Assembly: GCA_964581815.1 (NCBI GenBank)
Contig: CAZORE010000010.1
Span: 34,385 to 98,384 of the forward strand
Length of the DNA stretch: 64,000 nucleotides
Direction: 5' to 3'
Source of the DNA: an uncultured Streptosporangiaceae bacterium
GTDB taxonomy: Bacteria > Actinomycetota > Actinomycetes > Streptosporangiales > Streptosporangiaceae
The notes beneath the pieces are model-generated. The model was not told where the DNA came from and made no database searches. It worked only from the letters and a program-made list of their open reading frames with translations. Position numbers and translations under genes: made by a program. Below, one piece after another: positions 1-64,000 of this stretch; within the stretch, counting starts at the first letter, position 1, and every line of letters begins with the position of its first letter.

Positions 1-601
1 GCGTGATCGTGGCGCCGACCTGGGACTTGATGTCGTCGCCGACGATCGGCACGCCCGCGTCGGTGAACTTCTTCGCCCACACGGGGTCGGAGGCGATGAA
101 CACCGGCAGCGCGTTGACGAAACCCACGTTGGCGTCAATGGCGCACTGGGCGTAGAAGCGGTCCGCCTGCTCGGAGCCGACGGGCAGGTAGCAGACAAGC
201 ACGTCGGCCTTGGCCTCGCGCAGCGCCGCCACCACGTCGACCGGCTGGTCGTCGGACTCGGTGATGATCTCCCGGTAGTACTCGCCAAGGCCGTCGAGCG
301 TGTGGCCACGCTGGACGATCACGCCGGTCGGCGGGACGTCGGCGAACTTGATCGTGTTGTTCTCGCTGGCGGAGATCGCTTCGCTGAGGTCCAGGCCAAC
401 CTTCTTGGCGTCGACGTCGAAGGCGGCGACCACCTCGATGTCCGACACGTGATAGCCGCCAAAGCGCACGTGCATGAGGCCCGGGACCCGGGCGTCGTCG
501 CTTGCGTCCTTGTAGTACTCGAGGCCCTGGACGAGCGAGCTCGCGCAGTTGCCCACCCCCACAATGGCCACGCGCACTTTATTGGCAGGCACAGCACCCA
601 T
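1..601 (-). CDS. ino1: myo-inositol-1-phosphate synthase (3' part runs off the window)
   Basis: Minus strand from ATG at 601 reads [20 protein letters not shown]...[26 protein letters not shown] upstream; start overlaps the padR stop (TGATG). Confidence 0.95.
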
Positions 602-1251
602 CAGGATGACTCCTTCTCGCTTCCGCGATCTATTCGGGATCTATCGGTAGGGCTCGCTGGCGGGTAGGGTCCGCCCGCGGCACCACTTGCCTCTGACCGC
701 CGTTCCTCGGCGATCAGCTCATTCAGCCAGCGGACGTCGCGCTCCACGGCTTCGAGCCCGTGCCGCTGCAATTCGAGCGTGTAGCTGTCCACCCGCTCAC
801 GAGTGCGCGCGAGCGCCGCGCGCAGCCCTTCCACGCGGTCTTCGAGCCGGCTTCGCCTGCCCTCAAGGATCCGCAGCCGGATGTCGGCCCTGGTCTGGCC
901 GAAGAACGCGAAGTGGACGCCGAACTCGTCGTCCTCCCAGGCGGCGGACCCCGAGTTGACGAGCAGGTCCTGGAACCGCTCCTTGCCCTCGGCGGTCAGC
1001 CGGTAGACGATCTTCGACCGGCCGGGCGACCTGCTCGGCCTGGTGTCCTGACCGGGCTCGTCGCCTTCCTTGGCGATCAGGCCTTCCGCGTACAGCTTGG
1101 TCAGGCAGGGATACAGGGTGCCGTAGGAGAGCGCGCGGAACGTGCCGAGCAGCAGGTTGAGCTGCTTACTGAGCTCGTAGCCGTGCATGGGTGCCCTGTG
1201 CAGCAGCCCAAGGACGGCGAATTCGAGGACGGCAGTCCGGTTCCGGCCCAC
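601..1251 (-). CDS. PadR-family transcriptional regulator (ino1-associated)
   Basis: [16 protein letters not shown]...SYGTLYPCL...[11 protein letters not shown] winged-helix pattern; conserved padR-ino1 pairing in actinobacteria. Confidence 0.92.
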
Positions 1252-1288
1252 GGCATCCCCTCCGGGTGGCTAGGTTGGTTGTATCCGT

Positions 1289-1326
1289 ACGATATCTCTT
1301 CCCGATATCTCGGTCCGATATATCGG
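1289..1326. promoter_or_regulatory. Triple operator-like repeat CGATATMTC at 13-bp period; third copy lies in the perfect palindrome CCGATATATCGG
   Basis: Copies start at 1290, 1303 and 1316; palindrome 1315-1326; located in the padR/DUF5318 divergent intergenic region. Confidence 0.6.
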
Positions 1327-1454
1327 TCAATGCCCAAGCATAGGTGACTGTTCCCCTGAGGGCAACCGCCCGTTCACTCATGGCGGCGTGCGGAGCGCCG
1401 CAAGAACCGGCACTAGGGCTACGCCGTGCAGGCCCCTCGGGTGATACTGAGGTC

Positions 1455-1868
1455 ATGGCAGGCATCGCTGCTCGTCGCTCCGTCGTGGATTACGCGCTTG
1501 CCCGGCGGGCCGCGCTCGCGTCGGTGTACGCCGGGCACACCACCGTGGCCGATGCCTGCGACGCTCATCCGTACCTGCTCCGCGCGGCCAAATACCACGG
1601 CGAGGCCACGGACGTGCGCTGCCCGATCTGCCGTAAGACGAACGTCACACATGTCACCTATGTGTACGGAGACGAACTCGGACAGTACGCGGGCCGGGTC
1701 AAGCGGACCCCTGAATTGACGGATATGGCAGCCGAATACGGCGAATTCAGGGTGTATGTGGTCGAGGTCTGCCAAAGTTGTGGCTGGAACCATCTCGCCA
1801 CGTCGTACGTGCTTGGCACCGGTGAGCCGCCTGCGGCGGGCCGCGGGCGCCGGGCGCGCCCGAACTGA
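1455..1868 (+). CDS. DUF5318-family protein, probably leaderless
   Basis: RSVVDYALARRA...CDAHPYLLRAAKYHGE..CPICRK...FRVYVVEVCQSCGWNHL. GATACT -10-like hexamer 6 nt before ATG 1455. Confidence 0.85.
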   Translation: MAGIAARRSVVDYALARRAALASVYAGHTTVADACDAHPYLLRAAKYHGEATDVRCPICRKTNVTHVTYVYGDELGQYAGRVKRTPELTDMAAEYGEFRVYVVEVCQSCGWNHLATSYVLGTGEPPAAGRGRRARPN

Positions 1869-2084
1869 GCCCTGCTTCCTGCCGCTGTCGTCCTCAAGGC
1901 CTGACGGGTCGGCATGGTCAGGAAAAAAGGTTCATCAGCCTGGGCGGTGAACGCCAGCAGGTAACGTTTGGGGTCGGCGGGACCAGGCTCCTGCCTTTTC
2001 AGCCACGGGCGCGCCCGGACGGCCTGACGAAACCCCAGCCAGGGTCGGGTCATGAGGGGTCGCTCACAGCCACTGCGAGGACGT

Positions 2085-5000
2085 GTGAGTAGCAACGACT
2101 TTGACGGGCCGTTCTTCAGGCCCGCTGGCGGGCAGGGAGCTGACGACCAGGGAGCCGGGGCGAACGGCGCAAGCGCACAGGGCACGGGCAACGGCGAGCT
2201 AGGCGCCGCCGGCGGTCCCAGGTACCAGGCGCCGGAGGGCTGGGGAAACGACGGCTTCTGGCGAGACTCGTCCATCGACGCGGACTACGAGACGAACACG
2301 CAGCGGCCGATCCGCCCGGGCCGGCACCGCTCGAACGGGGATCCCCGCTACAGCTACTTTTCCGACGGCAACGGCTGGCAGAACTCGCAGAACCCGGCCA
2401 CCCGGCCGGGCCAGTCAGGGGACTCCGCCTGGCCGGCCCAGGCACCGGACGCCACCACAATCGGCGCGACCCGCGTTGGATTCGGCGCGGGCCCCGTGGC
2501 GCCCGGGGGTCCCGCTGGTCCCGCTGGTCCCGCTGGTCCCGCTGGTCCCGGCGGCCCGGCCCGCCCCGGTGACCCTGGCTGGCGGGGCGGTCCCGGCACC
2601 GGCGGTCCAGCCGGCCCAGGCGGTCCCGCGGGCCCGGGCGGTCCGTGGCCGGGCGGTCCGGCGGGACCGGGCGGTCCGTGGCCGGGCGGTCCCGGCGGGT
2701 ACGCTCCCGGGGGCCCCGGAATGCCGGCCGGCCCAGGCGGCCCTGGCTGGCCTGGCGGCCCGGCAGGTCCCGGCGGCCCGGCGGGACCCGGTGGCCCGGC
2801 AGGACCCGGCGGCCCTCGGCGACCGGGCGGTCACGCCGGCCCGGGGCGGAACGGCAGGCGCAAGGGCGACTGGTGGCGCCGCTGGACGTGGCAGAAGGCG
2901 CTCGCCCTCACCGGCGGCCTCGCCCTGATCTTTGTGCTCGGCATGTTCGGCGTCTACGAGTACCTTTCCTCCTCGGCCACGATCCCCACCGCACTCGCCT
3001 CGGCGAACTACCAGAACACGACCGTCTACTACGCCGACGGCAAGAGGGTCATCGGCACCATCGGCTCGACCAACCGGCAGGATCTCGCCTACGCGCAGAT
3101 CCCCATGCAGTTGCAGGACGCCGTCGTCGCCGCGGAGGACAAGAACTTCTGGACCGAGGGCGGCATCTCGCCGACCGGCATCGTGCGCGCCGCCGTCCAC
3201 GACCTGACGACCAGTGGCAACAACAACGGTGGCTCCACGATCACCCAGGAATTCGTCCGGAATTACTACGAGGGCGTTGGCACCCAGCAGACGGCAAGCA
3301 GGAAGATCAAGGAGATCTTCATCGCGCAGAAGCTGGCTGGGACCAAGTCCAAGCAGTGGATCATGACGAACTACCTGAACCTGATCTACCTGGGTGAGAA
3401 CTCCTACGGCGTCGCGGCGGCCGCCCAGACTTACTTCGGCAAGCCAGTGTCGGAGCTGACCTGGTCACAGGACGCGTTGATCGCCGGCCTTATCCAGGCG
3501 CCGTCGACCTACCCGCTGCCCTCTAACCGGCCGGCGCTCATCGCCCGCTGGAAGTACGTGCTGCAGCAGCTGGTGCTCACCAAGGACATCACCGCGGCTC
3601 AGGCGAGCACGATGACGTTCCCCAAGCTGCTCACCGACTCGGCGACGAGTGCCTCGAAGGGTGCCTCGGAGATGGCGGCCTCGGGCGACCCGTGGTCACC
3701 GTACATCTTGAACGTGGTCTACAACGAGCTCACCTCCCCCAAGAGTCTCGGTGGGGATGGTATTTCGGTGTCGCAGGTGGAGACCGGCGGCCTCAAGATC
3801 GTGACCACGATCAGCTACTCGATGGAAAAGGAGATGTACAAGGCCGTCGACGCGAACATCGCCGCGATCAAGGCGACGCCCGGCGCCCAGTACCCCTCGT
3901 ACATCAGGATCGGCGCCGAACTGCAGAACCCCAATAACGGCGAGATCCTCGCCATGTACCCGGGCCCCGGGCAGAACATGTCCGCCGCGGACTGCAAAAA
4001 GTGGGACTGCAGCGATAACACCGCGGTCTACGCGCGCGAGCAGGTCGGGTCGTCGTTCAAGCCGTACGTGCTGTCCGCCGCGGTGGCGGCCGGCATGAAC
4101 GTCAAGACCAGCACGCTGAACGCGAGTCAGTACCTCTGCGTGCCACCGGACGGCCTGTCGGCCACCCTGTCCAAGACAATGAAGTATTACTCGGGCAGCC
4201 TGAGCGAGTGCGCGGACAACGGCCTCAACAGCTACTTCCCCGTCGAGAACGACGGCGGCGAGATCATCGGCAACCCGAAGAAGGGCGGCGGCACCACGGT
4301 GCAGAACGCCCTCGCCCAGTCGTCCAACACCGCGTTCACCGACCTCACCCACCGGGTCACCACGTCGAACGTGATCAGGATGGCGAAAGCCTTCGGCGTC
4401 AGCATCGCGGACTACCCCAACGGGTCGGGCCTGACCAGCGATGTCGGCCAAACGAACATCGCGCTCGGTATCGCGCCGCTGACGGTCAACGAGCAGACCA
4501 CGATGCTCTCCGCCATCACCAACGACGGCGTCTATCACCAGTCGCACATCGTTAAGTACTGGCAGCAGCCAGACGGCTCCGAGCAGACGCCGACGGTCGC
4601 GTCGCACGGGGTGCTCGACCCGTCCAACCCGACGACCAACGCGGAGCTCGACTCCCAGGTCCAGTACGCGATGGAAATGACGACGGTCGACGGCACCGGC
4701 ACCGCGGCCGCCTACGGGCTCGGCAGCCGGCAGATCATCGCCAAGACCGGAACGACGAGCGGCTCCACGGCCGGCTTCTTCATCGGCGCCATTCCCCAGT
4801 ACTCCCTGGTCGTGGGCATGTTCGTCGCGAACCCCGCGAACACATCGGAGAGCCTGGTGCCGCTCACCGGCGGCGGCTTCGGTGGTTACTGGCCCGCCAA
4901 GATCTGGAACACGTTCGCCCAGGCGGAGTTCGCCAACCTGCCACAGGAGACCTTCCAGAACGCTACGTTCACCGGCGCGGCGTGGAACCAGGTCGGCAAG

Positions 5001-5510
5001 ATCGCCCCGGACCAGATCAGCTGCTATATGGCGGACGGCAAGAAGCACAAGATGGCGGTCAAGACCTGCCCCACCCCGGCCCCCCAGGTCAACTGCGGCT
5101 TCGACCAGCAGACCGGGAACAACGACCTGTGCACCACCTGCACCTTCGACCAGGCGAACGGTCAGTTCGACAACTGCGGGCAGCCGACGCAGTGCTCCTT
5201 TAATCAGGCGGACGGTCAGTTCGACAACTGCGGGGGCGCCTCCCCGTCAGACTCGGCGACCTGCCAGCAGGGTGATCCCGCCTGTACCAGCGCTAGCCCG
5301 TCGCCCAGCGCTACCTGCACGGACCCGGCCAATCCCGCCTGCGCGACGGCCAGCACCAATGGCACCGGTACAAGCATTCCGACGGTCAGCCTTTCCCAGT
5401 CCGGCCTGGCCGTCGGCGGCGGCCTGGCCGGCCTGCCCGGCGCGGGCTCGGTGCTGTGGGCCGCGGCGTCTCGTCGGCGGCGCAGGCGCCGCGCGGGTAC
5501 GGCAAGATAG
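2085..5510 (+). CDS. ponA: Class A penicillin-binding protein (transglycosylase + transpeptidase) with Pro/Gly-rich N-terminus and Cys-rich C-terminal extension
   Basis: GT51 motifs [32 protein letters not shown]; transpeptidase SxxK (SSFK), SxN (SSN), KTG. GTG 2085 follows GAGGA; the ORF is open from 2052. Confidence 0.9.
2508..2549 (+). repeat. 9-bp tandem repeat GGTCCCGCT (about 4.7 copies, Gly-Pro-Ala) inside ponA
   Basis: Directly visible; part of a longer GPGGP/GPAGP low-complexity tract of about 2490-2850. Confidence 0.9.
5139..5234 (+). repeat. Duplicated 42-bp unit encoding C-x-F-x-Q-A-x-G-Q-F-D-N-C-G in the ponA C-terminal extension
   Basis: Copies at 5139-5180 and 5193-5234, 54-nt period. 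Confidence 0.85.
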
Positions 5511-5546
5511 CCACGTAGAGCTGATATCAGGAGCGGGAGCGCGGTA

Positions 5547-6890
5547 GTGCGGAACCGGTATCCGGCATTCCTCGGCGCGGGCGTCGCCGCGTCGGCGGTC
5601 GCGGCGCTGCTCGGCTACGCGCAGAAATTGCCGTGCAGCTCAGGCGGCGCGTGGAACACCTTCACCGGCCAGTTTCGCGACGCCTGCTACACCGACATCT
5701 ACCCGCTCTACTATGACGAGCAGCTGGCCGCGGGCAAGGTGCCCTACTACGGTCATCCGGTCGAGTACCCCGTCCTGATGGGCTGGATGATGGAAGCCGC
5801 GGCGTGGGCGGTCCACTCCGTCGCGGACGCCTACTCCCGCGGCCGGGACTTCTACTACGTGACGGTGCTGATGCTGGCCGTCTGCCTGCTCGTCGGCGTG
5901 CTCGCGACCGCGGCCACCGCGCACCGGGAGGGCGGCGGGGCGGGCTGGAAGGCGGCGCTGCTGCTCGCGCTTTCGCCCGGCCTCATCCTCGCCGCGTACA
6001 TCAACTGGGACCTGTTCGCGATGGCGCTCACCGCGGGCGGCATGGCCGCCTGGGCGGCGCGCCGGCCATGGCTTGCCGGGGCGCTGCTCGGGCTCGCCGT
6101 CGCGACCAAGTTCTACCCGCTGCTGCTGTTCGCGGCGCTGTTCCTGCTGTGCCTGCGCGCGGGGAAGCTGTTCGAGTTCGGCCAGGCGCTGACGGGCGGG
6201 CTCATCGCCTGGCTCGCGATCAACGTGCCGGTGGCGCTGACCGCCACCTCCGGCTGGGCCGAGTTCTACGCGTTCAGCCGGTCCCGCGGCGCCGACTGGG
6301 GATCGGTCTGGTACCTGTTCGAGCATTACAACGTGCCGGTGGTCGGTAACTCCTCGCTCGGCCAGCTGAACCTCATCACCTCAGGGTCGTTCGCCGTCGC
6401 GTGCGTGCTCATCGCCGTGCTCGCGCTCGCCGCCCCGCGCAGGCCCCGGCTGCCGCAACTCGGTTTCCTGTTGCTCGCTTCGTTCCTGATACTCAACAAG
6501 GTGTGGTCACCGCAATACGTGGTCTGGCTGCTGCCGCTCGCGGTGCTCGCCAGGCCCCGTATCTGGGCCTACGTGCTGTGGCAAGTCGCCGAGGTCGCCT
6601 ATTTCCTCGGCATCTGGGGCTACTTCGTCTACCTGTACAGCGCGTCCGGTGACGGCGTCCCCGGCATCAGCACCGGCTGGTACTTCGTCATCCTCACCGC
6701 CAGGCTGCTGACGGTCGCCGTGCTCGCGTCCACCGTGGTGGTGGACATCCTGCAGCCAGAACGCGACCGTGTCCGGGCGTCCGGCCTCAACGACGACCCC
6801 GCGGGCGGGGTGCTTGACGGCGCGCCTGACCGCCTGGTCCTCGGCTGGCGCGGGGTGGGCCGCCGTCCGGCCGAGGCCGCGGCGGGCTAG
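5547..6890 (+). CDS. Glycosyltransferase family 87 / DUF2029 polytopic membrane protein
   Basis: CYTDIYPLY, VEYPVL, NWDL, GLAVATKFYP, NKVWSPQYVVWLLPL; many hydrophobic segments; conserved position after ponA. Confidence 0.85.
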   Translation: MRNRYPAFLGAGVAASAVAALLGYAQKLPCSSGGAWNTFTGQFRDACYTDIYPLYYDEQLAAGKVPYYGHPVEYPVLMGWMMEAAAWAVHSVADAYSRGRDFYYVTVLMLAVCLLVGVLATAATAHREGGGAGWKAALLLALSPGLILAAYINWDLFAMALTAGGMAAWAARRPWLAGALLGLAVATKFYPLLLFAALFLLCLRAGKLFEFGQALTGGLIAWLAINVPVALTATSGWAEFYAFSRSRGADWGSVWYLFEHYNVPVVGNSSLGQLNLITSGSFAVACVLIAVLALAAPRRPRLPQLGFLLLASFLILNKVWSPQYVVWLLPLAVLARPRIWAYVLWQVAEVAYFLGIWGYFVYLYSASGDGVPGISTGWYFVILTARLLTVAVLASTVVVDILQPERDRVRASGLNDDPAGGVLDGAPDRLVLGWRGVGRRPAEAAAG

Positions 6891-6926
6891 CCGCGCTGGC
6901 GCCCGCCGGCCGTGACCGCCCTGCGG

Positions 6927-7712
6927 TCAGCCCACCCGGTCGCGGAGCCACGCGATGTCGGCGGCCAGGCCCGTCTCCGGGGTCTCGCAGACAACGGGGG
7001 CCCCGGCCGCGCGGACCACGTCGAGCAGCGCCTGCGGGTCGATGGTGCCCGCGTCGAAGTTCGCGTGCCGGTCCGCACCGGAGCCGAACTCGTCGCGCGA
7101 GTTGTTGCAGTGCACCAGGTCGATCCGGCCGGTGATGGCCTTCACCCGGTCAACCGCGTCGGCCAGGTCAATGCCGGCCGAGTTCGCGTGGCAGGTATCC
7201 AGGCAGAACCCGACCTCGCCGCCGCCAGAAACCGAGTTAACGCCCTCCCAGAGCCGGGCGATCGCCTCGAGTGACCGGGCCATCGCGCCGGTGCCGCCCG
7301 CGGTGTTCTCGATGAGCATCGGCAGCGGCCGTTCGATCTGCTCGAGCGCCTTGATCCAGTTCTCGACGCCAACCGCGGGGTCGGCGTCCGCCGTGACATG
7401 CCCGCCGTGCACGATGAGCCCCTTGGCGCCGATGGACGCGGCGGCCTTGAGCTGCTGGCCGAGCAGCTTCCTGCTCGGGATGCGGATCCGGTTGTTGGTC
7501 GACGCCACGTTGATCACGTACGGGGCGTGGATGTAAACGTCCACGTCCGCCGCGGCGTAGGCATCGCGGAGCGCACCGGGATCACCGCCGGGGATAACCG
7601 GCCCCTTCCACCCTTGGGGGTCACCGAGGAAGAACTGCGCCACGCGCGCACCGCACGCAACGGCGTCGTCCAGCGGATGATCGGAGTGGAAGTGCCCGCC
7701 AATACGCATCAT
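6927..7712 (-). CDS. nfo: Endonuclease IV-like AP endonuclease (deoxyribonuclease IV), probably leaderless
   Basis: HAPYVINVAS, VHGGH, LIENTAG, CLDTCH, HCNNS..GSGADRH metal motifs; TAGGCT 6 nt before the ATG. Confidence 0.9.
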   Translation of the reverse strand: MMRIGGHFHSDHPLDDAVACGARVAQFFLGDPQGWKGPVIPGGDPGALRDAYAAADVDVYIHAPYVINVASTNNRIRIPSRKLLGQQLKAAASIGAKGLIVHGGHVTADADPAVGVENWIKALEQIERPLPMLIENTAGGTGAMARSLEAIARLWEGVNSVSGGGEVGFCLDTCHANSAGIDLADAVDRVKAITGRIDLVHCNNSRDEFGSGADRHANFDAGTIDPQALLDVVRAAGAPVVCETPETGLAADIAWLRDRVG

Positions 7713-7757
7713 GGCTAGAGCCTAATGCGGGCCGCCCCCGGGAGATCCGACAAACCG

Positions 7758-8084
7758 TCAGGCGAAGCCGCCGTGGGCGAGGCCGAGCGCTAGGCCCACG
7801 AAGCCGGCGATGATGCCGGCCACGATGATGACCCGTTCTTCCCTGGTCGCTGACATCATCTGGGAGACGAGCCCGACGAGCAGGGCGGCGAGGCCGGTGA
7901 CCGCGGTCACGACCGCCCAGCCGTGAGAACCGCTCGGGCCGGTCCTAAGCAGCAGTCCGAGTGCGAATGAGACCAAGCCGACGATGAGCGTGAAGAACGC
8001 CGCCACGTTGAGCAGCGGGTGGCGCTGACCGTCCGAGTTGAGCGTGAAGTGCGGTGCGTGCCCGCGGGTGCGGATCGTGGTCAC
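7758..8084 (-). CDS. Small membrane protein (about 3 TM)
   Basis: Three hydrophobic segments; GGGAGG RBS before GTG 8084. Confidence 0.75.
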   Translation of the reverse strand: MTTIRTRGHAPHFTLNSDGQRHPLLNVAAFFTLIVGLVSFALGLLLRTGPSGSHGWAVVTAVTGLAALLVGLVSQMMSATREERVIIVAGIIAGFVGLALGLAHGGFA

Positions 8085-8195
8085 GACGGCCTCCCAGGAG
8101 GACTCCGTAGTCCAGGTTCAACTCCACTGTTCCCCTTTTAGCGCCGGATGAACAGGCCCGCGGGCCAGGAACCGGCTCGGAATGTCGTTGGGCCT

Positions 8196-8204
8196 TGGTA
8201 CAGT
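8196..8204 (+). promoter_or_regulatory. Probable extended -10 promoter (TGn-TACAGT) for the rpsF operon
   Basis: TGGTACAGT about 35 nt upstream of the leader hairpin. Confidence 0.45.
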
Positions 8205-8240
8205 TAGTGGCTGCGGACGGGGACTATGAGCCCCGCCGTG

Positions 8241-8287
8241 CCTCCTGTCACGGAACGCCCGTGACCGCGTCAGTCCAGAGGAGGAGC
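8241..8287 (+). promoter_or_regulatory. rpsF leader RNA resembling the S6:S18 autoregulatory element
   Basis: Inner stem GTCACGG (8247-8253) / CCGTGAC (8259-8265); CCTCCT (8241-8246) can pair with the SD AGGAGG (8279-8284). Confidence 0.65.
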
Positions 8288-8291
8288 GCAT

Positions 8292-8582
8292 ATGCGCCAC
8301 TACGAGATCATGATCATCCTCGACCCGAACCTCGAGGAGCGGACGGTACAGCCGTCGCTCGAGGGGTTCCTCAAGGTCGTGACCGCCGACGGTGGCAAGG
8401 TCGGCAAGCTTGACATCTGGGGGAAGCGCCGGCTTTCCTATCCGATCGACAAGAAGCCGGAAGGCATCTACGCCATCGTCGACCTGACCGCCAACCCGGG
8501 TGCCGTCCAGGAGCTCGACCGCCAGCTCAACCTCAACGAGGGCGTGCTGCGGACCAAGGTCCTGCGGCCCGAGCACCGCTAA
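8292..8582 (+). CDS. rpsF: 30S ribosomal protein S6
   Basis: [12 protein letters not shown]...[18 protein letters not shown]...VLRTKVLR. Confidence 0.98.
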
Positions 8583-8627
8583 GCCACAGCCTTATCCATC
8601 AGTTCTGCTAAGACCGGGAGCGCCACA

Positions 8628-9146
8628 ATGGCGGCAGGAGACACCCCCATCACGGTCGTCGGCAACCTCGTCGCCGACCCGGAACTCCGATTCACCCCAG
8701 CCGGCCAGCCGGTGGCGACCTTCAGGATCGCCTCGACGCCGCGGATACGCGACAACGCGAGCAATGAGTGGCGGGACGGCGACAGCCTCTTCCTGACCTG
8801 CAACGTCTGGCGGCAGGCGGCAGAGAACGTGGCCGAATCGCTGCAGCGCGGCATGCGGGTCATCGTGACCGGCCGGCTCAAGCAGCGGAACTATGAGACC
8901 AAGGAAGGCGAGAAGCGCACCGTCTACGAGGTCGAGGTCGACGACGTCGGCCCCTCGCTGCGGAACGCTTCGGCCAAGGTCAACCGGGCCAGCCGCGGCA
9001 GCGGCGAAGGCGGGTTCGGCGGCGGCAACAACCGGGCCGGCGGCAACAACAGCGGCCAGGGGTCAGCGTCCGGCGGCAGCAGCCGCAACGAGGACCCGTG
9101 GGCGTCCGACTCCAGCGCCGGCTACTCCGACGAACCGCCGTTCTAA
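8628..9146 (+). CDS. ssb: Single-stranded DNA-binding protein
   Basis: [15 protein letters not shown] fold, Gly-rich linker, DEPPF acidic tail. Confidence 0.98.
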
Positions 9147-9212
9147 AACTCCAGCAAGTAACAAACCGACCATCCCCGCATTAACCGCGGGGCTCTCCTA
9201 AGGAGCACCACG

Positions 9213-9449
9213 ATGGCGAAGCCTCCAATTCGCAAGCCCAAGAAGAAGGTCTGCGCCTTCTGCCACGAAAAGATTGTTTACGTGGATTACAAGGACACCG
9301 GCCTCCTTCGCAAGTACATCTCCGACCGCGGCAAGATCCGTGCGCGACGGGTTACCGGGAACTGCACCCGGCACCAGCGCGACGTCGCCACCGCGATCAA
9401 GAACGCACGCGAGATGGCGCTGCTCCCGTACACCAGCACGGCGCGCTAG
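9213..9449 (+). CDS. rpsR: 30S ribosomal protein S18 (zinc-binding Cys-containing form)
   Basis: CAFC...[31 protein letters not shown]. Confidence 0.98.
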
Positions 9450-9468
9450 GGCCAGGGAGGACTGACCA

Positions 9469-9924
9469 ATGTCTCGCATGAAGCTGATCCTGACGCAGGA
9501 GGTCGACGGCCTCGGCACCCCGGGTGACGTGGTGGACGTGGCCGCGGGCTACGGCCGTAACTACCTGCTGCCCCGCGGGTTCGCGATCTCGTGGACCCGT
9601 GGCGGTGAGAAGCAGGTCGAGCTGATCAAGCGGGCCCGCGCGGCGCGTGAGATCCGTACCCTTGAGGACGCGCAGGCGGTGGCCGGGCAGCTGCAGCGGC
9701 TGAACATCCGGCTCAAGCGGCGCGCCGGGTCTAACGGTCGGCTGTTCGGCTCGGTCGGCGCGACCGACATCGCCGAGGCGGTTCGCACCGCAGGCGGCCC
9801 GGAGATTGACCGCAGGAAGATCGTCGTGCCCGACCCGATCAAGGCGGCCGGCTCGTACAAGGTCCAGGTCCGGCTGCACCCCGAGGTGACCGCCTCGGTG
9901 GGCATTGAGGTCACCGGCGCCTGA
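9469..9924 (+). CDS. rplI: 50S ribosomal protein L9
   Basis: MKLILTQEVDGLG..GDVVDVAAGYGRNYLLPRG...LFGSV...LHPEV. Confidence 0.98.
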   Translation: MSRMKLILTQEVDGLGTPGDVVDVAAGYGRNYLLPRGFAISWTRGGEKQVELIKRARAAREIRTLEDAQAVAGQLQRLNIRLKRRAGSNGRLFGSVGATDIAEAVRTAGGPEIDRRKIVVPDPIKAAGSYKVQVRLHPEVTASVGIEVTGA

Positions 9925-9935
9925 TCCCCCGGGCG

Positions 9936-10609
9936 TTTTCCACAGGTAGTTTTCCACAGCGTTCTTCACAGGCAATCTGTTGCCCACAGGGAGTGCGCTT
10001 TTCCACAGCGATCCGCCCGGCGGCGCGCCTTCACGCAGAAGGCGCATCGCCGGGCGGTGCTGTGTACCGCTGCGCGCGCCGCGCGAGCTCGGGGTCAAGC
10101 GCGCTGACCATCTGCCACAGGGCGGCTATCCGGGTGGCGAGCTCGGCCTCGCCTGCCTCGCTGCGGATGGCACGGGCATCGCTTTCTAGCTGGTCAATCG
10201 CTATCGCGATGCGGTCGATCTCGTCCCCCGTGTTCGAACGCACAGGCGAATGATAGCCGGCCCAGGCCGAGGGGAACGGCTGTTCCGCGGTGCTGCGGGC
10301 GTACCGTCGCGCCCGTCCGGCGCGGGTTCCGCGTGCCTGTGGAGAGCTGCCCGATTCGTTCTGTAGCTGGGGAAAAGCTTCGGGCGCCCCCCCGCTCGCA
10401 TCAGTTTTCCACAGGCAATCTGATGCGGCCTGTGTATTTTACTGTGGATAACCCGGCAAAAAACACGGCCGACTTTTTCTCCTGCACAGCCAGTGGATTA
10501 CGTCTGTGCAGGTCCCAGGCCGCTACGACGAGCACTCTCGCAGACTGTCCACAAGGTATCCACCAGCTACGCACAACCTGGCCACAGGTTCTCAACAACC
10601 TTGTCCACA
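9936..10609. promoter_or_regulatory. DnaA-box cluster between rplI and dnaB
   Basis: TTATCCACA (minus, 10443-10451), TTGTCCACA (10601-10609), CTGTCCACA (10545-10553), four TTTTCCACA (9936, 9950, 9999, 10405) and several weaker boxes. Confidence 0.8.
10031..10243 (-). CDS. Small helical hypothetical protein (70 aa), probably leaderless
   Basis: Amphipathic sequence EIDRIAIAIDQLE...LATRIAALWQMVSALDPELARRAQRY; TATCAT (10255-10250, minus) 6 nt before the GTG. Confidence 0.6.
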   Translation of the reverse strand: MRSNTGDEIDRIAIAIDQLESDARAIRSEAGEAELATRIAALWQMVSALDPELARRAQRYTAPPGDAPSA

Positions 10610-10756
10610 GTCCGTGTTGGCACGGAGGCCAGGGGATCGGCACAATGTCAGAGCCGCCGATGACAGGCCCCTTTGACGGACGTCGATCGTCAGACCCCTT
10701 TGGTAGAACGGAGTCGACGCTTGGGTGGGGCGTTACGCGTGGGGAGGAGGCGTCCA

Positions 10757-12109
10757 GTGAGCGTTACCGAGTTGCCGCAGCGCGGCGACGAATTCGAGCG
10801 GATGCCGCCGCACGACGTCGCGGCCGAGCAGTGCGTGCTGGGCGGCATGCTGCTGTCGAAGGACGCGATCTCCGACGTCATCGAGGTGATCAGGCCCACC
10901 GATCACTACCGGCCGGCCCATCAGCTCGTGCACGAGGCCATCCTCGACCTGTATGCGCGCGGCGAGCCTGCCGACCCGATCACTGTCGCCAACGAGCTCA
11001 CCAGGCGAGGCGAGCTCACCCGCATCGGCGGCGCTCCCTACCTGCACACGCTCATCGCTTCGGTACCCACCGCGGCCAACGCCGGGTACTACGCGCGGAT
11101 CGTCAGGGAGCGGGCCATCCTGCGGCGGCTGGTGGAGGCTGGCACGCGGATCGTCCAGTTCGGCTACGCCGGCGACGGTGACGCCGATGAGCTCGTCGAC
11201 CGGGCGCAGGCCGAGGTCTACGCGGTCACCGACCGCCGCATCGCGGAGGACTACCACCCGCTGTCCGAGATCATGCCCGCCGCTCTCGAGGAGATCGAGG
11301 CGATCGGCGCGCACGGCGGCGGCATCAGCGGCGTCCCCACGGGCTTCGCCGACCTGGACGCCCTCACCAACGGCCTGCACGCCGGCCAGATGGTCGTCAT
11401 CGCGGCCCGCCCCGCCGTCGGCAAGAGCGCACTCGCACTCGACTTCGCGCGGTCGGCGACGATCAGGCACGGCCTCCCCACCGTGGTCTTCTCGCTGGAG
11501 ATGGGGCGGAACGAGATCACGATGCGGCTGCTGTCGGCCGAGGCGCGGGTGCCGATGCACGTGATGCGGACCGGCCAGATGAGCGACGATGACTGGGGCC
11601 GGCTCGCCAAGCGAATGAGCGAGGTCGCGGACGCGCCGCTGTTCATCGACGACTCGCCGAACATGTCGCTCATGGAGATCAGGGCCAAGTGCCGACGGCT
11701 CAAGCAGCGCCACGACCTCAAGCTCGTCATCATCGACTACCTGCAGCTGATGTCCTCGCCCAAGCGGACCGAGAGCCGACAGCAGGAGGTCTCCGAGATG
11801 TCCCGGTCGCTCAAGCTGCTGGCCAAGGAGCTTGAGGTGCCCGTGGTGGCGCTCTCCCAGCTGAACCGGGGGCCCGAGCAGCGCCAGGACAAAAAGCCGA
11901 TGTTGTCCGATTTGCGCGAATCGGGTTCTATCGAACAAGATGCGGATGTTGTCATACTTTTGCATAGAGAAGATGCATATGAGCGGGAATCGCCCCGGGC
12001 CGGTGAAGCGGACCTGATCGTCGCCAAGCACAGGAACGGGCCGACCGCGACGGTCACGGTGGCGTTCCAGGGGCACTACAGCCGCTTCGTCGACATGGCC
12101 CCAGGCTGA
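10757..12109 (+). CDS. dnaB: Replicative DNA helicase, intein-free allele
   Basis: PPHDVAAEQCVLGGML, AARPAVGKS (Walker A), FSLEM, IDYLQLM, LSQLNR, DLRESGSIEQDAD, IVAKHRNGPT; GGAGGAGG RBS before GTG 10757. Confidence 0.97.
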   Translation: MSVTELPQRGDEFERMPPHDVAAEQCVLGGMLLSKDAISDVIEVIRPTDHYRPAHQLVHEAILDLYARGEPADPITVANELTRRGELTRIGGAPYLHTLIASVPTAANAGYYARIVRERAILRRLVEAGTRIVQFGYAGDGDADELVDRAQAEVYAVTDRRIAEDYHPLSEIMPAALEEIEAIGAHGGGISGVPTGFADLDALTNGLHAGQMVVIAARPAVGKSALALDFARSATIRHGLPTVVFSLEMGRNEITMRLLSAEARVPMHVMRTGQMSDDDWGRLAKRMSEVADAPLFIDDSPNMSLMEIRAKCRRLKQRHDLKLVIIDYLQLMSSPKRTESRQQEVSEMSRSLKLLAKELEVPVVALSQLNRGPEQRQDKKPMLSDLRESGSIEQDADVVILLHREDAYERESPRAGEADLIVAKHRNGPTATVTVAFQGHYSRFVDMAPG

Positions 12110-12117
12110 CGGCTGTT

Positions 12118-12193
12118 TGTAGGTTCTCATCACAGTTGGCCAACGTCTCATCGATCTGGCCAACAGATGGCCAATTGGCCAGATCGATGAGAC
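12118..12193. repeat. dnaB-proximal transposon end: terminal IR plus inverted pair of 19-bp sites
   Basis: Terminal site 12118-12142; GTCTCATCGATCTGGCCAA (12145-12163) and its perfect reverse complement (12175-12193). Confidence 0.85.
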
Positions 12194-12249
12194 ACCAGGT
12201 GGCCAGTCTGGGCTGATGGGATGCTGGTGCGGAGGTTACGGGGGCGGCC

Positions 12250-13176
12250 GTGCTTCTGCGAGAGGGTCGAGCATTGCCGTATGACCGCTACCTGCCTGGC
12301 GAGGTCATGTTCTGGGACATCGATGACATCGCCGAGTCCCTCTCCTGGGATCCAGATCCGCTGACGCTGAGACTCCAGCTGAGGTCCCCCGACCCGTACA
12401 GCGGACGGCCAGTCCCGGCCTGCTGGGTGGTTTACACGCGGGGATTGTTCCTTGTGACGTGTGATCTGACCGGGTTCGCTGACATGGCCTGCCGTCACGG
12501 CCTGACCGTCGTTGCTTGCTCGGGTGGTGAGCTGGTGCTGCAGGAGGAGGGCTGCTCCAAGCAAACGGTCGTCCGCCTGCTGGATCGTGATCCGCCGCGA
12601 AACGCATCGCCGCGCTGGTGGCTAGAGCAGGAGGGCGATTGGATCAGCTGGTATAAGACGGAGGAGCGCAGGCGCCGGGACGCTGCTCTCCTTAAGGAGA
12701 CGCGGGTGACCGATGAACAGCATGCAGAGGTCGACGCCCTGATCGCCGAGGCTCGTGCGGCAGGCCGCTGGCTGGGCGGATATGAAGTGGCAGCGCGTTT
12801 CAGGCTGTCGCTTTACGGTGCCGAGCGTCTGCTGTGGGAACGCATGCCCCCGCCGCTTACGGACGATGAGGTCGCGGACGTGGTCCGCCGCCTGGCCCTT
12901 GCCGGCGGCGGCAGGGTCAGGGCGCAAGACGTGGTGCCGTTCGGGGCCGCGAGACCGCGTGCGGTCATAGCCGTGAGGCAGTACTACGGGCCGGACTTTT
13001 CGAAGCTCGAGCGCGACGAGCAGGGACGAGTGACGGGGCCGCAGGTCCTTGAGGCCTACGGCCTGTGTGCGGGCACGTTGTACTGGAGGGTCCGGCGCGG
13101 CAGCCTGAAAGTGGTCGGTAAGGCAGGCAGGGAGAGGCTGTTCGACTACGAGCAGGTCCGCGCGGTCCTAGGCTGA
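12250..13176 (+). CDS. Hypothetical protein with C-terminal MerR/excisionase-like HTH
   Basis: C-terminus VTGPQVLEAYGLCAGTLYWRVRRGSLKVVGKAGRERLFDYEQV fits an HTH_17-like pattern; the N-terminal part is not recognised. Confidence 0.6.
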   Translation: MLLREGRALPYDRYLPGEVMFWDIDDIAESLSWDPDPLTLRLQLRSPDPYSGRPVPACWVVYTRGLFLVTCDLTGFADMACRHGLTVVACSGGELVLQEEGCSKQTVVRLLDRDPPRNASPRWWLEQEGDWISWYKTEERRRRDAALLKETRVTDEQHAEVDALIAEARAAGRWLGGYEVAARFRLSLYGAERLLWERMPPPLTDDEVADVVRRLALAGGGRVRAQDVVPFGAARPRAVIAVRQYYGPDFSKLERDEQGRVTGPQVLEAYGLCAGTLYWRVRRGSLKVVGKAGRERLFDYEQVRAVLG

Positions 13177-13292
13177 CGGCTGAAGCGAGCTGGGTACGCG
13201 CGGCTCAAGGGGCCCCGGGCACACCTCGCTGGACCTGCCGGGTGGAGGGACTCCTCGATGCACCCGGGTGCACGCAGGGAACAAGAGGGCAG

Positions 13293-14840
13293 TCATGGAC
13301 GCGGGGACGGGCCTGGGGTCGCCGGAGTATGGTCGCGTGCGCTGCGGCGGAGGGTTCCCTGCCTGCTCGGGCTATTCCACCCGGCCAGCCGGCGGCTTAG
13401 ATCAGCGGGCGGAGACCGCCAGGCTGTCCCGGCTAGGCCTGCGGATTCCGGCTGCCAGGCGACCGGCTCGTCGATACGGTGACGCAGCAGCAGCCGTTCC
13501 GCTTCCAGGGCCACGTAGTCCGCGAGCCCGCTGGCCTCGTTGTCACGGAACGCGGCATACCGGGCGCGGTCAGGGTGATGCCACGGAGCCAGGCTTCCTT
13601 CGGAGAATCTGATGTCCCTGCCGGTCAGGGTTTCCCAGAGGAGCATTGTCACGTACCGGCGGCGGCGCGCGGTGAGTACGATGCCAGCGCCGCGGCAAGC
13701 CCTGCGGAGCCGGGTGGGTGTCAGGAGGCCGAGGTCACCGAAGACGTGCCGACGCCTGGCGTAGTCGATCGGCGGGGGGTGAGCGGTCAGCTCTTCCACG
13801 AGGGCGTCGATGCTTGCGAGCAGTTGCTCGAGGCGGCCCTGACTGTCAAGGCGGCGCAGGACCGAGGTGACTGTCGCGCCTGCCTGCCGGGGAAGGACGA
13901 GGCTGGCGGCGACGCGCTGCCACTCCTGGCGCGTGCCGCACCGCACGATCGCCATCGACAGGGTGACGGTGAGCATGCCGGTGTCCTGGTCTCCCTCGCG
14001 GGCCAGCGCGCTGGCGACGCTCTTCCACACAGCCTGAGGGACGAGCCGGGCGGAGACGGAAGCCAGCCGGCCCGGCGTGAAGGGCCAATCCGCTGCCGTG
14101 GTCCTGCCCGGGGGACGCCGGGGGACGGCGTTCCCGGTCCGGTAGGTAAGCATGTCGGCTGCGCTCATGTCGGCCGCGCGCCGCCAGAGGATGATGGCGT
14201 CGAGCACCGGCGACCCGGTTGCGCCCAGGTCCAGGTGCGTCGGCCACGGCGCCGAGTGCGGCCGTTGCCGGAACGGGAACGCCGGCGACGGTGACCTCGC
14301 CGGGAGCGGTGATGAGGTCGTTGAGCCACCGCTGGCAGGCGAGTAGCGGGTCCGAGGGGTCCAGGTCATGCGGCTCCTGCCCGGCCAGGGACGCGCCGCA
14401 CCGCGGAAGGCGCGGGCCGGCTTTTCCCGTGGCAGGCGCTGGGGCAGGGTGGCAGCAGCGCCGCGGGTCGATGAGGTGGTCGAGCCGGTTCTCGCCCGCC
14501 CGCGGGCGGCGGCCGCACGCGGCGCACGCGCAGGACATGAGCATGTCCAGTTCAGGTGCCAGGACAATGACCAGCGGCCGTCGTTCTCCGTAAGGCAGCG
14601 CGGGCAGAACCCGGACCCGGACGCCCGGGCCCACGTGCTGAACCGGCCGGCCGGAAACCCTCGCCCCGGAGCTCCTGCCAGACCCAGCGCGGCGTACCGC
14701 TCCAGGACCGCGCTGTCCAGCCGGCCGACGGCGGTCCCGGTCTGCCGCTCCAGGGAACGCAGCGCCTCATCGCCGATCCCGCGGATGAGGCCGTAGGGGG
14801 TGCGGGGGGCCGGCAGGCCGAGGGCCGGCACGAGTTCGCA
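13293..14840 (-). pseudogene. tniQ: TniQ/TnsD-like target selector, 5'-truncated, with two frameshifts (about 14530 and 14240)
   Basis: FCPRCLTENDGRWSLSWHLNWT (TniQ CxxC-W motif) continues in another frame as CAACGRRPR...CGASL...LLACQRWL, then returns to PPIDYARRR...EPVAWQP. Confidence 0.75.
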
Positions 14841-15102
14841 GTGCCTGGACCACGTCCTCGTGCTCGGCGAGCGGCATCTCCGCGAGGTCCTGGCCGGGTA
14901 CGCCCGGCACTATAACGGGCATCGTCCGCATCAGGGCCTGCAGCAGGAACCCCCACTGCGCCGACCCAGCGAGGCAGTCGATACCACCGCCAGTATCGAG
15001 AGCAGGAAGGTTCTCGGCGGCCTGATCAGCGAGTACAGCAGAGCGGCTTAGCAAGCGCGAAAACGCCGGTTCAGCGCCCATACGCGAGTTTGGCACGGCA
15101 CA
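14840..15102 (+). mobile_element. IS481-like integrase-core element, 3' fragment with one terminal end
   Basis: CLDHVLVLGERHLREVLAGYARHYNGHRPHQGL...VLGGLISEYSRAA* (stop 15051), then GAGTTTGGCACGGCACA ending in ACA at 15102. Confidence 0.7.
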
Positions 15103-15186
15103 CCCGTCCCCGGTCACCTGGACCAGCCCGGCCGCGTCGTCGAACGGGCCGGGTGTGACTGGCATTAGGTGATGGCCGTTCGGAAT

Positions 15187-16086
15187 CTACATCGGTCCGT
15201 TCAAGACATCGGCGATGAAGTGCACGATTCGTTCTGCCGCTCGCCGCTCTGGATCAAGGTCAGGGTTGTAGACGCCAAGGCTCCATCCGCGGGCGCCTCC
15301 GACTTGCAGCGCCGATGAGGCGATGGCGGTTAGCTCGGGCCACGACAGCCCGCCGGGCATTGCGTCGTCGCTAGCGGCTCCGCAGGCGCTGAACTCATGC
15401 CTGTCGAGCACATCCAGGTCGATGTGCAGCCACCATCCGGAAGCTTGTGATGTGACCTGCTCGGCGGCTTTGCGGCCGCCTCCTGCCGGATCGTCGTGGA
15501 GGTCAGCGGCGGTACGGAGCCGTACTCGGTCCGCGATCGTGGGGGCTGCGATTTCGCGGCGGTACAGGCCGTCGCGCATCCCCAGCATGGCGATTGCCTC
15601 CGGCCGCAGCACGCCCGCATGGCTGCGCAGTGGTTCCGGCGCTCGCTGGCCAGTCAGGCCCAGCAAGAAGGCTACCTCCATGTTGGCGGCCTCTCCGGTC
15701 GTGGAGGCTTCCATGGTCGTGGCATCTTCGTGGCCGTCGATGAAGACCAGGCCAGCCCCACCGAGAATGTCCGCAAGCGCAGGCACCGCTCCGAGGAGTA
15801 CTGCGCAGTCAGCGCCGTAGATCAGCGGAAACCGTCCTTGTGCCAGAGTAGCCCGGACCCGCGCATGAAGCCTGCCCACCATTTCCAGCAGCGCGCGCTC
15901 ATTCATGAACCCAGCGGGTCCACGTGCCGCAGTGGGCTCCGAGACGATGACATCCGGCGTCAAGCTCGCGCGATCCTGCAGGGCCGCCGCCAGGCCAGCA
16001 CCCCGTAGCGCGGCGGGAGCACTTGCTTGCCCGGCTAGCCGCCCCGAGCCATCGAAGCACACGCCAATAAGATCAATTGCGTCCAA
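15187..16086 (-). CDS. Arginase/ureohydrolase-family protein
   Basis: [30 protein letters not shown]. Start placed at TTG 16086 behind a GAAGGGA RBS; the ORF is open to 16353. Confidence 0.85.
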
Positions 16087-16195
16087 CCGTGGCGGTCCCT
16101 TCTCGGACCACTTGCTCGCCCTTGATTTCTCCCCGATCCTAACAATCGTGCAATCGACCGGCGGGTACGGGGGTATGTCGGGCTGGCTGACCCCG

Positions 16196-16561
16196 TCAGC
16201 GAAGGGGCCTGCGAGGGTCGGGAAGATAGACGGCTTCGAGCAGGTAGGCGTGGCCGGTCTCACGGCCCCACTGCGCGAGCGCGGTGTGCCCTTCGCGGGC
16301 AGGTACCCCGTCTCGGCCGGCCTGGAGATCTCGCTGGGAGTCCCACTGGGCATAGACGGCGGCGTGCGTGCCGTCGAGCCCTCGATGCAGGGACATGGAG
16401 CGGAAGCCGGGGCGACTGGTGAGTACGTGGATGCGCTCGTGCATGGTGGCCAGCCATCCGTCTACCTGGGCCTCGGCGGCCATCTCCCAGGTCTGAATGA
16501 AGCAGATCCCGCCGTCGGCCGGATCGAGGCGGGGCGCCGTTCCCGTGCGCTCGGCGGTCAT
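16196..16561 (-). CDS. Antibiotic-biosynthesis-monooxygenase (ABM) family protein
   Basis: [26 protein letters not shown]; start overlaps the upstream hydrolase stop. Confidence 0.75.
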
Positions 16562-17451
16562 GGGGCCGCCGTCGAAGCCGCGGACGGCGATGTGAAGAAT
16601 CGGCGCAGCGTATCACCTAGCACGGCTGGCTGCTCCTCGGCCGGGTAGTGCCCGCACCGCTCGATGATCACCTCCTCCGAATGCGGCGCGACCTGGCGGA
16701 TGCTCGCGGCGACCAGGCCGCCGAGCCGCTGCCTGCCGCCGACAGACAGAACGGGACAGCCGGGAACGGGCAGGTCGCCGAAATCCCGGACGTCGTCAGC
16801 CAGGGTCCGGTAGTAACCGAATCCGGCTCGCATGGCCCCGGGAGCGGAGTAGCAGCGCGCATACTCATCCAGGTCAGCCGGGCCGATCGCGCCGGGAGAG
16901 TAAGCATGCTGGCGGTAGAAGTAGGCCAGGAACTCGCGCTCCCGGCCGGCGAGGAGCCACTCCGGCACGTCCAGCATCGTGGCCAGGCTCATCCACCAGG
17001 CGTGCTGCTGGCCGAGGCTGATATCGGCGAGCTCGGCCAGGCCGAAGCCGGGCAGCACGGTCTCGATCGCCGCAAAGTGCGACACCAGGCCGGGATACGC
17101 GGCGGTGAGGTAGTACCCGACGGCGCCACCCCAGTCATGCCCGGCAACGCGGGCCTGGCCGAGCCCGAGCTGATCGATGAGCGCGGCCATATCGGCCGCG
17201 ACGGTCCGCTTGTCGTAACCGCCCTCGGGCCGGTCGGAATCGCCGCAGCCGCGCATATCCACGGCCACGGTGGTGTATTGAGCCGCTAGTGCCGGGATGA
17301 CCCGCCGCCAGGCATAGCTGGTCTCCGGCCACCCGTGCAGCAGCAGGACCAGAGGTCCGTCACCGGCTGTCCGCAGGTGCAGCGAGATCCCGTTCACTGT
17401 CATCCGCTCGCTGCGCACGGCTGCCGGGCCGGCCGCCGCTGCGTCGGTCAC
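16558..17451 (-). CDS. Alpha/beta hydrolase (epoxide-hydrolase-like)
   Basis: LLLHGWPETSYAWR, DMRGCGDS, GHDWGG nucleophile elbow, CGHYPAEE; GTG 17451 overlaps the upstream stop. Confidence 0.9.
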   Translation of the reverse strand: MTDAAAAGPAAVRSERMTVNGISLHLRTAGDGPLVLLLHGWPETSYAWRRVIPALAAQYTTVAVDMRGCGDSDRPEGGYDKRTVAADMAALIDQLGLGQARVAGHDWGGAVGYYLTAAYPGLVSHFAAIETVLPGFGLAELADISLGQQHAWWMSLATMLDVPEWLLAGREREFLAYFYRQHAYSPGAIGPADLDEYARCYSAPGAMRAGFGYYRTLADDVRDFGDLPVPGCPVLSVGGRQRLGGLVAASIRQVAPHSEEVIIERCGHYPAEEQPAVLGDTLRRFFTSPSAASTAAP

Positions 17452-17777
17452 AGGGACCAATCGACGGGGTAGTTGACGATCGGGACAAAAGCAACGCCGG
17501 CCTTCTCGGCGGCGGCACGGGCATCGACGATCATCTCCTTCAGCGTGCTCATCTGCCGGGCATGCTCGTCGGATTGCCACAGGCTGACGTGGACCATCGA
17601 CCCGTCCGGGGAGGCGCCGGCGTAGTAGCTGATCAGGCCAGGCAGCTGCCGGATCGCAGGCGACAGGTAGCGGCCGGTCGCCGCGATCATGACCTGGATT
17701 TCACCGAACCGGGCCGGATCGAAGTCACCGCGGGAAATACGGACAACGGCTGCGGCTGGCAGCGGTGTCGTGGTCAT
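17448..17777 (-). CDS. Small dimeric alpha/beta-barrel (ABM-like) protein
   Basis: AIRQLPGLISYYAG...MVHVSLWQSDEHA pattern; first gene of a coupled operon divergent from a TetR. Confidence 0.6.
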   Translation of the reverse strand: MTTTPLPAAAVVRISRGDFDPARFGEIQVMIAATGRYLSPAIRQLPGLISYYAGASPDGSMVHVSLWQSDEHARQMSTLKEMIVDARAAAEKAGVAFVPIVNYPVDWSL

Positions 17778-17891
17778 GGGCTTGACCTTCCTCGTGCTAG
17801 ATTACGTTTCGATCCCCTATCGGAATTAATCCTACAGGAACTGGCCGCCGGAACGGCCGCAGGATGCAGGATGGTGAGCGTGTGCGCTGAG

Positions 17892-18518
17892 ATGAGCCGA
17901 CCCGCGGGCCGGCCCAGGAACCCGGGGCTGGACGCAGCCATCCTGGTCGCCGCTGAGCGTCAGCTCGGCGAACGCGGGTACGCGCGGATGTCGCTGGAAT
18001 CGGTAGCCGCCGCGGCGGGCACCACCGTGCCGACGGTCCGGCGCAGGTATCGCGGCAAGGCCGACCTGGCCGCAGCGGTCATCGGATCGCTGCGCGTCAC
18101 TAACCTGCCCGCGGGAGCGGCGACGCCGCGGGCTGACGCGCTGGCGATCCTGCGGAACTTTCAAGCCAACCTGGGACGGAAGGACGCCATGGCACTGGTC
18201 GGCAGCCTGCTCGCCGAGGAACGCCGGCACCCGGAGCTGCTGGAGATCTTCCGCGAGCGCCTTGCCGGGCCACGGCGGGCCAGCTTGCGCCAGGCGCTGG
18301 CGGACGGCGCAGCGGCCGGCCAGCTGCCCGCGTCCATCGACCTAGACGCGCTGGCCAGCATGCTGATCGGCTCCTTTTACGCCCGCTACCTGCTCAGCTC
18401 CGACCTGCCAGCCGACTGGGCAGAGCGCACCTTGCAGGCGGTCTGGCCGAACCCGCCGGCAGGTGCACGGGTTCCGCCGACCCGCCGCCTGGCTACGTGG
18501 CCCAATCGACCAAGTTAG
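17892..18518 (+). CDS. TetR/AcrR-family regulator
   Basis: GRPRNPGLDAAILVAA..LGERGYARMSLESVAAAAGTTVPTVRRRYRGKADL HTH. Alternative start at 17871. Confidence 0.9.
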   Translation: MSRPAGRPRNPGLDAAILVAAERQLGERGYARMSLESVAAAAGTTVPTVRRRYRGKADLAAAVIGSLRVTNLPAGAATPRADALAILRNFQANLGRKDAMALVGSLLAEERRHPELLEIFRERLAGPRRASLRQALADGAAAGQLPASIDLDALASMLIGSFYARYLLSSDLPADWAERTLQAVWPNPPAGARVPPTRRLATWPNRPS

Positions 18519-18780
18519 CGGCGCGCGTCAAGCCGGAACACACCACTGGCGCGGCCCGACGGTTTTACAGCTCGGCCCATCCGGGGCTAGTCGCGTTCGC
18601 GTGAAATCTTCGGCGCGTGCGGGCGGGGTTGGATGGTGGCGGGCTGCCCGTGACACCGGCAGGTTTGTGGGATCTGAGCCCGTTTTACAGCTTGGCGCCG
18701 GGACCTGACCTTTGAGGATTGCTTTCTGCTGCCGTGAGCGCGCTGGCCGGCCGGTGGCTTTGCCGCGTGCCCGCAAGGCT

Positions 18781-19160
18781 TCAGGCTCGGGTTACCATTC
18801 GCGCGAGGTTCTCGATGGACCGCTCCAGCGCCGCTGCCGGCGCGACGGGCCACGTTAGCCTGGCTCGCAGCTCGTCGCTGATCGCGTGCCAGTCGCAGTA
18901 GTTGGTCACATCGCAGGTGGTGTCGCCCACCGGTTCGATCTGCCAGCCGTAGACCCGCCCGCTGGGTGCCTTCCCGGCTAGCGCGGGAGCCCATTCGAGG
19001 AGGTGGTCCGGGACGATGCGGGTGACAGTGTTGAGGATCGTGTAATACCTGGGGAGGCTGCCGATGCCGGCGACGTCGCCGAGGGGCTGGCGATCCATCT
19101 CGATGTCGAAGGTGTCGCCGGCCGCCTTCAGCCGGTGGGCGCCGCCCACGTTCCGCAGCG
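18781..19160 (-). pseudogene. 5'-truncated SRPBCC/polyketide-cyclase-like gene
   Basis: GDTFDIEMDR...NTVTRIVPDHLLEWAP...GRVYGWQIEP...CDVTNYCDWHAI; the N-terminus is replaced by IS630 sequence. Confidence 0.55.
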
Positions 19161-19280
19161 CTGGCCTGCTCCTTGTGGCTGGCGTGGTCGGTGCCGCCGA
19201 GCGCGAAGTAGCGCAGGGCGGTGAACGGGGATGCGGTTTAACCAGGACGAATTCGTCGGCATGCAGGCGATTTCGACGCT
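19160..19280 (-). mobile_element. IS630-family transposase C-terminal fragment
   Basis: Minus strand reads VEIACMPTNSSWLNRI then, after a frameshift, FTALRYFALGGTDHASHKEQ. Confidence 0.7.
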
Positions 19281-19393
19281 TGAGAACGGCAGCCCGGCTC
19301 GCTGACCTCGTGGCACTGCCCGCCTGGTGTCCGGCAGGGACAGGTGCCCCGGTCCTTTGCTCCCGCATCGCCGGGATGCGATCTTCATGCCCG

Positions 19394-19864
19394 TCAACCC
19401 TGAGCCTGCGTGGCGTCAGCCAGGCTGTCGGCGTAGCTCGCGGTGAGCTGCTGTGCCCGGTTGAGGAAGTTGTCGATGAGCCGCAGTTGCTCGTCTGTGT
19501 ACGCGGACAGGAGTTCCGCGGTCTGACGGATCAGGCTGCCGAAGACTTCCTGATCCCGGGAGGTGGTGGCCTCGGTGATGGCCACGATCTGACGGCGGCG
19601 GTCGGCGGGGTCGGGTTGACGGCGGGCATATCCGGCGCGCTCCAGGCGATCGATGACCGTGGTTACGCCCCCGGTCGTGAAGCCAATCAACTGAGCCAGG
19701 TCGGATGGCGCCAGCGGCCCCGCTCGTCCCACGATGTCAAGCGCGCGCATGTCCGTGCGGTTGAGGCCGTACCGGCCGGCCGCCACATGATCCAGGCGGT
19801 CGATCTCCGTGCTCAGCGCGCGCAAGCTGGCCACGACCTGACCGGTAAGCTCACGTCGGTTCAT
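19394..19864 (-). CDS. MarR-family regulator
   Basis: GLNRTDMRALD...LAPSDLAQLIGFTTGGVTTVIDRLERAGYARRQPDPADRRR. Confidence 0.92.
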   Translation of the reverse strand: MNRRELTGQVVASLRALSTEIDRLDHVAAGRYGLNRTDMRALDIVGRAGPLAPSDLAQLIGFTTGGVTTVIDRLERAGYARRQPDPADRRRQIVAITEATTSRDQEVFGSLIRQTAELLSAYTDEQLRLIDNFLNRAQQLTASYADSLADATQAQG

Positions 19865-19874
19865 AGCTTGCCAA

Positions 19875-19903
19875 TCTAGTAATCATTAATGTAAGTTACT
19901 AGA
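19875..19903. promoter_or_regulatory. Probable MarR operator TCTAGTAA-N13-TTACTAGA
   Basis: Perfect 8-bp arms in the AT-rich divergent intergenic region. Confidence 0.6.
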
Positions 19904-19944
19904 AATTCTAGCAGAAATCTGAAGTCTTGCGAAGGGTGAGAGAC

Positions 19945-20676
19945 ATGACCGACGCATTGGACCGCGGCCCCGCGATGGCCGTGACCGCGACCGGCAGGAG
20001 TGGCCCCGTGATCTCCCGAAGGTGGGTGCTGCTGGCCAGCGCCGCGGGGGCCGTGGGCGCGGTGGGCCTTGGCGCCTCGTTCGGCATACTGCCCAAGCCC
20101 CCGCCACTCAACGGCCCGCTGGCCGTGCTGATTCGCTATGCGGCCGGCCACCAGCACGCCATGATGGCGGCGGCGTGGCTTGAGGGTAGCGGGACGCTGC
20201 TGTACGTGATCTTCGCACTGGCGCTTGTCCACCTGGCCGGCGACCGGGCCGGGCTGGCTGGGCGGGTCGCCACGATGGCATCGGCGGTCGTGGTTGCGGT
20301 GAGCCTGGTCTATGACGTGACGCTGATCGCGATCGCACAGTCGGCCTCGCTCGGCGGGCAGCAGGCGACAACGGCCACGGTCGCCTACGGCCTGTTCGCG
20401 GCTGCGGAGCACGCCTTCCTCCTCGCCCCGCCGCTGCTCCTTCCGCTTGGCCTCATCCTGCTGCGGACTCCGATCCTGCCCCGCCCGTTCGCCGTGCTGG
20501 CCGTCATCCTCGGAGTGACCAGCCCGGTGCTCGGCCTGGTCGGCCTGTTCACCGTCACCGCCAACAACAACGGGCCGGTTGGCGCGGCGATCAATGCGCT
20601 GGTCGCGCTAGACGGCCTTTGGGTCCTTGCTGCCGCCGTGATGCTGCCATTGCGCCATCCGGAGCGGTGTGAGTAA
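19945..20676 (+). CDS. Multi-pass membrane protein (DUF4386-like)
   Basis: Five to six hydrophobic segments; divergent from MarR. ORF open from 19927. Confidence 0.7.
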   Translation: MTDALDRGPAMAVTATGRSGPVISRRWVLLASAAGAVGAVGLGASFGILPKPPPLNGPLAVLIRYAAGHQHAMMAAAWLEGSGTLLYVIFALALVHLAGDRAGLAGRVATMASAVVVAVSLVYDVTLIAIAQSASLGGQQATTATVAYGLFAAAEHAFLLAPPLLLPLGLILLRTPILPRPFAVLAVILGVTSPVLGLVGLFTVTANNNGPVGAAINALVALDGLWVLAAAVMLPLRHPERCE

Positions 20677-20695
20677 CGGAGGGCGCGGGCTGAGG

Positions 20696-20799
20696 AATTG
20701 GCCAGATCGATGAGAAAGTTCGCTGGCCAGATCAGTGAGAAAAGCCGAGGAAGCACAGGTCAGCACCCACCCGGTGGCCAAGTCGGATGAGAACCTACA
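20696..20799. repeat. Distal transposon end: three co-oriented sites plus terminal ACA
   Basis: AATTGGCCAGATCGATGAGA (20696-20715, identical to 12173-12192), CTGGCCAGATCAGTGAGA (20723-20740), TGGCCAAGTCGGATGAGAACCTACA (20775-20799). Confidence 0.85.
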
Positions 20800-20881
20800 G
20801 CCGTGCTCGGACACGCCTCAAGCGACACGACCCACGCCAGAGGGTCTGAGCCCGCCGAGAAGCCGCCAGCTGAGCCGGTCG

Positions 20882-20903
20882 GGCCTCGACGGTTGTCGAG
20901 GCC
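20882..20903 (-). terminator. Hairpin after the MBL gene
   Basis: GGCCTCGAC-GGTT-GTCGAGGCC, 9-bp perfect stem 18 bp past the stop. Confidence 0.55.
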
Positions 20904-20921
20904 GTTCCGTACGGTCGGCGC

Positions 20922-21716
20922 CTATTTCGTGCCGTTGACCATGGCCTGCCGCGCGGCCGCGCGAGGACCGTCGGTAAATGGGTCGCCGTGGCCGGGCAGG
21001 ATCAGCAAGTGCGGCAGCACGGCGATCCGGTCGAGCGAGGCCGCGGCAGCGGCGCTGTCGTGGGTGAAGCCGCGGCAGACCAGGCCCGGGCCGGTGTGGC
21101 CGGTCAGGCCGTCGTGGGTGACCAGGGCGTCGCCGGTGAACAGCAGTCCGCGGTCGGCGAACAGGTAGGCCACGCTGCCGAGGGTGTGGCCGGGCAGCCC
21201 GATCGGTTGGGGACGCCCGGGAACGGTCTGGAGGGGCTGCTCGTCGGTCAGGGTGCTCACGTTCTGGACCTTGGGTGCGTTGAACGCCCCGTGACGGGCC
21301 ATGTGCAGCGGGGTGCGGATCGCGCTAGGCCGGCGCAGCAGGTAGGGCAGCACGGAGCGTTCCGGCTTCGCATGCCGGGTGGCGCTGCGCGGCCCATCAG
21401 CCAGGATCGGCGCGTCGTGCTGGTGAACCCAGATCTCGGCGCCGGCTCCGGCGCGCAGGCGTTCGGCGAGGCCGGTGTGGTCGGGGTGGGCGTGGGTCAG
21501 CAGCACCGCGCGGATGTCGGGCAGGTCCCGTCCGAGGCGGGTGACCGTCTCCTGGAGCTGGCCGAAGTGGCCCGGCAGGCCCGAGTCGACCAGGACGAGG
21601 CCGTCGGGGCATTCGACCAGGTAGAAGTTGACGACCTCGCTGCCGAGTCGGTGGACGCCGAGCGCGGCCAGGTCGGGGGACTGCTGCGGGGCGCTGTTCG
21701 GGATCGTGCTAGACAT
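20922..21716 (-). CDS. Metallo-beta-lactamase-fold hydrolase
   Basis: VLVDSG, LLTHAHPDHTG (HxHxDH), PGHTLG, FTGD, PGHG; AAAGGA RBS before ATG 21716. Confidence 0.9.
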   Translation of the reverse strand: MSSTIPNSAPQQSPDLAALGVHRLGSEVVNFYLVECPDGLVLVDSGLPGHFGQLQETVTRLGRDLPDIRAVLLTHAHPDHTGLAERLRAGAGAEIWVHQHDAPILADGPRSATRHAKPERSVLPYLLRRPSAIRTPLHMARHGAFNAPKVQNVSTLTDEQPLQTVPGRPQPIGLPGHTLGSVAYLFADRGLLFTGDALVTHDGLTGHTGPGLVCRGFTHDSAAAAASLDRIAVLPHLLILPGHGDPFTDGPRAAARQAMVNGTK

Positions 21717-21778
21717 GCTTCCTTTAGGTGGGGTTTTGTGCGGTGAGCACGAGGTTCCGTCGTGCGGGGGGAGCCCGA

Positions 21779-22174
21779 TCATCCGGTGGTGGGCCGTCGG
21801 AGACCCACGGCCGCGCGGCCGGGGGCGCGCTGCATTCGGATGAGTGCGACAGCAGTCAGCAGCGCGAGGACGGCGGGTCCGACAGCGTCGGTGAAGGCGC
21901 CGGCGGAGCCGCGGATGACGGCGTCGACCGCTTGGACCGCGACCAGTGCCGATCCGACCAGCAGCAGGCCGTCGGGGCGCCGGAGGGCGACCACGGCGAT
22001 CAACAGCGCCACGAGGACCGCCGAGCGGTCGCCGGCGAACCAGGAGGTGGTGGAGTGCTGGGAGGCGACGGTGGCTATTCCGAAGCCCATGCTGACCGCC
22101 GCGTTGAGTCCGGCGACGGCTGCCGCGATCCAGAAGTCTCGCCCAGTCCGATGTTCAGTGAGTGCATTGTTCAT
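21779..22174 (-). CDS. Small membrane protein (about 4 TM)
   Basis: Hydrophobic segments; divergent from MarR across only 35 bp. Confidence 0.7.
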   Translation of the reverse strand: MNNALTEHRTGRDFWIAAAVAGLNAAVSMGFGIATVASQHSTTSWFAGDRSAVLVALLIAVVALRRPDGLLLVGSALVAVQAVDAVIRGSAGAFTDAVGPAVLALLTAVALIRMQRAPGRAAVGLRRPTTG

Positions 22175-22186
22175 AGTCTGAACTAT
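22173..22186. promoter_or_regulatory. Possible MarR operator ATAGT-CTGA-ACTAT
   Basis: Inverted repeat overlapping the membrane gene start codon. Confidence 0.45.
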
Positions 22187-22209
22187 ACGCATGAGATACC
22201 GTGCTGTCC

Positions 22210-22656
22210 ATGACCGAACCCGCGACTTCGCACACGTCGCCTCCGCTGGGCCTGATGATTGACAAGATCGCCCGCGTCAGCGGGCAGCGGTTCGCCGAGC
22301 GCATCGCCGATCTCGACATCAGACCGCGCCATGTCGGGCTGCTCAGCGCAGCCGCCCGCCAGGACAAGCCGTCCCAGGCAGACCTCGGCGCCTGGCTGGG
22401 CATCGGACCCAGCGCCGTAGTCGCCGTGGTCGACGAACTCCAAGCCCTCGGCGCGGTCGAGCGCAATCCAGACCCCGCCAACCGGCGCCGCTGGACCATC
22501 ACCTTGACCGACGAAGGCACCCGCCTACTCACCGAGGCCATCCACCGCGCCGAAGAACTCGATCGCGATCTGGTCTCGACGCTGCCCCCGGAACTGGCCC
22601 AGGCGTTCCACGCCGCCACCGTCCAGATCGCCCGCCATCTGGGAATCGCCGGCTGA
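22210..22656 (+). CDS. MarR-family regulator
   Basis: LDIRPRHVGLL...SQADLG..LGIGPSAVVAVVDELQALGAVERNPDPANRRR..ITLTDEG. Confidence 0.9.
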   Translation: MTEPATSHTSPPLGLMIDKIARVSGQRFAERIADLDIRPRHVGLLSAAARQDKPSQADLGAWLGIGPSAVVAVVDELQALGAVERNPDPANRRRWTITLTDEGTRLLTEAIHRAEELDRDLVSTLPPELAQAFHAATVQIARHLGIAG

Positions 22657-23158
22657 CCGACCGGCCTGCTGCTGCCTCGTATCGGCGCAGGTCACCTCGC
22701 GATCGCCGCAGCCTCGGCGATCCGGGTCTCCGAGTGCAGGATCTTCTGGTCCGGCAGGCTGTAGTCCTCAAGCCGGACGACCTGCACTCCAAATCCCGCG
22801 ATGGCGGTCACGTCGCAGCCGTTGGCGCCGACGACGCCGCCGCGAGACTCGCCGTGATCAGCGGCTCAACCACGGCAGCCATCAAAGCCGCGCTCCCCGC
22901 CTTCGGCGAGAAGCGCGGCCGGCCGCTCCGGGTCGCTATCGCATGCCGGCTCTGCACCGCATCCCGCGGCATCCAGCAGCCGGTCCCGGTCCCATCTTCC
23001 CGCTCACCAGCAGCTCTGCATCAGGCACGGAATCTGGCTTCCCGGGCCGGAAACACCGCAGTTCAGCGTCAGGGGCTGTCCCGACATCCTGGATGCCGAA
23101 CGCCGAGCACGCCGGCTCCTCCGCCAGTGCACCACCGAGCAACTCGTCAACTCCCTCG

Positions 23159-23256
23159 GGGATGACGCCAGCCCAGATCGACCCGTCCGCGAACGCGCCA
23201 TGGACGATGAGCACCTTCGGAGTACTCCCATTCCGGAATGCGCCGGACGGGCTCAT
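23159..23256 (-). pseudogene. N-terminal fragment of an alpha/beta hydrolase
   Basis: KVLIVHGAFADGSIWAGVIP; similarity is lost immediately afterwards. Confidence 0.5.
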
Positions 23257-23427
23257 CGCGGGTTTCCTGAAGGCAAAGTAAGCACTTCATGAACGTAGGA
23301 CGCCAGCACGCGGGATCGCTTGAGTCAGGTGACTGCAGGCGGAGTCGCCGCCGCTCACGAATTGACAGGACCCCTGCGTGAGACGCGCACTGGTGCCCGG
23401 CAAGCCGGAGCGGCGGCTGCGGTATTG

Positions 23428-24006
23428 CTACAGCTTGGAGGCGGCGGTCTTGGCGGCGGCGAGGGCCGCGTTTCCCGCACCAGTTCCGCCGGCGAGGACG
23501 GTGACGAGTGTCGTTCCCCTGAGGAACTCGACCCCGGAGAATGCCGTACCTGCGCTGTACTGGAACGCGCTGTCACCGACGCTGGGCACGTCGGCCGCGC
23601 CTTTGGCGTGCGCCTGGGCGTGCGAGGTGTCGTAAAGTGCTTTGCTGTCCGTCTTCATGCTGACGATGAGTGAGCCGTTGTCGTAGATGCACTCCGACAA
23701 CGCTGCGGTCCCGCCCGCCGTGCCGTGGCCGGCCGCCCGGCCGAGCGCGGCGCTCGCGTCCTGTTCGGTGACCAGCCCGCACGCGGTCATGCCGCCGGCG
23801 CCAGGCGGCACAGCGACGGCTGTGCCAGCAGGGGTTGCCGCGGAAGAAGCAGGAGCGGGGTTCGCTCCGGCGGGGACTGCCGCGGAAGAAGTCGCAGCGG
23901 GGTTCGCGCCAGGAGGCGCGGTCGATGTCTTTGCCGCGCCGCAGCTGGCCAGAAGCAGGCAGCCTACGGCGGCGAGCAGGGCTCTGCTCGTGCCAGTTCC
24001 GATCAT
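23428..24006 (-). CDS. Lipoprotein (DUF3558-like)
   Basis: Lipobox LLASC, Ala/Pro linker with duplicated GANPAxxSSAA, ACGLVTEQDA..ALG, C.Y, VGDSAF; AAGGAG RBS. Confidence 0.75.
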   Translation of the reverse strand: MIGTGTSRALLAAVGCLLLASCGAAKTSTAPPGANPAATSSAAVPAGANPAPASSAATPAGTAVAVPPGAGGMTACGLVTEQDASAALGRAAGHGTAGGTAALSECIYDNGSLIVSMKTDSKALYDTSHAQAHAKGAADVPSVGDSAFQYSAGTAFSGVEFLRGTTLVTVLAGGTGAGNAALAAAKTAASKL

Positions 24007-24031
24007 GATGATCTCCTTTGCCGGCCGCGGA

Positions 24032-24487
24032 TCACGGCCATGAGCCGAACGCGAATCGCGTCGGAGTTGATGCGGATGGGCAACCTGCCGCGCTGTCAGC
24101 CGGGCGGTCCTGGCGGGATGACCGGAGTGAACACCACGGTGGTCCCGCTGGTCCGGACGCGACACGGGCCGGACCAGGCGGGAAGGCGAACGGGATCCCG
24201 ATGACCAGGGTGCTCGGGGCGGTCGGGGTGAGCTGCACGGTGACGGCGTTCGCGGCGCTGACCGCGATGGTGACCGGGCCGAGCGGGGTTTTCACCGAGT
24301 TCGTGATGACGCATGTGTCGGTGCCGGGGGCGCAGACGCTGGCGGCGCTGGCTGGCGACGCGGCGAGGACGGTCATTGCGCTGACCGTCAGTCCGGCGGC
24401 CAGCAGGAGCGAGGCGACGCGGCGGCCAGGCCGCTTGCGTGGCCGGATCGCGGGCTCACTGGCCCGTAGGTGCGGGGTGTGCGACAT
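24032..24487 (-). CDS. Secreted protein, possibly frameshifted near 24170
   Basis: Signal-peptide-like N-terminus ending SPASA; another frame continues PCRVRTSGTTVVFTPVIPPGPPG* (stop 24096). Confidence 0.5.
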   Translation of the reverse strand: MSHTPHLRASEPAIRPRKRPGRRVASLLLAAGLTVSAMTVLAASPASAASVCAPGTDTCVITNSVKTPLGPVTIAVSAANAVTVQLTPTAPSTLVIGIPFAFPPGPARVASGPAGPPWCSLRSSRQDRPADSAAGCPSASTPTRFAFGSWP

Positions 24488-24558
24488 GGAGGAACTCCAT
24501 TTCATAAGGACTCCATCCGGCGCTGATCCCGACGGGTGCCGTCAGTGGATCTGGTCCT

Positions 24559-24888
24559 TCAGGGTTCGTCGGGTGCCGGAGTGACCGGATAGAGCTGCAC
24601 CGCGGCCGAGATCCGGTCGAGTGCGAAGCAGGCCTCATCGTTCAGGGCATGGATAGCCTCAGCCGTCGCCGCGCGGAACAGGCAGAAGCAGGTGTCCTCG
24701 GCGGGCAGGTACACGGAGTGCAGGTACTGCACCCTCGAAGTGGAACCGGGCTCGGCGGACAGCGTGCAGAGCTGAGCCGCGCGAGCGACCGACGACGCCA
24801 GGTTCCCGGCTGCCGCCGCCGGGAGGTACCGCTCCACGAGGAACACCGAGCTGGAGCTGTCCGGGTAACGGTGGCGTGGTGTGGTCAT
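24559..24888 (-). CDS. DUF4242/SCO4226-like small protein
   Basis: FLVERYLP...YLHSVYLPAEDTCFCLFRAATAEAI..LN..A...DRISAAV. Confidence 0.7.
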   Translation of the reverse strand: MTTPRHRYPDSSSSVFLVERYLPAAAAGNLASSVARAAQLCTLSAEPGSTSRVQYLHSVYLPAEDTCFCLFRAATAEAIHALNDEACFALDRISAAVQLYPVTPAPDEP

Positions 24889-24957
24889 GCCCGGAACGCT
24901 ACGAGCGCAAGGTGCGGTCTCGCGTCGGGGGAACTACGCAACTTTGGTCCACCGGGA

Positions 24958-27723
24958 TCACGCCGGTGGCCGGGCGGCGAGTTCGGTGCGCGAGCGGATC
25001 CCGAGCTTGCGGTAAATCCGGCCCAGGTGGGTCTCAACGGTGCGGACACTGGTGAACGTAGCTGCCGCGACCTCTCGGTTGGTCTGACCCGCCGCCACCA
25101 GGTCGGCGATCCGCTGCTCGACGGCGGTGAGCTCGTGTTCCAGCCGCCGCCGGCCGCCGATGCTGTCTAGTTCCGTGCGCGCCTGCCGCTCCTGAATGGG
25201 TGTCCCGAGCTTCAGGAACACGGCGCAGGCGGCCTCCAGCTCGCGGCGGGCGTCAGCCCGGTGGCCTGCCCGCCGGAGCGTGCGGCCAAGCAGCAGGCGC
25301 GTCCGGGCCTCCTCGAAGGGCATAGGCAGTCGCTGATGGTCGACGAGAGCGCTCTCGAGCAGCTCGACGGCCGCGGCTCGTTCGCCGTTGGCGGCCTTTA
25401 GCAGGCCGTGACAGCGCGCGGCCATCACCGTCGACCACGGGTGGTGGTTGGCCTCGGTGGCGGTGTCGAGCTGCTGGGTCAGCCGCTCCGCCTCCGCGAG
25501 GCGGCCAAGCGCGATCAGTACCTCGACCGCATCCGGGTGCAACCGGAGTATGGCCGGCTCGTTGATGCCAACCTCCTCGGACGAGATCCGCAATGCGCGA
25601 AGAAAGTGGCTGGCAGCCGCTGGAAGGTCGCCGGCCATCACTTCTGCGGTGCCGAGGCTCCGCAGGTCAAGCGCCACCGCCGACATGAAGCCGACTGACT
25701 CGTCTGCGGCGAGGTCACGCTCGCCCAGCGCGCGCGCTTTTCCGACGTGTCCTCGATAGGCCAGGGCCAGCACATGCACCGAGGCAGGCATGGGAGCGCG
25801 GATGCCCATCCGCTCGGCGTGATTCCTGCCCTCCGTGGCCAGCGCGATGGCGAGGTCGTAGGCACCTGCCCAGCACTCGAGGGCGGCGAGGTGCCCAAGC
25901 GTGATGGGCAGCGCACTGTCATCCCCCTCATCGACCGCGCAGGTTCGCATGATCTGCAGCCAGGCGCGTGACTCCTCGAAGCGGTCGACAACCTTGAGGC
26001 ACATGCCAAGGGCGAGGCCGGCCCGGTCGCTGACCGGGCCCGGCTCGGCCTCCGCCTGCAGGGCCACAGCGCGTTCCAGAGTCGAGACGGCCAGGCCTCG
26101 CCCGAGCCGGAATCGGTGCATGGCCACGTTCGTCAGCGCGTTCGCGAGCAGGCCGCCGGGCGGAGCGGGCATGGTCTCGAGCAGTTCCACCGCTGCCTCG
26201 GCGTGGAACAGGTCGACAGCGGGCCCCGAGGGACTCGTCTCAGCGAACGTCGCGTGGCTGCGGGCTAGCAGCAGCCTGTCCTCGCCCGCCTCGGCGAGTG
26301 CCTGCTCACACCAGCGCGCGACGGTCGCATCTCCGCTCTCCCAGGACGCGATCGACGCGGCCAGCAGTAGTGCGTCTACCCGCGCAGGCCCCGGCGGTGT
26401 CGCGTCGATCGCCCCGGCGAGCAGTTCTCGCGCCGCCGCCGGGTCGCCGAGAAGGAAGAGATATCGTGCCGCGTCAACGGTCCGGCCCAACCGGTCCGGG
26501 TCGCTCGGCGCCGTACGGCTGAGAGCCAGTCGGGCAAGCTCGGCGGCGGCGTCGATGCTGCCACGTCGGCGGGCGTGCCTGGCCGCGGAGTCGAGAGCAG
26601 CCGCAACGGCGGGTGACGGCTCGATCGAGCCCAGTGCGGCGTGCCGGGCCCGCTCCTCCGGATCGGTCACCGTTCTCGCCAGCCGCTCGTGCAGTGCCCG
26701 GCGAGCGGCCAGGCTCAGGTCCCCGTACGGGATCGACGCGATCAACGGATGCGTGAACCGGACCCGCTCACCGTCGACCTCAAGGACACCTGCCGTCACG
26801 GCTTCCTCCAGGCACCGCGCCGCTGCGGCAGCGTCCCCCACCGCGGCTGCCACGGCAGTCACCGTGGGTTGCGCGAGTGCGGCCGTCAGCAGCAACACCT
26901 CGCGCGTCTGCGGTACGAGCCCGCTGAGCCGCTCAGTGACCAGGACCCTGAAGTCGGCCGGCACCGGGAGAGGATCGGACGCCGAGAACTCGGTGCCCCG
27001 GCGCTGCAGCGCACGGGCCATCTCCAGGCACATCATCGGGTTCCCGCCGGTAGCCCGGTGCAGCCGGGTGAGTACCGGCCGGGCGAGCGGCTCGCGCAGC
27101 CGGGTCTGGACGATCCGCTGCATCATGCCGACGCTCACCGGACCTACCACGAGCCGTTCGCCCGGCAGGCCTAGGTCGGGGGCGACATCGCTGGTGGCGT
27201 CCGTGCGGCAGGAAGTGATGAGCCGCACCGGCTCGCGGTCCAGCCGTCGGAGCGCAAAGGACAGAACGCTGCGGGAGCTTATGTCCAGCCACTGGATGTC
27301 GTCGACGGCAAGCAGGAGCGGCCCGGACCGGGCGAGAGCCCGAAGCACCCCGAGGACCGCGACTCCGACGACCCTGCTGCCTGGCTCGCGCTCGCCGTCG
27401 CCGGAGATCAGCAGGGCAGCGGACAGCGCTCGTTGCTGGACAGCCGGCAGAGCCGACAGCTCCGACGGGTCCAGCCCGTCGAAGAGATCACCGAGACCCG
27501 CGAAGGACAAGGCCGCATCCGACTGGCTGCACCGGCAGGTCCGGACCGAGACCCCCGCCGCCGCAGCGTCAAGCAGAGCCTGCGCCCAAATCGCCGTCTT
27601 GCCGATGCCGGCCTCACCCGCAATGGCCAGCGACGCGGGACCGTCGGCGTAGCCGCCTACGAAACGCCGCACGATCGCTAGTTCCGCCTCGCGACCCGCG
27701 ATCGACCCATGGACGGGGTTCAC
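24958..27723 (-). CDS. Large ATP-binding LuxR-family regulator (AAA + TPR-like + HTH)
   Basis: GREAEL, GEAGIGKT, LLLAVDDIQWLD, TGGNP, C-terminal LTAVEQRIADLVAAGQTNREVAA...SVRTVETHLGRIYRKLG. Start uncertain (ORF open to 27825). Confidence 0.92.
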   Translation of the reverse strand: MNPVHGSIAGREAELAIVRRFVGGYADGPASLAIAGEAGIGKTAIWAQALLDAAAAGVSVRTCRCSQSDAALSFAGLGDLFDGLDPSELSALPAVQQRALSAALLISGDGEREPGSRVVGVAVLGVLRALARSGPLLLAVDDIQWLDISSRSVLSFALRRLDREPVRLITSCRTDATSDVAPDLGLPGERLVVGPVSVGMMQRIVQTRLREPLARPVLTRLHRATGGNPMMCLEMARALQRRGTEFSASDPLPVPADFRVLVTERLSGLVPQTREVLLLTAALAQPTVTAVAAAVGDAAAAARCLEEAVTAGVLEVDGERVRFTHPLIASIPYGDLSLAARRALHERLARTVTDPEERARHAALGSIEPSPAVAAALDSAARHARRRGSIDAAAELARLALSRTAPSDPDRLGRTVDAARYLFLLGDPAAARELLAGAIDATPPGPARVDALLLAASIASWESGDATVARWCEQALAEAGEDRLLLARSHATFAETSPSGPAVDLFHAEAAVELLETMPAPPGGLLANALTNVAMHRFRLGRGLAVSTLERAVALQAEAEPGPVSDRAGLALGMCLKVVDRFEESRAWLQIMRTCAVDEGDDSALPITLGHLAALECWAGAYDLAIALATEGRNHAERMGIRAPMPASVHVLALAYRGHVGKARALGERDLAADESVGFMSAVALDLRSLGTAEVMAGDLPAAASHFLRALRISSEEVGINEPAILRLHPDAVEVLIALGRLAEAERLTQQLDTATEANHHPWSTVMAARCHGLLKAANGERAAAVELLESALVDHQRLPMPFEEARTRLLLGRTLRRAGHRADARRELEAACAVFLKLGTPIQERQARTELDSIGGRRRLEHELTAVEQRIADLVAAGQTNREVAAATFTSVRTVETHLGRIYRKLGIRSRTELAARPPA

Positions 27724-27891
27724 GCCAATCGCCTCCGGACCTTGGCGACACGGACCTGCGGTCCAGTGCTCCAAGTGAGACGCTATCCCAACGCCCTGCA
27801 CGTGTCGGTGGCCACGGGTGGACACCGGCCGCGCAGCCGCCGACGGCCGGTCCCCACTCGGGAGAGTGGGGACCGGCCAGGGAACTGCGGG

Positions 27892-28317
27892 CTACATGCG
27901 GCTCGTCTGCCGGCAGCGCACGCTGCCGGATGGGCCGTCGGCCCTGACGGATACCGTGGCGTATCTCACGGACCGGCCGAAATCGATCCCGATTGGGGTA
28001 TCCACGCTCCTGCCGAACCGACTGCCCGAGACGCTGTCCTCGCGGTGTCCGTTGACCATCAGGACGGCGGTGATCCGCAGGAAGTCGGCCGGCTCCCAGC
28101 CGGAACTGCTTCCGCCGTACCTGATCTCGTAGCCGGAGCGGCGGTCGTGCCTGATGGAGAGATAGGCCGTGCAGTCCCCCTGCCGGTCGGCCGGGGCGGC
28201 GGTGGCGGTTTTCGCCATCGCGGTCAGCTCATGCGCGGACGCGGTTCCGGCGCCAGCCGTGGCGGAAAGGATGACAAAAGCCGCGCCCGCGAGCGCGAAT
28301 TTCCGGTGTTGCCTCAC
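27892..28317 (-). CDS. Small secreted protein with two cysteines
   Basis: Signal peptide MRQHRKFALAGAAFVILSATAGAGTASA; GAAAGGA RBS. Confidence 0.7.
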   Translation of the reverse strand: MRQHRKFALAGAAFVILSATAGAGTASAHELTAMAKTATAAPADRQGDCTAYLSIRHDRRSGYEIRYGGSSSGWEPADFLRITAVLMVNGHREDSVSGSRFGRSVDTPIGIDFGRSVRYATVSVRADGPSGSVRCRQTSRM

Positions 28318-28622
28318 GTTCTCGTCCTTTCTGGCGATTATCTCATTGTGACGTCGAGGGTAATTCAGGATAATGCGCGGTAAATATGGACGACTATGCG
28401 AAGCTCCGGACGTATGCCTCTGAACTGCGGAGACGGGCCTGCAAATAGAGCTTCGATAGTCTTAAGAACTGCTTCAGAGGCTAGCACGACCGGTCCCCTC
28501 GGGTAAAACGGTTAGTGCTATTGCAGTAAATTTCTATAGCGTGCCATTTGTGGCAATTTATCAACTTGGGCAGTTTTATTCGATGGCCCGGTTAACGCCG
28601 ATTGGCCCGCTGCTGGCCTGCC

Positions 28623-29063
28623 TCAGGGAATGTCCGGCTGGGCGAGTCGCTTCATGACTTCGTGCCAGTGCGCCTCGACTGACTCGCCGAGCCCTCGGAA
28701 GGCGCGCTCTAGCAACCGCATCTGAGAAGCCGTCAGTTGCGCCTCAAGCTCCGCCCCCGCGGAGGTCACGGAGAGGCGCCGGACTCTTCGATCCTGGAGG
28801 TCGCTGGTGATTGAGAGCAGGTCGCGCTCCTCCAGGTCCTTGATCGGACGATGGATGGCCTGCTTCGTTACCTCCAGGACGGCCAGCAACTCGCCGATGG
28901 AGATACCCGGGTCGCGCCGGACGAAGTAGAGGATCCGATGGTGGGTTCGCCCGAGTCCGCGTGCGGCGAGGATCTTGTCTGGTAGCGCCGTGAAGGCGCG
29001 GTAGCCGAAGTACAGCTCCTCGATGGCGCGGCGCAGCGAGACCTCCCGCTCTGGGTCAACCAT
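28623..29063 (-). CDS. MarR-family regulator
   Basis: GLGRTHHRILYFV..DPGISIGELLAVLEVTKQAIHRPIKDLEERDLL...DRRVRRL. Confidence 0.9.
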   Translation of the reverse strand: MVDPEREVSLRRAIEELYFGYRAFTALPDKILAARGLGRTHHRILYFVRRDPGISIGELLAVLEVTKQAIHRPIKDLEERDLLSITSDLQDRRVRRLSVTSAGAELEAQLTASQMRLLERAFRGLGESVEAHWHEVMKRLAQPDIP

Positions 29064-29114
29064 CTTGACCTACCTCTCGCCCGCGCGCATAATTACGGCA
29101 ACCAGATTGACCTA
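29054..29114. promoter_or_regulatory. Two operator-like boxes CAACCA-NN-TTGACCTA
   Basis: Copies 29057-29072 and 29099-29114; the first lies in the palindrome GGTCAA-N5-TTGACC over the MarR start, the second abuts the aminotransferase ATG. Confidence 0.65.
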
Positions 29115-30239
29115 ATGTCGGGATCTCTTGCCATGTTCTCCGATCGTATCGACGGCCTGCGGCCGTCACCGATTCGTGCCATCCTGAGCGTGATTGATCG
29201 CCCAGGCATGGTTTCATTTGCCGGCGGCCTTCCGGCCACCCAGACACTGCCGCGCTGGTCAGGGACGATTGCCCCGGAAACGCTGCAGTACGGGCCGAGT
29301 GAGGGTGAGCCGAGCTTGCGAGCGGTGGTGTCAGGCCAGCTCCGCCGGCTGGGCCTAGATGCCCCGCCTGAGCGCGTCATGATCCTCAGCGGGAGCCAGC
29401 AGGGTATTGACCTGGTGGCGAAGCTCTTCATCGATCCGGGAACCCTGACGGCAGTCGAGTTCCCCACCTACCTCGCCGCGTTGCAGGTCTTCCGCTTCGC
29501 CGGCGCGCGGTTCGTCGATGTACACGCGGAGGAGGCGAGGGAAGCCCGTCTTGCCTACGTGATACCCACCTTCAGCAACCCGACCGGATTGTGCGCCACC
29601 AGCGCGGAGCGGGATGCGCTCGCTCGTATGTGCCTCGACACGGGCATCACGTTGTTCGAGGACGACCCGTACCGCGAGCTGGCCTATGACCCCTGCGACC
29701 GCCGGCCGATAGCGGCGCGCATGGCCGGCGGCTCATGGGTGTATCAGGGTTCCTTCTCCAAGACGTTCGCGCCTGGGCTGCGGCTGGGCTTCCTCGCTGC
29801 ATCCGACGATCTATTCGCGCCCCTTGTCCTGCTCAAGCAGGCGGTTGACCTTCACAGCTCTCGCCTTTCCCAACTCATCGTGCACGATGCGGTAACCGCC
29901 AGCGGCTGGACCGCGCGCCTGGATGAGCTCGTCACCTTCTACCGGACCCGCCGTGACTCTTTCGAAGAGATCCTGGGTCATCACTTCAGTAATCTCGCGC
30001 GGTGGAGCACGCCAAGCGGCGGCCTGTTCTACTGGCTTCGATTGCACGACGAGGTGGACACCCGGACCATGCTCGACGAGGCAATCGCCCGAGATGTTGC
30101 CTTCATGCCTGGCGAAGAGTTCTATCCGAACGAACCTGACCTGGGGACGATGAGGCTGAACTTCAGTCATGCCGATGCCAGCGAAGCCGACCGAGGGCTC
30201 CGCGTCCTCGCAGGTCTGATCCGCGAACATCGACCATGA
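29115..30239 (+). CDS. PLP-dependent aminotransferase class I/II (LysN/2-aminoadipate-transaminase-like)
   Basis: SFAGGLP, LQYGPSEGE, SGSQQGIDL, YVIPTFSNPTG, EDDPY, GSFSKTFAPGLRLG (PLP Lys). Confidence 0.9.
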   Translation: MSGSLAMFSDRIDGLRPSPIRAILSVIDRPGMVSFAGGLPATQTLPRWSGTIAPETLQYGPSEGEPSLRAVVSGQLRRLGLDAPPERVMILSGSQQGIDLVAKLFIDPGTLTAVEFPTYLAALQVFRFAGARFVDVHAEEAREARLAYVIPTFSNPTGLCATSAERDALARMCLDTGITLFEDDPYRELAYDPCDRRPIAARMAGGSWVYQGSFSKTFAPGLRLGFLAASDDLFAPLVLLKQAVDLHSSRLSQLIVHDAVTASGWTARLDELVTFYRTRRDSFEEILGHHFSNLARWSTPSGGLFYWLRLHDEVDTRTMLDEAIARDVAFMPGEEFYPNEPDLGTMRLNFSHADASEADRGLRVLAGLIREHRP

Positions 30240-30300
30240 CCGACCGAGGGTTACTCTCCCCGGCGCCCGGCCGGCGGCATGACGATGAACCTGGGGCGGG

Positions 30301-32118
30301 CTACTGGTAGGCCCGGGCCTGGAGGGTGAACAGTTCGGCGTAGAGCCCGCGGGCGGTCATGAGCTCACGGTGGGTGCCGTATTCGGTGAGCTGCCCGTGG
30401 TCGAGGACGGCGATGAGGCCGGCCATGCGCACGGTGGAGAAGCGGTGGGAGATGAGGACGGTGATGCCGCCGCCTTCCCGTCCGGCTTGCGCGGCGGAGG
30501 ACGCGTAGCGTTCGAACAGGTCGTGCTCGGCGGAGGCGTCGAGGGCAGCGGCGGGCTCGTCGAGGATGAGCAGCAGGGGATCGCGCCGCATCAGGGTGCG
30601 GGCCAGGGCCACCGTCTGCCACTGGCCGCCGGACAATTCCATACCGTCGGCGTAGGAGTGGCCCAGGTACCCGTTCAGTCCGCCGGGGACCGCGCGCAGG
30701 ACCCGGCCCGCGCGGGCCTTTTCCGCGGCCGCGCGGACCGCCTCGGTGTCGTCGGCGCGGGCGATGTCGCCGTGCCCGATACTCATCCCGAGGGTCAGCT
30801 CGATGCGGTGGAAGTCCTGGAACAAGGGGGCCACGCGGGAGCGCCAGCTGGCGGGGGCGAGCCCGGCCAGGTCCTGCCCGTCGATGAGGATCCGTCCGCT
30901 GGTCGGCTGGTAGAGGCCGCATAGCAGCTTGACGAGGGTGGACTTGCCTGCCCCGTTCTCGCCGACCAGGGCCAGGACCGACCCGGCCGGGATATCCATC
31001 GAGACCCCGGACAGCACGGGCCGCTCCGCGCCCGGGTAGGTGAACGAGACGTCCTCGAGCGTGATCCCGCGGGTCAGCCTGCCCGGAACGCCTGCGGGGT
31101 CCGCCGCGTCCGCAAGAGCGGCGCCTGCGGAAGGCGCGAGAGCCGCGGGAACCGCGGCGGCGACCGCCCGCAGGTCGCCGATCCGCTCTACTGTCCGCGC
31201 GGCGACCTGTAGCAGCGACAGAGCGCTGAGCGTGCCGGAGATCTGCACGCTCACCTGCACCGCGAGGGTGATCACGAGCACCAGGTCGCCAGCGGAGGCG
31301 TGCCCGTGCAGCGCGCGGTACAGCTCGCCCACGACGGCACCCGCGTAGCCGAGGGCGAAGAACCCCTGCCCGGCCGCCCGGTACACGGCGGCTTTGAGCT
31401 GGGCCCGCCACATCACGGTGGTCACCTCGTCCCAGGCATCCCGCTGACGCCGCAGGATCTCGTCTTCGGCGCCGAACAGCCGCAGCTCCCTGACCGGCGC
31501 GGTGCTGGTCGCGAGCTCAAGCAGGTGCTTGGCGAGCCGGAGCCGCTCGGCTGTCCGTTTCCTGGCGTCCTCCACGGTGGACTGCGCCGTCCGCTCGAAG
31601 ATCACCGGGACCACGGCGCACAGCGGCAGGACCGTGGACAGGGGGCTGACCATGACAAGGAGGGCGATGGTGATGATCATCTGCAGCAGCAGGCCGGTGA
31701 GCTGCAGCACTCCCTCCAGGGACTGGGACGTGACGAACAGGCCGTCGCGGACCAGGTCCACGTTGTCGGCGACATCGGGCCGGTCAAGGTGATCGATCTG
31801 GGGCGGCCCGTTCACCAGGTCCATGAGCTCACCGCGCAGCCGCATCTGCTGCGCCTCCGTCACCCGGACGAGATCCAGGTGGCAGAAATGGCCGAGCATG
31901 ATCTGGGCGGTGAGCGCGACCGAGGCGAGCACCGCCGCGGCCAGCGCGGGCCCGGCGCGATGGGCCAGCGCGTCGTCGGTGAGGTCGCGCAGCGCCAGGG
32001 CGGCCAGCGGCGCGGCGACGTAGAGGGTGACCGCGAGCACCGTCGCGCGCAGTAGCCGGGCCGCGTCCACCCGCAGCCCCAAGGCGAACAGGAAGCGCGC
32101 CGCCCGGAAAATTCTCAT
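30301..32118 (-). CDS. ABC exporter half (TMD + NBD)
   Basis: GENGAGKST, LSGGQWQ, ILDEPAA, SHRFST; ATG 32118 overlaps the upstream stop. Confidence 0.9.
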   Translation of the reverse strand: MRIFRAARFLFALGLRVDAARLLRATVLAVTLYVAAPLAALALRDLTDDALAHRAGPALAAAVLASVALTAQIMLGHFCHLDLVRVTEAQQMRLRGELMDLVNGPPQIDHLDRPDVADNVDLVRDGLFVTSQSLEGVLQLTGLLLQMIITIALLVMVSPLSTVLPLCAVVPVIFERTAQSTVEDARKRTAERLRLAKHLLELATSTAPVRELRLFGAEDEILRRQRDAWDEVTTVMWRAQLKAAVYRAAGQGFFALGYAGAVVGELYRALHGHASAGDLVLVITLAVQVSVQISGTLSALSLLQVAARTVERIGDLRAVAAAVPAALAPSAGAALADAADPAGVPGRLTRGITLEDVSFTYPGAERPVLSGVSMDIPAGSVLALVGENGAGKSTLVKLLCGLYQPTSGRILIDGQDLAGLAPASWRSRVAPLFQDFHRIELTLGMSIGHGDIARADDTEAVRAAAEKARAGRVLRAVPGGLNGYLGHSYADGMELSGGQWQTVALARTLMRRDPLLLILDEPAAALDASAEHDLFERYASSAAQAGREGGGITVLISHRFSTVRMAGLIAVLDHGQLTEYGTHRELMTARGLYAELFTLQARAYQ

Positions 32119-34052
32119 GCCACCTCCTCGCCGGCGAACCGCCGTGCCTGCAGCCCGAACAGTTCCGCGTACTGCCCGCCCGCCGCGATCAGTCCTTCGT
32201 GGCTCCCCTGCTCGGTGATCAGCCCGCCGTCGAGGACCACGATCCGGTCCGCGCGCCGCACCGTGGAGAACCGGTGGGAGATGACCACCGTCGTCAGCCC
32301 GCGGGTGAGCTCCAGGAACCGGTCGAAGAACGCGACCTCGGCGCGGACGTCCAGCTGCGCGGTCGGCTCGTCCAGGACGAGCACCGAAGCGCCTGCCTGC
32401 ACGGCGAACAGGGCGCGGGCCAGGGCGATCCGCTGCCACTGCCCGCCCGACAGGTCCACCCCCCTGGAGTACCGGCTGGACAGGATGGTCGCCAGCCCGT
32501 CCGGCAGCGCCGCGGTGACCTCGGCGGCCCCCGCCCACTCGATGGCACGGGTCAAGGCCTCCGTGTCCCCCAGGTGCCCGGGTGCGCCGAGCCCGATGTT
32601 GGCGGCCACGTCAAGCTCGTAGCGGACGTAATCCTGGTAGATCACCGCCAGGCGCCGCTGCCAGGACCGGGCCTCGATCTCCTCCAGGGCGACCCCGTCC
32701 ACCGTGATGCGCCCGCCGGTGGGCTCGTACAGCCTGGCCAGCAGCTTGACCAGGGTGGTCTTGCCCGCCCCGTTCAGTCCCACGATCGCGGTCGAGGTGC
32801 CCGCCGGGAACCGCAGGTCAAGGTCTCGTAGCACATTCCGGCCGCTGCCCGGGTAGGCGAAGCTCACCTTCTCGAACGCGATACCGGAGACGGGCACCGG
32901 TCCGGCCGGCCGGCCGCGAGGCCGCAGGGGGCCCGGCGGGCGCGGCGCGACGGCCCGTTCGACCTCCAGCATCGAGTCATGGGCCCGCATACCGTCCAGG
33001 GTCTGGTCGGCCTCGGGGAAGTACACCCCGAACCGCAGCACGATGATGACCCCCTGCAGGGCCAGCGACAGGCCAAGCACGCTCAGCCCGCCACGGCCGG
33101 CGATGTCACGCAGCATGACCAGCACGGCCGCGGTCCCGGCCAGCACCACCAGGCTGTATACCGTGACCGGCACCAGGCGGATCCGGCGGCGGGCGCGCCA
33201 CAGCGGGCGCAGGTAGGAACCGGATTCCCGCCTCCCCCGCTCCCGCCACCACGGCAGCGTCCCCAGCACCCGGATCTCCTTGGCGGCAGCGAGCGAACTG
33301 CCGGTGTCGAGGACGTAGTACGCCCTGCGCCGGGCCGCCGCCGACCGGCTCCTGAGTATCAAGTACCGGGCCTGAATGCCCCGCTCCCCGAACCGGGCGA
33401 CGAGCGCCGCCGCCGTGATCACCAGCGCGGCCACCGGGCCGAGCACCACCCCGGTCATCACCACGCCCCCAGCGAGTTGCGCGTACCGGGCGACCAGCGC
33501 GATCAGCCCCGCAACGGCGGCCCCCGGCGTGGCGGTGTACTCCGTCAGCCCCCGGCGGGAATCACTCAGGTCGTCCAGGACATCCGGCTGCTCAAGCAAG
33601 GCAGCCGGGGCCTCGGTGAGGGTAACCCGCATGAGCCTCCGCGCGCATGCCCCGTCCACCCGCCGGCTGATCAGTTCGGTGAACGCGGCCTGGAATGGCG
33701 AGAGGACCGATTGCAGCAGCAGCGAGGCCACCGCCAGCCCCGCCGCGAGCAGGACCCCGCCCCAGATACCGCTCCCGCCCCCCGCGACGCGCCCGATGGC
33801 AGCGCTAGTGCCGATCACGAAACCCAGGGGCAGCAAGCCGATCACCAGATTGAGCGCGATCGATGCGAGAGCAACCCGGCCCGCCACGGGAAGCAGCGCG
33901 ATGATCGACCACCAGCTCCGCCAGCGCTTCCGCCGCCACCTGGCCCAAACCGCCCAGCGGGCAGCCGCGGCACAGAAGGCGCTCGGAGGTCTCCCGGGAC
34001 GTGAGAGGGAGGGTTCCTCATGCGGTGGATCGAATCGCCGGGACTGGGACAT
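32115..34052 (-). CDS. ABC exporter half (TMD + NBD)
   Basis: GLNGAGKTT, LSGGQWQR, VLDEPTA, SHRFST. Start uncertain (ORF open to 34118). Confidence 0.88.
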   Translation of the reverse strand: MSQSRRFDPPHEEPSLSRPGRPPSAFCAAAARWAVWARWRRKRWRSWWSIIALLPVAGRVALASIALNLVIGLLPLGFVIGTSAAIGRVAGGGSGIWGGVLLAAGLAVASLLLQSVLSPFQAAFTELISRRVDGACARRLMRVTLTEAPAALLEQPDVLDDLSDSRRGLTEYTATPGAAVAGLIALVARYAQLAGGVVMTGVVLGPVAALVITAAALVARFGERGIQARYLILRSRSAAARRRAYYVLDTGSSLAAAKEIRVLGTLPWWRERGRRESGSYLRPLWRARRRIRLVPVTVYSLVVLAGTAAVLVMLRDIAGRGGLSVLGLSLALQGVIIVLRFGVYFPEADQTLDGMRAHDSMLEVERAVAPRPPGPLRPRGRPAGPVPVSGIAFEKVSFAYPGSGRNVLRDLDLRFPAGTSTAIVGLNGAGKTTLVKLLARLYEPTGGRITVDGVALEEIEARSWQRRLAVIYQDYVRYELDVAANIGLGAPGHLGDTEALTRAIEWAGAAEVTAALPDGLATILSSRYSRGVDLSGGQWQRIALARALFAVQAGASVLVLDEPTAQLDVRAEVAFFDRFLELTRGLTTVVISHRFSTVRRADRIVVLDGGLITEQGSHEGLIAAGGQYAELFGLQARRFAGEEVA

Positions 34053-34372
34053 TGCTCCCCTGATCAGGCAGGACGGCCCGGCGCACAAGAAACACGCGAG
34101 TGGCGGCCGGCGGGACACTGGTCCGGCGGTATGTCCTGCACTGACCCCAGCGGGGCAGGCAATAAGGCCGCGGTTACGACAACCGCGATACCGCCGCTAA
34201 GCGGCGGTGACAGCGAAGCAGCCCATGCAACCCATGCCGTCACCATAGCCGACAGTCGCCTAAGCGCACGATGCCCTGGAGACGGGCGATACGGCCGTGT
34301 CAGGAGGGCTAGGACGATTCTTAGCTTCCCGCTAAGATTTGAGGCTCTGACTGGTCCATGAAGGGGTGGGCG

Positions 34373-34828
34373 ATGACCAGTCGCGTGCTAGTTAGCGACG
34401 TAATGACGGCGTTTCCCGCTTACCTGCGGCTCGGGGCGACGATCCGGCGGGCAGCTGAGATGCTCAGCGTTTCCGAGGTCGGCCATCTGATGGTGCTGGA
34501 TCATGACGGCCGGTTTGCCGGCTCGCTGTCCGAGGAGGACGTGGTGCGAGCCATGCTGCCCAGCTTCGGAGACGTGACCGCCGGCGGAGGCACGCTCGCG
34601 GACGCGTTCCGCATTTTCCTTGAGCGGGGCCGCACTCTCGCCGACCGTGTCATCGATCCTCTCGTCGTGCGCGACGCGGCGACGGTCCGGCCGACCGACG
34701 AACTCGCCCGGGCAGCGATCGTGATGATCGACCGCGGGATCCGGAGACTTCCCGTGATCGATGACGGTGCCCTGGTAGGCACGCTGTCCCGGGCCGACCT
34801 GTGCCGTGCGGTGATCTACCATTCCTGA
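34373..34828 (+). CDS. CBS-pair protein
   Basis: VSDVMT...AAEML...GHLMVLD...GSLSEED / AAIVMIDRGIRRLPVIDDGALVGTLSRADL. Confidence 0.88.
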   Translation: MTSRVLVSDVMTAFPAYLRLGATIRRAAEMLSVSEVGHLMVLDHDGRFAGSLSEEDVVRAMLPSFGDVTAGGGTLADAFRIFLERGRTLADRVIDPLVVRDAATVRPTDELARAAIVMIDRGIRRLPVIDDGALVGTLSRADLCRAVIYHS

Positions 34829-34877
34829 AATCCGGCTGCGCCTCCACGATCGCCACACCCGCGAAATCAGCCACCGG

Positions 34878-37800
34878 GTGTGCACGCTGCCGGCGACCCT
34901 CGGCCGCGACAGCGGCACCGCGTCGGTGGTTCTTGACGATACCGATGTCTCCCGGCGGCACGCGCGGATCGAGATGGCCGGCAACGAGCTGGTGGTGGTT
35001 GACCTTGACAGCACCAACGGGACTTATGTCAACGACAAGCTCGTGAAACGCCACGTCCTCGTCCCCGGCGATCGAGTGCGCATGGGACGGTACGAGGTGT
35101 CGTGGTCCTTCATTGACTCGAGCTCGACGAGACTCGTCGACCCGGGCCAGTTGACCGCCGCGCGGCGCGTCGCGACCGGGGGCGTGGCGGCCCGGCGCGT
35201 GGTGGAGGCCGCGGAAGCGCACAACAAGCAGGCCGGGCACGAACTTGACGGCTTCCTGTCGCTGGAGCACGGTTTTCTGCCCGCTGAGCAGCCGCTGCTC
35301 GCCTTCCCGGAATCGCACCGGGCCTGGGACGACATGACCGATCAGCTCCCAGACCTGTTCCGGCGGCTGTCCCTGCGCCGGGCGTTCGATGCGATGCCAG
35401 TGCTGGATGCCGCGCCGACGGCCTTGCCTGACCGGTACCTGCTGCGCGCATCGACTTTGCTCGGGGTATTCGCCCACGCCTATCAGTACATGGCGATCGA
35501 TCCGCCGCCCGTGCTGCCGGATTCGCTGCTGCGACCGTGGCGGACCGTTTCGCGCCGGCTCGGCAAGAAGATCCCGGCCGTCTCTTACATCGACCTGTTC
35601 TTCTACAACTGGCGGCTGCGCGACCCAGCAGGCCCGCGGATGCTAGACAACATGGACCTGCTGGTGCCGACCTGGAACAACGCGGCTGAGCGGGTCTTCT
35701 ACCTGGTGACCACTGAATTCGCGATGGGCCTGACCCCGGTCCTTGGCGCCATGCTGAACGCCCAGGAGGCCGTGGTCGCCGACGATCCGGTGGCCCTGGA
35801 GGGAGCGCTGCTGGCCATCCTCGACCAGTTGCAGTACGTGACCCGCACCATTTACCCGCAGATTGATCCCAACCTGCGGGGCAGGTACGCACTCGACCAG
35901 GTGCTGTGGGCCAAGACGGTCGGCACCGCCGGGGTCCCGATCTTCGATGGCGCGCCCAGCCCGAGCGGCACCGCGCAGCCGCAGATCCACGCACTGGACG
36001 CGTTCCTCGAGCGCCAGGACTTCGCGTCGGTCGTCGGCCAGCAGAGCGTCTACCTCGCCGGGTTCTTTCCGCGTCACTGGCAGGAACTCGTGGCCGCCCT
36101 GCGCGAGGTGTCGGTACGCCAGTACATCGAGCGCACCCGCAGCAGCACCTTGCGCGGCGTCTACAACGCGATGCTCGACGCCTACCTGGGCGACCGCGGC
36201 TGGATGGGACTGCACCGAGTCAAGGCGTACGGCTTCCTTGAGGTGGCGTTCAAGGTCGGCCGGCAGGTGACGACCGGCGCCCGGTTCACGGGACTGTTCA
36301 AGGACCGGACCTGGGACAAGGTCGACGACGAGCTGGCCTTTGTCCGCGAAGAGCGCCGACCGCCGGTGGGTCCGCCCGTCGTGTTCGGCACCGCTCGCCG
36401 GGGCCGCGTGGTGACCGCGGAATCTGGTGCCTGGACCGGTTACCTGGACATCGACGTGAGCGGGCAAGGGGTATACCACCTGCCCGGTGACCGGGTCGGC
36501 GTGCTGGCCGAGCACGACCAGGACCTTGTGCACCGCACGGTCGCCGCGCTGCAGGCGACCGGCGACGAACTCGTACGGCTGACTCCGGAATGGAAGGCGG
36601 CGGTCGCCTGCCGGGATGGGTACGGCGAAACCGACGTCCTGCCGCTGCGGACGTTGCTGTCCTTTGCCCAGCTCCGCCCGGTCACTCGCGCGGTGGCGAA
36701 ACGACTGGTGAAGCTGACGGCCGTCGGCGCGTGGCAGCGAGTGGTGGACGCCCGGATGGAGGATCAGTGGGAGCTGTGGGACGTCCTGAACCTGCTGCAC
36801 GCGGGGGGATATGACGTCACCCGGCTATGGAAGGCCGATCCCGGCGAGGACGACGCCTTCTGCGCGGTGATCCCGCCCGAGCCCTTCCGGCTGTACTCGA
36901 TCGCCTCGGCGGCGCCGCCCAGCCAGCCCGCCACCACGCTCCGGCTGGTCGTCGCCGGCCTGAGCTACTCCTCCGCCCAGACGCCCTGGTCATATCCGCG
37001 CGAACGGCAGGGAACGGCTTCGCATTTCCTGCGCCGCGCGAGCGCCGACGGCCGCAGCCGGCTGTCGCTGCAGATCGTCTCCGCCCCGCGGTTCCGGCTG
37101 CCCGCCGATCCCGCGACGCCCGTCGTGATGTTCGCGGCCGGCTCGGGAGTCGCCCCCTTCCTCGGATTCATCGCCGCGCGCACCGGTTCCGGTGAGAACC
37201 GGCTCTACCTGGGGATCAGGACACCAGAAGAATTCGCGGTGCAGGCAGACCTGGACGCAGCGGCCGCCGCGGGCCGGCTGAACCTCAGCGTCGCCTTCTC
37301 CCGCGCCGATGCCGCGGTCAGTTTCGACGGCCAGCGCCACGTTGTCCAGAGCGGGCAGCGGCGCCGGGTCGACGACGTGATCCGCGCCGAGGCAAGCACC
37401 CTCTGGGACCTGCTGCGCCCCACGGACGAGGGCGGACGCGGTGCCTTCGTCTATGTGTGCGGCACCGCCCGGTTCGCGGTCGCCGTGCGCGAGGCACTGG
37501 CCGCCATCGTCCCTGGCGACGGCGCGGAATTCCTCCGCCAGCTGGTGGCCGACGGACGGCTCGGCGAGGACGTCTTCACCACCTATCTCGGTCACGCCCA
37601 GCAGGGTCGTCGCTTCGAGGTATCGGAACTGGCCACCCACAACGCTCCCGGCGAGCCCTACTGGATGGCGATCGGCGGCGCGGTATTCGACGTCACCGAA
37701 TTCCAGCACCTGCACATCGGCGGGGCGCACATCGTCCGCAACCACGTCGGCCTCGACGCGACCGCCGCGTACCGGAAGGTCCTGCACCACGCGCACTCCG

Positions 37801-38609
37801 AAATCGACGCCCAGCTGGCCATGTATGAGATCGGGCATCTGCGCAGGCTTGACTTTGGCGACCGCTGGGGTGTGGTTCTCACCGAAGACGGCCTGCACGC
37901 CATGGCGCTCGAGGAGCTGTTCCGGACCTGGGTGCGGTTCGTGTACCTGCTGGTCGGCATGGAGAACGCGCTGAACGCTGACTACGCGTTCACGACGACG
38001 GTGAGCACCCTGGGGGAGGACGCCAAGGAACTGACGCCCTTCAAGGCGCAGTACGTCATCGAGTCGCACCGGCGGTTCCTCATCAGCTACCTCGACGGCG
38101 TGCTCAACGACGACCTGCGCACCCTGTGGCAGCTCACCGTCGGATTTTGTGAGCCGGGCCTGGACATCCGGTCCTTCGACACCGACCTCGCCGCCGTCTT
38201 GGCACGCCCGGAAGTCGCACTGGTCCGTCGTTCCGTCGGCTCCGTCAAGGAACAGTTGCTCACCGAGGAGGACTTCAGGCGGGTCGCGGCGATGTGCCGC
38301 AGCTACGCGCGCATCGACGTCCAGCTCCTTCGCGACCTGAAGAACGCCGTGCTCGAGGGAATCCGCGCCTTTGAGACGCACGAGGCCGATGTCGTCGAGC
38401 GGGCCGGAGCCACCGTGCTGAACGCGGCGCGCCAGACGCTCGATGTGGTGTCGGCGTATTACCAGCGCCTGGCCGAGTACACGCGCGGCCATGGCATCGC
38501 GGCCGGCGACGCGGTCGAGGAGGTCATCCCGGCCGACCGGGGCATCCCGGGGCACGGCGGCCCGCTGCCTCTTCCCGACTCGATCACCGTTCAGAAGGAG
38601 ACTCCGTGA
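34878..38609 (+). CDS. Fusion: FHA + indoleamine 2,3-dioxygenase-like heme domain + FAD/NADPH reductase + cytochrome b5 + unknown helical C-terminus
   Basis: FHA: GR, SRRH, DLDSTNGT. IDO-like: LLGVFAHAY, PWRTVSRRLG, YIDLFFYNW, GTAQ, GLHRVKAY. Reductase: PGDRVGV, RLYSIASA, GTASHFL, MFAAGSGVAPFLGF, YVCG. b5: VFDVTEF..LHIGG..DAT..Y..VLHH. Confidence 0.82.
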   Translation: MCTLPATLGRDSGTASVVLDDTDVSRRHARIEMAGNELVVVDLDSTNGTYVNDKLVKRHVLVPGDRVRMGRYEVSWSFIDSSSTRLVDPGQLTAARRVATGGVAARRVVEAAEAHNKQAGHELDGFLSLEHGFLPAEQPLLAFPESHRAWDDMTDQLPDLFRRLSLRRAFDAMPVLDAAPTALPDRYLLRASTLLGVFAHAYQYMAIDPPPVLPDSLLRPWRTVSRRLGKKIPAVSYIDLFFYNWRLRDPAGPRMLDNMDLLVPTWNNAAERVFYLVTTEFAMGLTPVLGAMLNAQEAVVADDPVALEGALLAILDQLQYVTRTIYPQIDPNLRGRYALDQVLWAKTVGTAGVPIFDGAPSPSGTAQPQIHALDAFLERQDFASVVGQQSVYLAGFFPRHWQELVAALREVSVRQYIERTRSSTLRGVYNAMLDAYLGDRGWMGLHRVKAYGFLEVAFKVGRQVTTGARFTGLFKDRTWDKVDDELAFVREERRPPVGPPVVFGTARRGRVVTAESGAWTGYLDIDVSGQGVYHLPGDRVGVLAEHDQDLVHRTVAALQATGDELVRLTPEWKAAVACRDGYGETDVLPLRTLLSFAQLRPVTRAVAKRLVKLTAVGAWQRVVDARMEDQWELWDVLNLLHAGGYDVTRLWKADPGEDDAFCAVIPPEPFRLYSIASAAPPSQPATTLRLVVAGLSYSSAQTPWSYPRERQGTASHFLRRASADGRSRLSLQIVSAPRFRLPADPATPVVMFAAGSGVAPFLGFIAARTGSGENRLYLGIRTPEEFAVQADLDAAAAAGRLNLSVAFSRADAAVSFDGQRHVVQSGQRRRVDDVIRAEASTLWDLLRPTDEGGRGAFVYVCGTARFAVAVREALAAIVPGDGAEFLRQLVADGRLGEDVFTTYLGHAQQGRRFEVSELATHNAPGEPYWMAIGGAVFDVTEFQHLHIGGAHIVRNHVGLDATAAYRKVLHHAHSEIDAQLAMYEIGHLRRLDFGDRWGVVLTEDGLHAMALEELFRTWVRFVYLLVGMENALNADYAFTTTVSTLGEDAKELTPFKAQYVIESHRRFLISYLDGVLNDDLRTLWQLTVGFCEPGLDIRSFDTDLAAVLARPEVALVRRSVGSVKEQLLTEEDFRRVAAMCRSYARIDVQLLRDLKNAVLEGIRAFETHEADVVERAGATVLNAARQTLDVVSAYYQRLAEYTRGHGIAAGDAVEEVIPADRGIPGHGGPLPLPDSITVQKETP

Positions 38610-39394
38610 CCGGACTCGCCACTATCCGGACCTCGCTTGAGCAGTGCTACGACGCGATCGAGTCGCTGGCTGGCCGGATGGACGCTACCCAGTGGGACGC
38701 GAGGTCCCTGTGCCCGGACTGGGACATGCGCGGCGTGATCGACCATCTCGGGATGATGGAACGGGTGATGACCGGCTGGCTGCCGGAGTCCGCCGCCGAC
38801 CCGGCGCCACTGGACCGGATCGGCCCGTACCGCGAGGAAGTGGCCGCGCTGGACGACGCGGAGTTCACGGCCCGGATCAGCGAGATCTTCGCCAGCCGTC
38901 GGGCCGACCTGGCCAGGCTGACCGACGCCGACCTGGCGAGGGAGTCCTGGACGCCGATCGGGCCGCGCAGCTACGGTGGCTTCCTGGAGATCCGGATCTT
39001 CGACTTCTGGGTGCACGAGCGTGACATCAGCACCCCTCTCGGCTGGCCGTCCGACGACACCGGGCCGCGGGCGGAGATCGCCCTCGCCCAGGTGCAGGCC
39101 TCGATCGGCTACATCGTCGGAAAGAAGATCGGCTTGCCGGACGGCGCCAGCATTGTGTTTCACCTCACCGGTCCGGTGGAGCGGGACCTGGCGGTCGTGG
39201 TTGACGGCCGGGCCAGGCCGGTGGACCACGTCGATCACCCTGACGTGGAACTGACCACCGACTCGGTCACCTTCATCCAGCTGGCCGCCGGCCGGATCGA
39301 CCCGCAGCGGCAAATCGACGCGGGCCTCGTGACCTGGACCGGGAATGCCCAGCTGGGCGAGCACGCCGCGCGCAACCTCAGATTTACCGTCTGA
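38606..39394 (+). CDS. Mycothiol-dependent maleylpyruvate-isomerase-family (MDMPI/DinB-like) protein with SCP2-like C-terminus
   Basis: WDARSLCPDWDMRGVIDHL, IFDFWVHERDI; GTGA overlap with the upstream gene. Confidence 0.85.
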   Translation: MTGLATIRTSLEQCYDAIESLAGRMDATQWDARSLCPDWDMRGVIDHLGMMERVMTGWLPESAADPAPLDRIGPYREEVAALDDAEFTARISEIFASRRADLARLTDADLARESWTPIGPRSYGGFLEIRIFDFWVHERDISTPLGWPSDDTGPRAEIALAQVQASIGYIVGKKIGLPDGASIVFHLTGPVERDLAVVVDGRARPVDHVDHPDVELTTDSVTFIQLAAGRIDPQRQIDAGLVTWTGNAQLGEHAARNLRFTV

Positions 39395-40823
39395 CCGCGG
39401 CCTCGTTCAGCGGGGTCTTGCCAGCCAGTTCATAGACGAGGTACCACGCGTTGACGGTGCCGACGCCATCGACCAGGCTGTAGCCGGCCCGGGCCGTGAA
39501 GCCCCGGATCGTGTAGGTCTTCGCCGGATTCCCCTGGACGAAGGTCACGGTGTTGTTGCCCGAGGTGACCGGCACTATGCCGGGGGCCTTCGCGGCCGAC
39601 AGCCGGTACAGCGTCGGGTTGATGACGCCGAGGGCGTGGCCGGCGACCTGGTCGGCGAGCGCCACGATGCCGGCGAACTCCGGCGTCGCCTCGCTCGTGC
39701 CGCAGGCCGGGTACCAGCCGGCTGGCGTGCCTTGCTGCGGGAAGCTCTGGTACGTGAACACCGGGCTGCTGCACGCGCCGTTCATCGAAACGTCGGGCAC
39801 CCCGCGCGCGCTGCCCACTACGGTCTCGACGCCGTCCTGGTAGGACGGGCGGGAGAAGAGCACCGAGAGGCCGCCCCCGGTGGCGGACGGGACCGTGCCG
39901 TCGCCGAGGTGCGCATCGTAGGTGTCGTTCCACGCCACCGAGGTGTACGTGCCGCCCTTGCCCGCCACTAGCTCGGTGCCGCCGACGCCGGTCACCAGCG
40001 GGTCGCTGTCCGGCCAGGACGCCACCCGGTGGGTGTAATAGGTGGACCCGTCGAGTTCCGCGTCCGCGGCGCCACTGTCACCGGAGGCGGCCAGGACCGT
40101 CGGGCCGTCCTTCTCTTTCGCCGCCTGCACGTACGCGCTGCGCAGGTGGTAGCGGTTGATTTGGCCGAGACCGGTGAACGTCTGCTCGGTGGCGCTGAAG
40201 CTCTGACTGATCACATCGCCGAGGTGGTGCCCGATCACGTAGTTCTCGGCCTCGATGATCTGCGGGAAGCCGGTCACGCCCTCGGTCTCCGACACGGGCG
40301 TCTCGACCAGCAGGATGCTGGCGCCGGGAGCGATGGCGTGCGCGTACTCCACGTCGAGCGTGGCCTCGCCACCCCAGCCGGTCATGTCGGAGTCGTCGGG
40401 GTTCCACTTCGGTATCTTCCCGGCCGGCGCGATGATCCTGAACGACGGCGGGGCGGGCAGCTTGAATTGCCGGTCGAAGACGGCGAGGTCCTTCATGATC
40501 GTCGGCGAGCCGAACGAATCGACGATCACGATCGTCTCGCCCTTGCCAGTGACACCGTGCTGAAACAGCGGGCCGAGGTTGTACGCCGTCTCTACCTGCT
40601 CTGGCGTCAGGCAATGGTAGTAGCCGGCCTCCACGCAGTTCGCCTGCGACGGCGTCGACATGCCGCCCATCGGGTGGACCACGCCGGACTTGACGGCGAT
40701 CGCCGACGGGCCGGCCGTGGCCGTCTTGGTCGCAGCGGATCCCGTCGGCGCCGCGGCAGCGATCACGCCAAGCGCGAGCGCAGTGGCACCCGCCGCCAGT
40801 CCAGTGACTTTCCTCTTGCGCAC
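39384..40823 (-). CDS. Secreted S53 (sedolisin-like) serine peptidase
   Basis: Signal peptide; EATLD (ExxxD), SGDSG, GTSEATP catalytic Ser; GGAGG RBS before GTG 40823. Confidence 0.88.
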   Translation of the reverse strand: MRKRKVTGLAAGATALALGVIAAAAPTGSAATKTATAGPSAIAVKSGVVHPMGGMSTPSQANCVEAGYYHCLTPEQVETAYNLGPLFQHGVTGKGETIVIVDSFGSPTIMKDLAVFDRQFKLPAPPSFRIIAPAGKIPKWNPDDSDMTGWGGEATLDVEYAHAIAPGASILLVETPVSETEGVTGFPQIIEAENYVIGHHLGDVISQSFSATEQTFTGLGQINRYHLRSAYVQAAKEKDGPTVLAASGDSGAADAELDGSTYYTHRVASWPDSDPLVTGVGGTELVAGKGGTYTSVAWNDTYDAHLGDGTVPSATGGGLSVLFSRPSYQDGVETVVGSARGVPDVSMNGACSSPVFTYQSFPQQGTPAGWYPACGTSEATPEFAGIVALADQVAGHALGVINPTLYRLSAAKAPGIVPVTSGNNTVTFVQGNPAKTYTIRGFTARAGYSLVDGVGTVNAWYLVYELAGKTPLNEAAVRR

Positions 40824-40936
40824 GCGTCCTCCAGGTCGGCTAACAAAATCCGCAGCTCGACGATAGACCAGCCACTCGTCGCAGCGGGTAGCAAATAACA
40901 AACGGCTCGTGGCCAGTAGGTCCCGGAACGCTGCGC

Positions 40937-42931
40937 TCAGTAGGCGTCGAAGAACGCCTTGACCTCCGGGCCGGCGACCTGGGCGCCGGAGCCGCCGTTG
41001 ACCACCAGGGCCGCGATCGCGACGTCCTTGTCCGGAGCGAAGGCGACCAGCCACGAGTTCGCCTTCTCCTGCCCCTGGACGTCGGCGGTGCCGGTCTTGG
41101 CGTAGACGTCGGGGCCGAAGCCGATGCTGTCGGCGGTGCCCTCGGTGACCACGTCCCGCATCATATCCTTCAGCTGCTGGTCCGTGCTCGCCGGCAGCGG
41201 CGAGGCGGACACCGTCGCGGTTCCGGGAACCAGAACGGGCTGACGGAACTGCCCGGAGTCGACGGTCGCGGCCACCGATGCCATCGCCAGCGGCGAGGCC
41301 GTGAGCTCCCCCTGGCCGAATGCCTCCTCCGCCAGCTCCGATCCCGAGGCGCCGGCGGGAGCGCTGAAGTAGCTGGCCGGCTCGCCAGGAAGGCCGATGT
41401 TCCACGGCTGGTCGAGCCCGTAGTATGTCTGCGCGGTCGACGCCAGCTGCCCGTTCAGCTGCGTCCACCACTGGGAGAACGCGTTGTTGCAGGACTGCGC
41501 GAAGTCGGTGGAGAACGGCGTGCCGGCCGGCTCGGACTCGCCGTTGTCGTTGTTGTACGTGACGCCCTGCACCGTGTACGTCGCCGGGCAGGTGACCGGG
41601 CTGTTCTCGGAAGCCAGCCCGTCGTTGATCAGCGCGGTGGCGGTGATGATCTTCATGGTGGAACCGGGTGGCACCACGGCGGTGAGGGCATAGTCGTTGA
41701 ACTGGGCGTTGTTGGCGATCGCGAGGATGTCGCCGGTGGAGGGCTGGAGCACCGCGATCGCGCTGTCGTCCGCGGCGCTGACGGCGTTGAGCGCGGCCCG
41801 TTCGGCCTGCGGGCTGATCGTAGTGGCCAGCTGGCTGGCTTTCGGCAAGGTAACCGTGGCCTGGCTGCCGGGTACCGCCTGGCCGCCGGAGTCCTCGATC
41901 TGGACGGACAGCCCGGGCGTGCCTGCCTCGGTCGGGGCGTGCCCGGCCAGGAGGCTCGCGATGTGGGCGATGCCGGGGTCGCTGTAGGAGGACAGGGGGT
42001 TGCCCGCGCTGTCGGTGACGGAGGTGCTCTGCGAAGGCACCAGAACGGTGGCCAGGTGCTGGCCGTCGCTGAGGTTAGGCGCGACCACGCTGGGATCCCA
42101 CTCGACGAGCCAGCCCGTTCCGTCCGGCACCTGGTAAGCGGTCAGCGCTGACCGGTAGGACCAGGTGCCGGATTCGGCGCCGGGCGCCGCCGATCCCGCC
42201 ACGGTGGCGCTGAGACTGAACGTGACCGCCTCGGCGGTGGTCGCCGTGCTGACCCCGGTCGCCTGCGCATCGCCAGCCGACCCGGACGCGGTCGCCGGGG
42301 TGCTGCTGACCACGGTTCCGGTCAAGTTCCGCAGGTACAGGTCCTGCGCGTAGGCGGTGAGCGCCGCCTGCGCGGCGGCGGGGTCATCGGTCAAGCCCGC
42401 GGCCTGGCCGATGGCGCCACTCGACCACGCCTGCAGGAAGGCGGTCGTGACCTGCTCCGCGTCCCCGGAAGGAGACTGCGCGGTGGCCTGGAAGCCCGCG
42501 GTGTTGTGCGTGGGGGGCGCGGTGGAGTGGACGCCCGCGGTGTCCTGCGTGCGGGACACCGCGGGCTGCGCGCCCGCGGTGTCCTGGCTGCGGGGCCAGG
42601 CGGTCACGGCGAACGCGCCCGCCGCGATGGCAACAACGGCGACTGATGCCAAGACGATCGCGACGCCGCCCGCCCGCCGGCGTCCGGGCGGCTCAACGTA
42701 CGGCGCCATTCCCGGCAGGAAGTGGGTACCGCCCGGCTCGGGCTCGGTCCCCCGCGGTTCGTCATACGGGCCGCGCTGGCCCGCGTTCCCCGAGGCGCGC
42801 GGCTGCTCCAGCGGTGGCTCATCGTAGGATTCAGTGCCCTGGTCCCGGACCAGCCTCGTCGGCTTGCCACCGGAAAACCAGCGATCCTCGTGTCTTTCGT
42901 AGGGATCGGGATACCAGCCCTGGACCCACAT
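40937..42931 (-). CDS. Penicillin-binding transpeptidase with NTF2-like domain and N-terminal DUF2510-like motif
   Basis: GWYPDP..HEDRWFSG, one TM, PPGSTMK (SxxK), QSCN (SxN), AKTGT. Confidence 0.85.
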   Translation of the reverse strand: MWVQGWYPDPYERHEDRWFSGGKPTRLVRDQGTESYDEPPLEQPRASGNAGQRGPYDEPRGTEPEPGGTHFLPGMAPYVEPPGRRRAGGVAIVLASVAVVAIAAGAFAVTAWPRSQDTAGAQPAVSRTQDTAGVHSTAPPTHNTAGFQATAQSPSGDAEQVTTAFLQAWSSGAIGQAAGLTDDPAAAQAALTAYAQDLYLRNLTGTVVSSTPATASGSAGDAQATGVSTATTAEAVTFSLSATVAGSAAPGAESGTWSYRSALTAYQVPDGTGWLVEWDPSVVAPNLSDGQHLATVLVPSQSTSVTDSAGNPLSSYSDPGIAHIASLLAGHAPTEAGTPGLSVQIEDSGGQAVPGSQATVTLPKASQLATTISPQAERAALNAVSAADDSAIAVLQPSTGDILAIANNAQFNDYALTAVVPPGSTMKIITATALINDGLASENSPVTCPATYTVQGVTYNNDNGESEPAGTPFSTDFAQSCNNAFSQWWTQLNGQLASTAQTYYGLDQPWNIGLPGEPASYFSAPAGASGSELAEEAFGQGELTASPLAMASVAATVDSGQFRQPVLVPGTATVSASPLPASTDQQLKDMMRDVVTEGTADSIGFGPDVYAKTGTADVQGQEKANSWLVAFAPDKDVAIAALVVNGGSGAQVAGPEVKAFFDAY

Positions 42932-43259
42932 GCCCCGACAATATCCGCACCCCGTGAACCGGGGATAGATAACAGTGGTGAACATACGGCTCTCCTCGTA
43001 TTTGTGAGGAGGCTGAGAAAAGGATCTTTGCGCTGAAGCTGCCATTGACCGGGTTGATTGTGATCTTCGCATCCGTGAAATCAAGCCGGCGGCCGGTAAT
43101 TGGAAACATGCCTTCAACAATCGCGGCCTCTTCCAATTACTTGTTGATTTCTCCGTCTCACCAGTCTCGTTAGCAACAGGGACGTGCTTGCGTCCCAATC
43201 CCTTTCGCGTGCGTGTCCGTATAGAAGGTTGTCAGAAGTTATGGGTATTCGCAGGACGA

Positions 43260-46200
43260 ATGCGGGGGCTTATGCGTACGGGCGTTGGGGGCGACGTCAA
43301 CGGCAAGGAAGAACATCGGCCAGGGTCCCGTTGTCGGCTAGACGATCGCCTGCTGACCTGCGACGGCTACGACGACTCGATCAGATGGCGGCCGGTTGAG
43401 CGACTTGAAGACCTGTTCGAGGAGCGCTGCGACTGGCTGCGCCGCCAGGGGCAGGCCGGCCATCTCGCGGTGGACGACCCGGGCGGCTCGCTGACCTATC
43501 CAGAGCTGGACGCGCGGGCGAACCAGCTGGCGCGCTTCCTTATCCGCCAAGGCGTCCGGCCTGGTGACCGAATCGGCCTGCTGTCCGACGTGGCCGTAGA
43601 CGGCTACGTCGGCATGCTGGCGGTGCTCAAGGCACACGCCGCCTTCGTTCCGCTGGACGCCAGCTTCCCCGCGGACCGGGTGGCCTACATCGCCGACGAC
43701 GCCCGGGTCCGGCTGATCCTGACCCGCGCGCACCTCGCAACCAGGCTCGGGCCGCTGGCCAGCCAGGTCCAGCTGGTGTGCGTCGACGAGGCCGAGGGCC
43801 TGATCGGCGCCGAACCCGGTGACCCGCTCACGCCGGATGAGGTGCGGGCGCCGCACGACGAGCTTGCCTACATCATCTACACGTCCGGCTCGACCGGCAG
43901 GCCCAAGGGCGTGGCGGTCGGTCACCCGAGCATCTGCAACTTCGTCCGGGTAGCCGCGGAAGCCTACGGGATCACCTCGGGCGACCGGGTGTACCAGGGG
44001 ATGACGATCGCGTTCGACTTCTCCGTCGAGGAGATCTGGGTCCCGTGGATGTGCTGCGCCACGCTCGTCCCCAAGCCGGCCGGCGGCAACCTGCTCGGCC
44101 TTGACCTCGGCGCGTTCCTCAGGGAGCGCCGGGTGACCGCGCTGTGCTGCGTGCCCACGCTGCTCGCCACGCTGGAAGAGGACCTGCCTGAGCTGCGCTT
44201 CCTGCTGGTGTCCGGTGAGTCGTGCCCGCACGACCTGATCGCCCGCTGGCACCGGCCCGGCCGCCGTTTCCTCAATGTCTACGGCCCGACCGAAGCCACC
44301 GTGACCGCGACCTGGACCGTCGTGCACCCAGACCGGCCGGTGACAATCGGGGTCCCGCTGCCGACCTATTCGGTCATGATCCTCGACCCAGAGAAAGACG
44401 TCGCGCTGGCCCCGGGGACCATGGGCGAGATCGGCATCGCGGGCATCGGGCTTGCTCACGGTTACGTCAACCGGCCCGACCTCACCGAGCGCGCGTTCCG
44501 GCCGGACTTCCTCGGCATCCCCGGCAATCCGTCGGGAAGGATCTACCGCACCGGCGACCTTGGCCTGATCAACGACCAGGGCGAGATCGAGCACCACGGC
44601 CGCATCGACACGCAGGTCAAGATCCGCGGGTACCGCATCGAGCTGACCGAGATCGAATCGGTCCTGCTGGGCGTCCCCGGTATCGCGCAGGCGGTGGTCG
44701 GCACCTGCCGGCCCCATCCCGATGTCGTGGAACTGGTCGCCTACTACAGCCCGCAGCAGAACTTGCCCCCGGTCGACCCTGGACAGGTTTACGAGACCCT
44801 GCGTGAGCTGTTGCCCGCGTACATGGTGCCGGCCTACCTGGAGAAGCTGCAGGCCATCCCGGTGATGCCAAGCGGCAAAGCGGACAGAAAACGCCTTCCC
44901 CCGCCAACCGGTCCGCGCCTGCAGGCCACCGGTGGCGTTCTCGTGGCTCCGGGCAGCGATACAGAACGCGCGCTCGCGGCTGTCCTTGCCAACGTGCTTG
45001 AAGTCGACGAGGTGTCCGTAGACAGCCACTTCTTCGACGAGCTCGGCGCCAACTCGATGCTGATGGCCCGGTACAACGCGGCGCTCCGCGAGCACACCGC
45101 CCTGCCTTCTGTGTCGATGAAGGACATCTACCTGCACCCGACCGTGTGCAAGCTGGCGGCATTGCTCGAGCCGGCGATGCCGTCGCCGCCGTCCGGCGCG
45201 GCCCAGCCTCCGGTGGCACAGCCACCGCCCGTCCTGTCGTCCACCCCGTACCAGCCGGCTCCGCCGCTGGCCGGCCAGCCGTCGGGAACCCCGCATTACT
45301 TCCTGTGCGGTGCGCTTCAGCTGCTGACGGCGGCCGCGGGCATCGCGGGCGGCGCGCTGCTGCTTAATGCCGGCTTCGCCTGGACCCTCGGGGCGCGCGG
45401 CCCCCTTGACGTCTATCTGCGGCTCGTGGCGTTCGGCAGCAGCACCTTGCTCGGCCTCGGCGTGCTCCCGATCGGGATCAAGTGGCTGCTCATCGGCCGG
45501 TGGAAGCCAGCGAGCATCCGGGCCTGGAGCCTCGGCTACTTCCGGTTCTGGCTGGTCAAGACCGTGGTCGTGGCCAATCCGATGGCCCACCTGTTCATCG
45601 GGACGCCGCTGTACACGCTGTACCTGCGCGCACTCGGCGCCAGGATCGGCCGCCGGGCCACCATCCTCACGCAGCACATCCCGGTCTGTACCGACCTGCT
45701 GTTCATCGGCGCGGACAGCCTCATCACCAAGGACACGTACATCAGCTGCTACCGCGCCAGGGCGGGGCTGATCGAGACTGGTTACGCTTCCGTCGGCGCG
45801 AGCGCGTTCATCGGCGAGCACTCGGTCCTGGACATCAAAACCGCGGTCGGCGAGCGGGCGCAGCTCGGGCACGCGTCCGCCCTGCTCACCGGCCAGATGG
45901 TCCCGCCGGGGGAGATCTGGCACGGATCCCCCGCCGAACGCGCCCCGGACGGCACCGTCTACCAGGTCGTGCCACCCGCCCGCTGCGGCGCGCTGCGCCG
46001 GGCCTGGTCCTGCGTCCCCCGGTTGCTGCTGCTGCTGGCCGTGGCCGGGCCCCTGGAGGCCGGGGTCGCGAGCCTGCTGGTAACGCACTCCCGCGCGCTG
46101 CTCTCCCTGCTCGGCAGCCCGAGGGTGACGAGCTGGCCGTACTACCGGGAGGCGCTGACGGGCGGCGCGGCCGTGGTCTTCGGCCTGACGCTGGCCGGCC

Positions 46201-47477
46201 TGCTCATCGTCGGCCCGGCCGGGCGGCTGCTCAGCCGCCTCCTGCGGCCGGGGCGCGTCTACCCCCTGTACGGTCTGCGGCACGGCGTGCTGCGCGCCGT
46301 CACCCGGATGAGCAACGTCAAGTTCTTCAATGCGCTGCTTGGCGACAGCTCGGCCATCGCGGGATACCTGAGCTACCTCGGCTACCGGCTCAGGCCCGTG
46401 CACCAGACGGGCTCGAACTTCGGCATGGAGGTCAAGCACGACGTGCCGACGCTCAACACCGTCGGCACCGGGACGCTGGTCTCCGACGGGCTGTCCATGA
46501 TCAACGCGGAGTTCTCCGCCAGCTCGTTCCGCGTCGCGCCCGTCGTCATCGGGAGGAACAACTTCCTTGGCAACGGCATCGCCTACCCGCCAGGCGGCCG
46601 GACCGGCGACAACTGCCTGCTCGGCACCAAGGTCATGATCCCGGTCTCCGGGCCGGTCCGGGAGGGAGTCGGCCTGCTCGGCTCGCCCTGCTTCGAGATC
46701 CCCCGCTCGGTCAGCCGCGACCGGCAGCTCGGCGGGCTCAGCGGGACCCCCGTCCAGCGGACGCTGCTGCGGGCCAAGAACCGGCACAACGCCGCCACGA
46801 TGATGCTGTTCCTGCTCGTGCGCTGGCTGTATCTCAGCGGGGTCCTCCTCATCGCGATGCTGCCGCTGGACGGCGGCTCCACCCTGGCAGGCACGCTTGG
46901 CAGCGCAGGCACGGTGGTGGCCGAACTGGTCTTCACCACTGGTTACTTCGTGCTTGTCGACCGGGCGGTCACCGGGTTCCGCGCGCTGCGGCCGAAGTCC
47001 TGTTCCATCTACCAGCCGGCTTTCTGGCGGCACGAGCGGTTCTGGAAGGTTCCGTCGATCGCCTACCTCCCGATGTTCAACGGCACTCCGTTCAAGGGCG
47101 TCATCTGGCGACTGCTTGGCGTGCGGATCGGCCGCCGGGTCTTCGACGACGGCTGCTCGATCATCGAGCGGAGCCTGGTCAGCGTGGGCAGCTACGCCAC
47201 GCTCGCCGCCGGGAGCATCATCCAGTGCCATTCCCTCGAGGACGGCGCCTTCAAGTCCGACTACACCGTCATCGGGACCGGATGCAGCATCGGGAGCGTC
47301 GCCTTCGTCCATTACGGGGTCACGATGCGCGAAGGCTCCGCGCTCGACGCGGACTCTTTCCTGATGAAGGGCGAGGACGTGCCGCCAGAAGCGTTCTGGG
47401 GCGGCAACCCCGCCCTCGAGCGCGGGCTGCGCGCCGTGCCGCAGCGTGCCCCCCAGGCCATCACCGCTGCCAAATAA
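43260..47477 (+). CDS. Pls-type membrane NRPS-like poly(amino acid) synthetase (A-T-TM/three terminal domains)
   Basis: A-domain YTSGSTGRPKG, FDFSVEE, YGPTE, YRTGD, KADRK; T-domain FFDELGANS; TM segments alternating with LGARIGR / LGVRIGRRV hexapeptide-like domains; no C or TE domain. Start uncertain (43188-43272). Confidence 0.9.
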   Translation: MRGLMRTGVGGDVNGKEEHRPGSRCRLDDRLLTCDGYDDSIRWRPVERLEDLFEERCDWLRRQGQAGHLAVDDPGGSLTYPELDARANQLARFLIRQGVRPGDRIGLLSDVAVDGYVGMLAVLKAHAAFVPLDASFPADRVAYIADDARVRLILTRAHLATRLGPLASQVQLVCVDEAEGLIGAEPGDPLTPDEVRAPHDELAYIIYTSGSTGRPKGVAVGHPSICNFVRVAAEAYGITSGDRVYQGMTIAFDFSVEEIWVPWMCCATLVPKPAGGNLLGLDLGAFLRERRVTALCCVPTLLATLEEDLPELRFLLVSGESCPHDLIARWHRPGRRFLNVYGPTEATVTATWTVVHPDRPVTIGVPLPTYSVMILDPEKDVALAPGTMGEIGIAGIGLAHGYVNRPDLTERAFRPDFLGIPGNPSGRIYRTGDLGLINDQGEIEHHGRIDTQVKIRGYRIELTEIESVLLGVPGIAQAVVGTCRPHPDVVELVAYYSPQQNLPPVDPGQVYETLRELLPAYMVPAYLEKLQAIPVMPSGKADRKRLPPPTGPRLQATGGVLVAPGSDTERALAAVLANVLEVDEVSVDSHFFDELGANSMLMARYNAALREHTALPSVSMKDIYLHPTVCKLAALLEPAMPSPPSGAAQPPVAQPPPVLSSTPYQPAPPLAGQPSGTPHYFLCGALQLLTAAAGIAGGALLLNAGFAWTLGARGPLDVYLRLVAFGSSTLLGLGVLPIGIKWLLIGRWKPASIRAWSLGYFRFWLVKTVVVANPMAHLFIGTPLYTLYLRALGARIGRRATILTQHIPVCTDLLFIGADSLITKDTYISCYRARAGLIETGYASVGASAFIGEHSVLDIKTAVGERAQLGHASALLTGQMVPPGEIWHGSPAERAPDGTVYQVVPPARCGALRRAWSCVPRLLLLLAVAGPLEAGVASLLVTHSRALLSLLGSPRVTSWPYYREALTGGAAVVFGLTLAGLLIVGPAGRLLSRLLRPGRVYPLYGLRHGVLRAVTRMSNVKFFNALLGDSSAIAGYLSYLGYRLRPVHQTGSNFGMEVKHDVPTLNTVGTGTLVSDGLSMINAEFSASSFRVAPVVIGRNNFLGNGIAYPPGGRTGDNCLLGTKVMIPVSGPVREGVGLLGSPCFEIPRSVSRDRQLGGLSGTPVQRTLLRAKNRHNAATMMLFLLVRWLYLSGVLLIAMLPLDGGSTLAGTLGSAGTVVAELVFTTGYFVLVDRAVTGFRALRPKSCSIYQPAFWRHERFWKVPSIAYLPMFNGTPFKGVIWRLLGVRIGRRVFDDGCSIIERSLVSVGSYATLAAGSIIQCHSLEDGAFKSDYTVIGTGCSIGSVAFVHYGVTMREGSALDADSFLMKGEDVPPEAFWGGNPALERGLRAVPQRAPQAITAAK

Positions 47478-47510
47478 GGCGCCGCCACCCACGAACAGGA
47501 GCATCACCCG

Positions 47511-48764
47511 ATGGACATCTTCGAAGCACGCGAATCCGCCGTCCGCAGCTACTGCCGCATCTGGCCAACGGTGTTCGGCCGGGCCGCGGGCAGCCGGCTG
47601 TACGACGAGCACGGACGAGGTTACCTGGACTTCTTCTCCGGGGCCGGCGCGCTCAATTACGGGCACAACAACCCGGTGCTCAAGGACCCCCTGTTGAGGT
47701 ACCTGGCCGACGACGGCGTGATCCACTCACTCGACATGCACACGGTCGCCAAGCGTGAATTCCTGACGGTCTTCGATGAGCTGATCCTGCGTCCCCGGCA
47801 GCTGGACTACCGGGTGCAGTTCCCCGGCCCCGGCGGCGCGAACGCCGTTGAGGCGGCGCTGAAACTGGCCCGCAAGGCGACGGGCCGCACGGAGATCATC
47901 ACGTTTACCAACTCCTTCCACGGCATGACACTCGGGGCGCTGGCGGTCACCGGCAACGCCTTTCACCGCGCGGGGGCGGGAATCCCGCTGAGCCATGCGA
48001 CCCCGGTTCCGTTCGGTGAGTCCCTGGATTGCGACGACCGGATACCAGATTTCCGGTGGCTCGAGCGCCTGCTCGTGGACAGGGGCAGCGGCCTGGACGC
48101 CCCGGCGGCGGCGATCGTGGAGACCGTGCAGGGCGAGGGCGGTATCAACGTCGCGAGCGCGGAGTGGCTGCGTCGCCTGTCCAGCCTGTGCCGTGAGCAT
48201 GGCATCCTGCTCATCGTTGATGACGTCCAGATGGGCTGCGGCAGGACGGGCCCGTTCTTCAGCTTCGAGCCCGCGGGGATCACCCCGGACATCGTGTGCC
48301 TCTCGAAGTCCATCAGCGGGTACGGGCTGCCGCTTGCGCTAACGCTGATCCGGCCCGACCTGGACATCTGGGCACCGGGCGAGCACAACGGCACGTTCCG
48401 CGGCATCAACCCCGCGCTGGTGACCGGCACCGCCGCGCTGCGCGCCTACTGGGGCGACGACACCCTGGAGCGCGGCACGCATCTCAAGGGCAAGCGGATC
48501 ATGGCCGCCCTAACCGCGACCGCCGGCTCTGTCCCTGGCCCCCCGATCCTGGTGCGCGGCCGCGGCATGGCCTGCGGCCTGGCGTTCGCCGATGGCGACC
48601 TGGCAAGCAAGGTGTCCGCCGCCGCCTTCGAGGCCGGCCTGCTCGCGGAGACCGCGGGCTCGCGCGGCCAGGTGGTCAAGCTACTGCCGCCGTTGACCAT
48701 CACCGACGCGGAACTGGACGAGGGCCTGGCACTCCTGGACGAAGCCGTCCGCGCGGTCTGCTGA
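47511..48764 (+). CDS. ectB: Diaminobutyrate-2-oxoglutarate transaminase
   Basis: ESAVRSYCR.WPTVF, DFFSGAGALNYGHN, QFPGPGGANAVEAALKLARK, ETVQGEGG, CLSKSISGYGLP, GEHNGTFRG. Confidence 0.93.
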   Translation: MDIFEARESAVRSYCRIWPTVFGRAAGSRLYDEHGRGYLDFFSGAGALNYGHNNPVLKDPLLRYLADDGVIHSLDMHTVAKREFLTVFDELILRPRQLDYRVQFPGPGGANAVEAALKLARKATGRTEIITFTNSFHGMTLGALAVTGNAFHRAGAGIPLSHATPVPFGESLDCDDRIPDFRWLERLLVDRGSGLDAPAAAIVETVQGEGGINVASAEWLRRLSSLCREHGILLIVDDVQMGCGRTGPFFSFEPAGITPDIVCLSKSISGYGLPLALTLIRPDLDIWAPGEHNGTFRGINPALVTGTAALRAYWGDDTLERGTHLKGKRIMAALTATAGSVPGPPILVRGRGMACGLAFADGDLASKVSAAAFEAGLLAETAGSRGQVVKLLPPLTITDAELDEGLALLDEAVRAVC

Positions 48765-48887
48765 CCCGCGGAAGAAAGCTCGGACATACTCAGTTTTCTG
48801 GCGCCAGGGCGACCAGGGATCTCACGTTTGGCGCGCCCGGAGCGTTTGCCTGGTGAGAGGGGCTGACTATGACCAAGGACAGGCTGC

Positions 48888-49379
48888 ATGAAGCCGCCGT
48901 TTGAGAAGCTCGTGGAGCGCAGCGGTGGCGTGGTCCTCCGGGTCTGCCGGGTTATGCTCAGCGCGCACGACGCCGAGGACGCGTGGTCGGAGACGTTCCT
49001 CGCCGCGCTGCGCGCCTACCCGGAACTGCCCGACGACGCGAACGCCGAGGCGTGGCTGGTCACGATCGCGCGCCGCAAGGCCATCGACGTGCTCCGGGCG
49101 CGCAAGCGGCAGCCGGCCCCCATCGGTGAGGTACCCGAGGCGCCGACCACGCTCGGCGTGCCGGGCGCGGAGGACGGCGACCTGTGGCAGGCGGTCGCGG
49201 CGCTGCCAGACAAGCAGCGCCAGGCGGTGGCTTACCACTATGTCGCGGGCCTGGCGTACGCCGAGATCGCCGGCATCCTCGGGGGGACTAGCGGCGCGGC
49301 GCGCCGGGCCGCCGCCGACGGCGTGAAGAACCTGCGGAAGAACTATCCGGGCGCGGCCACGGAAGGAGCGCCATCGTGA
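48888..49379 (+). CDS. ECF RNA polymerase sigma factor
   Basis: HDAEDAWSETFL, AWLVTIARRKAID, LPDKQRQAV..HY..GLAYAEIA. Confidence 0.9.
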   Translation: MKPPFEKLVERSGGVVLRVCRVMLSAHDAEDAWSETFLAALRAYPELPDDANAEAWLVTIARRKAIDVLRARKRQPAPIGEVPEAPTTLGVPGAEDGDLWQAVAALPDKQRQAVAYHYVAGLAYAEIAGILGGTSGAARRAAADGVKNLRKNYPGAATEGAPS

Positions 49380-49975
49380 ACATGTCAGCCAACCATTTCG
49401 CGTCGCCGGACGACGCGGAAACCCTGTCCAGGCTGCGAGACAGGCTTGGGCTCGCCGCTGAGGCACAGGGCCTGCTCGACGTCGCTTACACGACGGTCGA
49501 CTCGCCGGTCGGGCCGCTCCTGCTAGCGGCGACGCCGCACGGGCTGGTGCGCGTGGCCTACGACGTCGAGGACCACGACCAGGTGCTCAGTACCTTGTCG
49601 CGCCGGATCAGCCCGCGCGTCCTGCGCGCGCCGCGGCGGCTTGACGTGGCCGCGCGCGAGCTCGACGAGTACTTCGGCGGGCGGCGCCGGGTCTTCGACC
49701 TGCCGCTTGACCGGTCCCTGTCCGCGGGGTTCCGTCAGCTGGTGCAGCGGCACCTGCCCGAGATCGAGTACGGGCAGACCCGAACCTACGGGCAGCTCGC
49801 GCAGCTCGTCGGTAACCCGAGGGCGGTCCGGGCGGTCGGCACCGCCTGCGCCACCAATCCGCTTCCCGTCGTGGTGCCCTGCCACCGGGTGCTGCGGGCC
49901 GACGGCAGCGTCGGTGGCTACATCGGCGGGTCCAGCGCGAAGCAGGCGCTGCTCCGGCTGGAGGCGGCGGCATGA
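49376..49975 (+). CDS. ogt: Methylated-DNA--protein-cysteine methyltransferase
   Basis: DSPVGPLLL, IEYGQTRTYGQLA, RAVG.ACATNPLPVVVPCHRV; GTGA-coupled to the sigma gene. Confidence 0.92.
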   Translation: MNMSANHFASPDDAETLSRLRDRLGLAAEAQGLLDVAYTTVDSPVGPLLLAATPHGLVRVAYDVEDHDQVLSTLSRRISPRVLRAPRRLDVAARELDEYFGGRRRVFDLPLDRSLSAGFRQLVQRHLPEIEYGQTRTYGQLAQLVGNPRAVRAVGTACATNPLPVVVPCHRVLRADGSVGGYIGGSSAKQALLRLEAAA

Positions 49976-50733
49976 GCGGGCTTGCGCGCGAATCAGTGAG
50001 CACTATGCGGTCCGCGACGAGCACGGACCCGTGGCGGCAGCGGGTCGAGTCAGGGGACTGGAAGTCCATCGCCGCCGAGGTCAACTCCCTCGGCGGCGCC
50101 CTGCTGCCCGAACTGCTCACCGTCGGCGAGGCGGCGCAGATCAGGGAACTCTACGAGCATCACGGGCACTTCCGCAGCACGGTCGACATGGCCAGGCACC
50201 GGTTCGGTGCCGGGGAATACCGCTACTTCAAGGCCCCGTACCCCGAGCCGGTCGAGCGGCTCAAGCAGGCGCTGTACCCGCGGCTGCTGCCGATCGCGCG
50301 TGACTGGGCGGCCAAGCTCGGCCGCCCGGCGCCGTGGCCGGACACGCTGGATGAGTGGCTGCGGATGTGTCACGCCGCCGGGCAGGGCAAGTCGACCGCG
50401 ATCCTGCTCCGCTACCAGGCGGGGGACTGGAACGCGCTGCACCGCGACCTCTACGGCGACCTGGTGTTCCCGCTTCAGGTCGTCATCAACCTGAACGAGC
50501 CGGGGGTCGACCATAGCGGCGGAGAGTTCTTGCTCGTGGAGCAGCGTCCGCGCGCGCAGTCTCGTGGCACGGTTACCACGCTCCCGTTCCGTCACGGCTA
50601 TCTCTTTACCACCCGTGACCGGCCAGTGCGCTCCGCGCGGGGCTGGTCCGCGGCCCCGGTCAGGCACGGCGTGTCTGTGGTCCGCTCCGGCCGGCGGCAC
50701 ACCCTCGGGCTCGTCTTCCACGACGCGGCGTGA
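49972..50733 (+). CDS. 2OG-Fe(II) oxygenase (DUF2086-like)
   Basis: GEYRYF, NALHRDLYG (HxD), GGEFLLVEQRPRAQSRG, VRHGVS, RHTLGLVFHDA. Confidence 0.85.
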   Translation: MSGLARESVSTMRSATSTDPWRQRVESGDWKSIAAEVNSLGGALLPELLTVGEAAQIRELYEHHGHFRSTVDMARHRFGAGEYRYFKAPYPEPVERLKQALYPRLLPIARDWAAKLGRPAPWPDTLDEWLRMCHAAGQGKSTAILLRYQAGDWNALHRDLYGDLVFPLQVVINLNEPGVDHSGGEFLLVEQRPRAQSRGTVTTLPFRHGYLFTTRDRPVRSARGWSAAPVRHGVSVVRSGRRHTLGLVFHDAA

Positions 50734-50775
50734 GCTACACCCTGCTCGGTTCGGACGGCAAGCCGCACCGGGCAT

Positions 50776-50813
50776 GTAAGTCGGCCCGGCGCCTAGGCGC
50801 CGGGCCGACTTAC
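50776..50813. terminator. Perfect 38-bp palindrome between convergent genes, probable bidirectional terminator
   Basis: GTAAGTCGGCCCGGCGCCT followed by AGGCGCCGGGCCGACTTAC. Confidence 0.75.
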
Positions 50814-50832
50814 TGGCGTCAGGCCTTCGGGG

Positions 50833-51372
50833 CTACCAGAGGCCCGCCGCGCTGACCTGTCCCGCCCGCAGCGCCCCGGCGTGCTCGATCTCGAGCAGGG
50901 CGCGCTTGCGGTCCAGGCCGCCCGCGTAGCCGGTCAGCTTGCCCGTGGCGCCGACCACCCGGTGACACGGGACGATGATGCACAACGGGTTGCGGCCGAC
51001 CGCGCCGCCGACGTCCCGTGGCTCCGTTCCGGTGCCCAGGCTGCGGGCGATTTCGCCGTAGGTGGTCGTCTCTCCGTAGGGGATACCGGCGATCAGGTCC
51101 CAGACTCGCCGGTCGAACTCACTGCCGCTGGCCTTCAGCGGCAGCTCGAAGGCGGTGCGGTCGCCGTCTAGGTACTCGGCGAGCTGGCGCGCGACGTCCT
51201 CGAATCCCGCGTCGCTGCGCGGTCCGAACGCTGTCCGGTCCGGCCTTGGCCAGTGCCGTGGGAAGTACAGGCCGGTCACGGCCTCTTCCTCCCGGACCAC
51301 CGTCAGCTCGCCCAGGCTCGTCGCGAGCACCGTGTGCACGGCGGCTGAGGAGTCGCCTGTTGTCGCTGTCAT
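50833..51372 (-). CDS. ogt: Second methylated-DNA--protein-cysteine methyltransferase
   Basis: TSLGELTV, IPYGETTTYGEIA, VGRNPLCIIVPCHRVVG, GYAGGLDRKRALL. Confidence 0.92.
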   Translation of the reverse strand: MTATTGDSSAAVHTVLATSLGELTVVREEEAVTGLYFPRHWPRPDRTAFGPRSDAGFEDVARQLAEYLDGDRTAFELPLKASGSEFDRRVWDLIAGIPYGETTTYGEIARSLGTGTEPRDVGGAVGRNPLCIIVPCHRVVGATGKLTGYAGGLDRKRALLEIEHAGALRAGQVSAAGLW

Positions 51373-51458
51373 CGTCTGCTTCCTTCCGTTGCCTGGCCTG
51401 CGTTTCGGCTCTACCAGGTAGACGTCCCGGAAGGACCGGGCGTGAGGTCTCACATGCC

Positions 51459-52166
51459 CTACTGGCTCTTCTCGGCTGGCCAGGGACGGCCCGCGAGGAC
51501 GGCCAGGTGCAAGGCGACGAGGATGTCTTCGAGTTCACCGAGCGCCTCGGTCTTGCCGGCGCTGACCCAGGAGCGCACCAGCTCAGCGCACGCGCCGGCC
51601 AGCGCCTGGTATGCCTCGTCGGGGACCTCGGGCCAGTCGGGATGCCTGACGCGCGCCCGCCGGTGCCACTTGGTGTTGATCTCGGTGTACCGGGACGCCG
51701 AGGCGTGCAGCCGCTCGACCGAGTGCGTGCCCGCCGTGGGCATCTCGATGTAGAAGACCCGGGCGAACGCGGGCTCGCCGGCCAGGAAGCGCAGGAATGC
51801 CCGGCATCCGGCGCGCATGATGTCCTCGTCCGCGGCGTCCTCGGGCATGGCCCGGGCGGCCTCGGTCACGTGATCGAACAGGAGCTCGCCGCCCCTGCGG
51901 GTCGCCGCGAGGAAGCAGTCTTCCTTGGTGCGGAAGTGAAGGTAGAACGCGGCACGGGAAACCTTCGCCCGGCGCACGATGTCCGCCACCGTCACGGCCG
52001 GATAGCCCTTCTGAGCGATCGCGGCGACCGCGGCCTGCAGCAGCCGCTCTCGCTGCGACGCGTGAACGGCAGGCGCGGGAAGCCGGCTACGGCCGCGCGG
52101 CAGGCCAGGCTTGCCCACGTGAGTTTCGGCGAGGGTTCCTGTCCCCTCTTGCTTGGCGTCCAGCAT
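51459..52166 (-). CDS. TetR-family regulator, probably leaderless
   Basis: QRERLLQAA...GYPAVTVADIVRRAKVSRAAFYLHFRTKEDCF; TACTCT 6 nt before the ATG. Confidence 0.92.
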   Translation of the reverse strand: MLDAKQEGTGTLAETHVGKPGLPRGRSRLPAPAVHASQRERLLQAAVAAIAQKGYPAVTVADIVRRAKVSRAAFYLHFRTKEDCFLAATRRGGELLFDHVTEAARAMPEDAADEDIMRAGCRAFLRFLAGEPAFARVFYIEMPTAGTHSVERLHASASRYTEINTKWHRRARVRHPDWPEVPDEAYQALAGACAELVRSWVSAGKTEALGELEDILVALHLAVLAGRPWPAEKSQ

Positions 52167-52189
52167 GAGCCTAGAGTAACGGGAAAATT

Positions 52190-52215
52190 CCTAAAGTACA
52201 GGTTCGTACTTTAGG
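52190..52215. promoter_or_regulatory. Probable TetR operator CCTAAAGTAC-N6-GTACTTTAGG
   Basis: Perfect 10-bp arms between divergent tetR and MFS genes. Confidence 0.7.
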
Positions 52216-52262
52216 CCGTGCGCGCGATCAATGCTGACGTGGCGCGGAAAGGGGTCGGAAGA

Positions 52263-54314
52263 ATGACAGCTACCGTCGACGGTACTGCCGCACCAAGAGG
52301 ACTAGTCCAGGGTCTCTGGAACCGTCAACTAGATCATTACCCCGAGACGCGCAACCGGGTCTGGTACTTGGCCATCGTGGTTGTCGCGACAGTCGTTCTC
52401 TACTACGAGCTCTACATTGGCGGGGCGGTATCGCCGAAGATCCTTCAGGGCTACGGCATGACCTTCCCGTTTTACGTTTACATCAGCGTGGTGGGCAACG
52501 CGGTCGGCGCGTTCGGCTCGCTGTTGGCCGGCCTCGGGGACCGCTGGGGCCGGGCGAACCTCACCGCCTATGGCCTGGTGGTAACCGCGCTGCTTGCCCT
52601 CTTCGGAATCCCGAACGCCGGTGACAAGTGGACGTTCGCGATCCTCTCCGTCATCATCGGCCTCGTCGAGGGCGTCATCCTCGTCGCCACCCCGGCCCTG
52701 GTCAGGGACTTCTCCCCGCAACTCGGCCGGGCTTCGGCGATGGGCTTCTGGACCCTCGGGCCGGTCATCGGCAGCCTCGTGGTCGCCGTGGTTTCCACCA
52801 ACACGGTCAACCACCTGGGCGCCTGGCAGGACCAGTACATCATCTGCGGCGTCGTCGGGCTCATCATCGGCGTGGTCGCCCTGTTCGGCCTCAGGGAGCT
52901 GTCACCGCGGCTGCGCGACCAGCTCATGGTGTCAATGCACGACCGGGCGCTTATCGAGGCGCGGGCCCGCGGTATTGACCCAGAAGCGGCGATGGGCAAG
53001 AGCCACTGGCGGCAGATGATGCACCTGGACGTCGTCGGCTCCGCGTTCGCGATCTCCGTGTTCCTGCTCATCTACTACGCGGCGGTCGGGTTCTTCACCA
53101 TTTACTTCACGACCCTGTTTGGTTACTCCCTGTCGAAGGCCAACAGCATCGGCAACTGGTTCTGGGCGTTCGACGCGGGCGTGCTGATCATCACCGGGAT
53201 CATCTCCGACCGGTTCCGGGTCCGCAAACCGTTCATGGTGATCGGCGCCATCGGCGCCATCGTGATGACGATCATCTTCCTCAACGAGGGCTCCACGACC
53301 TCGTACGGGACGATCGTGCTGACCATCAGTGTCCTCGCGGCGTTCCTCGCCATCGCGTACGCGCCGTGGATGGCCAGCTTCACCGAGACGGTCGAGAAGC
53401 ACAACCCGGCGCTTATCGCGACGGGGCTGGCCGTGTGGGGCTGGATCATCCGCATCGTGGTCGCGCTCTCCGCGCTGATCCTGCCGATAGTCGTCGGCTC
53501 GATGACGCCGCTGGTCACCTACGGGTCCACGGTGTCGGCCTACGCGACGCAGTACGCCGCCCCGCTGGCCTTCGCCCAGGCCCACCCGGATGTGGTCGCC
53601 GACGCGCAGAAGGTCCCGCCGTCGGTGATCGCCACCGCGACGGCCATCCCGGCCAACGTGACGGCCACCGCGGCCAAGATCCCGGCCAACGTGATCGCCA
53701 CCGCCACCACCTACAGCACCCAGCTGGCGAACGCGCAGAAGTTCGCGCCGGAACTGACCGTGATCCAGGCCAACCCGGCGCTGTTCACCAAGCTGCAGGC
53801 TGACCCCACCAACAAGGCCCTGCAGGCGCAGGCCGTCGCCGCCCTCGGCGGCGGGGCCAAGGGCGAGGCCGCGCTCCTCACGATCAGCGAGAACGCGGCC
53901 GCGATCGCGGGCGTCATCGCGGTTGGCCCGCAGCTGCAGACGGTCGCGCCGTACGCGGCCGACCTGCAGACCATCGCACCGTACTCGGCGCAGCTGAAGA
54001 CCATCGCGCCGTACTCGGCCGAGCTGACCGCCATGGCCCCGTACAGCGCGCAGCTGACGGCGCTGTCCAAGGTGCCAGCGTCGGCGCTCGCTTACCTCCA
54101 GGCGCACGGCACCCAGGTCCAGACCGCGGCCGCGGCCGCGCCTGGCCAGTGGAAGAACTGGTGGTGGGTCTGTGTCGGCGGCGAGGCCCTCTTCCTGCCG
54201 TTCATCTTCATCATGACCGGCCGGTGGAGCCCCCGTAAGGCCAAGCAGGACGCGGACGAGCACGAGGCCAAGGTCGCGGAGGAGCTCGCCGCCCTCCAGA
54301 AGGCCGACGCCTAA
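52263..54314 (+). CDS. MFS transporter with a large repeat-containing loop before the last TM
   Basis: GLGDRWGRANL and ISDRFRVRKPF MFS motif-A variants; about 12 TM; about 200-aa Ala-rich insertion. Confidence 0.88.
   Translation: MTATVDGTAAPRGLVQGLWNRQLDHYPETRNRVWYLAIVVVATVVLYYELYIGGAVSPKILQGYGMTFPFYVYISVVGNAVGAFGSLLAGLGDRWGRANLTAYGLVVTALLALFGIPNAGDKWTFAILSVIIGLVEGVILVATPALVRDFSPQLGRASAMGFWTLGPVIGSLVVAVVSTNTVNHLGAWQDQYIICGVVGLIIGVVALFGLRELSPRLRDQLMVSMHDRALIEARARGIDPEAAMGKSHWRQMMHLDVVGSAFAISVFLLIYYAAVGFFTIYFTTLFGYSLSKANSIGNWFWAFDAGVLIITGIISDRFRVRKPFMVIGAIGAIVMTIIFLNEGSTTSYGTIVLTISVLAAFLAIAYAPWMASFTETVEKHNPALIATGLAVWGWIIRIVVALSALILPIVVGSMTPLVTYGSTVSAYATQYAAPLAFAQAHPDVVADAQKVPPSVIATATAIPANVTATAAKIPANVIATATTYSTQLANAQKFAPELTVIQANPALFTKLQADPTNKALQAQAVAALGGGAKGEAALLTISENAAAIAGVIAVGPQLQTVAPYAADLQTIAPYSAQLKTIAPYSAELTAMAPYSAQLTALSKVPASALAYLQAHGTQVQTAAAAAPGQWKNWWWVCVGGEALFLPFIFIMTGRWSPRKAKQDADEHEAKVAEELAALQKADA
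53934..54053 (+). repeat. Four 30-bp tandem repeats (10-aa LxTIAPYSAx) in the MFS loop
   Basis: LQTVAPYAAD / LQTIAPYSAQ / LKTIAPYSAE / LTAMAPYSAQ. Confidence 0.85.
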
Positions 54315-54337
54315 CAGATCCGTACCAACCCCAACCC

Positions 54338-54382
54338 CTCGCGCCAGCCGTGGCAAAGTCGCCGCGGCTGGCGCGAGTCTTT
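54338..54382. terminator. Terminator hairpin between the MFS and GH114 genes
   Basis: CTCGCGCCAGCCGTGGC-AAAGTC-GCCGCGGCTGGCGCGAG followed by TCTTT. Confidence 0.7.
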
Positions 54383-54387
54383 TCCGG

Positions 54388-56145
54388 CTAGCCAGGGCAG
54401 GCATCGAAGGTGCGCCCGTCCAGGTCCGCGTCGAAGAGCACCGCGGTGAAGCCGTAGGACGGCGCGGACACGGACGTGCAGAAGGCGCCGAACTCACGGG
54501 CCGCCGGGGTGCAGGTGCGCCCGGGAGCGCACACGTAGTCGTCGTCGGTGTACTCGGCCTCGCCCACCCACTTGCCGGTCGGCTGCTGGCTGGTCACGTC
54601 CGTGGTGAAGTCGTCCCAGCCGCACGGGGTGCCGCCGTGCAGGCTGGTGCAGGTGATCCCGTACTGGCTGTGGCCAGCGAGCTGCGCGGCGGTACATGCC
54701 TTCGACAGGTAGCACTCCTCCACCACCGCGCCGTCGGCGTACTCGCGTCCCCATGAGGACAGGTAGGGCGAGTTCTTCCACAGCCCGGTCATCCCGTACT
54801 CGTGGATCAGGTTGAAGGCGTACGCGAGGTAGTTCTGCACGTCGCCGGGTGTCAGGTCGAAGCCGGTGGTGGACGGCGGGTCGAACCCGTCGATGTCGTC
54901 GAGTTCGACCGCGTCGAACCCCTTGGCCGCGCACATGCCGATCCGCTCTTGCAGCATGGGCTTGAGCGCGTCGAGCTGCCGGAAGTCGACCCAGCGCTCC
55001 GCCGGGAAACCGAAGTAGACATCGCCGAGCGCCGACGCGGGGAAGTAGGGGCCAGGGCTCGCGTCGGGCCGGTAGTTCTCCCAGGCCAGGTCCAGGTAGC
55101 AGACGGTCCGCGGGTGCGGCAGGGTGGCCGCCTGCCAGCCGGTCTCGATCGTGGTGACCTCGGACTCGGTGGTGAGGAAGCCGTCGACGTCGTAGATGTC
55201 GACGGCCGCCGCGCCGGTGCGCTGCAGCGGCGTCACCCGGCCGATCTGCCAGTCCCAGCGCATGGGCCGGCCCTTGCTGTCCAGGTGCGGCGGGTACCAG
55301 CAGCCATCGTCCCGCCAGCTGCGGCACGCCACCGGCGCCGGCATGGGAATCACGCGCCAGGAATAACGGAGGGTGGTTACCCCGGCCCGGTTCGCTGCGC
55401 GCACCTGCACCAGATGCGGGCCCACCGCGAGCTGGCCGGTGTAGAGCACCCGACTGGACGGCATGGCCTGCCAGCTGCCGTGGTCGGTCCGGTAGGTCAG
55501 CGTGACCGGCCCGTCCGCGCTGTTCGCGTGCGGGGCGGCGACCTGGAAGTACTCCTCCGTCGAGGAAGTCTGCCGTTCCGGCGTCCCGTTGACGAACGCG
55601 GTCGCCGGCGCCTCGCCGCGCGGGTAGACGTGCACGGCCGTGGTCGAGGTCACGGTCACCGAGCGCGTGACGGTGGTGAAGTCGTCGGACGGCCCGTTCG
55701 ACGGGACCGCCACCTCGGTCGCGGTCTCCGTGACCCGCAGCACCCGCCCGGTGTCCGCGTGACCGGCGACGTAGTCGTGCGCGGCGTAGGGCGTCGCGGT
55801 CGAGTCAGCCGCGGTCCGGCACTGTTTCCCGCCCGGCGCGCAGCTCTGCCAGGTGTACCCGACCGCGAAGCTGACTAGCTTCAGCCCGCGCGGCAGCGCC
55901 GGGGCCCGCCAGGCAAGTCCGGACGCCGTGACCGTCGCGCCGTCGCGAAACGGCCCGGTGATCCGCAGCGTTCCCCGGTGCACGGGAGCCGGGATACTCA
56001 CGGCCGGGCTGGCCGCGGCGGCCCCGGCCGTCGCGGGAGCGGCCAGCGCCGCCGGGGCGAGAACCCCGGCGACCAGCAGCAGGCAAGGTGCCACCGTGGC
56101 GGCGGCCAGCGCCGCACGCGCCGGCCGGGTCAGAATCCGGGTCAT
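54388..56145 (-). CDS. Secreted GH114-like endo-alpha-1,4-polygalactosaminidase with N-terminal Ig-like domains
   Basis: Signal peptide; WDWQI, DIYDVDGF, TVCYL..AWENYRPD, ERWVDFR, CAAKGFDAVELDDIDG, AVVEEC. Confidence 0.78.
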   Translation of the reverse strand: MTRILTRPARAALAAATVAPCLLLVAGVLAPAALAAPATAGAAAASPAVSIPAPVHRGTLRITGPFRDGATVTASGLAWRAPALPRGLKLVSFAVGYTWQSCAPGGKQCRTAADSTATPYAAHDYVAGHADTGRVLRVTETATEVAVPSNGPSDDFTTVTRSVTVTSTTAVHVYPRGEAPATAFVNGTPERQTSSTEEYFQVAAPHANSADGPVTLTYRTDHGSWQAMPSSRVLYTGQLAVGPHLVQVRAANRAGVTTLRYSWRVIPMPAPVACRSWRDDGCWYPPHLDSKGRPMRWDWQIGRVTPLQRTGAAAVDIYDVDGFLTTESEVTTIETGWQAATLPHPRTVCYLDLAWENYRPDASPGPYFPASALGDVYFGFPAERWVDFRQLDALKPMLQERIGMCAAKGFDAVELDDIDGFDPPSTTGFDLTPGDVQNYLAYAFNLIHEYGMTGLWKNSPYLSSWGREYADGAVVEECYLSKACTAAQLAGHSQYGITCTSLHGGTPCGWDDFTTDVTSQQPTGKWVGEAEYTDDDYVCAPGRTCTPAAREFGAFCTSVSAPSYGFTAVLFDADLDGRTFDACPG

Positions 56146-56167
56146 GCGGGGCCTCCCTAAGGCCGGG

Positions 56168-57478
56168 TTATGGCATTGCGTCGCGCAGCGCCGCCGGCAG
56201 CAGGTGGCGGTGGGCGTCGAGCAGCTCGTCGCACATCGCGACCGTCTGCGCGGTGGTGAGGGTGGCGGCCGTGTTCGGGTCGAGCAGCGCCGCCTGGTAG
56301 ACGTGATCGCGCGACCCGTCGAGCGCGGCGCGCACGGTCAGCTCCACCACGTTGAGGAAGGTCCGGTTGAGCGCGGCCAGCTGCGGCGGCAGCGCGCCGA
56401 CGGCCACTGGCTTGGGCCCGCCCGCGCCGATCAGGCACGGCACCTCGACGCAGCACTCGTCGGGCAGGCTGGAGATCAGGCCGCCGTTGCGGATGTTCAC
56501 GTGCAGCTCGCGCTCGGTCCCGGTCTCAAGCGAGTGGATGAACTGCGAGGCGAGCTCGTTCTCGAGCGTAAGCTCAAGCGGCTCGTCCGTCGCTAGCTGC
56601 CGTTCCAGCGACTCAAGCTCGCGCAGGTTCTCCTCGGACCGCTCCAGGTAGTCGCCCACGAAGATGCGGAACCGCTCGATCTGGTCGTCATGGTGCATGA
56701 ACCACGGCACGTACTCCGCGGAGTGCTCGCTCGACTCGGTGGGGAAGTAGCCGAACCGGCGGTAGATCTCGACCCGTACCCGCCGCTGCAGCTCGGGCGA
56801 GGACTCGATGACCTCGGCGAGCCGCGGGTACAGCGACTCGCCGTCCTGCTCGAAGCGCAGCACGAACGCCTGGTGGTTGAATCCCGCGGTGGTGAAGCGC
56901 ACCCGCTCCGGGTCGGCGCCCACGAGCTGCGTGAGGAAGGCCTGGGTGTCGCGGACCGAGTGGCACAGGCCGTACACCCGCTCGAACCCCGCACCCTCAT
57001 AGGCGGCCCAGGGGAGCATCGCCATCGGGTTGCTGTAGCTGAGCAGGTAGGCGTCCGGGCATACCTCGTTCATGTCCCGCGCCAGGTCGACCACGACGGG
57101 GATGGTGCGCAGGCCGCGGAAGATGCCGCCGATGCCGAGGGTGTCGCCGATCGTCTGGCGCAGTCCGTACCTGGCGGGAATGTCGAAGTCGGCGCGGGTG
57201 GCCGTGTACCCGCCGACCTGCACCTCGTTGATCACGTAGGTGGCGCCCGCGAGCGCGGTGCGGCGGTCCCTGGTCGTGGTCACCGTGGCCTGCGCGCCGG
57301 TCTGCGCGGAGATCCTGCGCACCAGCCGCTCCGCGTGCGCCAGCCGCTCGGCGCTGATGTCGTAGAGCACGAAGTGCAGCCCGCCGCGGAACTCCGGGTA
57401 ACTGCACAGGTCAGTGGTCACGTTACGGGTGAACTCAACGCTTCCAGCACCAATGAAGGCCAGTTTAATCACGCTCAT
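56168..57478 (-). CDS. GH4 NAD+/Mn2+-dependent glycosidase (alpha-galactosidase-like)
   Basis: IGAGSVEF, QTIGDTLGIGGIFRGLRT, YSNPMA, GLCHSV, AGFNHQAF, TESSEH, CCVEVPC. Confidence 0.9.
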   Translation of the reverse strand: MSVIKLAFIGAGSVEFTRNVTTDLCSYPEFRGGLHFVLYDISAERLAHAERLVRRISAQTGAQATVTTTRDRRTALAGATYVINEVQVGGYTATRADFDIPARYGLRQTIGDTLGIGGIFRGLRTIPVVVDLARDMNEVCPDAYLLSYSNPMAMLPWAAYEGAGFERVYGLCHSVRDTQAFLTQLVGADPERVRFTTAGFNHQAFVLRFEQDGESLYPRLAEVIESSPELQRRVRVEIYRRFGYFPTESSEHSAEYVPWFMHHDDQIERFRIFVGDYLERSEENLRELESLERQLATDEPLELTLENELASQFIHSLETGTERELHVNIRNGGLISSLPDECCVEVPCLIGAGGPKPVAVGALPPQLAALNRTFLNVVELTVRAALDGSRDHVYQAALLDPNTAATLTTAQTVAMCDELLDAHRHLLPAALRDAMP

Positions 57479-57500
57479 TAGTGTTCCATGGCGACTAGTT

Positions 57501-57522
57501 TCTTGCAAGATCTTGCATCTTG
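57501..57522. promoter_or_regulatory. Operator-like palindrome TGCAAGATCTTGCA with tandem TCTTG(CA) repeats
   Basis: Perfect 14-bp palindrome 57504-57517 overlapping TCTTGCAAGA (57501-57510), between the divergent GH4 and ABC genes. Confidence 0.6.
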
Positions 57523-57589
57523 TCCCGGTTTGCCTGCACAATGCTGCTCAATTGGTGAGCGGTGAGTGCATCTTCGAGCGGAGTGCGAC

Positions 57590-58912
57590 ATGACCAGCGC
57601 AAGGAAAAGGCGTGGAGCCCTGGCAGGGCTCGCCGCGCTCACGGCGACGGCCCTGGCAGTCGCGGGCTGCGGTACGGACGCCAACGGCGGCGGGTCGTCG
57701 TCGGCGTCGGGATCCTCGTCAAGCACAATTCAGATCTGGGAGGGCTGGACCGGCCAGGAGGCCAAGACGTTCGCCAAGCTGGTCTCCCAGTACGAGGCGC
57801 AGCACCCAGGGCAGAAGGTGCAGTCGCTCTACGTCAACAACGACGACACGCTGCAGAAGGTGCTGACCGCGGTGAAGGGCGGCAGCCCGCCCGACATCGC
57901 CTACCTCTACGGCTCCTGGGCGCCCAACGTCGCGCAGATCCCCCAGGTCGTCGACCTGACCAAGGTGGTGCAGCAGGCCGGGGTCAACTGGAGCGACTTC
58001 TTCACCGGCGAGCGGGACGTGGCCACCGTCAACGGCAAGGTGATCGGCATCCCGGCGCTGGTGGACAACCTGGCCGTGGTCTACAACAAGAAGCTGTTCG
58101 CCCAGGCCGGCCTGCCGGTGCCCACCGCGAACTGGACCTGGCAGGACTTCGTCACCGACGCGCAGAAGCTGACCAACGCGACGGCCAAGCAGTACGGCAC
58201 CGTCTACGTCACCCCCGGCACCGAGGACACGGTCTGGCACTGGGAGGCGCTCCTCTGGGAGGCCGGCGGCAGCCTGCTGACGGCCGACAACAAGCAGGCG
58301 GCGTTCAACTCCGCGGCCGGGCTTGAGTCGCTCAACACGCTGCGGACCATGGCCGTCACTAACAAGTCGATGTACTTCGACCCGACCGACGAGGCCTACA
58401 CCAACCTGTTCAACTCGGGCAAGATCGGCATGCTGGTCACCGGGCCGTGGGACCTGTCCGCGTTCCCCGACGTGGACTACGGCGTGCAGGTCATGCCGTC
58501 TTACTCAGGCAGCAGCGCCGGGCACCAGACCATCTCCGGGCCGGACAACTGGGTCGTGTTCAACAACGGCAGCAGCCAGGTCAGCGCGGCGGAGCAGTTC
58601 CTGCTCTGGCTCACCGCGCCGGCCCAGGTCAAGACCTGGTCGCTGCAGACCGGAGACCTGCCGACCAGGGCCTCGGTGGCCGACGCGTCCGGGTTCGGCG
58701 AGCAGATGAACTCGCAGTTGCCTGGGGTGAGCACGTTCGTCACCAACCTGAGCAACGTCAAGCAGGCTCGCCCGCAGATCACCCAGTACCCGGCGATCTC
58801 CACGATCCTCGGCAACATGGTGCTGTCCGTGCTGCTCGGCAAGTCGACCCCGCAGGCCGCCCTGGCGTCGGCGTCCACCCAGGTCAACCAGGCCCTGGCG
58901 TCGGGAAGCTGA
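57590..58912 (+). CDS. Sugar ABC transporter substrate-binding lipoprotein
   Basis: Lipobox LAVAGC; GGSPPDIA, YNKKLFAQAG, FNSGKIGMLVTGPW. Confidence 0.92.
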   Translation: MTSARKRRGALAGLAALTATALAVAGCGTDANGGGSSSASGSSSSTIQIWEGWTGQEAKTFAKLVSQYEAQHPGQKVQSLYVNNDDTLQKVLTAVKGGSPPDIAYLYGSWAPNVAQIPQVVDLTKVVQQAGVNWSDFFTGERDVATVNGKVIGIPALVDNLAVVYNKKLFAQAGLPVPTANWTWQDFVTDAQKLTNATAKQYGTVYVTPGTEDTVWHWEALLWEAGGSLLTADNKQAAFNSAAGLESLNTLRTMAVTNKSMYFDPTDEAYTNLFNSGKIGMLVTGPWDLSAFPDVDYGVQVMPSYSGSSAGHQTISGPDNWVVFNNGSSQVSAAEQFLLWLTAPAQVKTWSLQTGDLPTRASVADASGFGEQMNSQLPGVSTFVTNLSNVKQARPQITQYPAISTILGNMVLSVLLGKSTPQAALASASTQVNQALASGS

Positions 58913-58914
58913 GC

Positions 58915-59853
58915 ATGACCGCGAACACGGTGGCCCGGCCCGGCGCACGCCGGGCCGGGCGGGCCGGCCTGGTGCGCCGGGCGCTGGACTCCGAGCAGTT
59001 CAACGGGTGGGCCTTCGTCACCCCGGGCGTGGCCGTCATCCTGCTGTTCGGCGCGGCGCCGATCGTCTGGTCGGCGGTGATGTCGTTCCAGAAGTCCTCG
59101 CTGTTCGGCTCGAGCGCGTTCGTCGGCCTGGCCAATTACCGCAAGATGGCGCACGATCCGGTCGTGGGCGAGGCGATACAGCACACGCTGATCTACACCG
59201 CGCTGTTCGTGCCGGGCACGATGATCGTCGGACTGTTCCTCGCCGTGGCGATGAACAGGAAGATCCGCGGCATCACGATCTACCGGACCGCCGCCTACGC
59301 GACGATGGCCATCTCGACCATCAGCGAGGCCATCGTCTTCATCTGGCTCTTCGACCCCTCCTACGGGATCGTCAACTACGCCTTCAGCGCCGTCGGGCTG
59401 CCGCAGCAGCAGTTCCTCAACTCGCCGTCCGAGGCGCTGTACGTGATCGTGGCGATGACCATCTGGGGCTGGACCGGCTTCGCCGTGGTGGTCTACCTGG
59501 CGGCGCTGCAGGGGGTGCCGCAGTCGCTGCTCGAGGCGGCGTCCATCGACGGCGCGGGACCGTGGCGGGCGTTCCGCCGGGTCACCCTGCCGCTGCTCAG
59601 CCCGGCCACGCTGTTCCTCGCGGTCTGGCTCACGATCAACGCGCTGCAGCTGTTCGACGAGGTCTACCTGAGCACCCAGGGCGGACCGCTCAACGCGACC
59701 ACCGTCCTCGTCTACTACCTCTACAACCAGGCCTTCGAGCAGTTCAACTTCGGCTACGCGTCCGCCATCGCGTACTTCCTGTTCCTCGTCATCATCGTGG
59801 TCACGGTCATCCAGTTCCGGGTGGGCCGTCGGTTCACGTACTACCGGTCATGA
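58915..59853 (+). CDS. Sugar ABC transporter permease
   Basis: FVGLANY; EAA motif LQGVPQSLLEAASIDGA...VTLPLL. Confidence 0.92.
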   Translation: MTANTVARPGARRAGRAGLVRRALDSEQFNGWAFVTPGVAVILLFGAAPIVWSAVMSFQKSSLFGSSAFVGLANYRKMAHDPVVGEAIQHTLIYTALFVPGTMIVGLFLAVAMNRKIRGITIYRTAAYATMAISTISEAIVFIWLFDPSYGIVNYAFSAVGLPQQQFLNSPSEALYVIVAMTIWGWTGFAVVVYLAALQGVPQSLLEAASIDGAGPWRAFRRVTLPLLSPATLFLAVWLTINALQLFDEVYLSTQGGPLNATTVLVYYLYNQAFEQFNFGYASAIAYFLFLVIIVVTVIQFRVGRRFTYYRS

Positions 59854-60767
59854 GCGCGACCTCCGCGCCCGCCCGCGGCGACCTGCGGCCGGGCGCCACC
59901 CACGGCAGCCCGGCGACCCGGCGGCGGCGGCGCCTGCCGTTCAGCCCGTGGCACCTAGTGCTCATCCCGGCCACGATCGCGCTCATCTTCCCGTTCGCCT
60001 GGCTGCTTATCACCTCGGTGGAGACGCCGTCGGAGACGCTGCACTTCCCGCCGATCCTCTTCCCGCACACGATCAGGCTCGCCAACTACTCCGACGCGCT
60101 GGCGACCGCGCCGTTCGTCCGCTTCCTGGCCAACAGCGCCGTGGTGGCGGTGGTGACGGTGCTGTGCAACCTGGTGCTGTGCACGCTGGCCGGGTACGCC
60201 TTCGCCCGGTTCCGGTTCCTCGGCCGTACCGCTCTGTTCGCGGTCATCATGGCCACGCTCATGGTGCCGTTCCAGGTGACGATGATCCCGCAGTTCATCA
60301 TCACGAAGTGGCTGGGCGTGCACGTGCTCGCCGCGGTCGGCATCAACCACATCGGCGCGCTCATCCTGCCTAACGCGGCCACCGCGTTCGGCATCTTCTT
60401 CCTGCGCCAGTTCTTCCGCACGCTGCCGATCGAGTACGAGGAATCCGCCCGGGTGGACGGGGCGAGCAGGCTCACGGTGCTCGTCCGGGTCGTGCTGCCG
60501 CTGGCCACCCCGCCGCTCGCCACGCTCGCCGCGCTGACGTTCCTCGATTCCTGGAACAACTTCCTGTGGCCGCTCATCGCCGTCACCTCGACCAACCAGA
60601 TGACGCTGCCGCTTGGCCTGGCCACTTTCCAGGGAGCGCACGCGACGGAATGGAACCTGCTGATGGCGGCCAACGTGATGAGCCTGGTGCCCATGCTGGC
60701 GGTCTTCTTCTTTGCGCAGCGCTACTTCATCAGGTCGGTCGCCGCTACCGGGCTCGCCGGGACGTGA
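59850..60767 (+). CDS. Sugar ABC transporter permease
   Basis: AGYAFARFRF; LPIEYEESARVDGAS; WNNFLWPL. Confidence 0.92.
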   Translation: MSATSAPARGDLRPGATHGSPATRRRRRLPFSPWHLVLIPATIALIFPFAWLLITSVETPSETLHFPPILFPHTIRLANYSDALATAPFVRFLANSAVVAVVTVLCNLVLCTLAGYAFARFRFLGRTALFAVIMATLMVPFQVTMIPQFIITKWLGVHVLAAVGINHIGALILPNAATAFGIFFLRQFFRTLPIEYEESARVDGASRLTVLVRVVLPLATPPLATLAALTFLDSWNNFLWPLIAVTSTNQMTLPLGLATFQGAHATEWNLLMAANVMSLVPMLAVFFFAQRYFIRSVAATGLAGT

Positions 60768-60846
60768 GCGTACTACGGCAGCGGAACGTACCCAGGAAAC
60801 GCGCATTCGAGTGGAGATCAATTCAGTGATGAGCAAGGAGGCCTCA

Positions 60847-61773
60847 GTGACGCAGGAGCAGGCAGTGGCGGGCGTTCGCACGGAGCGGGAGATCGCCTCG
60901 CAACCCGGCTGCTGGCGCCAGGCCGCCGGACTGGCGGCGGACGCGGCGGTAGTGCTGCCGGCGCCTGGTGAGCGGGTCGCGGTGGTCGGCTGCGGCACCT
61001 CGTGGTTCATCGCGCAGTCCTACGCGGCGGCCAGGGAGGAGTCAGGCCTGGGCGAAACCGACGCGTTCAGCGCCTCGGAGATGCCGCGCGGACGGCGCTA
61101 TGACCGCACGCTGTTCCTGTCCAGGTCGGGCACCACCACAGAAATTCTAGAAGCAGCGGAACGGGTTCGCGGTACCAGCCGCACCGTCGCAATCACCGCC
61201 GATGCGCGGACCCCGGTGGGAATGGTCGTGGACGACATGATCGAACTCGCCTTCGCCGACGAAGAGTCCGTGGTGCAGACCCGGTTCGCGACCACGGAAC
61301 TCGCCCTGCTCCGCGCACACCTGGGAGCTGACATCGAGCCGTCGGCACGGGCTGCGGAGCGGGTGCTCCTTGAGCCGGTCGCGCCGGAGCTGCTCGCCGC
61401 CCGCCAGTTCACCTTCCTCGGCACCGGCTGGACCTATGGCCTGGCAAACGAGGCGGCACTGAAGCTGCGTGAGTCGGCCGGCCTGTGGACCGAGTCCTAC
61501 CCCGCGATGGAGTACCGGCACGGCCCGGCCGCGGTGACCGGCAAGCACAGCGTCGTCTGGGTGCTCGGGCCGGCGCCCGCCGGGCTCGCCGACGACATCG
61601 CGCTGGCCGGCGGGCTCGCCTGGGTCGTCGATGAGGACCCGATGGCCGCGCTTGTCCGGGTGCACCTCCTCGCACTGGCCAAGGCGCGGGCGGCGGGCCT
61701 CGACCCCGACCAGCCGCGGAACCTGACCCGCTCGGTGATCCTCACGCCCGCGGGGCCGGGCCGGACATCATGA
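60847..61773 (+). CDS. SIS-domain sugar-phosphate isomerase/deaminase (AgaS-like)
   Basis: EIASQP, GCGTS, SRSGTTTE, SVVQTRF, EAALKLRE, EYRHGP, PRNLTRSV; AAGGAGG RBS. Confidence 0.82.
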   Translation: MTQEQAVAGVRTEREIASQPGCWRQAAGLAADAAVVLPAPGERVAVVGCGTSWFIAQSYAAAREESGLGETDAFSASEMPRGRRYDRTLFLSRSGTTTEILEAAERVRGTSRTVAITADARTPVGMVVDDMIELAFADEESVVQTRFATTELALLRAHLGADIEPSARAAERVLLEPVAPELLAARQFTFLGTGWTYGLANEAALKLRESAGLWTESYPAMEYRHGPAAVTGKHSVVWVLGPAPAGLADDIALAGGLAWVVDEDPMAALVRVHLLALAKARAAGLDPDQPRNLTRSVILTPAGPGRTS

Positions 61774-62759
61774 TCCTTGTCGTCTGCCTCAATCCGGCGC
61801 TCGACATCACCCACCAGGTGGAGCGCGTGGACTGGGCGGGGGTGAACCGGCCGTCTGTCGTCTATGACCGCCCCGGCGGCAAGGGCACGAACGTCGCGAG
61901 AACCCTGCACTCGTTCGGTATCGAGGTTCTGTTGACCGGCCTGGCCGGCGGAACCACCGGCAGCGCGGTGGGTGCGGGGCTGCGCCGGCTGGGGGTGCCC
62001 GCGGCCTTCGCGCCGGCCGGCGGGGAGACCCGGCGCACCTTCAGCGTGGTCGACGGCCGCGGGCGCGTCGCGCTGTTCAACGAGCCCGGTCCCCGGGTCG
62101 GGGACGTCGAGTTCAAGCGGTTCCTGGCCGATTACGACGCCGCCCTGGCCGGCGCCTCGGTCGTGGTGCTGTCCGGCAGCCTGCCGCCGGGTGTGCCGTC
62201 CGACGCCTACGCCGGGCTGATCGCGGCAGCCACCAGGGCTGGCGTCCCTGCGGTGCTCGACACGTCGGGCGAGGCGCTGCGCGCGGGCGTGGCCGCGGGT
62301 CCCGCCATCGTCAAGCCGAACCTCGACGAGCTCGCCGCGCTTACCGTGCGGTCGCTGCGCACCCCCGATGGCGGGATCGACCTGATCGCGGTGACCGCGG
62401 CCGCCTGCTCGCTGCGGACGGCGGGCGCGCAGGCGGTCGTCGTCTCCCTAGGGCCGGACGGCCTGCTTGCCGTGACCGGCGACGGCTGCTGGCAGGCGCG
62501 GCCGACGGCCGTGCTCGCGGGCAACGCTACCGGCGCGGGCGACGCGGCGACCGCCGCCCTGGCCCACGGCCTGCTGCTTGGCCGGCCGTGGCCGGAGCGT
62601 ATCGCGCACGCGGCCGCCCTCGGCGCCGCGGCCGTCGCCGCGCCGGTCGCGGGGGAGTTCAGCCACGCCGACTACGCGGCGGGCCTGGCCGCGGTGACGG
62701 CGACCGAGCTGACGGTGTTCAGGGACGCCGCGAGTGCTCAGCCGGAAGGGGGACGCTGA
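61770..62759 (+). CDS. PfkB-family hexose-phosphate kinase (1-phosphofructokinase / tagatose-6-phosphate kinase-like)
   Basis: LNPALD, GGKGTNVA, LSGSLP, VKPNLDEL, NATGAGDA. Confidence 0.9.
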   Translation: MILVVCLNPALDITHQVERVDWAGVNRPSVVYDRPGGKGTNVARTLHSFGIEVLLTGLAGGTTGSAVGAGLRRLGVPAAFAPAGGETRRTFSVVDGRGRVALFNEPGPRVGDVEFKRFLADYDAALAGASVVVLSGSLPPGVPSDAYAGLIAAATRAGVPAVLDTSGEALRAGVAAGPAIVKPNLDELAALTVRSLRTPDGGIDLIAVTAAACSLRTAGAQAVVVSLGPDGLLAVTGDGCWQARPTAVLAGNATGAGDAATAALAHGLLLGRPWPERIAHAAALGAAAVAAPVAGEFSHADYAAGLAAVTATELTVFRDAASAQPEGGR

Positions 62760-63700
62760 TGCCGCTTGCCGCGATGGACGACATCACCGGGCCCGCGCGG
62801 GACGCAGGGTCCGGGGTCGGCGCGTTCAACGTGATCGGCATCGAGCACGCGGAGGCGATCGTCGCGGGCGCCGAGGCTGCCGCCTTCCCGGTCGTGCTGC
62901 AGATTAGCGAGAACTGCGTGGCGTACCACCGCGGGCTCGCCCCGATCGCCGCGGCGTGCCTGGCCCTCGCGCGCGGCGCCGCGGTGCCGGTCGCCGTGCA
63001 CCTGGACCACGCCTCCGACGTGGCGCTCGTCGAGGCCGCGGCCGGGCTCGGGCTCGGCTCGGTCATGTTCGACGCGTCCAGGTTGCCCTACGCCGACAAC
63101 GTCCGCACGACGGCGGACGTCGCGGCGTCGTGCCACCGGCGCGGAGTCTGGGTCGAGGCGGAACTCGGTGAGATCGGCGGCAAGGACGGCGTGCACTCGC
63201 CGCTCGCCCGGACCGATCCCGGCGAGGCGGCCAGCTTCGTCGCGGCGACCGGGGTGGACGCGCTCGCGGTCGCGGTGGGCAGCTCGCACGCCATGGCGAC
63301 TCGCGACGCCGTGCTTGACCTCGGCCTCATCCGTCGGCTGCGCGCGGCGGTCAGCGTGCCGCTCGTGCTGCACGGCTCGTCCGGCGTCCCCGATGAGGAC
63401 CTGACCGCGGCGGTCCGCGCCGGGATGACCAAGGTCAACATCGCGACCCAGCTCAACAAGGTGTTCACTGGTGCCGTACGGCTCGCCTTGTCGGCCCAGC
63501 CGACGACGACCGATCCGCGGAGGTACGGTGCGGCGGGACGAGACGCGGTCGCGGCTGAGGTGGCGCGGCTGCTCCGCCTGCTCGGATCAGGACATAATTC
63601 ACCCAACGCGATGGAAGAGACCGCCGGCGTGCGCGAGCCGGCCGCGAACACGAGCGCGCGGGCAGGAGGCACTGGTGAGCCGCTATCGCCGGTGGAATGA
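62759..63700 (+). CDS. Class II fructose/tagatose-bisphosphate aldolase
   Basis: GAFNV, VHLDH, SVMFDAS, VEAELGEIGG, LAVAVGSSH, LVLHGSSG, KVNIAT. Confidence 0.9.
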   Translation: MPLAAMDDITGPARDAGSGVGAFNVIGIEHAEAIVAGAEAAAFPVVLQISENCVAYHRGLAPIAAACLALARGAAVPVAVHLDHASDVALVEAAAGLGLGSVMFDASRLPYADNVRTTADVAASCHRRGVWVEAELGEIGGKDGVHSPLARTDPGEAASFVAATGVDALAVAVGSSHAMATRDAVLDLGLIRRLRAAVSVPLVLHGSSGVPDEDLTAAVRAGMTKVNIATQLNKVFTGAVRLALSAQPTTTDPRRYGAAGRDAVAAEVARLLRLLGSGHNSPNAMEETAGVREPAANTSARAGGTGEPLSPVE

Positions 63701-64000
63701 CCTGCTGGAGCTGCTGGCAACGGCCGGACAACTCCAGGTGGAGGAGGCGGCGGCCGCGCTTAACGTCTCCCCGGCCACCGTCCGCAGGGACTTCGATGAG
63801 CTGGCCGCTCAGCAGATGCTCACCAGGATCCGGGGCGGCGCGGTCGCGCAGGGACTCAACTACGACCTGCCGCTGCGCTACAAGTCGGAGCGGCACCCGT
63901 CGGAGAAGCAGCGCATCGGGGCGCTGGCCGCCAGCATGGTGCTGGCCGGCCAGGCGGTCGGGCTGAACGGCGGCACCACCACCACCGAGGTGGCCCGGGC
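63675..64000 (+). CDS. DeoR/GlpR-family regulator (AgaR-like), runs off the window
   Basis: From GTG 63675 (AGGAGG RBS): MSRYRRWNDLLELL...LNVSPATVRRDFDEL...TRIRGGAV...EKQRIG...LNGGTTTTEVAR. Confidence 0.9.
   Translation, partial: MSRYRRWNDLLELLATAGQLQVEEAAAALNVSPATVRRDFDELAAQQMLTRIRGGAVAQGLNYDLPLRYKSERHPSEKQRIGALAASMVLAGQAVGLNGGTTTTEVAR

Follow-up and report, generated by a model that had tools for sequence, protein, structure and literature searches.

Results

The window (the whole 64,000-nucleotide stretch of DNA that was analysed) carries, at its right-hand end, most of a ten-gene locus of a soil actinomycete of the genus Trebonia. Two genes on the minus strand, encoding a cytoplasmic GH4 glycosidase (56168..57478) and then a secreted GH114-family enzyme (54388..56145), are divergent from eight on the plus strand, which encode a binding lipoprotein, two permeases, a double-SIS protein, a PfkB kinase, a class II aldolase, a DeoR-family regulator and a second PfkB. 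The gene spacing indicates two operons: the GH114 gene starts 22 nt after the GH4 stop on the same strand, with its own GGGAGG ribosome-binding site, and the plus-strand genes abut or overlap each other and are translationally coupled. A hairpin with a 17-bp stem (54338..54377), between the convergent MFS and GH114 genes, is probably a bidirectional terminator at the end of the GH4-GH114 operon. Profile searches recovered every gene named in the original prediction, which had also placed a sugar kinase and an ABC ATPase outside the window. The ATPase is indeed absent from the locus, with several MalK-like genes elsewhere in the genome; the sugar kinase does lie outside the window but is not missing, as the second PfkB gene is found directly downstream, overlapping the end of the DeoR gene. 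The locus contains no deacetylase gene.

The 585-residue product of the GH114 gene has a visible signal peptide; two beta-sandwich domains occupy residues 55-265 or so, and the (beta/alpha)8 catalytic domain spans approximately residues 296-576. It matches PF03537 with 117.5 bits (cut-off 27), a family that takes in GH191 as well, as its match to the T. maritima control genome shows. GH191 was nevertheless rejected as an identity. A sequence search of solved structures matched only Ega3, the best relative, and FsGH114. The top fold match of the model was Ega3 (6oj1, TM 0.80); FsGH114 and the GH191 enzymes reached TM 0.61-0.64, and PelA 0.55. Sequence and fold both place the protein nearer to the structures of GH114 than to those of GH191, GH166 or GH135. 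Residues D416 and E476 align with the catalytic D189 and E247 of Ega3, in a numbering that takes chain index and residue number to differ by 41. Both are the same in all of 35 sequences, and nine invariant acidic residues are kept along with them. We predict that the protein is an endo-alpha-1,4-polygalactosaminidase, of a kind whose bacterial members have so far resisted soluble expression (PMC12054363).

The GH4 protein (436 aa) is of the NAD+/Mn2+ type and MelA-like (PF02056, 179.6 bits; PF11975, 185.2 bits), and belongs to the NCBIfam alpha-galactosidase subfamily PRK15076 (545.9 bits; cut-off 486). Its motifs FIGAGS, SNPMAM, GLCHSV and AGFNH have their counterparts in the alignment with E. 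coli MelA, and include the NAD+-binding GxGS motif and the motifs with the Cys and His metal ligands. Among the solved structures searched, none of MelA type was found. The protein falls in a clade of actinobacterial GH4s whose genes are linked to those for SIS or GH114. The second GH4 of the genome, 32% identical to it, shares its locus with a ROK regulator, ABC genes and a kinase of BadF type. The enzyme is predicted to act as an exo-alpha-galactosaminidase and/or alpha-galactosidase on imported oligomers, and the gene context argues for galactosamine (GalN) oligomers over melibiose or raffinose as the likely substrate. To our knowledge, no amino-sugar activity has been described for GH4, and our search of the literature found no report of one.

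The importer is of CUT1 type and consists of a sugar-binding lipoprotein with the lipobox LAVAGC (57590..58912; PF13416, PF01547) and two permeases (58915..59853 and 59850..60767; both PF00528), the ATG of the second overlapping the stop codon of the first. The nearest solved relative of the binding protein, 7bvt, is by its structure title a cyclic alpha-maltosyl-maltose binding protein; it was set aside as a guide to the ligand, as it binds a cyclic alpha-glucan tetrasaccharide and tells nothing on GalN.

The double-SIS protein (60829..61773, plus strand; PF01380) belongs to the GlmS-C/GlmD/AgaS superfamily, and we predict it to be a galactosamine-6-phosphate deaminase/isomerase. Among solved structures it is closest to 2dec, 2cb0 and 1j5x, glucosamine-6-phosphate (GlcN-6-P) deaminases from archaea and Thermotoga, and with the NCBIfam relatives these point to GlmD and TM0813. 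The label 'AgaS-like' given to it originally holds at superfamily level but does not extend to the AgaS family, given a score of 36.5 bits against TIGR02815 (cut-off 529) and 33% identity to E. coli AgaS over only 57 aligned residues; with the SIS proteins encoded beside AgaZ in rhizobial clusters it shares about 30% identity at full length. A homologue search yielded only metagenome proteins that had an automatic name or none. NagS, the Streptomyces GlcNAc-6-P dehydratase, was considered and rejected, being a single-SIS, MurQ-related protein encoded beside dmdR1; its orthologues were found only in Streptomycetaceae, whereas the window-type double-SIS protein is present in 106 of 401 genomes of the class.

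Downstream follow a PfkB kinase of the 1-PFK/LacC/Pfk-2 subfamily (61770..62759, plus strand; TIGR03168, 270.8 bits, cut-off 216) and a class II ketose-bisphosphate aldolase (62759..63700, plus strand; PF01116, 275 bits), which are predicted to be a tagatose-6-phosphate kinase and a tagatose-1,6-bisphosphate aldolase, although the models for both families do not tell tagatose from fructose substrates. The aldolase has no other close copy in the genome and is 36% identical to E. coli KbaY, but it falls below the cut-offs of the GatY (219 bits; 383), KbaY (169 bits; 542) and FBA models and is best described as a generic member of its class. The second PfkB (window-equivalent positions 64447-65403, L001 10832-11788, plus strand; 168.6 bits) is ribokinase-like, with YdjH as its best solved relative, and is a predicted galactosamine kinase.

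The regulator gene (63675..64000, the window end, continuing to window-equivalent 64460; plus strand; HTH_DeoR, DeoRC) encodes a DeoR-family protein, and the 111-nt divergent control region (57479..57589) holds a perfect palindrome, TGCAAGATCTTGCA, at 57510-57523, a candidate DeoR operator. The genome has a single exact copy of this site. With one mismatch allowed, the pattern TGCAAnnnnTTGC[AG] is present in the corresponding spacer of 22 out of 56 related loci; the search for the palindrome beyond the nearer Trebonia relatives, in 20 further loci of other families or variant types, found no copy. One copy with a single mismatch lies on contig C188, with no informative gene nearby.

Comparative genomics

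A single draw of 401 genomes of the class contained 37 with an orthologue of the GH4 gene. An SIS orthologue is found no more than 10 kb from it in 28 of the 37, and a PF03537 gene within the same distance in nine. These nine represent at least five families, and the GH114 genes concerned come from three or more distant lineages of GH114. Since only 16 of the 37 genomes possess both genes, well under one case of adjacency would be expected by chance; the association of GH4 with GH114, which the original prediction had proposed to survey, is thus far above chance, and it recurs across several actinobacterial families in different gene orders. The other 21 genomes have no PF03537 gene at all, so that the core locus is independent of the cell's own GH114. 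Five of 13 Trebonia species likewise lack GH114 beside GH4, and 55 of 60 sampled GH114 neighbourhoods contain none of the locus genes. GH114 is accessory to the locus and dispensable for its core in many genomes.

Within the Trebonia-like group, the large majority of 80 loci fetched through the GH114 orthologue have the whole set. Rearranged variants keep GH114 together with the GH4 and ABC genes, and one is a single operon of binding protein, two permeases, GH4 (only 37-39% identical) and GH114; the first PfkB and the aldolase are missing from some variant loci. Plasmid pSCAT of Streptantibioticus cattleyicolor NRRL 8057 has the SIS, aldolase and GH114 genes divergent from those for the binding protein, two permeases, second PfkB, GH4 and DeoR; this strain and Trebonia kvetii 15TR583 are cultured strains with the locus. 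Around the SIS orthologue in 20 sampled loci, the aldolase and DeoR genes were each found in 16 and the first PfkB in 10. Where SIS orthologues occur without GH4, a ROK kinase or a NagA-type amidohydrolase (deacetylase) accompanies the first PfkB, the aldolase and DeoR instead, and the set thus behaves like an aga-type pathway, combining SIS with a ketose-phosphate kinase, an aldolase and DeoR, and having GalNAc-type partners in other genomes. Pelagibacterium and Rhizobium plasmids carry GH4 genes 44-47% identical to that of the window, in clusters with DeoR, a BadF-type kinase, SIS and AgaZ.

Discussion

Our preferred interpretation, in which we place reasonable though far from complete confidence, is that the locus serves to catabolise oligomers of alpha-1,4-linked galactosamine. 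The oligomers would be released from cationic exopolymers, for example Pel of bacteria or the galactosaminogalactan or polygalactosamine of fungi. The analysis shows directly which genes are present, how they are arranged in operons, to which families they belong, which catalytic residues are conserved and how the genes are linked across genomes; from family membership and gene context we infer every step of the following route. Secreted GH114 would cut deacetylated GalN stretches outside the cell, and the short oligomers would be imported by the lipoprotein-anchored CUT1 transporter, which would rely for power on an ATPase from another part of the genome. Cytoplasmic GH4 would free monomers by its NAD+/Mn2+ redox-elimination mechanism, and the ribokinase-like PfkB would phosphorylate them to GalN-6-phosphate, which the double-SIS enzyme may convert to tagatose-6-phosphate and ammonia. 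The other PfkB kinase would then form tagatose-1,6-bisphosphate, and the class II aldolase would split this into DHAP and glyceraldehyde-3-phosphate. DeoR is envisaged to repress both divergent operons, perhaps through the palindrome in their common spacer.

The co-occurrence of GH4 with GH114 and the downstream kinase lend support to the galactosamine reading put forward in the original prediction, and the deacetylase-free locus, the MelA-like GH4 and a back end shared with GalNAc-type front ends agree with a non-acetylated alpha-galactosamine substrate. Four other explanations deserve consideration. The strongest, which we nonetheless regard as unlikely, is an alpha-galactoside locus of the melibiose, raffinose or galactinol type, where GH4 is a true alpha-galactosidase, its GH114 neighbour has a separate job, and SIS, kinase and aldolase burn galactose or another moiety by a non-PTS tagatose-6-phosphate route. 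Such a locus would account for the PRK15076 match of GH4 and its 40% identity to MelA, for GH4s 45-47% identical in plain LacI-ABC loci of Deinococcus and Roseomonas, and for the many locus copies without GH114. It fits poorly with an SIS protein from the amino-sugar deaminase superfamily and not from any known galactose-6-P isomerase family, and it leaves to chance, a hard fit, the repeated proximity of GH4 to GH114 genes of three lineages across at least five bacterial families. GH114 also shares an operon with GH4 here, and with the ABC genes in one variant locus.

That the substrate is some other alpha-linked hexosamine glycoside, for example one that contains glucosamine, like GlcN-inositol or trehalosamine, with SIS as a GlcN-6-P deaminase, seems to us improbable, even though the best solved and NCBIfam relatives of SIS are deaminases of exactly this kind. 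Its product, fructose-6-P, needs no dedicated kinase or aldolase, yet an aldolase gene accompanies most of the sampled SIS loci; moreover, GH4 is of the galactose-type subfamily, AgaZ, annotated as a tagatose-bisphosphate aldolase subunit, occurs in the related proteobacterial clusters, and the only activity known for GH114 enzymes is that of a galactosaminidase (PMC12054363). Slightly less probable again is that the same enzymology serves the recycling or remodelling of the actinomycete's own GalN-containing exopolysaccharide or wall polymer. GH114, GH135 and GH166 enzymes do process galactosaminogalactan and Pel biosynthetically in producers (PMC12054363), and the two N-terminal beta-sandwich domains, as modelled, could hold GH114 at the cell surface; however, no polysaccharide synthase gene adjoins the locus, the linkage is to import and catabolic genes, and no PelG homologue was found in the 98% complete genome, which argues against processing of own Pel. 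Very improbable, finally, is a fructosamine (Amadori compound) locus of frl type, with SIS as deglycase and the ribokinase-like PfkB as fructosamine kinase: close SIS homologues are auto-named 'FrlB-like' by JGI and the second PfkB is 31% identical to FrlD, but an FrlB-type identity for SIS was rejected (E = 1.2 against E. coli FrlB, hence no detectable similarity, and no FrlB model match), the deglycase product glucose-6-P needs neither kinase nor aldolase, and GH4 and GH114 would be left without a role.

In the biofilms of Aspergillus and Pseudomonas, galactosaminogalactan and Pel are matrix polymers that provide adhesion and shield against the immune system, and studies of the known galactosaminidases have treated them as helpers in biosynthesis or as tools against biofilms. 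A route devoted to their catabolism would explain which organisms consume these cationic polymers in soil, would yield enzymes that degrade the polymer fully to monomers, would give bacterial GH114 a physiological context and would add amino-sugar activity to GH4. No published account of such a route was found in the literature searched, and we put it forward tentatively, at a little under even chances, that GH4 is the first exo-alpha-D-galactosaminidase and the locus the first end-to-end route by which bacteria feed on galactosaminogalactan, Pel or polygalactosamine. If true, 2-amino sugars would be a new substrate class for NAD+/Mn2+ redox-elimination glycosidases. The locus is widespread in soil actinomycetes, with a related GH4-containing version on rhizobial plasmids. 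The two cultured strains, Trebonia kvetii 15TR583 and Streptantibioticus cattleyicolor NRRL 8057, make the route testable.

Among individual enzymes, the window GH114 has the fold, the catalytic Asp/Glu and the aromatic at the lid-loop tip in common with Ega3 of Aspergillus fumigatus and the polygalactosaminidase of Pseudomonas sp. 881, at about 22-30% identity, but differs from both by 250 extra N-terminal residues forming the two beta-sandwich domains and by a Cys-rich C-terminal elaboration; and whereas Ega3 acts in galactosaminogalactan biosynthesis, the window gene is wired to catabolic genes. The window GH4 is 40-41% identical to those of the E. coli MelA and rhizobial agp-melA systems and shares the Rossmann GxGS, NPM, CH and NH motifs with MelA, yet it falls in a separate actinobacterial clade, and its context is amino-sugar catabolism and GH114 in place of melibiose or raffinose genes.

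Taken as a whole, the locus most resembles two known systems, the aga pathway and the csnR-K cluster for chitosan oligomers. With the former (E. coli agaR, agaS, kbaY, kbaZ; Shewanella AgaK/AgaA/AgaS/AgaZ), the locus has in common a DeoR-family regulator, a double-SIS amino-sugar-6-P deaminase/isomerase step, a ketose-6-P kinase step and a class II ketose-bisphosphate aldolase, that of the window being the KbaY relative described above. A further likeness is the absent deacetylase, taken as GalN-only use, in keeping with the passage of PMC4694137 that cites Leyn 2012 and reads the absence of agaA as use of GalN, not GalNAc. Unlike the aga pathway, where uptake is by PTS or permease, the locus has an ABC importer and a ribokinase-like PfkB predicted to phosphorylate the free sugar, and its SIS protein is far from E. 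coli AgaS. It also adds two glycosidases, GH114 and GH4, to the aga-like set, so that the input should be an oligomer or polymer, not a monosaccharide.

The csn system of Streptomyces and Kitasatospora consists of a secreted GH46 chitosanase and csnR-csnEFG-csnH-csnK (PMC5635096; bioRxiv 10.1101/2023.09.20.558697). Like the window locus, it pairs a secreted endo-hydrolase for a cationic amino-sugar polymer with a CUT1 ABC importer devoid of its own ATPase gene (csn being powered by the shared ATPase MsiK), a cytoplasmic GH4, presumed in csn to split amino-sugar oligomers, and a dedicated sugar kinase, and in K. setae hydrolase genes also flank the cluster. Its polymer is instead beta-1,4-glucosamine, its product enters through NagB, so that no SIS, kinase and aldolase module is needed, and its GH4 is a different paralogue. 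Of the ROK repressor, ROK kinase, CUT1 ABC genes and GH4 that define csnR-K, the window has the ABC genes and GH4, with DeoR and PfkB in place of the ROK proteins. The locus hence works like the csn cluster without being a member of it, and csnR-K is a precedent for the joint use of an ABC importer, a GH4 and a kinase on amino-sugar oligomers.

Results

The locus lies at the 3' end of the window, on contig C10 of a genome of 8.2 Mb that is 98% complete. Loci retrieved by means of GH114 put this genome in the genus Trebonia. On the minus strand, the gene for a MelA-like cytoplasmic glycosidase (GH4, 56168-57478) precedes that for a secreted, predicted endo-alpha-1,4-polygalactosaminidase (GH114, 54388-56145), which starts 22 nt past the GH4 stop, behind its own GGGAGG ribosome-binding site. 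Between this pair and a convergent MFS gene is a hairpin whose stem measures 17 bp. Divergently, after a 111-nt spacer, eight plus-strand genes follow, each overlapping or abutting the next; in order, they encode a binding lipoprotein (SBP), two permeases, a double-SIS phosphosugar enzyme (SIS), a 1-PFK/LacC-type kinase (PfkB1), a class II aldolase, a DeoR regulator and a ribokinase-like PfkB kinase (PfkB2). The genes named in the original prediction are all present, and the sugar kinase that it took to be absent is PfkB2, found on the plus strand directly past the window end. It was right that the locus has no ABC ATPase gene; several MalK-like genes occur elsewhere in the genome. It had been suggested to look downstream for a kinase or deacetylase; the former is there, and no deacetylase gene was found in the locus. 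At E 1e-15, the genome holds no paralogues of GH114, GH4, SIS, PfkB1 or PfkB2, and the aldolase and DeoR have distant ones only. The genes past the locus (11852-15771 of the fetched flank, L001) are convergent to it and seem unrelated; they encode a methyltransferase that carries an Rv2258c-like winged helix, a rhodanese protein and a BTAD-domain regulator.

The spacer between GH4 and SBP contains a perfect 14-nt palindrome, TGCAAGATCTTGCA, whose exact sequence occurs once in the genome. With at most one mismatch allowed, 22 of 56 related loci have TGCAAnnnnTTGC[AG] in the corresponding spacer, with conserved half-sites and a variable centre; the spacers of the more distant loci examined lack it. 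We propose TGCAAGATCTTGCA solely as a candidate DeoR operator.

Window GH114 carries a signal peptide, and a high-confidence model shows two beta-sandwich domains resembling tandem FN3 at residues 55-265. The best structural match of the predicted C-terminal barrel is Aspergillus fumigatus Ega3 (TM 0.80), with lower fold scores for FsGH114, the GH191 enzymes and PelA. In sequence alignment, D416 and E476 correspond to the Ega3 catalytic residues D189 and E247 (PMC12054363), and the Ega3 lid tryptophan is replaced by an aromatic residue. Both acidic residues are invariant among 35 sequences, down to 25% identity, as are nine acidic residues in all, which would fit an acidic cleft for a cationic substrate. 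It should be noted that, of the PF03537 matches listed from the class sample, that of this protein scored lowest, which makes it a divergent member of the family.

GH4 scores above the cut-off of the NCBI alpha-galactosidase subfamily model; it shares 40% identity with E. coli MelA and retains the family motifs. Proteins of similar identity also occur in ordinary LacI-ABC loci and in agp and raffinose loci, so sequence identity alone gives no specificity. In a GH4 tree, a single clade, divided into two subclades, takes in all 21 actinobacterial sequences sampled, most of which (nearly all) come from loci linked to SIS or GH114. G198 (L106, 14980-18400) and Nonomuraea gerenzanensis (L186, 12001-15357) each have two adjacent GH4 genes, one per subclade; such paralogues may have complementary specificities, e.g. 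for the GalN and Gal residues of galactosaminogalactan. The window's genome has a second GH4, 32% identical to the first, on contig C81 (3386-12961, L191), where a ROK regulator is divergent from genes for an Opp/Dpp-type SBP, two permeases, two ATPases, the GH4 and a BadF-type kinase, a layout like that of csnR-K-type chitosan/chitobiose oligomer clusters.

The SIS protein had been labelled AgaS-like; it scores 36.5 bits against the curated AgaS model, whose cut-off is 529, and falls outside that family. Its closest solved relatives are GlcN-6-P deaminases. Over its full length, it is about 30% identical to SIS proteins of AgaZ-containing rhizobial clusters, which in turn share about 28% identity with E. 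coli AgaS, and direct comparison with FrlB detected nothing in common. The kinase and aldolase models do not discriminate between tagatose and fructose substrates.

Linkage was followed across the class in one draw of 401 genomes, searched three times, with coordinates compared by hand; the tallies take in three unpublished genomes (G085, G422 and G036), and the named cases of co-localisation are independent of them. PF03537, the GH114 family, matched in 134 of the 401 genomes and the SIS orthologue in 106, and a GH4 orthologue (at least 48% identity) was found in 37, excluding the window's own genome. GH4 and SIS orthologues lie within 10 kb of each other in 28 of these 37. The co-occurrence of GH4 and GH114 that had been suggested for survey was borne out in nine (G198, G273, G035, G132, G163, G185, G094, G171 and G247), which span at least five families and have the two genes within 10 kb; seven more carry a PF03537 gene elsewhere and 21 carry none. 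Since only 16 genomes hold both, adjacency by chance would be expected in far fewer than one case; we give no p-value because the counts include related, non-independent genomes. Viewed in reverse, locus genes turned up in only 5 of the 60 GH114 neighbourhoods sampled, and all ten from the Streptomyces-like family stand alone. One locus, in an organism that would be convenient for experiments, is on the 1.8-Mb linear megaplasmid pSCAT of the cultured type strain S. cattleya NRRL 8057 (NC_016113.1, about 504.8-514.5 kb, L187), where SIS, aldolase and GH114 are divergent from SBP, two permeases, PfkB2, GH4 and DeoR.

In a tree of GH114 catalytic domains, the linked genes are spread over at least three distinct lineages, two of which lie on opposite sides of the deepest split, and the linkage state changes at minimum five times; members of all three lineages have Ega3 as best match. 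This spread favours repeated recruitment, or long retention, of GH4-linked GH114 for function.

Within the genus, the type strain Trebonia kvetii 15TR583 shares the locus, with proteins that are 83-97% identical, and a GH4 orthologue (at least 87% identity) is present in 14 of 44 Trebonia species genomes. In all 13 with fetched flanks, the orthologous transporter comes next after GH4, and the downstream genes are there too wherever the contig reaches far enough. Leaving aside the window's own genome, seven of the 13 have GH114 between MFS and GH4, one has a fragment of it at a contig end and five lack it at this spot, in one of which MFS directly abuts GH4; three of these five (72-91% complete) gave no match to the GH114 query anywhere. 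GH114 is a clean present/absent unit between MFS and GH4 among Trebonia, as seen on comparing window positions 54315-56167 with L016 of G003 (9575-9700), where the two genes are only 125 nt apart with no GH114 between them.

When 185,579 species genomes were scanned with GH114 as query, 258 relatives were found, of which the best 80 loci (59-83% identity) were inspected. The large majority of these 80 have the complete gene set; some rearranged loci have a MalK-type ATPase and lack PfkB1 and the aldolase, and in four, with several kb of flank on each side, GH114 is alone. In seven variant loci, a GH4 of only 37-39% identity directly precedes GH114, and in the six with enough flank, SBP and two permeases precede it on the same strand. 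Around such single operons (L100, 11580-12464, and related loci) there is no SIS or DeoR nearby; an MmyB-like regulator is convergent to GH114, with an aldo/keto reductase on its far side, and the transporter genes have a Zn-dependent dehydrogenase upstream.

Among 20 sampled SIS-orthologue neighbourhoods, the aldolase and DeoR were each near SIS in 16 and PfkB1 in 10, and GH4 together with PfkB2 in only three. Three Pfam-annotated loci without GH4 have a ROK kinase (two, one of which also carries a GH89 gene) or a NagA-type amidohydrolase; the GH4-type front end comes with a PfkB kinase and without a deacetylase. The survey identifies SIS-PfkB1-aldolase-DeoR as a widespread actinobacterial module with varied front ends. 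In L171 (G444, 3700-10451), the operon of SIS, ROK kinase, PfkB and aldolase also includes, 60 nt after the aldolase, a 1040-aa GH89 gene of the NAGLU-like alpha-N-acetylglucosaminidase family; either this enzyme acts on an alpha-GalNAc linkage or the SIS module is not strictly galacto-specific.

The GH4-SIS association recurs in Proteobacteria with canonical aga markers. On a Pelagibacterium sp. H642 plasmid (L189, 5905-16464), AgaZ is divergent from DeoR, a BadF-type kinase, SIS, GH4, ATPase, amidohydrolase, SBP and two permeases; Rhizobium leguminosarum pRL22b6 (L193, 9007-18719) carries GH4, DeoR, a BadF-type kinase, SBP, two permeases, SIS, AgaZ and ATPase. Window GH4 matches 214 Rhizobium plasmid records at E 1e-60 or better, and one Rhizobium context was inspected.

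Discussion

Four lines point to non-acetylated alpha-galactosamine as the substrate of the locus. GalN-rich polymers are the only known targets of GH114 (PMC12054363), the GH4 belongs to a galactose-type subfamily, and a deaminase-type SIS that travels with its own kinase and aldolase speaks for a ketose phosphate other than fructose-6-P. The fourth is the lack of a deacetylase, an absence read as GalN-only use in a passage of PMC4694137 citing Leyn 2012. We infer every step of the pathway, that of GH4 being the weakest, and a literature search found no described precedent for amino-sugar activity of a GH4. On balance, we lean towards the galactosamine-polymer interpretation put forward in the original prediction, which is supported in silico.

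The core locus has GH114 as an accessory rather than as a fixed part; many core carriers are without any GH114. These may live on oligomers freed by other organisms, or the substrate of the core may be broader.

A full-text literature search found no published account of this route; GH114 has been grouped with fungal-cell-wall-degrading enzymes in Actinobacteria, without pairing with GH4 (PMC7922503). The published parallel is the chitosan system, in which a secreted chitosanase, the CsnEFG importer, the GH4 CsnH and the kinase CsnK (PMC5635096; bioRxiv 10.1101/2023.09.20.558697) mirror GH114, ABC importer, GH4 and kinase. We regard the locus as a variant on known kinds: an aga pathway back end and a csn-like front end, together with GH114.
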